A stretch of DNA of 63,363 bases, the filler included, from Streblomastix strix (taxonomy: Eukaryota), in assembly GCA_008636045.1 (NCBI GenBank). It is 2 parts of 2 records of this genome, joined end to end, with 100 filler letters (N's around TTAATTAATTAA, not from the genome) between each part and the next. Parts side by side here need not be neighbours in the genome. Positions count along the whole stretch, not along the records: positions 1 to 31,676 come from SNRW01000079.1; 1 more part is not named here. The stretch is one strand, 5' to 3'. Positions within the stretch are counted from its first letter, which is position 1; each line of letters starts with the position of its first letter. Shown piece after piece: positions 1 through 63,363 of the stretch. Both the position numbers and the translations under genes were made by a program. The notes beneath the pieces are model-generated. The model was not told the DNA's origin and did no database searches. It worked only from the letters and a program-made list of their open reading frames with translations.

Positions 1-1279
1 AATTTATATTATAAATGTTCAACTATGATACAGTGGAAGACTCAGCAGCTTTGCTCGAAAATTCGCAACTTTTTCGTGAAAAATTTATATTGACACACAC
101 GTTTCAAAATTAAGTTTAAATATTGAACGTGTGATTTATAATTGAATATACATAGCTTTTATATTGTTATATAGATTTTTATTCTTGTTTTGGTTTTCAT
201 CTTTAAGATTTTCCCTTTATAAATCAGATCCGTATCCAGCGCTGGGAGTATGCTATTAAGTCAGCACTATCAAAATCCTGTAGATAACATAGCATATTTC
301 ATAAATATTCATTAAACATAAAAATAGTCATTTGTACTTTTTTCTATTAAAATAATGATTTTCAAAATTTTTTACACATTAGGAAAATAATTAATTAAAA
401 GCAAAAAATTCCAACTAATATCAAAAATCTGTTAAACTTCTAAGGTGAGGGAAAAAAATAATAAAATATCTTAGAAAAATCTCAGAATCTAATAGATTAT
501 GCATAAAAATAACTATTAAACTAATAAATTACAAAACTAAATGTCTTGATCTTTTATTAATTTTAATCGTTCTGGTAAAAGAAGTTAAGTTTAACTCCCT
601 CATGTATTTTTTCTAAATTTTCGTCGAAGCTGCTCGTTGACAAAGCTTCTTTATCTATTGTACATTACATCAAACTTATCAAACTATGTCAGAGTAATGT
701 CTTTATATCATCATCTTCTTCATTCTCTGCGATCGATCATGTCTTTTGCATCATTCCTTGCGTTAGACCCATCAGTTCTCTCAAAAATTTGCTCCAAGCG
801 AATAATTCATCTTTGATTGAGAAGAATTTTTCGGTTAGGGCAGAGATTAGATAAAGAGATTCAAGGATAATTAATCATTATTCTGTCTCTTAAGGAAATT
901 AGTATAATAATTGGTTTCAATCTAATTTCTATATTTCACTTATTTTTTGAGATATCGTTGCGATATTAATGTGAAAAATGTTTATTTGTTACATTCGATC
1001 TAAATAATGGCCATTTTTAAATCAAGTAAAGTAACTATTTAAAGCCTGAACTGTAAGAATTTACATTTTTTATATTCAAAGAGATAGTAAAATTCAAGAT
1101 AAAGATACAATTTATAGTCTCTATCGTGCATCTATAATCAGAAAACGTTATCAAAACGTATATACAGTTCGAATCACAGACTATTTAATAAAATTTTGAA
1201 TGATAATTTAATCCTAAATATGATATTTGCGATAAAAAAGTAATTTCTGATAGAAATATATTTCTGAACAACGAATACT

Positions 1280-1990
1280 AGCGATGAATATCACAGAGAA
1301 GCTCCAATGAGAGAGAATTAAAAGAGCCTCTATTTGGTCTTTATGTATCTTATTTAGAACTCGGGGGATCATCTCCACTGGGCAGTCTATCAATGGCCTC
1401 TCGCCTGTCCAGTTAAACGAAATTGCGTTTCTTTTTACTGCTCTTTGGTCCAGTTAAGTACCGCAGTACCTTTCACATCGTTTCATCGTTCGAGACGCGA
1501 AGAGATCTATTGTTGGTATAAATTACAGGAATGTTGTTGCTTGGCTGAAAGCCGAGAATATTATTGAATAATCTTCGTGATGGGCCATCTTGCTCAATGC
1601 ATCTGTCTTGTTGTTATGAATATTTATTATGTATTCCGTAACTAAAGATATGTTCAGAGTCTCTAATAGCTGGAATATTATCCTTGCAAGGTGGATCAAA
1701 GCACTTGCTGGTTTCCAATGTCCTGGACAGTACTCCACTGCGGTGTTATCCGTTTTAAGGAGGATACGGTCGACTTTCATTTATTGAAGAATTGGTGTGA
1801 ATGCCCTCAAAGATTTTAGAACAACCGCAAATTCCCTCTGGTTGTTTGAATTTATGTGTCAATATCCACACTATTCTTCTGCATCCATTAATTCGCCATT
1901 CTTAATATTTTGCAAGTCTTATCAACCATTCTCTGAGGCATCCGTTGTTAGTACGATTATTGGAGATTAAATAACAATTTCTATTGGATT
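1280..1990 (-). pseudogene. DIRS RNase H plus DNA N6-adenine methyltransferase-like remnant
   Basis: TDAS, TDN and N..TDALS RNase H motifs, followed by DLFAS and IPRVL.KI...W motifs. Confidence 0.8.
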
Positions 1991-2149
1991 GTTAAGTTTA
2001 ATTAACTCTAAATATATATATAAATATGAGAGAACTTTCTTATTGAGTTATATTTCTAAATTCAAGGTGCCTTTAGTTACTTCTTTACTCTTAAAAATGT
2101 TTAAAACATTCATATATAGAGAGATCTGTTTGATTTGAAACTTAAGAAT

Positions 2150-2900
2150 GTTTTACACCTCAATTAATGATGCAACATCTCTAATTCTTATTCTCTGGTT
2201 ATATTAAGTTAATTCAATCCAATTTCCCAACATAATCTTCAATATTCTTCTCTGTTGATGAAGAATTAATACTTCCAATGCGTTTGTTTTCCATTTCCAA
2301 TCGAGACGTTAGATCCTTCTATTTTGGATTAGCCTGTGTTTGGTTGGTTAAAGGTTTAAACCTAGAATCTGGATAAAAGTAACAATTTCTAATGCATTTT
2401 GAGCAATAGAGAGTTTTTACTATCAATGTTGGTTGTATTGTTTATATAGTCTTGGTAATGAAAAAAGGGCTATTGCATCAGCGGAATTGAAGGCCAGCAT
2501 AAGTGTAACTACGAATTTAGAAAGAGAATCCGAAAAATGGGCGAAGAGTGCCAGAAATCCCGATTTGATGAAAAGCGTCTTTCAAATCTACAGTAATCGC
2601 GAAGTCCCCTTGGAGTAAGAAGTGTTTATGCTGTTCCTAACCTACTAGTTTAAAGAATCAGGATCATGTTATTGAATTTACCCATCTATAATCCAAGATT
2701 TTTCTAGGTTTACTGTCTGCACGCATTACTAAAAACGTTGGATTGTAAACATTTACTTCATAAATTTTAACTAAAATCCCAGATCTTATTTCTTCTTATA
2801 ATTATTTATTAAACTTTGATATCATATTATGAGAACCTTAATAATTACTACATTTTATTTTGGAGAATAATAATTCCACATCCTAAGAGGAGGTCCAATC
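2150..2900 (-). pseudogene. DIRS reverse transcriptase remnant
   Basis: FLV..RKILD and DLKDAFH motifs present. LPFG is decayed to LQFR followed by TGA, and no YxDD motif is visible. Confidence 0.8.
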
Positions 2901-4589
2901 TTCTGTAGTTCCTTTCTGAATCGTGTAACTACACTTAATCTAGTTCCAAAACTCTATTCTTTACTACAGTATATCGGGAACTGGTAGATTCTTCAAATCT
3001 GCGTAATCTTCGAGAAAATTGTTCTCTAAAAGTTTCTCCTCTATTTGTGATAAATTGTATCCCTCATCCAGACAATTTGTCTTACTCCTCATCGTTCTAC
3101 TCCTTGGACCTCAGTATGGTCCTCTCTTGACCTGTCTCGATTCATTGTGCTGCTGGTTATTACAGCTGAAAATTCTATTATTGTAATGTGGGTGTAGTTT
3201 ACTAATTTGTTGAATTTGGCAAAGGTAGAAGACTTTGAAGTTACTTGGAAGTCTGCGGGAACAGTTGTTAATACTAGGTAATAGGAATTGATTGCTAAGA
3301 GAAGAGAGGCTGTTGATAGCTGAGCGGGAGCTATTGTTGACGAAACGGTACTTATTGAATAAATCCTTACTGAAGTATTTAATTTTCTCCCTATTTGTAA
3401 AAGATTTTCCCTAATCTATTCTTTTTTGCAGTGAATACGAATTTTGGTAATTGTTATGATTAACCTTCAAACTAGATCCATCCTCTACATACTCCGAACG
3501 AGTCACTAGTATATTATATGTATTCATAAGGGAAAATCACTTAGAAGGGTATCTATTATTTGATTATTGGCTTAGATTCCGGAGATTTCTTTGTTTCAGT
3601 TAGGATTTTTGCAGTTTTTGCAGATTCCTTTATGGTTTACTTTGATTTGTTCACCTAATACTCTATGTTCCGAAACATTTTTTACTAAAGCAACTTTAAA
3701 TTAGTCAGCGACTATAGAAATTTCTCGCCTTTGCTATGCATTACCAACAATAATCCTGGAGGCATTATGAACAGTTAGTATCTAACGTGTCGCCTCGCGA
3801 ACATCATCTAAAACTAGAGCTGTCACAGCAGACGCACAAACATGTTGAACGAAAATTGCGAATCGTTAAGTTTCGACCTCAATTTCCGGATTATTCTCAC
3901 CGGAGCTGTCGATAGCCTCTTTCCATCGAGTTCTAGACCTATAATCACTTCACCTCTTTCCAAGAGCTTGATTCTCTCGAGCTTTGTCGCTCTCTCACTT
4001 GTCGGGTCTAGAATTCTCTCCTTCTGACTGTAATATTTCACAATGACCTTAGTTTCAGCATCCAACATCTAAATCCGTTGAGTCTCTTCCTCCAAGTCTG
4101 GTGTAATGACTTTAAAATCTTATTCCAAAGGTTGAATTATTAACTTTTATGTTTTGATATTTCTTTCAGGTTCTAGGACATCTGGATCGTTCAAAATATG
4201 AACAAGCATTTCCTTCCCCTGGAGATAATCATCCTATCCTGAAAAAATGGATATAAATTAAATAGATGCCAAGTATTTTTTGTTTAATCTGGCCCATTTT
4301 TAGTGGCCCTGTATTCCAATAAATGGATGTTGAAAAGGTAGGATTGGTTCAGATAAAACAAATCAATTAGGTTAATTATTATCTATTAAAAACCACATAA
4401 AGATTTCTTGGTGACTGAAACCAATTAAAGAAGTTTTATTCTTAACCTGGGTCCATCATCCAATACAATTCCTTCTGATGACTGCTGCTGTAACAAAACT
4501 ATGCCCTTGCAATATAAATAACGCAAAATAATTTAATTATTATTCATGTTATAAGGGTATGTCCATTCAGTAAGATCACTTCGTATTTA

Positions 4590-5330
4590 TTTATTTAAAA
4601 ATTTTAAAAATAATTTTTTAAACAATAGCTGAAGTTGAAAATTTTTCAATTTGCCTCCGTTGTAAAAACGAGCAAAAATTATAACTTTATTTTTTGTCGT
4701 CATACATGTAATATTATTAATTAATTTTTATTATAATTTTATTAAAATTTTTTCGGATACATTGATGGACAATTACTGCGTTTTTAGCGGCATGCGTTCT
4801 TAAAAACTGATAATTTTTGTTTTTTCGTTTTTTTATTCAACCCACCATTTCAAATTCCTCAATTATTGTAATTTATTATAATAAACATTAATATTTTTAT
4901 TTAACAATTTTTCAATTTAATTTATCTCAAAAATCGCTCATTTATTTTACGAAAAAAAATTTAAATTGAAATTTCGCCAATAAGTATAATTATAATTATA
5001 TTTTTATAGATCTAATTTTTAATAAATAAATAAAAATAAAATATTTTACAAAAAATATAGTAATTAAGCATGAAATGAGCGGAAAAAACGAAAAATTAAA
5101 AAATTATCGGTTTTCACGAATGTGCGCCGCTGAAAACGTAGTTTTTGTCCTTCAATATACCTAAAAAATTTTAAAAAATATTTAAAATTAAAATTTTGTA
5201 ATAAGATTTGCTTTTTGGTGTTGAAAAAAAAATGAATATATTTTTTGATTAATTTTTCAGAGGATGCAAATCTAAATGTTTGCAACTCCAATTTTTGTTT
5301 ATAAATTTATTTTAAATTTATTTTAAATTA
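4590..5330. mobile_element. Foldback/MITE-like element with diverged ~260 bp inverted arms
   Basis: Reverse complement of ~4750-4850 (aaaattatcagtttttaagaacgcatgccgctaaaaacgcagt) aligns with ~5070-5170 (aaaattatcggttttcacgaatgtgcgccgctgaaaacgtagt). ~4600-4680 similarly matches ~5240-5330. Confidence 0.75.
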
Positions 5331-5430
5331 AAAAAAAAGTGGTAAGTTGTTTATGAATGGAAACACCCAAATAAAGACGTTTATAAAGATATAATCATTT
5401 GAATCAAATTTATTTTATTAATGTTTCTAT

Positions 5431-5600
5431 CAAGTTGGCAGATGGGCTGATTTGACAGCAGATTTTTTTATAAATCCGGACCCTGTGCATGTAGTGCACG
5501 CTATACAGTTAAAAGTCTTTCACTATCCGCATCAATTAATGGTGCCAATTTCACAGGTTTCATTGATATTTTATGACTCGATGCACTCGGTGCAACATAA
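5431..5600 (-). repeat. Diverged isolated copy of the Polinton-like subterminal repeat family
   Basis: Reverse complement resembles 22690-22853, e.g. tgcaccgagtgcatcgagtcataaaatatcaat versus tgcactgagtgcatcgagtcctaaaacatcaat. Confidence 0.7.
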
Positions 5601-8600
5601 CTTTGCATATCATATGTTCCTAAGCAAAGCATTCACTAAAAATTCCATCAATAAATTTTAGGTTTCTGTCAATGGTTAGCCATCAACTATGCTATTAATT
5701 AATTTAGTAATTATGAGAACAAGGAGAGTGCTATTCGTTTAAAGATTATTTTCATTAATTAATTTCATTAATCATAACCAAATATTATGATCAATATCCA
5801 CATTCAATCACGTAATCTATTAACATATTTCATATAAATATTCTGTTTACCTTAACTATACACAGACCTGATCTTTCATTATTTTAATTTCAAATTTTAA
5901 TTCCATTATATATAATTATCATCATTTATAAAAATTTTATTTGTGGGACACTGCCGTTGTTTCTATAACTACTAATGTGCCATATTTTGATGAACCGTTA
6001 AATTCGAAACGCAACCAAATCGATGAAATCTTTCAAATTGTATAATCACATGTTATTTGAAAGATTATTGAAGCATAATTTAAACAAGCAATCGAAATTG
6101 GCACATATTGAGTCACTAAACAGATTAGTGTATGATATGAGAAAAGACGAAGTGTCACTATTTGCATGAACAAGAAAAGAAAGTGGAGAATATATGAAAT
6201 ATTTCAACCCATAAATGAATATCAAAAACTCAAATTTAAATAGAAAGACGATGAATCATCTTTTGTGGCCTCAATGAATATGCATAGCTACAAACTGTAT
6301 ATTGAAGTAGTTGAGATTATGAACCTGCTTTTTAGAATTTTGCAATGAAATAGGAGATATAATAATAAAATTCTGTCCCATCTAAAAAAAACATGAAAAT
6401 GTTAAGCGAACTCGAAAATATGGAAACTAAAATTTATGAAGTATATTAAACAAGTGGATGATCATTGGATCTATTATTAGCTTAATGATGATTATAAATA
6501 TCAATTTCACAAAATTTGAATTCATCAGGATCTACTGAGTAGAAATAAGGCTCTTCTTGAATGCCTTATTCCGAAATTGTTATATATTTTTGCACCACAT
6601 CATAAATAAATTAAATTCAGAGAACTTTGACAAGGATGAATTAATGCACTATGAACTATAATCTCATCAACGCTTCCGACAAATTATGAAAATTTAATTG
6701 ATATTTCAAGATTCATACATAAACTCACAAAACCATTTATCGAAGATCTCGGATACAACTGATCACTGAATAGAATTGATTTATTACTTGCAGAAAAAAA
6801 TTAAAATAATCAGTATTTGCTTGGATTTTGTATTGGAAAAATGAACATTAATAATTGGAGAATTATAAAATAATCTAAAGTAGTTCTTTCCTTAGAGAAA
6901 TTGTAAATTTTCGGGTGAGAGTAAAATTAGTATAAAAATCGCACATGCGAAATGAGAATTGATTATATTTAAGACATCGGTACGGTATACACTTTTAAAT
7001 AGAAAATAAAATCGATTGGATGATGATTTATAGCGCATAAAAATAAATCGATATTCTCTTAACTTGAAGATAGAAAAAAAGAAAAGATTTGAGTTTACTG
7101 ATAGAAATTTCATATCAATAGATCACTTTGTATCGATAGAAAAAGGTTATTTAGGATCAAGTGAAAGAAGCAAAAAGTATAAAGATGAAAAAAAGAATTA
7201 TTAAAATTTAATGTCTAAGAATAAAGTAAAGAAAAGATTATTTAATAATAGAAAAAATAACTAAATCAATTGCAATGGATGAACAAATCTGTGAAAATAA
7301 CGATATAAATATTACTATTACATAAAACAACATTTAGATCAAATCAAGAATTCTACTATTTGGAAAGCCGTGCACCCATAAATTAATATATTTGAATTGC
7401 AAAATAATATTTATTAAAATAATATTAAGCAAAATAATTTGAAATAGCTAAAGTATATGGATAAAAATCAAATGCATTATTTGATTATCAAAGATTCTAC
7501 ATTGATAAAAGATAACTTATCATAAATTATAAATAGCAAACACCCATAATTGAAATAATTTTTTATTATTTAATCAGCCTTCCAAGCACAAACAGATACT
7601 GCTTCGATAATAACAAATGATAAAATCCTGAAGTTGAAAAAATTATTAATTAAATTAAGAAAAACTTGATGATTTTGAATTACAAGAAAAGAATTTGGGT
7701 GAATTAGACGATATGTGTTCAAAATTTGAAATTTACGAGTAAGGGGACATTTTATGTATAATAACAATAAATAGATAACAGTATAAATGATTTAGGAATT
7801 ATTACAAATGAATAGAAACAAAAAAACAACGCAATGGTAATAGCTACAACTGTCAGCTATCATTTAAATGATATTATAACGATAACATTCCTAATAGTAG
7901 AATCCAAATTAGTCTGTACAAAATAGGACTTAAACACATTCTACTTCACAAAATATTAAAATCAAAACGAGTTACAATAAAAACAGTAATAAATTTAGTG
8001 ATTTGACCTTACAATTTGGAGTTTCTGTAAAATAATCCACATATTGAGTAATAGTTTAGTAAAAAGAGGAAAAAAATTCTGGAAAATTGAAAAAAATTCG
8101 AAACTTGCTGAAATTAATAGGAAAATAATATTCATAATATTACGAGGTTTGATTTTCTATATACACAAGGAACTACTTGACAGATACCCAGAAAGTTCTG
8201 GAACTATTTTGCCTAGAGCTTAGATATCATTATTCGATTAGATTTTAAAAAAAATTAGGTTAAAATTCAGTCGGAATTATAGAAAGAACAGAGTTTTAAA
8301 TAAAAATAAGACTATATCAAAATGAAGATGAAAAAGAGGTTTAAAAAATCGAAGAAATACCATCAATCAATAATATAGAATATTAAATTAGGCAAATCTC
8401 AAAATTCTCAGATTAAAAGAAATTAGAATCATAAAAATAACTTGAATATTTCTAAAACATCCACGGTTATATAGAAGATGATTAAGAATTTGATTTCGCT
8501 TCTTATAAAATATAGTAGAAGTCTAAGAGAGAAAAATAAAAACAAGATAACAGTTTTTAGAGGAAGTTAAACTATTACCAATTAATTTACATGTAGTAGC

Positions 8601-10763
8601 AATGATTATATATTTCCTAAATAAAAAGCTTCCATAATTTCAAAAGTAAAAGATACATTTAATCTTAGAAAAGGTAAAAATTCAAAAAATTAAAGTATAA
8701 CACAAAAAATACTATTGAAGAGAAAGAGAGAACCAGAATCCATTATTAAATATCGATTCCGCATCAAAGTTAAGTAATTGTTGAGATATCTCTTCTGGAT
8801 AAAAGAGATGAGTACACTGTTAAAAGCAACATCTAATGAGATGGAGAATAATGTTGGTGAATATATTTATAAAGTGAAAGCAAAGGGAATGGGAAGAAAA
8901 ACGAGAATATAAATAGAAGCGTGGGGAATAGTAAAAAAAATTTATAGAAAATATTTTTTATCTAAGAATCAAAAATTAATAATATTAATAGAGATTGGAA
9001 AAAATTAAATTATGGAAAAAATTTGAAAGAAATATAAAACGAAAAAAGTAAATTGTTAAATATTTAAAGAAAAGTTTAAAAACGGATATAACAATTTAAT
9101 ATTAGAAAATCAAATAGAGGTATAATGTTATATACTCTTTATAAGAAACAAATAAAACATAGAAAAATGTCTAAAATGAGTGTATATCATATTAATTTCA
9201 TATTTAGAAATTTCTTACTGATTATCATTGAAAATAGGTTGAATTGTTTACAAATTTGTTTTATATTAAAATAATTCTTCAACATTTCAATAAAATGTAA
9301 TTGATTCATAAAATATTTTTTAATTTGAAATTTCTAATTCAATTTTTCAGCTTATAAATAAAATTTTAAAATTTATTCTTATTATTAAAAATTTTTCAAT
9401 GTATTAATTCAAATTCGAATTAAATTAATTTGAATTAAACGGAATACGTTATAACTTATTTAATATATATTATGTTAAATTTGCTACATTTGCAGAAAGT
9501 GTCCAATAAATTTTTAAATCTGAACATTTTTTTTTGCTATTTTAATTGTTTTGACTTATTGGTGGGATAATTGACAATCTTCGTTCACTTTATTATTAAA
9601 ATTCCAAATCTTAATATTCTAGCATAAATCTTTAGTTTATTGTCGCAATTAAATTTTGGTACACATTTATTCATATTAATTAATTTTTCAATTTAACTCT
9701 AATTTCAATAATTTAATATATTTCATATTTATTGTTACTTTTAAGAGAAATATAGTTATGATTATTATACAATTTTGAATATTAAAATGAAAAAAATCAT
9801 TCTATTTTTCACCAAAATCTATGCATAAAAAAAGAAACCAGTCAGAGGAGCAAATTTGACAAGGCAATACAAAAAATCTTATCAAACACACATTGTTTCA
9901 TCATATAAGTATAACGTAATGGATCAAGATACACCAGGGTATAGCAGGATTTAAATTGTCAATTTTCATTAATAAATTTTGCTAGGCTAATCCATTTGTA
10001 CAAAGAATAAAAATAATTGAATTCAAAATTATTATAGTAATAATGGATTAAAAACCATTAGATTTCAAAATCGTTAAATTGTAAAAAACATTTGAATTTT
10101 AAAAATTAATGTTTAAAATTATAAAAATTTTATTAATTGAAAATTAATATTAAAATTTTATATGAAAAAATCAATAATTCATAGGTTTTAAATCTTAAAT
10201 TGTTGATCTGTCTAATACTGGAATAATTTGCATAACGATAAGATGTAGAATATACAATCCAATTTCAATTTATTTATTTTACACTAAATACACATATAAT
10301 ACTTATTTTTGCAGCTCATTAAATCCCTCCCACATGGTAATATTCCACCCGCATCTTAAATGCCTGATTCCATGCTAACCGATTATGGATTATCCTTAAT
10401 ATCAACACCTTGCAAATTATTTACATATTTAAAATTATTTTAACCATAAAAACTACATTTTCAATATTCTCCAGCAAAGTTTTTTGCTTTTTTACTATTT
10501 GCTCAAAATTCGTAATGATTACCATTTCATGTCTTTAAAGATCAAATTTAGTATCTATTTTTATATATTTTTGGTTGATAACATGCTTGTGCGGATGGAT
10601 AAAAGCGAAAAACTTTCTTTCCGAGTTATAGCCTCAGAAATTTATTATTTTTCAATATAATACATAAATTCATTCTGAATTTTAAAATATAAATATTTTT
10701 ATTTCTTTATATTTACCTATTTATAACTCTCTTTTTCCACATTTTCATTTTTTAGAAATTGCT

Positions 10764-13209
10764 ATGACCGATAGTTTTACGACAGATATTGTGGGAACAA
10801 AGTTTTAAGAACAGCTTATTTTAGTACAAGATGATGCAAATGATCTGGAGCATCACTTTTATAAATCTAATCTCACCCAGTCTCTTAGCTCTTCATAAGG
10901 CGAAGAGTTTGTTACAATACAAAATCTCAAAGAAAAACTCGAGATTCTTGAAAAGTAGAATAATGAATTACAGCTGGAATTGAACAAAGCCCACGAAGAA
11001 TTGCGCTAACGCGAAGAAGAGTTTAAATAGTAGTTAGAACAGGAGGAAGAAAAGCACAAAAAAGAATTGTAAGATAAGGATGAACAGATTGATGAACTTA
11101 AGAAGCAAAACGAAAAACTGTCAAAAGAAGCACTGCCAAAAGGAGCACTACCAAAAGGAGCAATACCAAAAGAAGCTCCAAAAGTTCCTAGCAAATAGCC
11201 GATCACAAAAACTAATAATAAAAGTTCAGGAGCACCATTGCCTGCTGCACCTTCTTCAGCAGCAACATAATAACTGAACAAACCTAAGGTGCCATAAATC
11301 AATGTTAAAACAATAGTACCTGCAGAACCTAAGAAATAAAATAGTTATTCAGCCAGAGCATCTCGCTCTTCATCTGTGTAATTAGAGAAGAAGGCTCCAA
11401 ATGCTGCACCTGCTGCACCTGCTCAAACTGGTACATCCAATCCTCCTAAATCTCCCAGAACAAGTGTTTAAGTTACAAAGAATCAAATTGTACAGAAGAC
11501 AACTAAAAGCCCATAGTCATATGCAAGTATAAGTCAGCAACGTCAAGTTTAATAGAAAGATTTCACACAGACTGTTTCATAGCTCCCCATTCCAACAATT
11601 GAAGAAGAGGTAACCCCAATGAGTTAAAAGATTGTTTTGAATCAAACTACAATTCAAACAGATCGTAGTTTCTTTGCATCTCCCAATTAGACATAGCTGT
11701 CTCCAAGAACTCAACATCTGAGGACAATGTCACAGGCTGCACAAACATCTCCTTTCTCTCCAAATGTCACTGTTAAGGAATAATCATATCGCGCTCTTAG
11801 TGTTGAGAAGTTTCAATTATAGACTGTAACTGATCTTATTTTCAATTCTCCAACTCCAATTGCTGCTAATTCTGAACTTTTGGCGAAATCATTGTCATCT
11901 ACTTCACTTTAGGAGTAATTGAAAAGAGATCAGGAAAGACAAAGATTTGAATCAACGAGGTTGGATCCATTGGAACAGCAGAAATATACTCAAACATTGG
12001 AGAAATTGAATGATGCAAGATTGAAGGAGGTTAATATTTATTACAAATAATTTTAATTTATTATTATAATTAAATTCACCTATATATATTATTATATACT
12101 TAATCTATAAATTATTCCAGTTATCAGCACTCAAAACCCAGAAGAGAGGACTCCAAGAAGAGCTTATTTAGTTGAAGAAGTAATTTAGAGACCAAAGATT
12201 AGCATCCAAGAAGAAAGTGGATAGATTGAGGAGCAGGATAATAGAATTAAATGGAAAGAAGACAAAAGAAGACATTGAAGATGAGAAAGAGGAATAAGAA
12301 GAAGAGAAACAGTTCATTGAGAGAGAAAGGAATTTTGAAATTGAAGAGAAGAATATTGATGAATAGAATGAATTGGATTAATAGAAGGAAAAAGAAGAAG
12401 AAAAGAAAGAAGTCAAATTACTTAAAGATAGGATTTATATTCTAGAGAAGGATCTGAATGCCTAATATGAGAAGCAGAGATTATTAGCTCAATAGATTGA
12501 GAAGCTTATTAACTTTGTTAATTAGAGACCAGATTTCAACCTATCAACAAGATTAGAGGACAATTCACTATCTCCAGCAGCACTGCAATAGAAAGAGCTT
12601 CTAAGGATAATGCGTGAATTGGGATGGAGGAAGACAGGATCATCTGATAATGAGATTGATCAGGATGAATAATCACAGCAGGATAAATATATTGATCTGT
12701 TGAATAAGGTTCAGGAGATGCAATAAGAAATCAAGGATCAAGATGAAAGAAAAGAAACAGAAATAAAAGAGAGAATATAAGCAGAGAGAGAGAGGTGGAT
12801 ATAAGAATAGAAGGATGAAGAGTAGAAGTAGAAACTTGCTTTGTTGGAAAGAGAGTTCACTGTGGATTAGAAAGCTGAATTTGATAAGCTTAGAGCTCAA
12901 TTAGCTGAGTACCAAGAGAAGCTTGCACAAAGGGTCAAGTTTGAAGAAGCAGAATTTGTTGAGTTAAAGCGAGTCTGGAGGCTCAATAAGCTGAACAAAC
13001 TACAATTTGCTAAGTTGAGTCAGAGTATTGGAGATTAGATTCTGAAGGAGGAAGAGAGCTTCTCACTTCTGGTTCGGTCATTCAATCAGGGATAAGCATC
13101 CAGAGAAGATAATAAAGCAGACATATGGGGATCTGATGGTCAGAATGATAAGAAGGAGAAAGATAAGGAAAAGAAGGAGTTGGATTAGAAGGAGAAATCT
13201 AAGAAATGA
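10764..13209 (+). CDS. Hypothetical coiled-coil / low-complexity protein, ~784 aa, 2 exons (10764-12029, 12121-13209)
   Basis: Long frame open with TAR=Gln, phase-0 GT..AG intron 12030-12120, TGA at 13207. E/K/Q-rich helices and ALPKG repeats at ~11130-11170. An upstream exon is possible. Confidence 0.8.
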
Positions 13210-13668
13210 AAAAGATGATGATAAGAATAGAAGGAAATAAGATACGCTGAAAGAGATGAAGAATTTGCATTTTTGATTTTATCATTCCAAAAAGATATCA
13301 ATATTGTTACAAATTTTCTGTTTCCTTCATAATATCATCATATTGTCTTATCTAGAGGTTTTTTTAACATCAAATCTTTATTTTTTTTCCTTTCACATCC
13401 CATCCTATACCTTATTTTAGACTATGTTCAATCAATGCATTAATTTCACGTACGCTGTAGTTCAAATAAACTTAATACAATAGAAATTAATTAAAAAAGA
13501 AGCTTTGCAATGATATTTTTTGTATTTATTACTTAATAGTTTTAACCGATAAAATTAATAATTTCATTAATTAAAAAGCCAAAAATTTTTTACTCATAAT
13601 ATAATATAATATTTAAAATGATTTAAAAAAGTATCTACATTCTTTTTATAATCCATTTTTTAATCCTT

Positions 13669-16143
13669 TCATTTAAATTCTTCATAAATCCTATGAAATT
13701 TCTCATCAATTCCTTTTAAATAAAAAGTTCCCTTTAAAAAGAATCCTTTTTCTACTTCAGTCAAAGATGTTAATTAATGAATAGGAAATAAAGAAGGGAA
13801 ATTGGAAAGAGAAGAACATTAAGAAATTTATTCTTTATCTCCGTTCAATTAAATTTCCTTTTCAATTCCTTTTCCTTCTTATAATCCTTGCTTTGTTTGA
13901 TATAAATTAATAAAATATTCTCTTTCTTTTATTACCTGAATTAAGAATAGCATAAAATTAATCAGAATAAATATATATTAAATTAAATTAATTATTTATA
14001 TTATAATTATCTTATTTCATACTCTTTCATATTCCTCAATATTTTATTCTATTTTCCCATTAATAATATAATTCAGATTTTGATCAAGAGATTGTAGAAT
14101 ATTATTAAGTGTGAAATGTGTTGATGAAGATGAAGGTTAATATGCAACTCTAATTATCCATAGTGCTGAGAGGAAAAATTCATGAAAAATATCAAAATAA
14201 ATGTGGTAATAAAATCAAATAAGAAATTAGAATTAAAAATACCAGATACAAAACCAGATCCATATGAGAAACAAAGAATCCTTTTTCTATTCATCTTCTA
14301 AGCTATTTCTTCATAAACTTTATATTCTCTCTCTTATTCATGTTCAATCTTTTCTTTTTACCCTTATTGTTATTCCTTCTAATTAATGACTATAAATGAA
14401 TGAAGCAATGAACAAAGCGCAATGAATATGGATGATGTATAACTATTCCCTATGATTCTGGGGAGATTTGTAGATGGACCTTCATAATTATATATTAAAG
14501 AGAAATATGGAATAAAGCATTTATTAATTAATATGGCGAATGAATAAGTAGTAATTACAGTTCATTCAACATACCAACGTACTTATCAAATAAAAGATTT
14601 GAATCATTTAATAAATCTTTTTGTAACTGTAAGAAATGCTATTTCTTATCTTTATTCTCTTTCTACTCTAGATCTTCATTCTCATCCAAAAGTTCATCAT
14701 ATTTAACAAACTAATGTATTATTAAATAAATATATGATATGATAAATAATAATGAGAAATTTCAAACATCAGGAAAAGGAATTTTAATTTCATATTTTTC
14801 TTTTCTTGTTGTATTCAATTCTTTCACATATTTCCTGAATAATATTTTAATATGTATAATAAAAAATATTATAAATTGATAACATCTAATAATATAAAAA
14901 TTAAAAACCTTTCTTATAATAATATTCTTGTAAAAGCTTTTCTAATCATTCTAACAAAAGGAGTATGAAATATTAAATAATCAAAGTTATTATGAAGAAG
15001 AAGATGAATAGTATTATTAATATTATCTTCTGCTTCCTCTTAAAATTTAATTGTTTCCTATTTATCTTTTTATTCATATATTTAATTTTCACTTTCATTC
15101 AATTCTTATAATAATTAATGTGCACAATTATCAACAGCTTTCAAATAACATTACTATGAATTTGATTCAACCTTTATTATCATAAAATTATAAAAAATTA
15201 AAAAAAAAATTATTATTCTTATAATTTTAATAATTAATAATCATTAATATATCATTAAATACTTTTGGATACTCTGAATTTAAAAACGGTTTGAAGAAAT
15301 CATACTAATTTTCGGAATAAGATACTCTATGATCTATAAAAATAAACAATATATATATTAATAAAGAATTATTAAATATGTAATAAAATAAATTAATTAA
15401 TACTTTCAACAACTAATGGAGCATTTTTAGTAATTAACATTGCAATCGCTCCACAACCACCTGTTGGTCTTGCAGCCTGAAACCACAATATAAAATAAAT
15501 ATGATAAGTAGATGTGACATGATAAAATAAGTAAATGAATAAATTGAAGTAAAGTTATGATTCTGTTTAAATATATACCTTCTCTTCATAAACTGCTATG
15601 TCAGTACAAACAACAATAGCATTCTTTTCATGAACATGCACATAGTCAACCGCATTAAATAAGGCTTATGTACCACCAAAGCATGCATTCACACAATCAA
15701 CACCTTCTGCATGACAACTTCCTCCAAAAAGAGAAAGGAGATGTGTTTTGATAGATTTTGAATGATCTATAATCTACAATTTGAGACAATATAATAAATA
15801 AGAGTATAACTAAAATGAAAACTATTTAATACGCTTTCTGTTCCAACTTCTATTCGTCCAATGTCTTTGGAATGTATATTATTCCTTTAAATTAATCTCT
15901 ATGTAACTGTCAATGCCATGGAAACTGCATCTTCACGCCATGCTATAAGATAAAGACGCATAATGAAATATACATTATATTCTAAATTAAAAGTTGCAAA
16001 TAATACAAACAAGTGAAGACCATCTCCTCTTACCCAAGACCATCAGTATATTTACCCTTGACTCCATCTGCAGATTCAAGTGCTTTTTGTGATACAAATC
16101 TAGTTGGCCAATAAAATTCAATAGCAGATATGCCTACTTCCAT
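13669..16143 (-). CDS. HMGCS: Hydroxymethylglutaryl-CoA synthase (multi-exon)
   Basis: MEVGISAIEFYWP..GKYTDGLGQ, IGRIEVGTE, IDHSKSIKT, EGVDCVNACFGGT (catalytic Cys), ARPTGGCGAIAML, FHTPF, GNSYTSS, FSYGSG, and C-terminal GTFYLKGIDEKFHRIY. Confidence 0.95.
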
Positions 16144-16491
16144 AAACTAAATTATATATAGAAATTTGATTAATATATTTCTATATATTGATTTATCTAT
16201 AAATGAGTATCAAGTAAAATACATTTTGAAGATATTCGACATTTACAACATCAATTTGTTCATTCAATTTATGTGGTATTTTTGATTATTTATAATTCAG
16301 ATTTTATTAAAATTAAATGATAATATAAGAAATATTCGATTTAATTATTACTCAAACCTGAAAATCTATAAAAGTAATTTTATTGAAAAATTTATTAATG
16401 CAATTTAAAACTTTGTTAGAGTATTAATATTTGAATTACTTATAAAAATTAATTACTATATATAATAATAAATTAATAGAAAAAGAATTAA

Positions 16492-17003
16492 ATGGGTTTT
16501 AATGTGTTATAAACAATGAGTTAAAACTTGTTTTTGGTGTGCTTGTTTAATGAATGTCTTGAATGTTATACGCATGGCTATTATATAATAATAGGCATAA
16601 ACATAATCACAAAACAAAAAATAATACTAATATAATAGTAATTTTACAAGGTGAGTTGGAATTTCAATATGAAGTATAACTCGACACATATGAATATTAT
16701 AGAGTTTATTTTATAATTCCTTTTATAATATAATATGACTAATATTTTAAAATATATTTATTTGATTTTAAGCTTAAAAATCTTATGTTGAAAATTTAAT
16801 AGATAATTTAGGATGACTTCAGACAATATACTTCCCTCTACTATAGAAATAGATAGTAGAGCAAATTATCCTTTAGATGCACCACTATAGCCATTTGTTG
16901 GGAGTGATCAAAGCAATGGCTTAAATTAATTTTAGTTTGGAGATGCCTTACAATAACAGTTAGCATTTAACATATTTCAAAACAGTAACTTCGGCTACAA
17001 CTG
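16492..17003 (+). CDS. Possible small 2-exon hypothetical protein
   Basis: ATG-initiated frame to AAG|GTGAGT donor (~16650), acceptor tttag at ~16811, open frame to TGA at ~17001. No recognisable motif. Confidence 0.3.
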
Positions 17004-17205
17004 ATCGTTTATATAAATATATTTTATACAACGACACTCCAAAAAAGAAAGCCTTTACAGTTAAATGATTCTTTAATCCTTGAATTAATTTCATCTTATT
17101 TTCAGCATGTTATTTGGTTTATTTTATGGTCAGGCTCATGTAGAAACTTGAAATGCATGTTGAAGGTGAAATAAGTTCAACTCAATATAGCTCATATCAG
17201 GCGAT

Positions 17206-17648
17206 TCAGTTTGTCTTGCGCCGGAATCTAACTCCTGGCGTTAGCTTCGCTTTTCCACCTGTCGGTGTGCATACAACATTTCCACAATTTCCACATATGA
17301 CCTACGATGAGGCATGGCTAAATACAGTCATTCTTCAAACGAAAAAAACAAAATAAAAAATTATATAAAAAATGAAAGATTGTATTGCATTGATATAATA
17401 TACAGTAAAAATAAATTATGATATCATACATTTTTTAGCAGCCTTAACATTTAATGTCTAGGAAATAGCTATTAGGAGATTGCACAAGGCGTTTGAGCTT
17501 GTGCTTTCTTAGTTCTGCTCGTTTGTCCGGATGTAGCAGGTCTTCCTTGAACTGAAACTGTAGTTGGGAATAAAATAACAAGTGAATATAGAAAAAGAGT
17601 GAGCTAATATATAAAAAGTAAAGGACAAAAGCGAGCCTTTTTCACCAT
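17206..17648 (-). CDS. RPS27: 40S ribosomal protein S27 (eS27), 3 exons
   Basis: [80 protein letters not shown]. Intron 17429-17333; putative ATG-only first exon 17648-17646. Confidence 0.95.
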
Positions 17649-17771
17649 CGCGCCTGTGGTTCGCTCTATGCTCTTTAACCCAATGATGCACACTAATTAT
17701 ATCCTACTATCTATTGTGCATGTTCAAAACGTCTAAACCTTCAAAATCGGATTTAAATTCTGATCAGACCC

Positions 17772-20502
17772 ATGCTTTCCGATGCATTAAACTGGCCACG
17801 GCTCCACAGGTGCTATGCGAGTGGCATCTACTGTGGTAAAGGTACATGCACTTGCACTACACTATTTAAATATCTTTTGTTATTTATATACTTTTATTAC
17901 TTCATATTCAACCATTTATTAATATTTAACATTCCTTCGCCGTTCAATCAAATATTTTTTTCATTTTATAATTTTTTATTATAGCTTACACCAGCTTCTG
18001 TTGATGATTATATTCAAATCATTGCATCTAAACATGATGCAGAAATAATTGCCGCACTTTAAAAATTGCTCATTGAATGTTCATCATGTGTGTCCCGAAT
18101 TAGAATAAAAAGCAATTTTTTTAAAATATGCTATTTATATAATCAGCAAGTTCTTGGGATATCATACCATCGAATATAGGTCGATTATTCCCTCGTTTGA
18201 CAGATTTATTTATTGTTGGTAATTCAGAAATGAAGGTTAAATGTATTTTTTCACCTGTTTATTTTTTATTTCTATTCTATTTTGGTTTTTTCAGCGTATT
18301 TGCGTTCGCATAATTGAATAAGTAGGAAAGTTAACTACTTGAGATAGCGAAATTTCCTCGGGGCGTGAAATTGTGCGAAGTTTAGGGATACTATCATAGG
18401 TTAGAATATTTTAATTTTAATTTTATACTAAATTATGTCCATTTAAACTTATTTTTTTATTGAACAGACACCAGAAAAGGACATAAGCGAAGATGCAACA
18501 ACTTCATTATGTGAACTTGTTGAAAAAAGTGTTCAAACTTCGAGCGATTTAGAGATTATACCTATAGTTTTAAACCTTGCAGAGGAATAACTTCAATAAT
18601 CTCCTTCATATGACTCAAATCTTTTCTAGAAGAAAGTTCTATGCAGCATTCGTGTGTTAACTAGTGCAGTAACAGTGGGAGTAGGTAAATATATATCTGC
18701 ATCGCAGTATTAATTAATCGAAAAACTTGTTGATGATAAAGATGATAATATTTCGATTGCAGCAAACAACTTCCTTCATATGTGGAAACGCAAGAAATTG
18801 GATGTTCCAAAAACAATTGATAAGAGCGAGGTGAATAAAGAGGATTAAAGTGAATTGACAAGATAATTGCGACGGAAGGATTAAGAGATAAAACGCATTA
18901 ATGATGAAAATAAAAAGCTTTAGGAAGAACTTTAAAGAGTATAAGAAGAAAAGAAAAAAGCAGAAGAAGAAAAAAAATTGGCTGAAATTCGGGCAAGACG
19001 TGAAGGAAGACGTGCATAGAATTTAGAAAAAAAAGCAAGTTAATTAGAAGAAAAATAGAAAATGATTGATGAGCTTCAAATTTTATCTCCTTCATAAGCA
19101 AAACAATCAATTAATTCTCCAGCATCAAAATAACATTCTTTTCAAGATTTTCCAGTTAACTCCAGTCCAATAACGTCACCAACATCATACAATTTTCCAT
19201 CACGTTCTCCAACATTTTCTTCTCAATCTTCTCCATATTCATCTACCCTATCAAAACGATCTGATGGTTCAAAATCTCTATCTTAACTTTCTCCTTAAAA
19301 TTCTTACAAATTTGATTTGTTTGAAAATAATTCATTGAATAATTAACAATAGGAACCCAAAGTCGCTTCACATTAAATAGCAATTGTCTCCAAATAATAA
19401 GCATAAAATACACCTCTTACCAAATCAAAAACTCAATATAATACATAGTTTAAATAATAACTTTCGATTTAAGTAAAAAATATTTATGGATTAGAAATTG
19501 GAGGTTAATTCTTTATTTTATTAACTATTAATGAACTCCCCAAACCATTTCATATTTCAATATACTTCTTTATATATATTACTTTTGGCTTAATTATTTA
19601 CAGATATACACTTCTAGTTAGAAAATACATATCCAACAAAAGGACAAGTAGAACTATTTGAAGAAATAATGCGAAAAGTTACCGCTCTTATAGTTTGTTA
19701 TAAAATTAATAGATATTTTTTTATTTGCTTATTATTTAATTTCAGCGAGGCTATATTTCAGTTCCAATTGATTTTACAGTTAGTGATGGAATCATTCAAT
19801 GTGATTTCAGATTTTAAAACAGTTCGAAGGAAGATGGACGATCAGTTGGAATAGTGAAATCATCATATATTATACCTTATCCTTGTGATACATCATATCC
19901 ACCTCGTATGAAATGATACTATTTTTTATTTATTTCATTATATTTGGAGACAATTTAATTTATTATTGATGTTAACGTTATTTTATTTTTTATTTTTTTT
20001 CTTGAAGAATGCAATCACATGTTGGAATACTATGGAAAGTTTGAATTTGTTTATATTTTTTTTTAATTATTTATAATTATTAATTACAATTATCATTCCA
20101 AACAAACAGTGAAGGTATAATTAATCATAAGATGAATAGCACAGAAGGAAATAAGGAATTCTAAGATGATAATCACATCATTAGAATGGAACTCAATTAT
20201 AATAAGGGAACACTCCACTTCTTCCTCGACCAAATATAATAACCAGTTTTTGTACGTGGGATAAAAGAACCCGTAAAGTTCTTTGTATGGAAAAATTTTA
20301 AAAAACTAAATTGATGTTTTCTTAAATTAATTTAATGATGGACTTTATATTCTCATTTTTATTTTATATACCTTTTTTTGTAACATATTTATAATAGGGC
20401 TGTCTTTTCTATCCCAATACATCGTTCATTGTTGAATCATTAAGAAGATTGGGAGCTCCTCGTGCAGTATCGATGGAGAATGAGATTCCTGTGGAATGGT
20501 GA
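17772..20502 (+). CDS. Multi-exon protein with helical N-terminus, coiled-coil/Ser-rich middle and C-terminal SPRY-like domain; apparent in-frame TGA at 18340
   Basis: Several GT-AG introns. C-terminus reads 'GIIQCDFRF..RSVGIVKSSY', 'GNKEFQDDNHIIRMELNYNKGTLHFFLDQIQQPVFVRGIKEPVKFF' and 'EIPVEW*'. Confidence 0.7.
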
Positions 20503-21254
20503 TGATATAAAGCAACAAAATAGATAAATATAGAAATATAATAAGACAACAATAAGGAAATCATTCATTTAACATTTCATATAGCAACTTTTAATATCAC
20601 AATCTAGTTTATTATTACTTATATAATTATAGTATTTAATCGCATGCATATTATTATCATTAATTTTACACCTATAAATCCACTTTCACCATTTATTAAA
20701 ATTTAATAATAAATATAAAGATATTAAGATATAATAAACTTTTAAGATATAAATTTTGTAATAAATGATGGAAAATCAACTGAATTTTAATAAAGTAAAA
20801 ATTAGGTTTTTAATGAAATAAAAAGGTATTAATGTGTAATAAATGTTTTCAATCACGTACTGTAATTATCATTGCTTGGAGTATATGACATTTCATGGTG
20901 TTATTTAAAATAGAAAATTGGTAAAATCAATACTAAATTATATAAATTTTTTTAATCATTTATTTTTATTATTTTAATTAATTATTATTTGGTTAATTAA
21001 CTTAATTCATTTTCATTAATCTTTTTTCTCTTTAAATTCTCCTTTATTATTTTTTTGACTTTATTTTAAATTTCCTAATAAATAATATAGAAATAAGAAA
21101 TAAACTATGAATTTCTAAATAAAATGTATAAAAATAATAAAAAAAGAAGTAAATAGAGTAATTTCAGTCCCTTAGATGAATTGTCATCATAAATAATTAA
21201 GTACAGGTCTGCTAAAGTTTTCATCATTTACTCCAATACATAAATATATTTTTT

Positions 21255-21668
21255 TCATAAAATTGTCATGCCTTTGTTATTTCCTGGTATTGTTACTGGA
21301 TCTGTCACAATTAATAACCGTGGCTCAACATATCGCTTTTGGATCTGGTTCGTGAATGTTCCGGGTGTGAATTTCGTGGACATCGCAGTAGCCCCGGTGT
21401 ATTTCGCGTATTTAAGGATCGCACGCTGCCCATAAACACGCCCCGATACTACACACACGTCTGCTGGATTCTCAATCCCTGCGATAATCCGTGCTGCAAA
21501 TTTGATTTTCTCAAGCGTCATTCTCAGGTTGATGATGTACTCATCGGTCTTTTATCGTGTGGCTATGTACGGCGTCATACGTGGATTGGCATTCTTGTTT
21601 CCAATGTGCACTCGGCAAGACAGCAGCATCCGAACGTCCGTTTGTTCCGAATTTACTTCGCGGCTCAT
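21255..21668 (-). pseudogene. RPSA: 40S ribosomal protein SA (uS2), N-terminal ~126 aa only
   Basis: [90 protein letters not shown]. Homology stops at ~21291 and no C-terminal half was found downstream. Confidence 0.85.
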
Positions 21669-22278
21669 CTCTCGCGTGCAATAAGGGACGAAAAAGACTA
21701 AGCATAGGTTAAATAATAAAGATTATATTCATAAGTATGTATTTCGAATAAGAAATATTAGTGACAAATGGCAGATGAGCAAAACGTAAAATACGAAATT
21801 GTACAGCCATCAGCATCCACGCGGTTACAAAATATAAATATGGATATATATAAATAGTACAAGAGATATGAAGATGAAACAAGATCAAATGCAAGTGTTT
21901 ACAAATCGAGCGATCTGACCCCGCGACTAAGAAATTTTCAAAAAATTATTTTGACACTGATTGTACTAATGCTTTGCATACTGGTTTAAATAATGATTTT
22001 AATTTATGTTATTATCATTTAATAATTATTTTAATGTTTTTCTACTATTTGTGATTCAGTTTCTTCATCGATTAATTACGCATATCCGAAAATTGCATTA
22101 AATTTTGATATTGAAATAGATTATGCGCTTTAAATAATTTATAATGATGTTTGGGCTATTTAATCTGATGTGCAACAGCAACTTTTCTCTTAATTTTTTT
22201 GGAATTTCCCCTCGTAATTAATAAATGAATATTTACTCGTCTTAAAAATCAGATGAATAAATAAATTATTCAAATGTT

Positions 22279-23076
22279 AGTAGTTATGAGAATATGGAGA
22301 GTGCCCCGCATTGAAAAAAATAAAATATAATAATAAAAATAAAATAATGAATATAAATAATAATAATAAATAATGAAAATAAATAATATTAAATAAATAA
22401 TGTAAAAGAAAATAAACACTTGAATATGATTAATGAATGTATGATATTGAATATAATTATTGGTATTGATTAATGAAGTTGATTAAAATATTGATTAATG
22501 ATGTATGATTTTTGAACGCATGGCACTCTCCATATTCTCATAACTACATTGTGAAGTTGATGGAGTTGGTTATTGGATTTGGTTGATTGATTTGGTTTTT
22601 TGATTTGAACATTTGAATTTTATTATATTCGGAAATCTAAAATTATTGATGAATTCATTAGTAAATTGAACATAAAATATATTTGTTTTTATGCACTGAG
22701 TGCATCGAGTCCTAAAACATCAATAAAATATATGTTATTAGCACGTATAAATGGAATAGGATATAAATGACTTTTGACTGCACCAAATGCATCGAGTGCA
22801 TCGGGTCAGAAATTTTTATAAAAAGCTGTGGCCAACTGGACAACTGGCCAACTTATTGAAGATTTCAGCTGCAGGCGGAGGTCTTACCGACCTATAAAAT
22901 TGAACATAATATATATTTGTTTGACTGCACCGAGTCCTAAAACATCAATAAAATTTATGAAATTGGCACGCATAAATGGAATAGATTATGAATGACTTTT
23001 GACTGCACCAAATGCATCGAGTGCATCGGGTCAGAAACTTTTATAAAAAGCTGTGGCCAACTGGACAACTGGCCAA
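22279..23076 (+). mobile_element. Polinton-like left terminal repeat: AGTAGT terminus, 26 bp inverted repeat (22280-22305 / 22522-22547), tandemly duplicated subterminal unit ending in the conserved box
   Basis: gtagttatgagaatatggagagtgcc and its exact reverse complement. Two ~220 bp direct copies end in aaaagctgtggccaactggacaactggccaa (22821-22851, 23046-23076). Confidence 0.7.
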
Positions 23077-23099
23077 TAATTAAGAAAAAAATAAATATA

Positions 23100-23900
23100 A
23101 TGGATCCAATTTCATTTCTTAATGGCTAAATTAATTATTCACTGAAACAAAATAAATCAAATATGATAATAATTATAAAGATTCAAATTTATTTTATTCA
23201 ATAGAAGTATCTGTAATAAGATTAAATTCTACTAAATTTTATATATCATTATTGCTTCAATATATCTAATCTAAACAGCGAAAAATTTCTTCTCATTTTT
23301 ATTTAGCAAAATTAATAAAACAATTAATTGTTTCACTTAATATTTTAATTGAAAAATTTTGCATCTTAGGTACATTGAAATATGTAATCCAAACTGATTT
23401 AAACTCGTATATAAAAAAATTTCTTGACATAATAAATTTTTAAAAAGTCCATTTCCTTATGAACTCATAGCCACAGATGACTATTAATTGGAATTACATA
23501 AAATTTTTTCAAATTTATGATTTCCATATAAATTTTAAGAATTTTGAAATTACTGATGACGAATAGTAACTATATCTACCAAATTTCTAAACAATAAAAC
23601 AAAAATTAACGATTTTAATCGATGATATTACTAGAGTTATTTTAAAATATTTGATTACATAATAGTGATTAAAATACCTGTTAATCAAATTTAAATGAAT
23701 ATCAACTATAAAATAAATAGATTTTCACTAATTTATATTTTAGTTTGTTCAAATATAAATAAATACTCCTTTTCTTCTGATAATCCTAATCAAATCATCA
23801 GTTAATCAATTATTAATTTATAAAAAAAATAATTCTGCGTATCATAAAACAATTTGCTAGCGAAAATTAATTGTCATAAATATTAAAATATTAATATTGA
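23100..23900 (+). pseudogene. Decayed hypothetical ORF just inside the terminal repeat
   Basis: ATG at 23100, ~24 bp after the box; coding-like composition with breaks; no motif recognised. Confidence 0.35.
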
Positions 23901-23934
23901 TTGAGATATATTTATCAACATTAATGAAAATTAT

Positions 23935-24390
23935 AGTAGTTATGAGAATATGACGAGTACCCCAAAACAAAGAAATCAAATAAATAAAGAAAATAAATTA
24001 TATTATTTAAATAATGATAATTATACAATGGAATTAAAAATCTGATATTAAATAATGTAAGACGGAGTACTCTAATGGTATAAATTAATGAATGTCACGG
24101 ATAATAGTGATTAATGTATTAGATTAGTGAAGTACGTAAATGAAGTTCATTATTGCGGTGTATTCTTTGTATGTATGGCACTCGTCATATTCTCATAACT
24201 ACATAGGAACGTTAATGGCTTAATTGATGAATTTGGTTATTTGAAATCTAAAATTGTAGGTAAAAACAATGAATAAATCATTGAATTTTAAACATAGTTT
24301 ATATTTGTTTATGATTAAGCTGCGTTGGATAAAGTGGACTGAGTTATAAAACTTCAATAAAAAGCTATGGCCAACTGGACAAATGGCCAG
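23935..24390 (+). mobile_element. Second Polinton-like left terminal repeat (module A)
   Basis: AGTAGT at 23935; inverted repeat 23936-23961 / 24177-24202 with 1 mismatch; box aaagctatggccaactggacaaatggccag at 24361-24390. Confidence 0.7.
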
Positions 24391-24789
24391 ATTAACGAAA
24401 AATAAATATTGTTCAAACGTTAATTGAATCATTTATGTCTTCATTAACATCTTAGTCTTTGTCATATTTTTTTTTAAGGAGTTCATTAATTATATGCAAA
24501 TTTTTAATATTTGCGATAATTTTTTTAAAAATTTTTAAGTATAAATAGTTGCATATAATTAACTTTAGAAACATGATTTGTTTGATTTTATTTGTATCTA
24601 ATTCTTGTATTTTTGCTTTTTTCTCTAGAAGCAATTGTTGCCTGTTTTTCATCGGTATATTTGTTTGGTCTTCCTTATTTTGATAAATTTAATGAATTCG
24701 TTTGTGCTGACTCAGTTTATGTTGTTTCATTGATAATTTCATTAAATGTCTGATTATCTATCGTTTTTAATTAAAATAGAAAAATGAAA

Positions 24790-25830
24790 AATAACTAATA
24801 ATTATAACTTTTGTTTCATCTAAATAAAATTTTATAGCGTAATATTCTGGAATAGATTCTTTATTTTCACTATCATATTTACAATAATATGAAGGTATTT
24901 TTATTATATATATTTTATAAGAATGATTCAATAATTTGCTTAAAACATTACCATTTATGTATCGAATAAATATCGCTAATTATTTGAAATTTTTCCTATA
25001 TTTCAAAAATTTTTATTATGTTTTCGAAATCGAGATGTATTAATATTATATTTCCAGCCTTAAATAATAATATGCCCTGTTATCGCTATCTTACTAATCA
25101 TCGCTTTAATTTCTTCATCTATGAAGGTATATATAATATCCTTCAAAATCACTTGAAAATTGAACTTAATATTGGCTATATTTATTTTTAAAACGCTAGA
25201 TGTGGTGTATTATTGTATATGCCAACGACTATTTACATTTTTTTATTCGTTGAAAATTAGTTAAATTTATAATCAAATGCATTCCTTATTGTACGAATTA
25301 CTGAATCGACAACTTGATTATTATTAGTGAATTTTTGAATCAGTGAAATAACTATTAATTTTATTCTATGAACAAAATAAAGCAAAATAAGAACCATTAA
25401 ATCCTTTCTCTCCATCACCACGAATATTATTTACGTAATAATCTTTAATTAATTTTTCAATAATCCAACTACTTATGCGGCTGATTTATCTATCAATGGA
25501 TATACCACCTAATATTTCATATTAATGTTTATGCAAAATAGATACATACCTATTTTTCTTTTTTGCTAAGCTGTTTGTTATCTTATTTCGTCATATTCAA
25601 AGATAACATCTTCAAATTCCTCATTATTTTCCTGCAAGTCTTAATCGACAGAAAAGACTATATTTATTTTCAAAATTCCTGATTTTTGAGAGAAATATGG
25701 TCGTTGTAGACTTTGTAGTGATTATAATTTATAATCTCTAACAAGTAGGTATTGGTTATTAGCATAGTTTTATTTATTGATTTTTCAAACAATTTTAATT
25801 TTGTTTTAAATGGAAAATTGGGCATATTTT
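24790..25830 (-). pseudogene. Retroviral-like (RVE) integrase, Polinton type, decayed
   Basis: 'RPYFSQKSGILKINIVFS', 'YLFCININMKYQVVYPLIDKSA', 'NNIRGDGEKGF', 'NQVVDSVIRTIRNAF' and 'IYNNTPH' occur in integrase order. Confidence 0.75.
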
Positions 25831-26257
25831 CCTCTTCATCAGCAGCGGATAATTAACCTGCTAATTATACATCTTTATCCGATTGTTTATTTTTTATTTA
25901 TTCTTTTATTTTGTTGATTCATATTACAATTAAACTGAATAATAATAATAGTACCAATCACTAAATGTTCGTTTTCCAATAATTATCACATCGGCTTTTT
26001 CTATAATAATTTCAATGTGTTTTTATTTGCAATTTTAAAGCTATTTTATAAATTCTCGTAGATAAATTTTGTACTAAATTTTAAATGCATAACATCGGTA
26101 TCTTTTTATGTTTCAAATTCAAACTCATCCCTTTAATATTTATCTCCGGCAAATGACCTAAATATGTCTACATACAAACTATTTCCGTTTTACATTTATT
26201 TTTAACAAAAATAAAACTAATTTATATTCAAATCGTTAAAGAAATCAATTATCAATC

Positions 26258-26400
26258 TGGCCATTTGTCCTGTTGGCCACAGCATTTTATAGAAATTTCT
26301 GAATCAATCCACCTAACCCACCCGGTCCAGTCAAAAGCTATTCATTAATTGTTCTTTTTTATCGTGTCAATTTCACAGATTTTGTTGATGTTTTCGTTGA
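26258..26400 (-). repeat. Inverted (right-hand) copy of the subterminal box closing module A
   Basis: ctggccatttgtcctgttggccacagcattttat. Shares the variant caaatggccagatt with the 24361 copy. Confidence 0.8.
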
Positions 26401-26594
26401 AATTTTTCTCGAATATATAATTATAAAAACTCAATTGCTATCCGTTAATATATGAAAATTTTGCTCAACATTAATTTTCAAAAACAACCATTTACATTAA
26501 TTTGATGTTAATCCAACTTTATCAATTATTATTATGATTATCTGAGCGATTGATAAGGTGGTAAATTTTATGATAATAGCTCTGGTAGTTCTTG

Positions 26595-26860
26595 AGTAGT
26601 AGGCACAATCGGAGGCGTGCGTCGTCTTTATGAGTCTTACCCCTATTTATCTGTCATTTGTTAAAAATAAAAATAAATAATAATTACATTAATAAATTGG
26701 ATTTTTGGGTGTTTCGAGTCATAAAACATCGATGAATTTTATGAAATTTGCACGAGAAAATAGAATAGGTTATGAATGACTTTTAGGTGTTCCGAGTGTT
26801 CCAAGTGCTCCGAGTCAAAAACTTTTATAAAAAGCTGTGGCCAACTGGACAACTGGCCAA
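26595..26860 (+). repeat. Left terminal repeat of module B
   Basis: AGTAGT at 26595 (no hairpin seen); subterminal unit 26700-26860 ending in aaaagctgtggccaactggacaactggccaa. Confidence 0.7.
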
Positions 26861-26891
26861 TAAATGATAATAAATAAATAAATCTCCTAAA

Positions 26892-28004
26892 TCATTGTCT
26901 ATTTTAAACGAACTTATATTTAGCTAAGTCATAACCACCTATTTATTGTTATCTCTATGCTATATATTAGCTAAATATTTACATGGCTTATCTAATTGCT
27001 TCCTTAATCCTAGTATCGACATCTTTGTCTTAATATAGTTGAGCAATAACGGAAAGCATTTCTTTCTTATTTATTCTTTTAGCAATTGGAAAATATTCGT
27101 AATATCTTTTTTCTACATGAATTTTATTATTTCTGTTATATTAGTCTATTTTTCTTTCTTACTATTCTAATCGTTCAACAGCAGGATTAGTAAGTACTGA
27201 ATTCCAAACAGCTGCTATGACTTATAATTTGGTTGTCATTTGCATTTATGCGCTTCCATTATCGTTTACATGTTTTTTTGTCATATTTGTGAATGCTCTG
27301 AAACTATAACACTTTGTTTCTCTTACTTTACGAGGCTAAGTTTATGATAGCCATTTCATATAAGGACCATCTTTTATTCCTGATAATTTTAATTTGGCTG
27401 CCAATGCAGTTCGCTCAACATCATCAACATCTGTATAATATTATTTCTTCCAATTTTCTTAATGTTAATTGTTTTTATCACCAAATTTTACAACTATTGT
27501 TTAACCATCGATTGAATATATTGCATTATTTTTCCTATCATATACATCCTCATTATCAGGAGTGGCTTCATTATCATCTAAGACTTATTCAAGCACATCA
27601 AATCGATTACAATATTATTTATCTTATATATATTTTTGAGCACTGACGGAGGACGATAATCAATCAATTTTCTTAATGTCCCTGTTTAAGTAACCAACGA
27701 GTGTTGCAAGAATATCCCCTGCTTCTTCCTTAAATTATGGGCCTGTATATTTTCTTGTTGTTTGAATAAGTTATGGCAGGAACGGCAGCCTATCATCCGG
27801 TTTTGCTCGTGATTTCATTCTGTCCAATCTTGTGACTTGTGCTTCATAATAATCGTAATCACCCTCCATTCCATCAACTTCCATCATACTCTCATCTAAT
27901 TACCCACCTGAACCTTACTTTCTTTTTGCTACAAATTTTAGACTTTTGTTTGCATCTTTTTCGTTAACTATGTATTGTATTTTTTATAAGGTTAATGATG
28001 ACAT
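26892..28004 (-). pseudogene. Hypothetical element-borne protein (~370 aa, frameshifted), divergent from the ATPase
   Basis: ATG at 28004 and TGA at 26892, ~30 bp inside the box; intronless and coding-like under TAR=Gln. Confidence 0.5.
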
Positions 28005-28045
28005 TCTAATATTTTTTGTTAAAGAATTTAATTTATTATTTAAAA

Positions 28046-28832
28046 ATGGCGAGTTTTACATAAAAAATGGATAAAATGTTAAAAGAAATAAAAGTGACTA
28101 AGCATGAGGTTTAAACTATTATTCATAATGAATTAAACTTTATAAATAATTCTGTAAGTTTATTGATAGGTTAGCGTGGTAGTGGTAAGATATACAATAT
28201 CTATAAAGAAATAGTTAAATTTAACTAATTAGAAAAACATTGTTAAACTCTACTCATATACATCAGCGACTCAAATAATGACATTTCTTATAAAAAATGA
28301 AAGATTTAATAAAAATTCCAACATAAATTGTTCCAAATGCTGAAGCGGATTATGTGTTGAATTATTTAATCAAATATAAATAAGCGTACTATAAAATATA
28401 AAAAAAATAATTATAAAAGAATTATCGAAAGAATCAAAAGATAATATATTAACCAATATATTTGGAGCTAGTGGAGGAGGTAATTTTGACGTTAAATTTT
28501 CTCATATTATTGTTCTATTTGACGATGCAATGAGTATATTTAAAAATAAAAATAATCCACTATTTAAGAGTATATTTAAGAACAGATTGCCCAGAATAAC
28601 ATATTTCTTTTGTTTATAAGTCACCATTGGTTTAAATACTGCTATTAAATCTTATCTCGATTCAATATGATTCTTCGGTTCATTTATCAAATTAAAATTT
28701 AATTAATTTTTCTATTAATCATCTATTCCATCTGATAAAGAAACAATATGGTATGAATATGTTCGACTTACTAAATAGTAACAATTAGTGGTATAATATG
28801 AAATGAGTAGAATAGTTGTTAGAATAATATGA
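28046..28832 (+). pseudogene. A32/FtsK-like genome packaging ATPase, decayed
   Basis: Walker A 'LLIGQRGSGK', Walker B 'IIVLFDDA', and 'FKNRLPRITYFFCLQ' (Arg-finger/Gln motif); ~260 aa with lesions. Confidence 0.8.
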
Positions 28833-28845
28833 AAAAATTAACGAT

Positions 28846-28995
28846 TTGGCCAGATGCCCAGTTGGCCACAGCTTTTTATGAAAATTTCAGAGTCGGTCCA
28901 CTCAATCCACACGATCCAGTCAAAAGTTATTCATAAGCCATATCAATTTTTCGTGCCAGGTAATGCTTAAACAAAATGACTCAGAACATCCAAAA
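28846..28995 (-). repeat. Inverted (right-hand) subterminal box closing module B
   Basis: ttggccagatgcccagttggccacagctttttat...ccagtcaaaagt is the reverse complement of the family consensus. Confidence 0.8.
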
Positions 28996-29159
28996 ACTAG
29001 TCTAGTTTGTGTTCAATCCTATTCAATTAATCTTTGGCACAAGTTTTTATATATATTTAACCTTATATTTTTGATAATTTATAACCTCCCAATTTATATA
29101 ATTTATATAATTATTACGTTGTTATTTTTGATAATTATTATTAATTTTAGGAAATAAAT

Positions 29160-29706
29160 TATTTGAAATCGTTTAAGGTCTAAAATTGTTTTATTTCGTT
29201 GGTCATTCCTTCGACCCCCTCCTTGAGTGGAATTTCTTCTTATTCATCTGTTTCTATTTATAATTTTGAAGAGAGTTAATTGTTTTTTCAGTTGTTAAAT
29301 AATATTCTTTCCATTTTATTTCAACTGAAATAAATTAAATTCTTGTTCATAATTGCGGTTCAAGTTATATATTCATGCATTCTTTTTTTATAAAATTATC
29401 AGTTAAATCCTATTTGAATATAAATTTTGTTCCATTAAATTAAATATCTATCAATTTTTTGTTTAAATTTTCTTAGACGGTTTCATTTTTGGTCATAGCA
29501 ATACATTCTTATTCATTGTACAATAATGCATATTTTAATTCAAATATCAATTTACGATTAAACCATTTCTTGTATTTTCTTCGAATATTTAATATTGCAT
29601 TATTTTTTTCATCAACTTCTATATATTAAACGGCTAGAACATAAGCTGTTTCTTTGCCTTGTGGCATGATTCTTGGTTTCCATTGTTATATTTCATTATC
29701 TTTCAT
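29160..29706 (-). pseudogene. Decayed hypothetical ORF (MKDNEIQQWKPRIMPQGKETAYVLA...)
   Basis: Intronless coding-like stretch between modules; no motif recognised. Confidence 0.35.
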
Positions 29707-29952
29707 TTATATTTATTCTTTTAATTAATTATTTTTAGATTTCGTTTCTTCCATTTTTCTATCAAATATTAATGAAATTTTATCAGCCAAAGATGTATAA
29801 TCATCTAATTGATATTCAAAATGAATTCTTTCATCTAATAAAACCGTTATTTCATTAACATAACCTCAATATTTAATTTAGATTGCAAACTCCAATTATA
29901 TTTTTATATATAAAAATGTTAATAAAACTTTATAGAGCCAGAATCCAATATT

Positions 29953-31060
29953 AGTAGTTAATGAAAAGGACGATGCCCTCACATTGATAAACGCAGTGAT
30001 TTGCCCACATCAGAAATAACCAGTGATATTACGAATTGCTGACATATGAAAAACGAATAGATTATCCTGAACTAAAAATCATGGAATAAATTGATATTAA
30101 TAAAGAAATATGGATAAAATAATAAACAATAAGATTTATGAATATCATTAATAATGAAAAATAATTGATATGATTTACGATATGTGTTAATAAAAATAAA
30201 TAATTGATATGATTTCTGAACCTCACAAACGAATAGGATTTAAGCAATATTTCGGGCATCGTCCTTTTTCATTAACTGCTTATAGCCCAAATCAATGATT
30301 TGACCGAAGCGTACTAACATATATTGGTTATTTGACTATGTCCGATTAAGCTTTCACTGACGAAATTGAGATAATGGCATCGACTAACTGATCGATGATT
30401 GAAACACATTATTTGATGAAATTAGTGATGATGAACAGTTTCAGAATCGATTATAATGGTTGTTTTTGGAATCTACGAGTAAGATATGACCTTAATATAG
30501 CGTATCAAAGTACTATGAAAAACTAAGTTTTTAATCAGAATTTTGACCTATCATAAATTTATTTTATTTTTATTATATAGACTGAAAAATCATAGAAAAA
30601 TTGAAGTTTTTTGAATGACCTGAGAATCAATGTACTAGCCAATGTTGATACGCTGATCACAAATATAATGTTAAAAATGAGTGGATGGACTATTGGATAT
30701 GGCTAAATATGAAAAACAATGAAATTGATTAATGGAATGGATGAATGAAGTTAAATGTCTATACAAATAAAATATGGCAGCCCCTTTGAAAATGGAACAC
30801 GGAATTGTTCCACCATTAGTGTGTGTGTGCTAGCGGAGTGGATAAATGAAGTGAATTGTCTAGGTGGAACAAGGAACGGAACGGAACAAATCCTAGAGAC
30901 GCCAGCAATTTTTGTCTGTCATCTGCCATATGCCATAAATTTGAATTGTGGAGAAATCGATTGAATTACCTTAAATGAAATACAAGACAGATAAGACAAA
31001 ACAAGACAGAAAAATATAAGACGTCTAAAGTTGATGGACAATTGGACAGATGGACAGTTG
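29953..31060 (+). mobile_element. Third Polinton-like left terminal repeat (module C), divergent subfamily
   Basis: agtagttaatgaaaaggacgatgccc (29953-29978) with near-perfect inverted copy at 30254-30280; variant box tggacaattggacagatggacag at ~31035-31057. Confidence 0.65.
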
Positions 31061-31116
31061 AATGAAAATAAAAATTATTTTTCTCAAACTATTTCAATAT
31101 TTCGTCTTTCAGGAAA

Positions 31117-31676
31117 ATGGCATACCTGGCAAATAACACTGAAGACAGTAAACTTACTGAATCAACTGAAAAGAGCATTAAATGTATGACACTTGAGAAA
31201 GGATCAAAAAGGCAATATAATCGTAAATCAAAAACAAATGAGAAAGCTAAAGCATTAATTGATTAGATGATTATTGAATAGAGTAATGGACAGACTAATG
31301 AATAGATAAATGAATAAAAATAAACTAAAGAATAACCCGAGTCTTAAAATGATTTTGATGTATTCTATGAAGTATTTTCTGAATGTTTCACTAAAGCTAA
31401 TGAATAAATATAATCCAAACCAATCAAAGAGAGAATTGATGGAGCAATCATTGATTTATATGAATATCGAAAATTCGCTGATCCAAAATTAAAAAATAAG
31501 TTATTAACAGGACATGTTGTTGATTTGAGCTTGTGCAAAGACGATAATTTATGTATTATTGATTTTGATATCGATCATGCAGGTAAATTGAATGAAGAAG
31601 AAAAAGAGAAAATACGATAAAATATAATCAATAATATGCTTCCAAAGAATGTTGGTTTAGTTCTAACTGCAAGAGG
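31117..31676 (+). CDS. AEP-superfamily primase-polymerase (Prim-Pol), N-terminal part, cut by contig end
   Basis: Open 186-codon frame ending 'NLCIIDFDIDHAG...VGLVLTARG', matching hhhDhD motif I and the start of the T.xGG.H motif II. Confidence 0.65.
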
Positions 31677-31776
31677 NNNNNNNNNNNNNNNNNNNNNNNN
31701 NNNNNNNNNNNNNNNNNNNNTTAATTAATTAANNNNNNNNNNNNNNNNNNNNNNNNNNNNNNNNNNNNNNNNNNNN
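31677..31776. other. Artificial contig-joining linker
   Basis: N44 + TTAATTAATTAA + N44, exactly 100 bp; a six-frame stop spacer. Confidence 0.97.
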
Positions 31777-32319
31777 CCGTTATTCCTCCTTTTCTGAATG
31801 CCGCGATATTTGAAAAGAAATTGGTTACGGCATGTAAGGCCATAACTGCGCGCTGGATTTGATGTCATTGTGTTCCTTTTTCGAAGTCTGTCTGCATTTA
31901 TTTTTAATAGTTTTTTATCTTATTTTTCGTTTTACTCCTAATAGCAATATTAATATTTATTTTAAATGTATCTAATTAGCGTGATAAACTACAATCTATT
32001 AAATTTTTATAATAAATATTATTAATTCTTTCTTAATATTATATGATTTTTATTTTATTTTTTTGTATAAAAATTTATCTGTTCGATTCATTTATTCTAT
32101 TCGGCCGAATTATGCCAAACTCTAATATAATAATTTAACTAATATAGATAAATAATTTTAATTTTATAATCTAAAATTAAAAATATGATAAATAGATAAT
32201 TTATTTTCAATAAATATATTTATGGAAATATATATCTTTATATGACTTATAATTTCAATAAAGAGTGTAGGCCGAATATGACGGCCTGGGTGGTACAAAA
32301 CCCAGAAGAATGGTTGGGT

Positions 32320-32579
32320 TTGTAAACAACCCAGCAGTCAATAAAGGCCTCCACTCTATTCAAATTTGTATTACTTACTGTCTTACGTTTATTTACAGCA
32401 TCAAAAAGCCTGATGACCGCTGTGGAGGTTTCTGATAATAATATATAAAAACAAGTTCGCATGTCACCGCTACGTAGAATTTGTTATTAATGTCAGTTTG
32501 TTTGATCTTACAAATTTTAAGGGTTGATCGTATTTCAATAAAGTGTGGAGGACATTATTGACGGGTGGGTTGTTTACAA
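32320..32579. mobile_element. MITE-like element with ~34 bp imperfect terminal inverted repeats
   Basis: ttgtaaacaacccagcagtcaataaaggcctccac versus gtggaggacattattgacgggtgggttgtttacaa; no clear TSD. Confidence 0.65.
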
Positions 32580-34847
32580 GTGGATCAACCATTTATCCAT
32601 CTAAAACTTGCGAGAAAGACAAATTCTGCATTATTGATTTAGTGCATCAGACTAAAGTTGACTGTCCATGTCTGATGAAAGGTGATTTAAGAGCTGGTGA
32701 CATTCGTCCTTCATATTGTAAATCAAAAACAGAATTAACAATTAATTGTATTTGTGAATTATAATCTTCATATCCACAATCATCATGTGATAGAGATAAA
32801 TTGTGCATTGTAGATTTAATCCATCAATCAATTTCTAATTGTCTTTGTCTTCAATTTAATGATCAAAAAAGTGAATCAGTTTGCAAATAAACAGTTAATG
32901 AACCAACATATCCTAATCCAACTGATCTAATAATTCTGGATCCAACAGAAAAAGAACCAAAAACCGAATAAGAATAAGAATAAGGAAGTGGATCAAAATA
33001 AGATGAAGAAGATGAATCAAAAAAGAAAGAATCCAGTTCATCAAATATGATATGGATTATTTTCCTTGTAATTGGAATATTAGCTGTTGCAGCAGTAATT
33101 TTAATACTGTTCTTAGTTTTCAGATTAAGAAATAAGAAGAAATCCAATCCAAAAGAAACTAAAAAATAGATAATTAGATATAAAAGATAGATAAAGTTAT
33201 TTAGGAAGAAAAGCATAAGATATTGAATCCATTATCTCAGTAATAAAAAGAACCTTAACCATCAAAAACAGATATAATAAATCGATAAAAATAAATATCT
33301 TCCTCATATAAAATATTACCTTCAATTTAATAAGAACCTTCTTCTTCATCTTTATCTTCTTAATATTTATAAAATTCTATTTTTGCAGTTATATATAGAT
33401 ATATTTAGCTATTTTCTTCATAACAAATGTAACCTATGTAGTAAATATAAGCATAATAACTACAATAACATATATATTTAGAAGATAATCAGAAAAAGAA
33501 AGAACGACCCAAAAGTTAGAAATCAAATTAAAAAGAATTTTAATACCAAAGAAATGTATTCAAAGATTAATAAAATGCATAGATAGAGAATTTAAAATAA
33601 AAACAAATGAAATCAATTTCAATATATTCTCATTCTGATGAAGATACTAAAATTAATAAAAAGAAGAAAAAGAAATAAAAAGAAAAAGTTAAATAAAAAG
33701 ATAATAATAATGGTAATGAGAAAGATCTCAAAAAATCTAGCCAAAGTTTGAAAACAAATCAAAATAAAGATTAACAAAGATAAGGAAATGAAAATGGAGA
33801 AACATTAGAATTCTGATATGAATAGAAATTAATAAGAAATTGAAAAGAAAACAAGATAAAATCCTCAAAATAGAAAAAGTAAAGCAAGAATTATAGATTT
33901 GAAATCAAAAGGCAGGTTTTCAATATTGATATTAATAAATACATATTAATTACATATTAATCTGTAATACATTTAAATTAATTACATAATAATTTATAAT
34001 ATATTCACAATTGTAATTTATAAATATCAGATCAAAGGTCAAGAAATCAAAGTCAGAAGCAAAGTTCGTATATAGAATATTTATAACGATGAAGATTCTA
34101 CAGAAAATATAGAAGATAAAAATGAATAAGAAACGAACAATTTTACTGTAATAAAAGATAATATTAATAAAAAAAAATAAAAAGAAAACAAATAAAATAA
34201 AAAGAAGATAATTCTAATAAATCTAGTGAATTGTCTTCATTGAGCTAATCTTCATCGTCTTTTTTATCATCATCATCATCGTTCAATTCGCCTACTCTTA
34301 CATCATCTTATTCTCGCCATCTAAAAATTTTTGCAAAAACACCATCATCCTTATAAATGTAATAATAATAATAGTTGCAAATATCTTCTTATTCAAATCC
34401 TGATCAATTCACACATCCAAAACCATCTTCGCTTTCATCTGAATTCAGTTTTGATTCTGCTTCAGAAATGCACTGTGAAAGTTCAGATGAAAGTCTTAAA
34501 GAATGTCTTTATTATAATCTACTGAAATGCAAAGATAGTGAATAAGTAGAATAATAAGATATTTAAGATTAAGATTAAGATCCTGAGATAATGAATCAAC
34601 AAATAAAGATGAATAATATTCAGAATTAAGTATGATATAAATATTCAATATTTTTAATTAATATATTTTAAATTAATTATTTATTTATTTACATTTCTTT
34701 TTCTTTTACTATTGAAAATAGCATCCAATTTCACTTTCATAGAATAGTTTATGTAGTTCTGATTCAAACGAAATAAAAGAAGATGAATCGCATCATTCAT
34801 AAAATACAGTCAGCAGTGATGAATCAAAGAAAAAATCAAATTAATGA
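32580..34847 (+). pseudogene. 5'-truncated Cys-rich repeat single-pass membrane protein with long Q/S/E-rich tail
   Basis: 'CEKDKFCIIDLVHQTKVDCPCL..YC..CIC..YPQSSCDRDKLCIVDLIHQ..CLCL', transmembrane 'MIWIIFLVIGILAVAAVILILFLVF' then basic stop-transfer RLRNKKK. Introns ~33916-34030 and ~34630-34721. Confidence 0.7.
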
Positions 34848-35121
34848 TAAAGAAATGAAAAATTTATATTTAAAAGCGCTATTTGAATAAACGATGCAAA
34901 TTTATTGAAATATATTTATTTATATTTCATTTAATTTATACATTCTTTTATACAAACAAGTTTATAAAATTAGTAAAATAATAAAAATAAGACTAAAAAA
35001 GAAAGAAAATGAGGTAAACGGTTAATGTGTGATTACATGAAAAAGGATGAGTTTAGAATAATTTGATTGTATTCCTCTCATTTCTTATAAGCGTTTCCAA
35101 CAGTAAAAAACATAGTTTATT

Positions 35122-38100
35122 TCATTCTTTTCCCCATTCAAGAATTCTTTATCCTTTAATTCCTCCTTTTGCACTTGAATATTAAAGATTCTCGAATTCA
35201 GTGATTGTAAATGATGAATTTTGATCTCTAAGGAAAATCTGTATAAATATAAATATAAGAATATAAATAAAGGGAATGAATTAATGAAATTAAATAATAT
35301 GAATAATTTGATATTGAAATAAATAATATATAAATAAATTAATTGCATGCGAACGAAGAATCTAATCATAGAAGGAATATTTATTACAGATAATGGTTAT
35401 TCTTAGTTATCATAAAAGAATGTAAATGTACGTGGTAAAATATTCATATTAACTTCCATTGCAACAGATTTATTTAATTCAATTGGACTGTTTCCTGGAA
35501 ATCCTTTATATCCTATATGAGAAATTTCACCGCTGAATAAGAATTAGAGAGAAGGAAATAAAGGAAATAATTATTAAGAAATTATAAATATAGCATACTC
35601 ATCATAATAGCGAACAGTCTTTTTTCTATCTTACAAATTTTAAGAATAAATGAAATTAAAATTGAATGAAATAATAATAAAAAATATTAATAATTTATAT
35701 TCTCATTTCTTTTGTATATTTTAAAAATATTTTAATCTTACTTTCACCATCTTCTGGACCTTTTTCAGAACCAAAGACAGTTGAAGAATCAGCAATACCA
35801 ATGCCTAATCAGCAATATGAATAAATAATATTTTAAGAGAATGAAGTTGATGAAAATAAAAGATAATGAAAATTTATCCAAATAAAATAATATATTTCTA
35901 TTCAATATTTTTCATATTGACATACAGAAGTTATATTCTTGGTGATTTTGAAAATACCCTCCGAATCTTACAATGCCACTCTAAATGATAGGATTAAATG
36001 CAATAGACGAATCGCCTTCTTTGTCTGTATGGATTATTTTAATTCCTTCTTAATAAGCATGCTTTCGATCATGTATTTTACCTGCAAGCATATTTGGATT
36101 GAGAGAAGGAAATACTGAAATATATTGAATAGAGAAAATAAAATATGTAATAAGGATAAAATATGATTATTTAACTTTTATTATTAATTATTAAATAATT
36201 AATATTATTCAAATATATAATTTCAAATATTAAACCTGATAACTATGATTGATTAAGTTTTGTAATTTCAGCAGTTAGACGGATAACTTCAGCATGTTCA
36301 GCTTCTGATCTTTCTTTTGCTTGTTTCATTTCTTATTATATAATTCGCGCATGATCTTATGCTTCTATTTTCATCTATTCACTTTCTATTATTCTTTTTT
36401 GAAGAATATTCTTCTCTTTTTCAAATGATATTTTTTCATCTTCAATTCTTTAAATCTCATTTTATGTTCTTTCTTTTCCCAATAACTGTTTCAATCTGGC
36501 ATTTTCAATTAATAAGATTTCATAATCAGCTTTAATCAATATTTTTTCTTCCACGGCTTTTCTTCGCATAATTTCTTCATTAATTTTCATCAATTCCTCA
36601 TTTTTTGCTTTTGTTGTTATATTATTCAATTGTTCTTAGCAAACTTATAATTCATTTTCAATCTATACTTTTTCATTCGAAATTTATTCAATTAATTAAT
36701 TCAATTATTCATTTTGTTGTATTATGTTATTGTTTTATTAATTTTCTTTTTCCAATTCTTTATAAACTGCATTTTCTTTAAATAATTCAAATTCTTTTAA
36801 TCCAACTCTTGTTCCTGCTTCTATCAATTCATCTTCTTATTTTTTGTTTTATTATTATATTTTTTATTCTTTTTCATTTAATCTTATTTCAAGTTCATTA
36901 TTTTATTATATTTAATGCTATGATATTTATTAAGCTTTGGAAATTTAAATTTTGGACAGTCTTAATTCCTTTTCAGCTTATCTACGTTTTACTGTTTCTT
37001 CATTCATCTATTTCTTGAATTATTCTGAATTATTCTATGCATTATTTTTATCTTCTTTTTCTATTAATAAAATATTATCAGCAATAATCTTTTATTTATC
37101 GGATTCAATTCGTTTTAATTTTTCTTCTTTTGATGATTGAATTGCTTTATCTTTCTCTTCAATTTCAATTTTGAGTTTATTTTCTAAATTTTATCTTTAA
37201 GAAATTTGATCAGCAAGTTTTTATTCTATTTCAATAATATCTTTGTTAATCTTATCATGCTAAATTTTGAGAATATTTAGTTCATTTGAAGCATCAAACT
37301 TCATTTTCTATTCTTATTCATAATTTACTTTTAATTTATTAATATCTTCTGAATTTATCTTCAATTATTAATTTAATTTAATATTTTCATCTTCAGATTT
37401 TCTTCTTTAATCTTTTTCATCATTACATTTCTATTATAGTATTTCATAATCTTTAACTTTCTCTTGAATTATTTATTATTTTTATTCTTCAAATTATAAT
37501 TATAATTATTCTTTCTCATCTTTGCTATTTTTAATAAATTATTATAACTACATATTATTTGATTATATCTATTATTCAAACTATTATTTTATTTCTTATA
37601 AGTCTTTCTCAGATTTGTCTAATATTTATTATTTCTCATTGTTATTTTATTATATAATGTCTATTTTTTCTTAATTATTTTCTATTCTTTCATTATCTAA
37701 TATTTCAATTAATTATAATAGTTATTTTTCATTATTTTCAATTATTTATTTCTTTTCAATTAAATATTTTTCTTCATATTATTTATTTAATTTTTCAAAT
37801 TATTGAATTAATTAGTAATTTTCTGTTTTATTATTATCTAATATTTTCTATTTTTCATTATTACATACCAAAATTTATTTCTCTTAATTATCCTTTTATT
37901 GCTTAATTATTAATTCATGCAATTTAAGCAATTTTTCTTTTTCATTCTCATATTTCATAATTATTTCTTATTTTTCACATTTTTCTTTCTCTTACTCTTT
38001 TTAACTTTCATTTTCTTTTTATTTTATATTTTCATTCATTATTTTAATTTGATTATCTCTTTCTAATCTTTTTTGAAGTTCTTCATTGTATTTATTCTAT

Positions 38101-39588
38101 AATATTTATTTATCCATTAATGCACCATCTTTTAATTTACTTTCAGATTTAAGAGTTTATGATAATTAACAATTCGATTCCGATATTTCAATATTCTATT
38201 TCTCCATTTTTTCAGCTCTTTATTTATTATTTAAATTATCTTCTTATTCTCTTTTTAATTAATCCTCAACGGTTTGCCTTAATTAAATCTCTTTTTAGTC
38301 TGATTCGGTCAATTTCTTAATTATTCCATCTTTCTCATTCAATTAAATCTCATTTTTTCTTTACTTAAATTCTGCAGCTCGTTTTTCTTCAATAGATTAT
38401 TTTACATTTTCTAATTCTCTTTCATATTCTTTGTTTCTTTTTGAAAGTTCTTCTTTACATATATCTAATTAGCTTTTCAAATCTTCTGTATCTGCTTAAT
38501 TTGCAGATTGAAAATCTTCTTTTTATTTCTCTAATTATTCAATTTCAGTTCTAAGAGCATTGATCAATGAAAATTGTGATAATTATTCTGAATTAACTTT
38601 ATTTAATCCTCTTTATGAAAGCAATAGAACCAATGTTTTTATATTTTCTTTGAATTTTGTATCTTCATTTTCATCATCTACTTCTTCATTTTAATCTTCA
38701 TTATCATCTTATTAAAATTTGGATTTTGTTTTTTCATTTTAATCTTTCCCATTTTAATTTCTATTTAAATTTTTATCAAGATTTATTAATTCATTCAAAA
38801 ATTCATCCGTTTCAATTGGATCCCATTAACGAATTCCACTCTTAGCTATTTCATGGAGTACATTAACTAAATTAAACAACGCATGAATTGGAACTAATTA
38901 TGATGTATGTGATGAGGAAGATAAAGATGAAGAAGATTGTGTAATCTATTCTGAGAATAATTGTTGTTAAAAGACTTACGCGGATCTTCTGAGAATTCCA
39001 CCTCTTCCACAAACAGACCGTTTGAAATCTTTTCGTTTATTAATTCCTTATATGAAAATATGCATTGTTTCTTCACTATCATGCTCAGATTGAGACTAAT
39101 TAATATTAATATATTAAATAAATAATTGCAAAATAAATATAAAATAAAAATATTTGAAGATATAAGAGCTACAAATAAAAATATATGATATAACATTTAC
39201 AAATAAAATGAATTTATTATACCATAAGAAGTTCAAAAAGGATTGAAATTATGTTCTCAAGTGCAATATTCTTTCCTGGTTTTTTAGCAAATATCGTGTC
39301 GAGTTGCAAATTTTCTGTTTATATATTAAAATAATTGTATGAATATCTCAAATTTGGTAAGTATATCATACCATCTATGAAGTGACGAAGTAATTCATAA
39401 TTTAACTCTTCAGTGCCAGATTCAAGTGCATCAAGAATATTCAGATACTAATTTGAATAAATAATATAAAATAAAAAAAATAATAATAAAAATTGTTAGT
39501 AAACCTTATTAGATCCTGGTCCTTCAACCCTTGGTTAGTTCCGAATGCTATTCGGAAATAGATTCCTTTACGAATCAATGTTTGTCAT
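35122..39588 (-). CDS. Large coiled-coil protein with C-terminal SPRY-like domain (multi-exon)
   Basis: ATG at 39588; ~2.8 kb E/K/Q-rich exon; 'IAFNPIIQSGIVRFGGYF', 'IGIADSSTVFGS', 'GNSPIELNKSVAMEVNMNILPRTFTFFYDNQEQPLSVINIP' and 'LEWGKE*'. Confidence 0.8.
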
Positions 39589-40266
39589 TTCTTTTAAACG
39601 GAATTACGAAAAAAAATTGATAAAAAAATTTGAAAAATTGTTACGATGTATGATAATTGAGTTCAAAAAAAGTTATAGTATTAGTTTCTAAACGTTCAAA
39701 AAAATAGCAAAAATATCTATTCTTATTAAATCCCGCGGCTAATGTGATGACTAATGCTGAAAAATTTCACTGGTAATTTTTGGACGAGTTAAGTTGAATA
39801 TTTCAATAAAAATATCTTATTAAATTTTTAAATTATTTGATGAGTAGCATGAGGCGGTGATAAACGAAATGGGAATGCGTTATCGCTGGTAAAATCAATT
39901 TGTTTTGTTTCGTTTCATATTCTCAGTAATCATGGTAAATTTATATTGCAAAAATAACTTATGATGTTTATTTACGCAATTATTCAATAATATGAATATT
40001 ATTCCAAAATATTACAATACTTCAGTTTCGAGCGGTTTTTTATTTTTTCCAAGAGTTTTATTCTTAAATATTTCTTATGAATATTAATTATATAATTGTT
40101 TTTATATTGGATGCTAATATTTATCAAAATTGTGAATGATTCCAGTTAAAGTGAAATGTATATGTATGATTAAAAAAATCATTATTAAATATTGTACTAA
40201 AGATGTATATTCACTTTAAATAACTTCACTCTTTATAAATCTATCAACTCATTTTACACTCATATT

Positions 40267-41135
40267 TCATTCCCCATTCTTTTTCTTATATTTCCTCTCA
40301 TTATTATATCCTCCAATATTATCATTCCTATTATTAATACCATTATTAATACTACTATTAATACTATTATTAATATTTCCATCCTTTACAAATCTACTAA
40401 TTTTCTTCTTCTCTTTTTCTTTTTCTTTCTCCCTCATAATCCTCTTCTTCTTATGTCTCTCCTTCCTAGCTCTTATCTTCATCTCAATCATCTCCTTATA
40501 CTGCTCATATGAATACGCATTCTTCAATAAGGCTTCATCTATATCACGAGTGTTACTAGGATTGTCCCAACCACCTCTAATGGCTTCTTCTTCTTTCTCT
40601 TCTTGGATCCTTTATTTGATTATTGACTGATCTTGTTGTATTAGGATTGAGTCTAGTGATTGGATGTAGGTCACGAATTGGTTGACTTGGAGTGGTTCGG
40701 ATGGTAGTTGTTATTAGGATGGATGGATTAATTGTTATTATTATTGAGATGAAGGTGATTATTATTATTGTTGTTGTTATTATGAATGAAGTTATTTTGG
40801 AGGATGGATGTGAATTGGTTATTTTATATCTTTAGGATTCTTAGTTATGTTCTTACTCAATTACAATTTCTGATCTATTTATTAATGTTATTATTATTTC
40901 TATTATAATTAAAGTTTTGATGGAGAAATCTATTTATCTTATTTATTCAATTAATTCAATTAACCCACTTCTTCATTTTCATCCAATTATGCCCATTCAT
41001 TCTTATATTGATCAAGAATGTCTTATATATCCTTGTCTAACTCAAATTTACGTGTGTATTTGTCTTCTTTAATATTTGCATTAATATTATTATTATTTAA
41101 TTTATTATTATTATTAATTTATTGATTTTATTTAT

Positions 41136-41178
<43 letters not shown>

Positions 41179-44100
41179 TTTTTCTTCATATTCAGATCCA
41201 CTTTCATTACCTTCTTCTAATTCTAATTCTTATTCATCTAAAATATCTTCATCATCTTAATTATGAATTTATCCAATCTTTGTTTTGAGTTCAAATTCTC
41301 TTTTCCAATCTAATTCTTCATCTGCAAAATCTTTATCATTATCTAAGATACTATATTTCTTATCATAATTGATACCCGAATTCTAATTTTAATTCAATTT
41401 CTAATTTTAATTCATTTTATCTTTTATTTTCTACCTTTAATTAGCCTGCTATTACAATTACTACTCTTATCTGATGCTCTGATTCAATATTTCATCTCTT
41501 TTCCTCTATTTTGCACTTTTACTCCATCTTTCTATTTAATTATCTTTTTCCTTCAGTTTCTATTCAATTCTTTATTCATCTTCTTCATTTCCTATATATA
41601 GTTGATTTCCTCTTTAAATGATTCCTTATTTCTGAAGTTGGAGTTCTTCATCTGTTGGAATATGCGAATATGAGGAAATATTATTGTTATTGTTATTTCT
41701 GGATGAATTAGAGTTTGATTTGGAAATTGAAATTGAATAATTAACTGAAATTGAATTGTTCATAGAATTTGCACTGTTTTTCTCTCTTTAATTTTAATTC
41801 ATGAGTCGATTTGCACTTTCTATTTTATTCTCATATTATTTATTATTATTATTATCAGTTTAATTTATTGATGAATTATTTGTAGATGCTGAATTAATTC
41901 TTTATGAATCTCTGGCAGATCTTTTCAGTGAGTTTCGAGATATAATGTCTCTTTTAATCTGAATTCCTAATTTGGGTACTTTCTGGATCTGAGAATTTGA
42001 ATTAGAATTAGATGATATTTATTATTAGGATTATTATGATACTGAAGATGCTGATAATTATCTCTGTAACTAATTAGCGCTATTCTTCTTACTCTTCTAA
42101 CTTCTATTTACTTACTTATTATTATTTCTATTATTATTCCTATTATAATTATTATTCATATTATTATTCACATTCACATACCTCTATCCACCAATATGTA
42201 TATTCCATCTCTTCCTGTACTTCTATAGTTATTATTCACCAATTGGATCACCTTCTTCTCCAAGTATTATGATATCTTTGATTAAGTGCTTCTTTTGAAT
42301 CTTACTTATGATATCTTCATCTGTTGATACTAATGAGGATGATGAATATGATGATGATGATGAAGATTCATTATCTGATATATTATTATCTGTGGTGTTT
42401 AATTTGAGTGATTATGTTTTATCATCGTTTTCTATTTATTATTCTTATTCTTTTTATTTTTATTCGCTTTATTTTTCCTTTTATTATTCTTTCAATTTCT
42501 ATTTTTCAATCTTTTTCTTAATCTTCTTCTCTTATTTAATTTGAATCTTCTTCTTCTTCTCATTAACTTCCTTTTCTAATTCTTCTAATTCAAAATCTGA
42601 ATTTAATGGACTTTCATCTTCATCTTCATCATTATTATCTGAATTAGAAATAATATCATTCAACTGATCATCATCTACTTAGATCTAAGATATATTATAT
42701 TATTAATACATATTATTATCATCTGCCCAGAGTTTAGGAGTATATATTTATTCATCTTCTATTAAATGTTATTCTTTTTATGATTCTTGTTTTGATTATT
42801 AAGATTTAGGCAATTACTATTATTATTTAGATTATTATGATAATGATTATTATAGTGCTTGTTTAGGATTAGTTGGAATTATTTTTTGATTTGAATTTGC
42901 TTTTGTTTATATTGATTAAGTATTTGAATTGGATTAGACAGTTTATGAATTTGCATGTGTTTAAATAGTTTATATATTTGAATTGGATTAAACAGATTAT
43001 GTATTTGAGGATGAAGAAGATTATAATGATTATAAAGAAGGTTAATTTGTCTGTTATTATTGTTATTATTATACACTTCGTTTTGGTAACACGGGAACAG
43101 GCAAATTTGATTTTGTTTTTGCAATCACAGGCTGATGGTGTTTTGTTTATTATTTTGGCAACTATTATTATGTAGAAGATAATAATTATTATTATTGTTT
43201 CTCTTGTTCTTAAATTGCTTACAGAACTGCAGATGCTTTTGACTGAATTATTTTAGATGGTGCATTTGAATTCACTTTTGATTGTACTTAATTATTTATT
43301 TATATGGATGTTTGATTAAGAAGTGGTTTTGGTGGGGAATTTGATCTTTTTTTCAGTTACTGTTGTAATTGAGAATCAGATAATTAAATAAGATTAGAAT
43401 TTGAATTAGAATTAATATTTGTATTTGATTAGTTAATATTTGTATTATTATTATTTGTAGTATTTGTTTGATTAATATTATTAGTGCTATTATTATTAGG
43501 TGAAGTTACAATTGGTGAATGAGTTAATAAAGTTGGAGTTGATAATTAAGATTAAGATGAAGATTAAGATAAATTAGATTAGGAGCTTAATGGTCTGTTA
43601 GAAGGAGATAATAATAACTATTATTAAGAAGATTATTAAGAAGATTATTAAGAAGATTATTAAGTTGTTGGTCTTGATTATTATACTTGTTATATTTGTT
43701 ATTACTACTAAGATGAAGGAGAAATAATTTGTTTAATAGACGATTATGATTGAATAGCATTTGATGAAGATGATTATCTCTTCGGAGTAACTGAAGATAT
43801 ATTTGATTGAGATAATTATGATTACTATGATGATTATTACTATTATTATAATGAATGTTATATAACTGCATTGGCTGATGATGATTTCTTTGGAGTAATA
43901 GGAGCAGTTGTTGATCCAGTAAGTACAGGTTATTATGAAGAAGAAGATTATTTCTTTGTAGAAGCAACAACATTAGATATTGAAGGAGGGTTAGTTTATG
44001 ATTATTAAGTATTAGAAGTTAAAGTTTATTTCTTTGGAGTAACCTATGCTAATGCAGATAAAGTCTAAGGTTATAATGATTATTAATTAGAAATATTAGA

Positions 44101-45470
44101 ATTAGATGTTGAATTAGAATTAGAAATAGTATTAGCTGTATTTATTGTAGAATTCATCAGTTTTGGTGGAGTATGAACCTTCTAAGTATTATTCAAACTA
44201 CTATTCAATTAATTTTTAGGATTAGATATTGTACTATTCAATGATTATTACTACTATTGTATTACTGGTTACAATCTTCGTGGAGGAGTCATTAATAACT
44301 ATTGAGATTAAGATAAAGAAGATTAAGAAGTAGATAATAATTATTACTACTATTATTATGATATAGATTATTAAGATGATTATGGTTATGTTATAGTATT
44401 TATATATCTCCTTAAATGATCATCAAAAGTCTGTAGGCTGTTCTATGTTGAATGTGCAATCATTTCTTTTGTCTTTAATTTTATCTCATCTTTAAATTAC
44501 TTCAGTTGTATCTTATAGTTAAAATTCTTCCTCATTTCTTCATTGATTTCATTCAACTACTGTTTTAGCCCAGAATTTTCTTCTTTTAGAGCATCTCTTA
44601 GATCTTAGATTTGGTTGTCATCCATTGTTAGTATTGAGATCTCGAGTGGAATGCGTCTATTAAGTTGATGAATATATGCGATATTAATTAAATAGTAAAT
44701 CAAATAAAACAAAAATTAAGTATAAATAAATAAATATGAATTTATAACATAATGTATTTATAATATATAATATAATAATAGTAACCTCAACGAATCTCTT
44801 GAATAAGTAGATGACAATGATGAAGCTGTAGATGGCCTTGAACTCTATGAAGGCGAAGATGGGATCTAATTTGAATGCGGCCTTTATTACTATTTAATAT
44901 ACTGATATGTCAGTTGGTCATTCTTATTGAAGTTTGGTGGTGTTAATAACTCATTCATTATCTCTTCATCGTTTCGCTTATCTTCTGGGCTGTTGTGACG
45001 GTGGAGCTTTTGAATAATAGAAGAATAGAAATTAGTTATATATTAAATATAAATTTTTTATTAAGTAATTTTTCATTTATGTACCTCTAAGAGCTCTTTT
45101 ACGGATACGGCTATTGATTTTTCCAGCTAATCCTTCTGTCGTGATCGTACTACAAGTTGTCTGGTGTAATATTATAAAATATACATATAATTTATTAATA
45201 TATGCTAATAAAAATTTGAAAAATACTCGGGGACTTTCGAGTTTTCTTCATTTTTAGCTTCTTTCTCCTCATATGCAGTCCCCAAGGCTGAAAGTCCTTC
45301 AATTTCGTTGAATAATCTCTAATTTTGAAAATAATAAATATGATTATTTAAAAAAATAGTAATAATCATACTTAGTTTTCATCAATAACAGCTATACCAA
45401 GCGTTCTTTTGATTTCATTGGACTCTGGTTTGTTAATGTGTTTCTGCAATTCGCTCCAAAGCAATGCCAT
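40267..45470 (-). CDS. Very long Q/N/S-rich protein with N-terminus resembling CCDC24
   Basis: 'MALLWSELQKHINKPESNEIKRTLGIAVIDEN..LFNEIEGL' and 'IQDLRDALKEENSGLKQQL' recall CCDC24 blocks from memory. Several short introns, then a ~4.4 kb exon. Confidence 0.7.
41138..41178. repeat. (TCA)n microsatellite encoding poly-Asp on the minus strand
   Basis: Pure tca run inside the large exon. Confidence 0.9.
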
Positions 45471-46092
45471 TTCAGTTATTAAATTAAGATCTAAATTCAT
45501 TAATAAAAATTATATAAAGAATTTTTTTTAATTTATCACTATAATAAAGGCTATAAAATGCATTTTAAATAATAAAAAAGGTTGATTGAATTCCTGGCTA
45601 TGTTATTTATTACGAAGCCATTTAATTTCTAACAATTGCTATGTAACAATAAATTTAAATATAATTTTAATATGATTAATTTTTGAGCATATATTGGAAA
45701 TATAAATAAAGAAAAATTAAGACTAAATGAATTAAAATAAAAATTCGTTTAAAAAATATGAAAATAATTCATATAATTTTTTTTAAAACTAAATCAATAT
45801 TCAAACTATTATTATCAAACTTTCACTAAAGGATTTAATATAGACTGAAAGTTTTGTTGTATTTCAAGCATTTTCTAGTCTAAAACGTTATCATCAACTA
45901 ATATATATTTATTTAAGGAATGTTCCATCGCATTTTCTTTAAAATTTTTGCAATTAATAATTTACACACCGAGATAAAACCAAATATTTAAAATTCACTT
46001 TTTTCTTATCAATTATTTATTTTTTGAAAATATTTATTTATTTATTATTTGGTATTTTATATTTTTATAAATTAGTCAACCATTTTCATGAC

Positions 46093-46662
46093 ATGACAGG
46101 AAGTACTTGTTGTGCTAACAAAGATTCAAATTCCAAGAATGAAAATTCCGAGATTTCATAATCTAACAGCAACGCAATCATTTCAAATTCGAGTGAAATA
46201 ATTGAGATATACTGGATGTAGTCACTTTCTTGGCAGTTCTCTAAAATATTTGCAGATGTGGTGCCAGGGATTAGTTAGGCTGTTTTATTTTCTAGTATCT
46301 CGCGTTTCATCGAGTTCATGCAGAAGAAAGAAGATTTGGTGATGGAAGAAGGAATGATTGCTGTAGAGCTGCTAAAGAGGTTCGTTTAGAAATAGTAAAT
46401 TAAGAAAGTAAACCTGATTAGTACGAAAAACACGGGAATGATATTAACTATCGCATTTATTCTTGCTTTGAAGCTTTGCCGAGATTAAATACATTTGAAT
46501 AATTACTTTGCTAATTTGTTTAACATACCAATTGTTGATTTGAACCAGTCTGAGATTAGTTTCCTTAAAATAATAGATTTTTAACTTTGGGTTAGTGATG
46601 ATTATTTTTCACAGTCATTTGAGGAAGTTTCAGAATTTGAGGATGTTAATATTCCTCTTTGA
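46093..46662 (+). CDS. PHO80/cyclin-P(U)-like cyclin, 189 aa, intronless
   Basis: 'TIAFILALKLCRDQIHLNNYFANLFNIPIVDLNQSEISFLKIIDFQLWV' fits the cyclin-box pattern LA.K...D....N..FA.......LN..E..FL..IDF.L.V. Confidence 0.8.
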
Positions 46663-47479
46663 TATTTAACCATTTTAATTTGGATTCTTTATTTTATCAT
46701 TTTATTGATAGGATTTTAATTTGTCATTTTTAATTTTAAACTATATTGAATTACTCTTAATATTTTATATTTCAAGATATATTGTATTTTTTCTTAATTT
46801 TACAAAATTTTATTTTTTTTTCACAATAGCTTTTATTTTTTTTATTGAAAACACTTCTCATTATTCTCTAATATTATATTATACAATTCACCCTCTAATA
46901 TATATACACTTCAATAATGGGAAATTGTTATATTATATCTTTTTATTCATTTTTCATTTTATTCAGGGCATTTATTATTATTGTTAATTATCTTTACTAT
47001 TCATATTTTTAGTTTATACTTAATTCTTTGTGTTAATAACATCGACTTCTTAGTTTATTGTTAATGTATTTCAATAAATCATAAATGATAACAAAAAACT
47101 AATAATATATTTTTTGACCTTCTAAAATCTTTGAAAATTGATTTTGTATATTTTAATTTAGGCCTGGGCAAATGTGGAAATTGTGAAATTTCAGTGGCAA
47201 ACAGGTTACTTTCCAATTACAAAAAAGTTTTTTTAGTTAATTTCAAATCCAAATACCGGGGCGCCAAAAAGTCCATGCACAGTCTTTATCTAAATGAATA
47301 TAATAAAATAACAAAAATTATTAATAAATTTTTCTTAGTCTAGATATTAGTATAAATATCTTTCCCATTCTTTTTTTGTAATGTCTGTTCTGGCTGAGAT
47401 TCGGCTTTAAATCAAAAAAATTAAAATAAAACAAATAAATAATTTATATACTTCATGTAAATAAAAATTTATAATAATC

Positions 47480-48960
47480 TTCATTAATATTTCTAATATT
47501 TACCTGATTAATCATTTAAGCTTTAATATCTTTTCCTGTGTAATATTCTGATATTATATTCATTATTCCAATAATATCATCTTCTGGTATATTTATTCTT
47601 TGACTAATTAATTAATTGGTTCATTTTAATCCTCCATTTAATTTTAATAATGAATTTTAATTTGCATTTGTTTTGTTAATCCAATTTTGCAAATTGCCTC
47701 GTGATGTATCACAAGAGATAAATCTCCTACATTTGCTTAAATTAATCAAATAGAAGTTTCCTGCTGTTTGCTTCGTGTAGCCAATAAGGAAGTTATTCTG
47801 TTTAAGACGAAAAATATTATGAAAAATGTACTTATTAAGCAAATTATTGACAATAACAAACGAAATATTTTGATTAAGAATCAGAATCCACAAATCCATA
47901 AATTTTGATATCTACCATCTTCATGTTGAATTGACTTTTCAAATGTATTTTATTTTAAAGAAACTACTAGATGCGATATAAATATCAAATAGCACTTGTA
48001 AATTATAACCTGCAACTTTCACCATTTAACGGAGGAAACCTTCCGTCACAATTTAATTGAATGACTGAACGTACAAATTTCGCAGCACTTGATCAAAAAT
48101 TAATATTCAAAAAACATTGTATATATGCTTAAAAGAGTACATTCTCTATGAATAATTATTTTTAGCTTTAATTGATATTGTTCACAAAAGAAAAATAAAT
48201 TTATTCTATTTTTTATTTTTGTTTCATACTAATCGAAACAGTAAAATTTTATTATAATATCATACTTATATTTATATATATCCTTTATATATTTCAATTT
48301 TAAAAATGTAACATAATTAACATTTAATTGCTGGCAAGAAATTAATCATTTGATGTTTCAGTCAAAATTTAATTGGTGTGACGGAACCGTCTCTAGGAAA
48401 AATTATGACGGAACCGCAAATTTCCAATGAATTAATGGTAAACATATCTAAAATAAATATTTTCATATTATTTTAATGAATAATACAAATATAAACCAAA
48501 TTTATCCGTAGTAACATTTTTTTTAATATATAAATATAACGCATTTTCTCAATTTTTACACTAATCGTTAGTCATAGCATTTTATCAAGATTAAGTCTTA
48601 AAATAATTTACATAAGTTATATTCGTAAATTAAATATTTTTATTATTTAGATTTAATGTCATATTGTCATACGCACCATAATTCGTTAAGTTTAATTTGA
48701 ATGGATCAGTGATTTTCTAATATGTTACAATTAATTTACACATTACTGTTGATTTTCCACTTCCAACAGCTCCCACAATATAATGATTTCCATTAATATG
48801 AAATAATTAAATCTTCATTAATGGTCTAATTTCATATTCATCCATTAGATTCTTATTCGCAAATGTTATTTTCTAAAATTCTAGTAAAATAATTTTCAAA
48901 AAATTTAAATGAACATATTAAGTTTGATCTCAGGATTAATGAATTATTCGTTCTATGGCA
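47480..48960 (-). pseudogene. P-loop ATPase (probable packaging ATPase), interrupted by a MITE
   Basis: Walker A 'HYIVGAVGSGKST' at ~48750-48790; possible decayed Walker B 'FVIVNN' at ~47845-47862. Confidence 0.6.
47990..48450. mobile_element. MITE-like insertion with inverted arms
   Basis: ttccgtcacaatttaattgaatgactgaa (48041) versus reverse complement of ~48355-48387 (ttccgtcacaccaattaaattttgactgaa); tgacggaaccg occurs twice in the right arm. Confidence 0.6.
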
Positions 48961-49599
48961 TTAATTTTATAATATCAATTCTATCAGTCTCCATATCTGA
49001 ATTTTTGAAGGATTAGTTGAGGTTAATGATTTGAAATAATAGGATAAATAAACATATGATCAATTAAAATAACGCTTTTGTTTCTTATAACTAATGTAGG
49101 ATAAAATTGAAGCGATAATTAAATACATAAAACATATCAACAAATTTATTATTTTTGATTAAGTTAATATTAATTGACAAAGTTACCGTTTTATTCATCA
49201 TTCACAAATTAGTTATAAATATATTTTTATTCTTCATTTGCTTTAGAGAAAATGATCTTTTTTATTTATTATAGTTATTTGTTTAAATTTAAAGATTTTT
49301 TTAATTAAAAGATACTTATTTATGAATTATTTATCTATTTCAATAAATAACTAATTTAGATAATCTTCTATATCAACCATTTTCCTTATATTTTTTAATT
49401 GTTGTTATTGATTAGATAACATTTTATTTGTTCTCATTAATTTTTAATGCAATGGATGGATTGATTCTTTTGTATCATTGTTGAATAAATTTTGAAATGC
49501 TTCAGTTTTAATTTTAATTGTATCTTTATCTTGAAAGTGAAATTTGAAATATTCATTGAATAATTAATTTATTGGCTATAATATTGCTTTTTTCATTTA

Positions 49600-51371
49600 A
49601 TTTCAAAAATAAATCCAAGCATCTAAGCATATGAAGGTCAAAATAACGTAAAATTTGATAATTGTTTAGATGTTTCATCTGATAGCAAAACCTTAAAATA
49701 CTTTAGCGATGTAATTAAATGAAGCATATAAAGATGATGATAATTATAATAGAAAAATTAACATTAGTGGGCTTAAAGACCCACTAGCTCCAATTACAAA
49801 AAATATGGCATAAATATCGTAAAAATATTGTAGAAATGCAGTTTAAGAAATTGAGAGTTCAGAGTGATTACGTTTTTAGTTAGGATTTTAATCTACATGT
49901 GGACCATTTTATTAATTTTAACTGATACGTGATGGAACGACATTATGCGATACTTCTATAGATGCTAGAGAATGTGAAGCTATTTGTTCGAATTCTTTGA
50001 GTAATTTGTATCCTAGTAATAGTTTTAATGTTTCTCCTTTAGAAAGTATCTTTTCTTGCAATCGGCATTTTGTAATATTATTCGATATATCTCCATTTGA
50101 AATTAATACAAAAGTTATAGATATAATTCGATGGTTTTTTTTAAAATGCCAATTGAAATATCATTTAGTTAAGTGTTGATCTTAATTAGTTAAATTCAAA
50201 CTGTAATTCATTTCTGATTCTTACTCAAAATTATTCTGCACTTTATCTATAACTTTGGATATAAGATTATTTATTGGATTTGAAGGTTGTATGACTTGAA
50301 TATTAAGATGCAATTATAAATTTGCACATAAACTATCTAATGTTTCCACTTAAGAATCCAGAAATAGTATATCTATTAAATGAATATACTTAAAATATAT
50401 TTTCTTATAAGAAATATAATATAAGAATAGTTAATATTTAAAACGCGGCATTAGTTGATAAATTGTTATAAGAAAATATCAGTAAAATAGATAATATCAA
50501 ATTTGACATTTTAGAGATATATAATATATGTTTTAATATTTAAAATATTAAATGAATAATTATCAGGATTAGAGAATAAAAAATTGTCAACATTCCAACC
50601 TAAGTATTTAGATTATAACCATCAAATTTTCCATTTAGTGGTTTTACTGAAACAAGTGGAGTTATATAAAGGAATATGTCATTCCCTAATATTAAACAAT
50701 ATTTTCGGCATTTGCCATACTTTAATATCTTATATGGTTTTATCCTGTATAATTTTATGATTTTGATTTAGTTATTGGCTAACGACATGTAATTCCAGCT
50801 CCATATGATACCACAACATAAACTATTAATTGTGTAATGTTTGACTATATCGTTGATTAAAATGTTATAAGTGCTCCATCAGATCTATATCATTCATTAG
50901 CATTTGAAAGTATAAATTGCACTGATAAAAAAATAATTTAAATCGTTGTAGAGAAGTGAATGTATTCAGCATTTCTACATTATTCAAAGGTATTAAAGTT
51001 ATAAAAACATTATAAGCAAAGAAATATCTGATAGCAAAGAAATTAATAACAGATGATTCATTTTTGCGAAGCTGCAACTCTTCATAATTAGGATCAAGAT
51101 CAAATATATCAGTTATTTTTCATAATACTTTGACTAAAGAAATAGTAGATAATGCAACATAAAAATAAAATGAAAATTAGAACTAAAATAACTTAAACAA
51201 TTTATTACATTGAGAAATTATCCTGATCTGACTAAAGTAGCTATTACTCCAATGCTACATTATTTATGTGATGCATTTATAAGAATTACATTTGATAATA
51301 ATCTTGATCTATAAATTTAAAATGCTTATGTAATTGAAAAGTTAAGAGGTAGATCAATTAATTCTGGTTGA
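49600..51371 (+). pseudogene. ~580 aa element-borne protein, candidate major capsid protein (decayed)
   Basis: Intronless, divergent from the ATPase region; 'FDLVIGQRHVIPAPY..VDQNVISAPSDLYHSLAFE', 'TPMLHYLCDAFIRITFD..GRSINSG*'. The capsid role is inferred only from size and context. Confidence 0.45.
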
Positions 51372-51391
51372 TCAAAAAAATTTATTTTTCA

Positions 51392-54120
51392 ATGACAAAT
51401 CTTACTTTCGCAAACCTATTTAATTTGTACTTCACAAATGGTCTTAAAGATAGAGTGCCAATTATTGTTCAACTATCCAAGGGAATAAATGATCGTTTCA
51501 TTAAATTTATTCAATTGTTTATTTTTTAAATTAATCATTCTAGTTGTAATGAATCGATTAAGAATCACATATTTAAACTGCAAAATCGTCCGGAAATTTG
51601 ATTAATTACATAGTTTTAATTATATATCAAAACCACTAGAGTTAATGTTTAAATCAATAGAAATATCATCATTCCATAATATTGGATAACTATATCTTTA
51701 AACCAAATTCAAATCTGCATTTTATTGCATATTTCTTGAGGTATCAGTAAAAAATTTCGTTTAATTTCAGCATCAACGATTCAAAATAAAGTATATTCTG
51801 AATATTAAGCAGAATTAGGATCTGACTGAATCATTTTCAGAGAAATTTAAACCTTTATATTTTATATGGTTAAAGTACCACATTAGTAACTTTCATACAT
51901 TCCATACATTATCGATTTCAAAGTACTTGGTTCAATTGGTTCATAGTCTAATTTATTTTTTTAAAAAGTATTTCAATTTGCTGACAATATATATTTATTT
52001 GTTCCACCTTATTTAATAATTTTGCCAGCTATTATAGGTGATAAAAATGTCTTTACTGCACGAATAATTTAGTCAGTATGTAGATTAACAAAATTAATAG
52101 CGATTTTAAAAAATATATTCAAAAAACTAAAATTCTTTTTAATCTCATTATCAATAACTTATAATAATGTATTACTTTCTTTAATTTATTTTTGTTACTC
52201 CACTTATTGTTATATTATTTTACTTACCTATTCTTACTAATTAATCTGTTCGTCTTCATCAATCATATTTAAATCACTTAAGTTTTGATCAATTTTTATT
52301 ACAAAAATAATCAGTAATCATTATTCAACATGGTAATCTATACTATTATCTGTACATTTAACTCCATATTAGATATATTATTTGTATTTTGTTTGAGCTT
52401 ACATTTATTCAACTACTTCTTTTAACTCACGATATTTTATTCCTCTATCCATATTATCACGTAAGACTTTCATCTGTTAGTTATATTATTTAATTGTGTC
52501 TTCAATATGTCCATTATATCTCTTCCTTATCAATTTATAAACTTGTTATGAATGACTTGAATTATTACCATATCGTTTTAATAGCTTATAGTAAGGTTAA
52601 TTATATTTATTTAATGTTCGTTAATAGAAATCATCACCACATTAATATATAGGTTCTACATAAATTTCCTATGGTAAATTTTAAGGATTAACAAACAATT
52701 TATCTTTGACTATTTCTGATTGTGCAAGCATTTTTGTTATCGGTAAAATAATTAAATAGTAAAAAATTAGATATATAAAATAATTATCAAGTATCATTAT
52801 TAGTAATCTCAGATGTAGATGCATCTGATAAACGTTCAAAATCCCTGTTGATTATATTAAGTTTTTCAATGTAATTCTATAAGACATTACTCAATACTGA
52901 AATATTAAAATTTATAATTAAAACTTCTATCATTTTTAATAAGTATTTCTGATATGTGATTTACCAATGCTTGAATGGGATCTCATTAATGGTTTTTCTA
53001 ATATAATTTCTATTTCACTTTAATTCTCTTATGTAATTAATATCCAAAGTACAATGAAGCTATCTGATGTGAATATGAAGTCATCTATTCTATTTCTAAA
53101 ACTTACTGTAGACTAAATTGTGTCAATAATGAATTTCATTACTTTTATATTTGGATGAGAAAGATAAATATTTTTTTCAACTTCCTTACGTTCAACTTAT
53201 GCAATTACTCTTTCAACTTTTTACTATTTATTAGCCTTTAATTTCTTATACGATCGAACAATTTATGATTCAGTTATAACATCTTATTATTCAGCAACTT
53301 TCTTCAAAATGCCCATATCGCAGATTTACTACTCTTTATTCTTGATAGTTTCATCAACTGTAGGATCTGATTTAATATGATTAGTTGCATCATCAATCAA
53401 TTGCAATCTAATTTTATCATCTTCAGCTAAATCTTTATGCGTAATCTCTGAAAATTAATTCTTGATTTTTGCCAATCGAATTGAGTTACTTTCAATGCAC
53501 TTTATCATTTATTTATTTAAAAATATTCAAATGGACTTACAACACGCATTAAAGAATTTAATAGAGAATGGAACAAATATTGAATACTTTGACAATGGAT
53601 ATGTAATCCAAATTAATAAAGATATTAAAGTGTTCGAAGAAGGAAAGAAAACACTTAAAAAATTAACATAAACATAATAGAATAAATTACTGTTATAAGC
53701 TAAAGGTGGGGTTGCTCCAAAGAAAAATGTTTAAAAAGCATCTTAAAAATAAATTGATGATGAAGATTTTATATCTTATGAGCCATAAGATGAATAAAAT
53801 GAAAGTGATAATGATTTCATAAGCGAAGTCAGAAAAAAACCATTAAAGAAGTAAATTAAAAAAAAAGGTTATTAAAACATCAAAAACTTCATAAATTAAT
53901 TATACTAATCCACAACTTGATTTGGAGGAACTAATCAGGTTGAGAACAGAAAATTCATTTATTAAATAATAACATTAAGATGCTGTTAAACAAATAGAGA
54001 AATATAAATAAAAACTTAAACGATATAAATAACCAAAACAAACTATTGAAAATGAAGATAAAGAACCGTAAGAGATACAGATTTAAAAAAGTTTAATAAG
54101 AAGAACCCGTATAATTTGAA
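51392..54120. other. Tightly packed decayed intronless ORFs on both strands (+51392-~52200, -~52200-52740, -~52780-53500, +53530-54120)
   Basis: Virus-like packing with very short intergenic spaces; e.g. MDLQHALKNLIENGTNIEYFDNGYVIQ from 53530. Confidence 0.45.
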
Positions 54121-55062
54121 AAATTAGATAAAAATAATAATTGTGAATTATGTTGATATTATGCATATTGATATTTATTTTAAACAGACAAACTAATATA
54201 TGATTACATTACTCAGCTAGAAAAATAACAACATTAAGATTATTAACAAAAGAATAAGAAAATCTAAAAATTTGATATAGAACTAAAGAAAAATATGCAT
54301 CAACGATTTAATTTCTTTTGTTATTCGCGAATCGAAACTGTAAATTTTTGTTAATTTATTTTCATTTGTATTTGTATTTGCAAACTCATATAAGAAGTAT
54401 TGAAAATTTATATACAATGTATTAATATTATTATTATTATTATTATAATTTTTAAAAAATTAATATAATTTGTTTAATTTTGAATAAATTTTATTTACAG
54501 TAATTAAAATTATAATAATAATTCATTTCAACTTATGAAAAATAATAATTTAATAAATTTAAGAATTAGAATTTTAAAATTTCAAATAATATTAAATATT
54601 AAGATTTGAAAATGTTTAGCAAATATGATATATTCTACAAATTTATCAAAATAATTATAACTAAACGTAATAATTTAAGAGATTATATGAATAATTGGAA
54701 CAAAAAAAATTTTTTTTAAAAGAATGAATTTTATAGTATATATTTTATTGAAAGAAGTGAATATTTACTTAGAATAATTGAATTATATTACATTTTTAAA
54801 ACAAATTAATTGATATATAGTAATGTTGATCATAAAAATTATAATAATAATGATAAGTGACATTCAAATTTGCAATGATTTATCTTCTGTGATAAAAATG
54901 TGAATAAATATAGTTAATAAGATCAACTTATTAATTTATCTTTAATATAGTTCAATAAATCATAAATTGTACCAATGTAAATTTTTTTATTTTTAACATT
55001 TAAAATTCTTTGAAAATAGTTATTATCTATTCATGTTTCCAAACGTAATACTTGTTGCAATT

Positions 55063-56053
55063 TAGTGTTGGATAAAAGCGCTTTTCAGAACGCTGAACGC
55101 GCGCTGCGTAAAATTAAAAGCTCTCTAATTAAAATTTTCCAACCAATAATTAGTTAAAAAAATCTGAAATTTTGTTCGGTCAAAAAAACAAATGTTTTAT
55201 TATTTGAGTTAATAATACTTATCAATTAGACAAATTATAAATTTTATTCTTAAACAGCTTCGTAATTTTTGATTATTAGTCCTAATTATTAGTATTTTTA
55301 AAAGAAAAGTAGATTTTTCGAACTCAATTTATTCCACTCTTACAAATGTATTTAGAGTCATTATTGACAAATACAATAGAAATTATCTTTGTAATTGATA
55401 AATCGATACCAAATTTAAAAAATATTTAATTTTCATCGAGAATTTAATGCCCCGCGCTTTACAGCGCTTTTTGCAGCATTTATAAGCGTTATTTTCAGCA
55501 CTTTTAAGCGCCATTTAGATTTTTCAGTAATAAAGGGAGTATTTATTTTCGTATATGTAAATATTTGTAAATTTTGTGAATATTAAATAAAAATATAGGT
55601 GATTGACGAATTGTAATCCTTTGGATATTGAAAAAAAATGATATAAATTGAAATTTTTTTTAAAAAAAAGGTGCGTTTGTGCTATCTTTTCTTGGATAAA
55701 ATGTATCAAATATTAATTTATGTTTTGTTTAATTAGATATAACTTTCATAGCACAATTACTGAAATTATTTGTATTAATTATTGACAGTCGCTGAGAATC
55801 AAATGAAAATTGCAAAAAATAATTTTTAATGAATTCTATATAAGCCAAGTTTTAATTTTAATTAATATTCAATTTAATTCTTCAGAAAAATATATTTCTT
55901 TAAATTTTCATTTTAATTCATGATAATTAATACCAATCAACACAAAAATGATATTAAAAATTTAATTTCATGAATTTAAGGAGTTTTAAAATTTTTTTTA
56001 ATACGCTGAGACGCGCGCAGCAAATTATTTTACAGCATTTTAAGCCAACACTA
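55063..56053. mobile_element. Non-autonomous hAT-type DNA transposon (991 bp)
   Basis: Termini TAGTGTTGG...CCAACACTA, perfect 8 bp TSD TTGCAATT (55055-55062, 56054-56061), GC-rich subterminal motifs (acgcgcgc) at both ends. Confidence 0.9.
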
Positions 56054-56642
56054 TTGCAATTTTTAATCATTACTTTTATGAGCTTATAAAACAATTAATG
56101 AGATAATCTAGGCAAAAAATTCGGAAACTACCTCGCCATTCAGCAGTTAGTAGATATCACTAATTTTCTAAATTTATGATTTATTATGTTCCATACTATC
56201 TAAATTGTATCATATACATGCTTTATAACAACTTTTGATTGCTTAAAATGAGATTCAATTTAATTTCAATTTTTCAACAATATTTTTATCATTTAGAATA
56301 AAACATAATTTAAATTGTACTCAAATCGCAGAATCAATTAACTGGATAATTTAAATTAATATCGTCATAACTGTTGCGATCTCTAATTACAAAAATAAAT
56401 TTTTTTTACACTAATTTGAGTATAATGCACGATCCAAAAAATTTTCAAATCAATTTAAATTTTCAGTAAGCTTCACTATGAAACACAGACTAAAATTAGT
56501 TTATGAACAGCTTATAATACTTATGTACATGCTTTAACCGCCAAATTAAAATAAAATCAATATATCAACTTATATTTCCTTGAATTTTTATTTATTAAGT
56601 AATAATTTTACCTTTTAAATTAAAATACGCAAAATTTAGGAT

Positions 56643-59600
56643 ATGACTTCGCCACAGTAAGCACGAGTTCCGTTCAAACCCGGTGATGTAATCAAAGATC
56701 GATACACCCTGCTTCGGTAGATCGGCGCAGGTACTTATGGGGCAATTTTCGCCGCTGTGTATAGAGGCAACGCAGTTTCGCGACTTGCTGCTATTAAGCT
56801 TGAAAAGGAGACCCAGAAATACACACTTTAATACAACGAAGTAAATGTCATGAAAGCTTTGGCTGGTAGTTCTCATTTTGCAAAGTTCTTTCGGTGTGGG
56901 ACTCATGATGGATTCAAGTTTGTCTGCATGGAACTGTTGGGGCCATCATTAATGTGTGAATTTGTCTAATAAAATACATAATAATTAATATTTTATATCA
57001 TATTTATCATTCAGATAATTAGTGAATCGAAATCGACCTTATTCGTTGACATTGTTTCAACTTCTGAAAACTGGCATTTAAGCAATAAAAATACTCCAGG
57101 AATTGCATCGAGCTGGATTTATTCATAGAGATGTAAAACCAGTTTGTTATTTTTATTCACATTTGATTTTATTATATTTATATTTATTTTATAGGAAAAC
57201 TTTGTGATTGGTAATACTAAGAATACATCAGGTACTTTATATCTGATTGACTTTGGGTTATGCAAACCGATTCTTATGGAAGATGGAAAGATTGTGAGAG
57301 TATGAATACATTATAATATCCTTTAAATATTAGTAATTATTATATCATTTATTTTTATTATTTATTATTTCATTTTCTTTTTCTTATAATATTTAATTTT
57401 CTTATAATATTTTTAATTTCTATATATATTATAGCCTGCAAACCAAGGAAATCTTAGAGGTACTTTGAGATATGCATCACCTAATGGTCACAAATTGGTT
57501 GAATTAGGAAGACATGATGATTTGATAAGCCTTTTATATATGATGGTTGATTGTTATATGAGAAAACTGCCTTGGTCAAACACTGAGAATCCAGTTTGTC
57601 TATTAATGAATATAATAAAATAATTAATTTTCATTATATACTATTTATTAATGAATTACATTGTTTATTAATAATTTTATTAATGAATTACATTGTTTAT
57701 TAATAATTTTATTATTATTTAATCTTCAGGACAATATTCTCCAATTGAAAGAACAAAGCCGTGGAGGTATCTTATTGTAGAATATGCCACCAGAGTTCCA
57801 AGAATTTGAGAACCACATCTTCTCACTCAATTATGAAGACGAACCCAATTATAAGAAGCTGATTGGATTATTGTCCTTAGTTGGATACAACAACAGATTT
57901 GATTTGAATAACTGGCCATTTGAATGGGAAGAGGAATTGAATTAATAAAGATCAATTGTACATCAACGTTAATTAAATGGAAAATCTGAATTCAAATTAA
58001 TTGAAAATTAAGATTAATAAATAAATATGAATATGAATACAATTAATGAGGAATAATAGCAAAATCAGAGATAAATACAACCTATTGAAAATATAACAAT
58101 CCAAGATTAATATAACTTTGAATTAACGAATTTGAGTTTGATATCAGAAATAACAATGAAGAATATGAATATAATGAAATAAAAATAAAAATAAAATATT
58201 CCGAAACAGAAACAAGATTTAATTTAGAAGATCCCGATTGAATAAATTCATTTACCATAGAATTAATTATAAATTAAATAAAATAATGAATAATTATGGA
58301 AATAGAAAGATCTTTAGCTTTAATAAATTCAATAATAAAAAATTAAATAATAACAGAATTCAAATATTGATACAATATTGCAAATTGCCAAATAACCTGA
58401 ATAACCAGAATAATAATAACATCAATTAATAATTAATAAGTAATAATCGCAAAATGAATAAAAAATAGAATAAGATCAAAATGAACAAAAAGAAGAATAG
58501 TAATAATCTAAAGAATAATAGTTTATACATTCTTAATATAAAGACAATCTATAAATTAAACGTCCAATTCCCCACATTGAAAACTATTCTCCTTTTTCCA
58601 TATATGAACCAAACAATATATCTTCAAATAATAACTAGAATTCAACAACAGATTAAGAATAAAATATTGTAATATAAGAATCTGGAATTAAAGAAACATC
58701 TTTTGAGTCTCATAAATAGAACTAAATCTAGAATTATATATTGAAATCAATTTCATAAATATAAATTTCTAAACCAATAATTGAATAAGAGTAATAAATT
58801 ATTGCTAGTGATAATAAAGTTGATTAACATCATAAAAGTGAAAGTCTTTAAGTTCTCAATTCAAAATAATCAGATATGCCAACAGACAATAATAATCCAT
58901 CTCATTATCGATCATTTACATAAACACAATTTGATGCATAAGAATAAACCATAAATTTAAATGATAAAAATAAATAATAAGATTCAACAACAAATTAAAG
59001 ATAAATATCGCCCAAATAATAAAAATAATCTCCAAAATCATCCCTTATCATTGTATAATACGAATAAATCCCAACTGAAGAATAATAACTGATGTTAAAA
59101 CCTGCAAATCCAGTATCATAATATTCTACTAATTCAACACAATCGCAAAATTTCTCAAATTATTATAAAACGTAAGAATCTTCATAAATATTATCAACAA
59201 AATCATCTCAAAAGTCTTCACAAGCATTTCTTACAACTTTTAATTCATTAAATGAATTGAATCAATTATCACCAACAGCTTAACAGTAGCATAGCCCTAT
59301 AGTTGATTAGAAATAAAAAGAATATAATGAAATAAATTAATAATAATAAAATAATAATTTATTTTAGAAATTTGGTTAAAGCAGCGAACAAACTCATATT
59401 CTAAATAAACCAAGCATTAATAGCATTAAAAGATCTTAATCCAACAATGATATGTAATCTTTAAAACTGAATGGTCAGAAAACAACAGTTTTATCTCCTC
59501 CTAAAAGATTTCTATTATTTGATTCAAACTTGTAACCAAAACCGCTTTAAGTAAAAATTCATGAAAGTCTCAGTAAATAATAAAGTCCAAAATTACGAGT

Positions 59601-60954
59601 AACTTCACCATCAGGAAGTCAGAAATCAGATTTGAGTATTGTTATTAATTCTCCTTTCAGTACTAAATCATCTCAGAGAAGTACAATGTCTCCAGTATCT
59701 GTAGGTCCATAAGCAGCATCTACATTCAAAAATATATCTCCTCTAACTACTGATAATGTTTCTAACTAAAATAAAGAGCAGAATGTAACATTCTTTGATC
59801 CAGCATAAGAATAACAATAAGATAATGAAAAGAATAATAATACCTAAGTACTTAAAGATAAAGAAATAATAACCAAACAATAAGAAGATATTAATTAATA
59901 ATAATAATAATTTGATGATATTTCTATTGAGAAATAAAAGAAAAATTAATAAAAATTAATAATTCAATATGTTACTCCATAACCATAAAACGAATAAAAT
60001 AAGCCATCTAATTAAAAATCAGCTCATTTTCCATATTTATTTCAACCTCCATTTCTTTCATCTGTACATCCACCAAAATCACCAACGAATTTTACTCAAT
60101 AATCATCTGATAATGCATTTTAGAGTCTTTCAAATTCAATTTAAAATTCAAATGTTTTTGTATCATAGGAGGATTTGCAATAACCTATATTTAATCATTT
60201 GGGACTTGGACCAATTATGTACCATAGTAGTGATAATTTAGATCGTTATGCTGATGAAGATCTTTTTATTCGTAATAATAGTCCTTCTTCAAACATTCTT
60301 AGACAACAAGATTCAAAATTGTAATTTGAAGAGCCTCAAATATTAGTAATATCTGGTACATAAGATTCAAGCTCTTCAGAACATTCATCATGTGAATCGT
60401 CAAATGACATTAAACCAATCTTTTAAATTGGTCATAAACATCCAATTAAAGAGCATTATCGTAGTTATTCTTTAGTTGTCATGCCAAATCAGAAATATCA
60501 ATAAAAACAATCTCAACTCAATATAATTGAATATAAATAACATTCAAATGTCGAATAATAATAATTATAATAATAATAATTATAATAATAATAATTATAA
60601 TAATAATTATTATAATAATAATATTAATAATTGAATAATGAAGGATTGAGGAAAGGTTTAAAATCAATAGAAGGATCATCTAAATTAGAGAAAGATATAT
60701 AAATTATTGGTAAGGTTTAATTACTTAATAATTAATCAGATTCAGTATTTACATCTGCCTCTAAAACAAGTTAGAATGAAATAAGTAACCAAAATATTCT
60801 CCAAACTTCTAATTCTGAATAATCTGGATAGTCTGATAAAAATTAATAAATAGAAAAAGAATAGAATAATAAAGATGAATAAGTTGATGAATAAATAAAA
60901 CCGAGCTAAGATTCAAATCACTTCAAAGATTCCGATTATGATTCCAAATAATGA
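56643..60954 (+). CDS. Casein kinase 1 / tau-tubulin kinase family protein with long Q-rich C-terminal tail (5 exons)
   Basis: IGAGTYG, AAIKLE, MELLGPSL, FIHRDVKP|ENF, LIDFGL, RGTLRYAS, GRHDDL, LPW; TGA at 60952. Confidence 0.93.
57645..57712. repeat. ~33 bp tandem duplication in a kinase intron
   Basis: tttattaatgaattacattgtttattaataatt twice. Confidence 0.85.
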
Positions 60955-62829
60955 AAATGGAGCATTTAATGATGAGAAACAAATATTAGCTACTTTAATA
61001 TTTATTAATTTATTATTTTTGAAAAAATTTTGGGATAAAAATGACTTATTTTTATTTTGTTTTATAAATATTTTTATTTTTTGCCATAAAATTAATTTGT
61101 ATTTTTTTATAACTTTATGCATATAATGGTTGTTATAAATTATTAATTTTACTGCAATATTACTATTTCTTATAATCATTATATCATTAGCACCTCAATT
61201 TAACACTCTAATAAGCACCTTTATTAATTTTCTTAATTAATCGTTCATATTTTATTTTATTTTCACTATATGAATTATTCAATTAAGAATATAATATGAT
61301 AAAAAACCATTTAACTTTTATATTTTAAATGATAAATTTTTTTTAATAAAATTTTAAACTTTATTTGATTGCTATTAAATATTGATTTTCTTATTAAATT
61401 TTGAAAATTTTCATTTCAATAATTAGCCATTTTTTTTAATTATGACTTCAATTTTTAGTCATTTCTTAATGTTTTGTTTGTCAAAAATCAACTAATCTTA
61501 ATTTACATCTTTCTACTTTTTATTATTCCTTTTTTATTATCCGGTTTTATTATTATCTTGTGTTTAAATTCATCGTATTTATGCTGAATACAATGTTTAT
61601 TTTGCATTTTAGATGTTTATTTAATTTGAGCATAAATTAATAAAAATGAAAAATAATAACAATTAAACAGTTTCAGTTCAATTTTAATTTAACTGATTGT
61701 AAATGACATGTTTGACTTTGTTTTCATGAGCTCTGATATCATCATAAAATCCATAATTGAATAAAAAAGCTTCAATTTCCCCACTTCCAAATTCTTATTC
61801 AATTTATTCCAATGACAACTTAATTAGATTTGTAGGCAGCGTTCCCTCTAGCCTTTGGACTTGTTGCAATTTGCAACAAGTCAAAAAAGAATTAATTTGA
61901 ATGTGCATCAAGTCATTTTGAAAAATGAAAGAAAAAATATATATTAAGATAAAAAAAAAAAATTTTTGTTCGGCCCTACCGTCCTCGCAAAAAAATATTA
62001 ATCATTTATTATATCTATAAAATTTTTCACATTGCCCTTCTGGCCTCGCTATATCTTATCATTTACAAATTAACTTATTTTAATTATTAACAGGTAATGC
62101 ATCAGGCTAAACTTCAATGCATTGAGTCACTCGATGCAAAAGGGAACATTGCATGTAAGTGATGGATAATAAATAATATAGGGATAGTGGGTGAGCACCC
62201 GTTTTTTTTTATTTTATATCGGGATTATTGAAATTCATTTTTAGTAAGTAGATATTAATATTATAGCGCGATATTTCTATATTTGGATCAAGCAAGAATT
62301 TTTTGGAAATTATTTTCTTTATGAAACTTTAATTAAAAGATTTCATTTAAGAATTATTTTAAAAATAATTAATTATTTTTTGATTTCATATTTTAAAATT
62401 TGATTATAAAAATTTATTATTTTTGATTTCTCGATTTTTTTTTAAATTTTTTGCAAATATTTCGAAAATTCTCCAGACGATCAAAATTTCAAAAAATCAC
62501 GTTTTTCGATCCTTACTAATCTATATCAACTTGACTTTGAAAATATGATTTTTTCTGCAATTTTTGAAAAATATGTTTAGAAAAGATCTGATGGTTGCCA
62601 ATTTTTGAACCGATGTCTGCAAATTTTTAATGCTTGACACAAACTTTTGAGCTAAAACAGCTAATTTTCTCTATAATTAATATGCGTTTTGAATCAAAAT
62701 TGGAATGCTAATTCTAAATCGAAATCATTTATTTCAATAAATTCTACCTCCAAACCATCATAATTTTCGTATTTTAAAAAGTTTATTTAAATATTTTTTA
62801 TTTTTCGTTTAATCATTTTAGTTTGGAAT

Positions 62830-63343
62830 TAATTTTATCGATTTAATTGAATTTAGTTTCATTCCTTTGAAACTTAAATCATCAAACATAATAGAATCTA
62901 TGTTTTATTGATATCCAGCAAAAAATAACATTACTTTCAACAGTTATCCGGAATGTTCATCATAGAATTTTGTAAATCTTTCTTAATGAGATTAATTATG
63001 TTAACATATGATTTAAATAACCTTTTCATGCAAGTCTTGCAAATAATTTCGCATAATATTAATGTTGCTTAATGTTTTTTAGATGGTTTTTTTTAATCTT
63101 CTTGCATGTTCGTACATAAGATCATGATATAAATCGATTAAGTTTTTTTTCTGTAAAGTTCGGTATCTTTGCATTTTCGATTAATTTTCGAATTGTCTCC
63201 AATTTTCCTTTGATATTCATAATATCGGATATAATATTTACTGTTTGAGTAAGCAAACTAAGTTTGTATGAAATAAATTCATGATCAAATATGTTGTAAT
63301 TATCTTTTTTATCTTCTTTTGGTGTTATATTATTAAATTCCAT
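62830..63343 (-). pseudogene. Decayed hypothetical ORF
   Basis: ATG at 63343; coding-like sequence continues past an in-frame TGA at 63122; no motif recognised. Confidence 0.3.
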
Positions 63344-63363
63344 TTTATATTTTTGGGGTGACT

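What the first reader, a model, noticed from the sequence alone, without database searches (positions are those of the whole stretch)
22279..31676. Candidate segmented (multipartite) Polinton-like element: integrase, packaging ATPase and primase-polymerase in separate modules with shared terminal repeats
Seen: a conserved box occurs as inward-facing inverted pairs at 24361+/26258- and 26829+/28846-, each enclosing ~1.9-2.0 kb. Module A holds an RVE integrase, and its two boxes share a private variant (caaatggccagatt). Module B holds a divergent gene pair whose stop codons lie ~30 bp and ~13 bp from the inner box edges, so the cargo fits exactly. Further left ends precede an unknown ORF (23100) and a Prim-Pol (31117). 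Known: Polintons/Mavericks are normally single ~15-25 kb units with one TIR pair, often starting AGT repeats, encoding RVE integrase, pPolB, A32-like ATPase and capsids. Inference: these functions are split here over small units with shared ends, as in a segmented integrating virus or a family of trans-complementing mini-elements.
Basis: partly seen in the sequence, partly recalled or inferred. Interest (0 to 1): 0.9.

Follow-up and report, generated by a model that had tools for sequence, protein, structure and literature searches.

The report
Decayed Polinton copies with internal repeats
This stretch, likely from a termite-gut protist, holds broken pieces of an abundant virus-like mobile element; one of the two 2-kb blocks that look like separate segments has the same neighbours at other sites, so it is likely a pile of decayed copies of one larger element with repeats inside it, not a segmented virus.

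Summary
The repeats are real; the segmented reading is mostly not supported. The host reads TAA/TAG as Gln, and the closest protein relatives are named Streblomastix strix. Module B (unknown gene plus likely ATPase) is not free-standing. Gene models of the unknown gene on other contigs run past its left repeat into the same pPolB start (11 of 24 run-ons) and past its right repeat into the same two genes (5 of 23). Its repeats therefore sit inside a conserved run X-Y-R-ATPase-unknown-R-pPolB. The 'unknown ORF' at 23100 is an internal pPolB exonuclease fragment. The only element ends found are AGTAGT starts with a 27-bp inverted copy about 250 bp inside; none lies outside the three repeats at 26258, 26830 and 28846. 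Best reading: nested, deleted, decayed copies of one large Polinton whose subterminal repeat recurs at gene-block borders. Whether the integrase block and the primase-helicase unit move on their own is unresolved, because no intact copy was seen.

The parts
22279..22548 (+). Element end H1: AGTAGT start, 27-bp arm repeated in inverted form about 245 bp inside; the interior does not fold
   Evidence: 26 of 27 arm positions match; whole-unit fold z=-8.5, interior alone z=+3.5
22663..22851 (+). Repeat R1 (three 9-bp units, AT-rich tract, box of three 8-bp units)
22897..23076 (+). Repeat R2, tandem copy of R1 (89% over 189 bp)
23090..23900 (+). Internal fragment of the protein-primed DNA polymerase gene (exonuclease region), frameshifted; begins 14 bp after box R2. 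Homology shown for 23090-23428; the rest read by eye
   Evidence: family identity
23935..24203 (+). Element end H2, placed directly after the pPolB fragment; its arms differ from H1 by matched changes on both sides
   Evidence: one contig with no differences spans 23061-24056
24300..24392 (+). Repeat R3, next to end H2
24416..24815 (-). Unidentified broken reading frame downstream of the integrase, ending at R3
   Evidence: no Pfam or PHROG hit
24824..25950 (-). RVE-type integrase gene, frameshifted (homology 24824-25736; start estimated from relatives' length)
25989..26198 (-). Unidentified short reading frame between R4 and the integrase
   Evidence: no hit
26248..26394 (-). Repeat R4; no terminal arm on its outer side
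26530..26662 (-). Stub of the pPolB gene start, cut after about 40 codons; at other loci it continues with sequence absent here
26706..26860 (+). Repeat R5, internal; closest to the terminal copies R1/R2 (79-84% over the core)
26892..28004 (-). Unknown gene (about 365 aa, mostly helical, one in-frame TGA); all 85 relatives found are named S. strix
28046..28832 (+). Likely A32-like packaging ATPase, broken over three frames (Walker A GQRGSGK and Walker B IIVLFDD seen by eye; motif labels recalled)
   Evidence: database searches blank
28836..28958 (-). Repeat R6, internal, between the converging 3' ends of the ATPase and gene Y
   Evidence: contigs in runs X3 and X4 join an R copy to 28966 (table 5)
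28943..29206 (-). Gene Y, unidentified, linked to the unknown gene at other loci
29347..29880 (-). Gene X, unidentified, linked to the ATPase and unknown gene at other loci
29953..30280 (+). Element end H3: AGTAGT start with its own arm sequence and matching inverted copy
   Evidence: a contig in X3 has a different sequence upstream of 29949 (record 22)
30965..31056 (+). Distant R-like repeat R7 before the primase gene
   Evidence: z 2.6-6.4 against R1-R6; same upstream sequence in relative P0005
31117..31676 (+). Primase-helicase gene, N-terminal 186 codons, cut by a sequence gap

Best explanation
The region holds broken pieces of an abundant Polinton-type element, and it is likely a pile of nested and internally deleted copies of one large element whose subterminal repeat also occurs inside it, at gene-block borders. 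Shown: each end found is an AGTAGT start, a 27-bp inverted copy of the terminal arm about 250 bp inside, and then repeat R; the run X-Y-R6-ATPase-unknown-R5-pPolB start recurs at other loci; pPolB is cut here after about 40 codons, and a middle piece of pPolB sits behind another end. Inferred: (1) the integrase block H2-R3-integrase-R4 is the terminal block of the same element and was brought next to the pPolB start by a deletion of several kb; (2) H1-R1-R2-pPolB fragment is an older deleted copy into which this copy inserted; (3) H3-R7-primase-helicase is the end of a related family inserted upstream of X. From general knowledge of Polintons (recalled): pPolB would copy the element from its ends, the integrase would insert it, and the ATPase would package it in capsids; 820 capsid-gene hits are reported for this species (PMC10120064, Tables S1 and S4). 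R (three 9-bp units, an AT tract, three 8-bp units) likely binds a protein. Four gene 3' ends abut an R, on its inner side (three) or its outer side (one), so its internal copies would most simply act as transcription stops or borders, and would also favour rearrangements that leave R-bounded pieces.
For: Of 128 gene models of the unknown gene among 172 stored proteins, 24 run on past its 3' side. Eleven, on 11 contigs of different length, reach the pPolB start beyond R5 or its continuation; 5 end inside R; 3 stay in the gene; 5 could not be placed. Of 23 with extra N-terminal sequence, 5 on 5 contigs reach Y or X beyond R6 and 3 reach only the ATPase antisense; 4 stay in the gene and 11 (20-55 aa) are unplaced. 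None of 460 shuffled extensions hit these flanks. P0063 spans X to beyond the pPolB start in one model. P0072 continues into a domain 37% identical to pPolB relative P0152 (E=3e-16). Tags EZS28_001441 (that domain) and _001442 (unknown gene) are neighbours on one 27,150-bp contig, as are _002510 and _002509. pPolB identity: Atlas PF03175 clusters at 0.94; Foldseek hits to adintovirus and MELD-virus polymerases at E=1e-9 to 3e-6 (low-confidence model). No terminal arm lies in 26395-26705 or directly outside R6. Contigs of run X1 with no differences span 23061-24056 and 25887-26603, so these junctions stand in that run.
Against: No run-on links the integrase to pPolB at another locus, and only one S. 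strix integrase model was found, at 38% identity. 104 of 128 models say nothing about the 3' flank, and run-ons favour same-strand coding neighbours, so a minority of free-standing copies would be missed. R3 and R4 share a private 14-mer, as a true end pair would. Summed contig depth differs by part (integrase bins 20,000-82,000; unknown gene 6,000-24,000; primase 3,000-5,000), which would also fit separately amplified units, though the tool says this is no copy number. No capsid gene, right end or target-site duplication lies in the region. One contig has a primase relative two tags from an unknown-gene relative (EZS28_003454 and _003452), which hints that the primase unit may be linked rather than inserted. 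X1 may be the source of the window.
Confidence: 0.6

Rival explanations
1. A coarser multipartite system: a large pPolB-ATPase unit with internal repeats, plus a separate 3-kb integrase unit and a separate primase-helicase unit, all sharing H-R ends and complementing each other in trans.
For: The integrase block is bounded by inverted R3/R4 with a private 14-mer. H2 and H3 are true starts, each with its own matched arms. H3 has a different upstream flank in another copy. Depth is unequal between parts. No relative links integrase to pPolB.
Against: R4 has no terminal arm outside it, and its outer 135 bp do not match the terminal linkers above chance (z 0.5, 0.0, -0.3). R3 and R4 are less alike (71%) than R4 and R6 (79%). 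Internal R copies are shown for R5 and R6, so R4 needs no other explanation.
Confidence: 0.2
2. The local order is an amplification or assembly chimera joined at the repeats.
For: Thousands of contigs with related sequence lie on the region (10,230 in X1), the window has a padded gap at 31677, and no listed contig spans the whole stretch. PMC10120064 section 7 warns that short-read assemblies of such elements give false breaks.
Against: Contigs with no differences at depth 9-23 bridge the R2-pPolB-H2 and R4-pPolB-stub junctions. The B-Y-X order recurs at other loci.
Confidence: 0.1
3. One reading: each 2-kb box-to-box interval, including the ATPase module, is an independent segment with its own insertion sites.
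For: The cargo of module B fits the interval exactly. Five run-ons end inside R and five are unplaced.
Against: All 11 run-ons that can be placed beyond R5, and all 5 beyond R6, show the same flanks as the window. No terminal arm lies outside R5 or R6. The interval after R2 starts in the middle of pPolB.
Confidence: 0.05
4. Module B is an invertible cassette that flips between inverted repeats R5 and R6.
For: R5 and R6 are inverted and 74% alike over 111 bp; the cargo is a self-contained divergent pair.
Against: None of the 24 C-terminal or 23 N-terminal run-ons shows the flipped order, though a flipped copy would be harder for a gene model to run through.
Confidence: 0.05

Closest known systems
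Polintons/Mavericks and Polinton-like endogenous viruses of protists, Metamonada group (PMC10120064: passages, section 7 and parts of supplement 2 seen)
   Same: pPolB or primase-helicase, RVE integrase, likely packaging ATPase, terminal repeats, many copies. The paper reports 820 capsid-gene hits in S. strix that use the host's genetic code, and insertions of generally 15-30 kb.
   Different: Copies of the subterminal repeat inside the element at gene-block borders, and a 27-bp inverted copy of the terminal arm inside each end. Neither came up in the listings. No capsid gene or full-length copy was seen here.
Adintoviruses and MELD viruses
   Same: Best structural matches of the S. strix pPolB relative.
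   Different: Only 10-14% sequence identity in those matches; their genome layout was not compared here.
Bidnaviruses (segmented, pPolB-encoding ssDNA viruses; PMC4061559 seen as search listing only; shared segment ends recalled)
   Same: The precedent for a segmented genome with a Polinton-type polymerase.
   Different: No integrase and parvovirus-like capsids (recalled). Here the polymerase and ATPase genes are linked in one run.
Ginger/TDD integrase-only DNA transposons (PMC2836005 seen as search listing only)
   Same: What the integrase block would work like if it moved alone.
   Different: The block has a full end on one side only and shares its repeat with a pPolB-ATPase element.

Membership tests
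Polinton/Maverick | Protein-primed family B DNA polymerase | tested here: met
   Two pieces in the window match pPolB relatives; family identity
Polinton/Maverick | RVE integrase | tested here: met
   Relatives at E 6e-17 to 1e-4; one hits PF00665 at E=2.6e-7, 31.3 bits against a cut-off of 32.6
Polinton/Maverick | A32-like packaging ATPase | tested here: inconclusive
   Walker motifs by eye only; no database hit for the broken pieces
Polinton/Maverick | Ends beginning 5'-AG with short tandem units (feature recalled) | tested here: met
   All 4 ends in the window begin AGTAGT
Polinton/Maverick | One pair of terminal inverted repeats around 15-30 kb, with a 6-bp target-site duplication | not testable with these tools
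   No right end in the region and no genome held
Polinton/Maverick | Major and minor capsid genes, protease | tested here: inconclusive
   None recognised in the region; the unknown gene's model is mostly helical, not a jelly roll (pLDDT 57). Capsid genes are reported elsewhere in this species (PMC10120064)
Segmented (multipartite) integrating virus | Each module has complete ends on both sides | tested here: not met
   No terminal arm outside R4, R5 or R6
Segmented (multipartite) integrating virus | Each module occurs at independent sites with unrelated flanks | tested here: not met
   Module B: same flanks in 11 of 11 and 5 of 5 run-ons that can be placed beyond its repeats. Not established for the integrase or primase units
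Segmented (multipartite) integrating virus | Free linear segments or particles | not testable with these tools
   Only contigs of DNA runs were available

The most novel reading that the evidence does not exclude
A Polinton family that has split in two or three: a large polymerase-ATPase unit built from repeat-bounded blocks, and separately integrating integrase and primase-helicase units that share its ends, forming a multipartite endogenous DNA virus in an oxymonad.
Probability: 0.2. Interest if true: 0.85.

Novelty: new variant of a known kind. Interest (0 to 1): 0.36.

Why it matters
A truly multipartite Polinton would be a new genome plan for this virus group and would let one test how segmented DNA viruses arise; the evidence removes the strongest case for that here. 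What remains is modest. This family appears to carry its subterminal repeat inside the genome at gene-block borders, and each end holds a second, inverted copy of the terminal 27 bp that changes in step with the first. Both point to cis-signals for integration, replication or transcription that can be tested. The case also warns that inward-facing repeat pairs in short-read protist assemblies need not be element ends.

Tried and rejected
Box-pattern scans found 0 loci in viral contigs and 0 in metagenome contigs. Protein-based scans of viral contigs with the unknown-gene alignment, the integrase alignment and two ATPase pieces found 0 confirmed loci each. The metagenome scan with the integrase alignment gave 2 loci of about 1.1 kb, too short to show layout and without a match to the repeats. 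No RNA holder was listed. Read evidence on the outer side of R4 at other copies was not obtained, so that junction stays open. The unknown gene stayed unnamed: no Pfam, PHROG or NCBIfam hit of note, no Atlas hit, no fold match at E<=0.001. PDB sequence searches with pPolB relatives were blank. A suspected likeness between P0159 and the N-terminus of P0142 was not supported, so the link from the stub to pPolB rests on P0072 and on neighbouring tags. A long cold hairpin at the ends was rejected: only the 27-bp arms pair, and the interior folds no better than shuffles in H0, H1 and H3 (H2 z=-2.4). H as a stand-alone small transposon was rejected because all 4 copies are followed by an R-like repeat. 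R as a one-way promoter was set aside: the box faces a gene start twice (R4, R7) and a gene end three times (R3, R5, R6). In PMC10120064, supplement 2 is cut in the stored copy and none of the rows seen lists an S. strix contig; the five S. strix gene maps in supplement 3 are pictures. Both may show intact layouts. PMC11071308 (term search only) had nothing on segmentation. Four look-ups of earlier findings returned nothing.
Full report
Setting. Under the standard code the 63-kb window has only 12 ORFs of 80 aa or more; under table 6 (TAA, TAG = Gln) long frames appear, including a ribosomal S2 piece at 21255-21665. All 17 relatives of the primase and all 85 of the unknown gene are named Streblomastix strix, and the runs that hold the DNA are labelled termite gut metagenome. 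The host is therefore very likely this oxymonad or a close relative. A padded gap at 31677-31776 ends the region.

The repeats. The box core occurs six times. It is the end of a longer repeat R of 90-180 bp, made of three 9-bp units, an AT-rich tract and three 8-bp units. R1 and R2 are a tandem pair (89% over 189 bp). Over the 92-bp core R5 is 79-84% like R1/R2, R4 is 79% like R6, and R3 is only 71% like R4. Two more distant copies lie at about 5430-5590 (-) and 30965-31056 (+).

The ends. Four AGTAGT starts exist: 22279+, 23935+, 29953+ and about 5973-. Each has an inverted copy of its first 26-27 bp about 250-300 bp inside. The arms differ between copies but stay matched within a copy. The interior does not fold better than shuffles, apart from a weak signal in H2. 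Every H is followed by an R-like repeat. No H arm lies between R4 and R5 (best z 1.3); in the kilobase beyond R6 the best score was a weak partial match (z 2.3, 6 of 200 shuffles). The outer part of R4 does not match the H-R linkers above chance. So the window has four ends and three R copies without an end.

The genes. Module A holds a frameshifted RVE integrase (homology 24824-25736) and two unidentified frames. Module B holds an unknown gene of about 365 aa and a likely packaging ATPase, identified by motif only. Right of R6 lie two unidentified genes, Y and X. The gene at 31117 is a primase-helicase. The sequence after R2 is not a new gene: from 23090 it matches the exonuclease region of pPolB relatives P0152 and P0171-P0173 (33-43%, E 9e-10 to 4e-12). 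Their identity as pPolB comes from Atlas clusters with PF03175 on 44-75% of members and from Foldseek hits to adintovirus and MELD-virus polymerases (model pLDDT 53).

Test of segmentation. No genome and no related locus could be fetched, so I used public gene models of the unknown gene. Some run on through predicted introns or read-through and so record their neighbours. Among 172 stored proteins, 128 match the unknown gene. Twenty-four have a 3' run-on (23 of at least 20 aa, plus P0078): 11 reach the sequence at 26530-26662 beyond R5 or its continuation, 5 end in R, 3 stay in the gene, and 5 are unplaced and leave the gene 230 bp or more before its stop. Twenty-three have extra N-terminal sequence: 5 reach Y or X beyond R6, 3 reach only the ATPase antisense, 4 stay in the gene and 11 are unplaced. 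Ten rounds of shuffling (230 sequences per side) gave no hit to these flanks. The 11 and the 5 models lie on contigs of different lengths. P0072 continues from the stub into a pPolB N-terminal domain, and neighbouring locus tags confirm the pair on two more contigs. Contigs in runs X3 and X4 also join an R copy to the end of gene Y. R5 and R6 are thus internal to a conserved run X-Y-R6-ATPase-unknown-R5-pPolB. In P0063, P0096 and P0098 the stub is followed by a shared sequence that is not found after the stub in the window, so the window copy is cut there. Limits: 104 of 128 models carry no 3' information, and run-ons favour coding neighbours.

What stays open. The integrase search found one S. 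strix model (38% identity, no run-on), so nothing shows what lies outside R4 in other copies. The primase unit begins at a true end whose upstream flank differs in another copy (record 22), yet one contig has primase and unknown gene two tags apart. Summed contig depth is hundreds to thousands of times the flanking level for the integrase, module B, Y and X, and highest on R; this shows an abundant family but is no copy number.

Is the locus real? Contigs of X1 with no differences span 23061-24056, 25887-26603, 26933-27455 and 27619-28188 at depth 9-23, so the breaks and two key junctions stand in that run, which may be the window's source. No contig spans all of it.

How it likely works. Shown: end structure, internal R copies, the conserved run, the cut pPolB. 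Inferred: one large Polinton with the integrase block at one end; a deletion joined R4 to the pPolB start; the copy sits inside an older deleted copy (H1-R1-R2-pPolB piece); a primase-helicase element of a related family inserted near X. Recalled for the family: protein-primed copying, integrase insertion, ATPase packaging. R likely binds a protein; the 3' ends of the frame after the integrase, the unknown gene, the ATPase and Y all abut an R, which suggests a stop or border signal, and the repeats would also favour rearrangement.

Comparison with print. PMC10120064 (passages, section 7, supplement 2 index and rows, supplement 3 labels) reports 820 capsid-gene hits in S. strix, groups them with parabasalid capsids, and describes insertions of generally 15-30 kb; it has no occurrence of 'segment' or 'hairpin' in the main text. 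Six searches (listings only) showed no segmented Polinton and no account of internal subterminal repeats in this family; the library lacks most subscription papers.

Verdict. Observation partly confirmed, interpretation partly supported, a new variant of a known kind. Interest 0.36; a coarser multipartite system keeps a probability of about 0.2.

Noticed in passing
window 5430-5975 (-): A lone end of the same family (H plus a distant R, facing left) with no recognisable cargo behind it.
   Followed up: partly
window 31677-31776: A 100-base gap: 44 N, a 12-base AT palindrome with stops in all six frames under the standard code, 44 N. It looks like a linker between contigs, so the window's two sides may be unrelated.
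   Followed up: no
window 1151-1780 and 4191-4793 (-): Frames that look by eye like parts of a DIRS-type retrotransposon (label recalled; Pfam blank for 1154-1780).
   Followed up: no
window 6000-9000: A-rich coding-like stretch next to the lone end, possibly another decayed mobile gene.
   Followed up: no
window 21255-21668 (-): Ribosomal protein S2 gene piece (Pfam E=7e-13) about 600 bp left of end H1; a second version with 31 differences over 549 bp stands in runs X1 and X3.
   Followed up: no
window 22268-22278, 23923-23934, 29941-29952, 5974-5985: All four AGTAGT starts are preceded by T, three by TT: an AT-rich target preference or a longer terminus.
   Followed up: no
window 32320-32579: A separate 48-bp inverted pair (83%) beyond the gap.
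   Followed up: no
P0028 and P0066: Two copies of the unknown gene, two tags apart, on one 3,421-bp contig: a tandem or rearranged block.
   Followed up: no
L001 and L002 (1-1110): Related integrases read in the standard code; each has a short gene on the opposite strand just upstream.
   Followed up: partly
P0164: A pPolB N-terminal domain relative carrying an HNH endonuclease domain.
   Followed up: no

Follow-up and report, generated by a model that had tools for sequence, protein, structure and literature searches.

Short arms that begin with AGTAGT, each followed by an inverted copy of itself, recur in the stretch of DNA from the gut protist Streblomastix strix analysed here (63,363 nucleotides of assembly GCA_008636045.1, referred to below as the window), which raises the question of what kind of element they belong to and what the inner copy does. 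A first-pass annotation had placed three such arm pairs at 22280/22547, 23936/24202 and 29953/30280, and all of them were found as placed, together with a fourth, decayed copy on the minus strand (5973 to 5706).

Anatomy of the AGTAGT hairpin units

The units follow one plan: an AGTAGT-led 26-bp arm, a loop of 215-275 nt, an inverted copy of the arm, an array of 9-bp repeats and an array of 8-bp repeats, which we call the box. Four hairpins only (A, B, F and G) are readable in full:

22279-22548, plus strand: End A hairpin; outer arm 22280-22305, 216-nt loop, inner inverted arm 22522-22547
23935-24203, plus strand: End B hairpin; outer arm 23936-23961, 215-nt loop, inner arm 24177-24202
29953-30280, plus strand: End F hairpin, divergent subfamily; outer arm 29953-29978, 275-nt loop, inner arm 30254-30280
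5436-5973, minus strand: orphan decayed end G; AGTAGT at 5973, inner arm to 5706, box 5436-5457

As the first-pass annotation had stated, the two arms of a copy match each other, whereas arms of different copies are not the same. The two arms of A are identical at 26 of 26 positions, with a weaker extension to 39 bp, those of B at 25 of 26, and those of F differ by one mismatch and a 1-nt gap; the arms of G have drifted apart (just 78% alike) and have an ACAA variant in common. The terminus and the inner arm are 268-270 nt apart in A, B and G, an almost constant spacing, and the end region up to the box is 455-1100 bp long. AGTAGT leads the outer arms, as the first-pass annotation had stated, but not the inner ones: a perfect hexamer is present in none of the four, with TGTAGT (twice), AGCAGT and AGTAAT in its place. 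The hexamer is also where homology starts, both in the four window copies and in L047, the one real locus among 75 found in a scan of metagenome contigs (the rest match little past a 17-mer). In further copies with other flanks (L047, contig records 6 and 14, and one joint) the start of homology lies at AGTAGT or at most 4 nt from it. The loops, described earlier as diverging, are related in A and B (73% alike, where shuffled sequences reach 68% at most). When the window was scanned for inverted pairs (score of at least 17, 100-600 nt apart, GC of at least 25%), five were returned, namely A, B, F, a C/D box pair and one unrelated pair, while each of 12 block shuffles returned none.

The box units, some of which stand without a hairpin, are located as follows:

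22663-22862, plus strand: End A box unit 1; three 9-bp repeats near 22776-22806, three 8-bp repeats (box) 22829-22850
22897-23087, plus strand: box unit A2, tandem duplicate, 93% over 155 nt to unit 1; box 23054-23075
24306-24400, plus strand: End B shortened box unit; box 24368-24389
26249-26413, minus strand: hairpin-less internal box unit C; box 26258-26279, directed towards the start of the integrase at a distance of 60 nt
26706-26867, plus strand: hairpin-less internal box unit D; box 26838-26859, separated from the 370-aa gene's stop by 33 nt
28838-29030, minus strand: hairpin-less internal box unit E; box 28847-28868, separated from the stop of the ATPase gene by about 14 nt
30979-31060, plus strand: End F divergent repeat array and box; three 8-bp repeats 31035-31056, not self-complementary

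Copies A and B lead to the box, as had been noticed, but so does F, whose divergent box had been missed. A 6-bp stem forms in five of the seven boxes folded, F and G having weak stems only. The ends are present in both orientations, and no paired far end occurs within the window, where the block stops at an artificial joint (31677-31776). Five of six flanks end in AYRTY, a pattern picked post hoc. A 5-bp duplication, ACATT, around G was considered and rejected, as it is the outcome of one of five tests and has a 6.6% chance per 40-nt window.

Co-variation and predicted folding of the arms

Folding of A, B and F is far better than that of shuffled sequences (z-scores of -7.2, -7.4 and -3.4), and the best partner of each of their outer arms is its own inner arm (scores of 25, 23 and 16). 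The inner arm of G scores 19 against the outer arm of A and 10 against its own, thus the arms clearly co-vary in three of the four copies, G being the exception. The further mismatches of A and the single mismatch of B are G-T pairs on the strand that bears the 3' end. A test of strand preference showed that the arm duplexes differ by 0.2-2.3 kcal/mol between strands, with no clear asymmetry; of the two strands, the top one gives the slightly better fold of the whole unit in all four cases. The arms of A and B are also closer than a drift of 15-19% predicts (P of 0.004-0.08 each), a weak result, such arms being the ones that were noticed. The 9-bp direct repeats, however, are likewise alike within a copy and different between copies, yet they cannot pair. 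Within-copy matching is therefore no proof of folding, and protein binding alone could explain the co-variation.

Genes beside the ends and copies elsewhere

The reading frames around the units use the host code (TAA and TAG as Gln), and most of the homologues that have names come from S. strix. The genes and gene remains are as follows:

23099-23775, plus strand: fragment of a protein-primed polymerase B (pPolB), after box A2
24413-26198, minus strand: broken rve-type integrase gene with frameshifts and stops; ends approximate
26478-26663, minus strand: short conserved segment that holds a small ORF and separates box C from box D
26892-28004, minus strand: 370-aa gene with one internal TGA
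28052-28832, plus strand: broken P-loop ATPase gene with Walker A and B motifs
29031-29865, minus strand: broken gene X; lower end approximate
31117-31676, plus strand: start of a probable primase-polymerase gene, interrupted by the assembly joint, 40% identical to P0120

The pPolB fragment has 21 relatives, and one of the 20 scanned (P0134) is above the Pfam DNA_pol_B_2 cut-off; pPolB is missing from element B itself. Many of the 33 integrase relatives are named 'Integrase catalytic domain' in UniRef, and seven of nine scanned match Pfam rve, all below the cut-off. They have D at the third catalytic position (NRVVDS), presumably a replacement of the usual E. In four of the 33, which are chimeric gene models, a YGDTD/YCDTD polymerase motif lies ahead of the integrase core. 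The P-loop ATPase is probably the packaging enzyme, which in Polintons is A32-like; its label is our assignment from the Walker motifs, it matches no Pfam or NCBIfam family, and its folding model has a pLDDT of 34. The 370-aa protein gave a weak, mainly helical model (pLDDT 52) and no match in an Atlas search. For the primase-polymerase candidate, we take DFD in the window and GGLHVY in P0120 to be the primase motifs; Pfam, PHROG and PDB gave no match. No capsid or protease gene was seen in the window, where 40 frames had no Pfam match, and searches of PHROGs, NCBIfam and PDB sequences returned nothing useful. The first-pass annotation gave its account without the integrase, pPolB and ATPase remains and the box copies between genes.

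The window and other contigs share a gene order that runs from gene X through the ATPase (opposite strand), the 370-aa gene, a box and the small ORF to pPolB and the integrase. Among 89 gene models of the 370-aa family, gene X lies ahead in 3, the ATPase is antisense in 4, box D holds the same position in 3, the small ORF follows in 7 and the pPolB N-terminus is found in 1. Box B is joined to the integrase end on one contig each in runs X3 and X4, which are one sample, and a B-type hairpin flank is joined to a D-type array on one contig of X1, possibly the window's own source. Contigs of X2, the sole other study, span the inner arm and the arrays. Divergent contigs cover the ends and the genes (51 at position 22519, 105 at 26803, 40 at the integrase and 24 at the ATPase), a depth that we do not take as copy number. 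No copy of the box or of the 370-aa and integrase families was found in viral contigs, and none in prokaryote genomes; no RNA data set was listed with a match either, which carries no information on expression. Separate TIR-flanked mini-elements, B-C and D-E, were rejected as a present state because the gene order of other contigs crosses boxes D and E, and a TG...CA mini-element from C to D has no duplication in its flanks.

Competing explanations and the proposed fold-back

The hairpins would suit ordinary MITEs of 270-330 bp with 26-bp TIRs in size and shape, and an arm ending in ACTACT that is joined to the 370-aa gene on one contig could be a MITE end, or else the true right terminus. However, none of the four hairpins has matching flanks or a target site duplication (TSD) around its two arms, all four run on into related sequence and the box, with homologous right flanks, and no inner arm has a perfect end motif. 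With no target duplication in the flanks, the units are therefore not ordinary MITEs, a reading already contradicted here and very improbable, and the first-pass annotation was right to set it aside; its own two options, a terminal hairpin or a duplicated protein site, both stand, neither being singled out. It is also improbable that AGTAGT and everything up to the box form a non-autonomous rolling-circle element in their own right, with C, D, E and A2 as 5'-truncated copies that landed in Polinton debris. Like Helitron2, Helentron and DINE-1, the units have a 5' end that can pair with downstream sequence and a short palindrome at the other end. Moreover, TSDs are absent, G has no Polinton genes around it, box-only copies equal full units in number (4 and 4), and among the listed contig pieces several end at the box end, 23075-23076. 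Nevertheless, a 3'-ATIR near the box (the unit's first 8 or 10 nt in reverse complement, at most one mismatch) was found in none of five box regions, the 3' hairpin is not conserved, the F box keeping its 8-bp direct repeat and hardly folding (-0.8 kcal/mol), and a 5' T is not required, L047 having C ahead of AGTAGT. No Rep/helicase occurs among the ORFs scanned, and the neighbours are of the Polinton type. Four of the boxes (C, D, E and B) sit close to gene ends, at distances of 14-60 nt, and none of them interrupts an intact stretch of gene; other contigs have D in an equivalent position.

A further alternative accepts Polinton-like ends and lets the inner copy act as double-stranded DNA: a second, inverted site for the integrase or for the terminal protein and polymerase, about 240 bp inside, which changes with protein specificity or by local gene conversion. 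The co-varying direct repeats, the absence of a clear strand asymmetry, the near-constant spacing in A, B and G and, weakly, the closeness of the A and B arms would all agree with it. The G-T pairs on the 3'-end strand count against it, and 26 contiguous matching bases is long for a protein site; we regard it as possible but rather unlikely.

The AGTAGT hairpin units are very probably the ends of several nested, decayed Polinton/Maverick-like elements. They share with that group the AGTAGT terminus, the rve-type integrase, the protein-primed polymerase B, the P-loop ATPase, a long end region, mostly decayed copies and the host genetic code. They differ in having a second, inverted set of the terminal 26 bp in subterminal position, the box repeated between gene modules and D for E in the integrase relatives, and no jelly-roll capsid, cysteine protease, second end or 5-6 bp TSD was seen in the window. 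Among known systems, the closest are the vertebrate (AGT)2 type and the Trichomonas-like 'Metamonada group' of endogenous viruses, S. strix capsids included. Polinton/Maverick ends carry (AGT)2 or (AG)3, and (AGT)2//(ACT)2 is the form found most often in vertebrate Mavericks, whose TIRs measure 46-1447 bp (PMC8097293); 820 capsid genes are listed for S. strix (PMC10120064, Table S1).

Given such ends, we infer that the inner copy on balance lets a single-stranded end fold back. The polymerase would start by protein priming on the (AGT)2 end and displace one strand, whose free 3' end (ACTACT) would pair with the nearby inner copy in a local racket or panhandle form. A fold-back of about 215-275 nt would restore a double-stranded origin of 26 bp with no need for the far end. 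Since its hexamer is imperfect, the inner copy would be unable to serve as a terminus; the same imperfection leaves the last base unpaired in A and B. The repeat arrays may bind an element-encoded protein, the copies between genes may be control or recombination sites, and the element would enter AT-rich sites by way of the integrase, often within older copies. The whole of this explanation, Polinton-like ends with an origin rebuilt by fold-back, is one that we narrowly favour.

In the adenovirus panhandle, a displaced single strand rebuilds the duplex origin through pairing of inverted repeats. The displaced strand here would do the same, as in the Polinton racket, but its partner lies about 240-300 nt inside the same end and not at the opposite end; the racket model is set out in PMC4196379. 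A terminus with an internal partner also recalls Streptomyces telomeres (Palindrome I/IV, Tap/Tpg end patching), where, according to PMC5449611, fold-back of the terminal sequence on an internal partner repairs a truncated 3' end, and the long-range I/IV 'Rabbit Ears' pairing is not the one serving repair. Unlike these telomeres, to which there is no homology, the units have one long-loop stem instead of packed small palindromes, and the element integrates.

Two features have no match in the literature searched: the subterminal inverted copy of the terminus and the box copies fixed between gene modules. They might mark, and this is a speculative and quite unlikely reading, a Polinton-like lineage with self-contained fold-back ends, in which each 3' end primes or repairs itself on its nearby inverted copy, and with modules bounded by inward-pointing boxes (integrase/pPolB; 370-aa gene/ATPase) that derive from once separate segments or from box-driven module loss and exchange. 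The copying of Polinton ends has so far been a model drawn from sequence alone. An end with its own pairing partner is a short, defined substrate on which fold-back and duplex protein binding can be told apart by compensatory changes, and the hundreds of related elements in a single genome allow a proper count of the co-variation. The end and box motifs can also delimit elements in oxymonad assemblies, where gene models splice across elements.

Inverted arm pairs at the AGTAGT termini

The three inverted pairs reported in the first-pass annotation (A, B and F) were found where it had placed them, and a fourth, decayed unit, G, was recognized on the minus strand. In each of these hairpin units an AGTAGT terminus with its outer arm is followed by a loop, an inverted inner arm and repeat arrays that end in a box.

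Hairpin units, arm match and distance from terminus to box end
A: 22279..22548, plus strand; 26/26; 572 bases
B: 23935..24203, plus strand; 25/26; 455 bases
F: 29953..30280, plus strand; one mismatch and one gap; 1104 bases
G: from 5973, minus strand; decayed; 538 bases

A scan for inverted pairs returned five in the window and none in each of 12 shuffles. The proposed covariation of the arms holds for A, B and F, whose outer arms match their own inner arm best, but only partly for G; a perfect AGTAGT is kept in none of the four inner arms. The reading as independent MITEs, which the annotation had doubted, fails on TSDs and flanks; flanking duplication is absent at all hairpins. By eye, a MITE-like inverted repeat pair lies just inside end G (4760-5190). 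A further 35-bp inverted pair (32320-32354 / 32545-32579, spacing 190 nt) lies where a frame for a cysteine-rich membrane protein begins; its sequence is unrelated and lacks AGTAGT. The minus strand at 1150-4360 carries what we take, judging by motifs, to be reverse transcriptase/RNase H retroelement remains.

From the terminus to the box and the genes between

Past the inner arm, related AT-rich sequence leads to an array of three 9-bp repeats and, beyond a spacer, to the box, which is made of three 8-bp repeats. A2, C, D and E are four more box units that have no hairpin; A2 is a tandem duplicate. The box of F is a direct repeat that hardly folds, thus the 8-bp period is kept and not a palindrome. 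The annotation had proposed to test whether homology always starts at AGTAGT. This was the case at L047, a metagenome locus with an AGTAGT end, and, among the matches listed, in a 1472-nt contig where 1197 different letters precede it; in an F-type contig and at one joint, also among those listed, homology starts 4 nt and 1 nt earlier, respectively; the contig tables hold the best 32 of about 3500 and the best 16 of about 9100 pieces and are no census. The six bases before AGTAGT (22279, 23935, 29953, 5973, L047:5000) resemble a palindromic AAYRTT target, a pattern chosen after the fact whose last five positions fit in 5/6 flanks. Upstream of the L047 end, positions 1500-3600 hold a frame that looks, by eye, like a hAT-type transposase remnant.

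Genes of the block
After A2: fragment of protein-primed polymerase B (pPolB), beginning mid-gene
Between B and C: integrase
Between C and D: short conserved segment
Between D and E: 370-aa gene and P-loop ATPase
After box E, before F: gene X
After F: probable primase

Every gene of the block is broken or cut, and the gene order is retained in mis-spliced gene models of other contigs. Of the 89 models for the 370-aa family, 3 place gene X at the front and 4 have the ATPase antisense, and box D, the short segment and the pPolB N-terminus come next in 3, 7 and 1, respectively; in 4 of 33 integrase models polymerase motif C lies upstream of the core. This retained order points to one element type: gene X, ATPase, 370-aa gene, box, short segment, pPolB, integrase, end. 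In our reading of the window, B interrupts element A, of which an end and a pPolB remnant are present; B has no pPolB and is itself followed or interrupted by F. At a guess, B could have lost pPolB by recombination between two boxes. The rest of the block is hidden by an artificial joint (31677-31776; a 12-base AT linker between two runs of 44 N), whose two sides are perhaps not contiguous.

A ribosomal protein S2/SA gene adjoins the block immediately to the left. The window has a G+C content of 25%, and long frames appear only when TAA/TAG are read as Gln. Streblomastix strix is the label on every one of the 89 relatives of the 370-aa gene, on all three ATPase relatives and on 22 of the 33 integrase relatives, which makes this oxymonad, or a species close to it, the likely host. 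The integrase family extends past this host: unnamed relatives from other metagenomes (P0112-P0119, P0121, P0122; contigs of 2-8 kb) have the core motifs in common. Direct repeats of 74% identity (47032-47152 and 54913-55031) bound a region that may hold a second broken Polinton-like set: the minus strand has a P-loop motif near 48750-48900, and positions 51398-51493 match the N-terminus of an integrase model.

Proposed copying of the end and probable Polinton membership

Vertebrate Mavericks most often have (AGT)2 as their end motif (PMC8097293), and Maverick/Polinton copying has been modelled via a single-stranded racket (PMC4196379). We infer that the single-stranded end may fold back at the inner copy: on the strand with 3' end ACTACT, the end would pair with that copy over a 215-275-nt loop, the last base staying unpaired in A and B, and a duplex origin would form with no need of the far end. 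A real rival is that the inner copy is a duplicated protein site. The direct-repeat arrays also match within each copy and neither strand folds clearly better; both observations favour the duplicated site and count against fold-back as the only reading. Helitron2 was also considered and fails on the 3'-ATIR and on the 3' hairpin.

In the literature searched, including the available portions of PMC3627910, PMC8097293, PMC6431247, PMC5449611 and PMC4196379, no description was found of a Polinton end that has a subterminal inverted copy. Endogenous viruses of S. strix are already known via their capsids (PMC10120064). With its end motif, integrase and pPolB, the unit behaves like a Polinton end and probably belongs to that class, membership being incomplete on present evidence as regards paired ends, TSD, ATPase family, capsid and protease. 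The structure is real and conserved; an unusual end of an already known element class explains it best.
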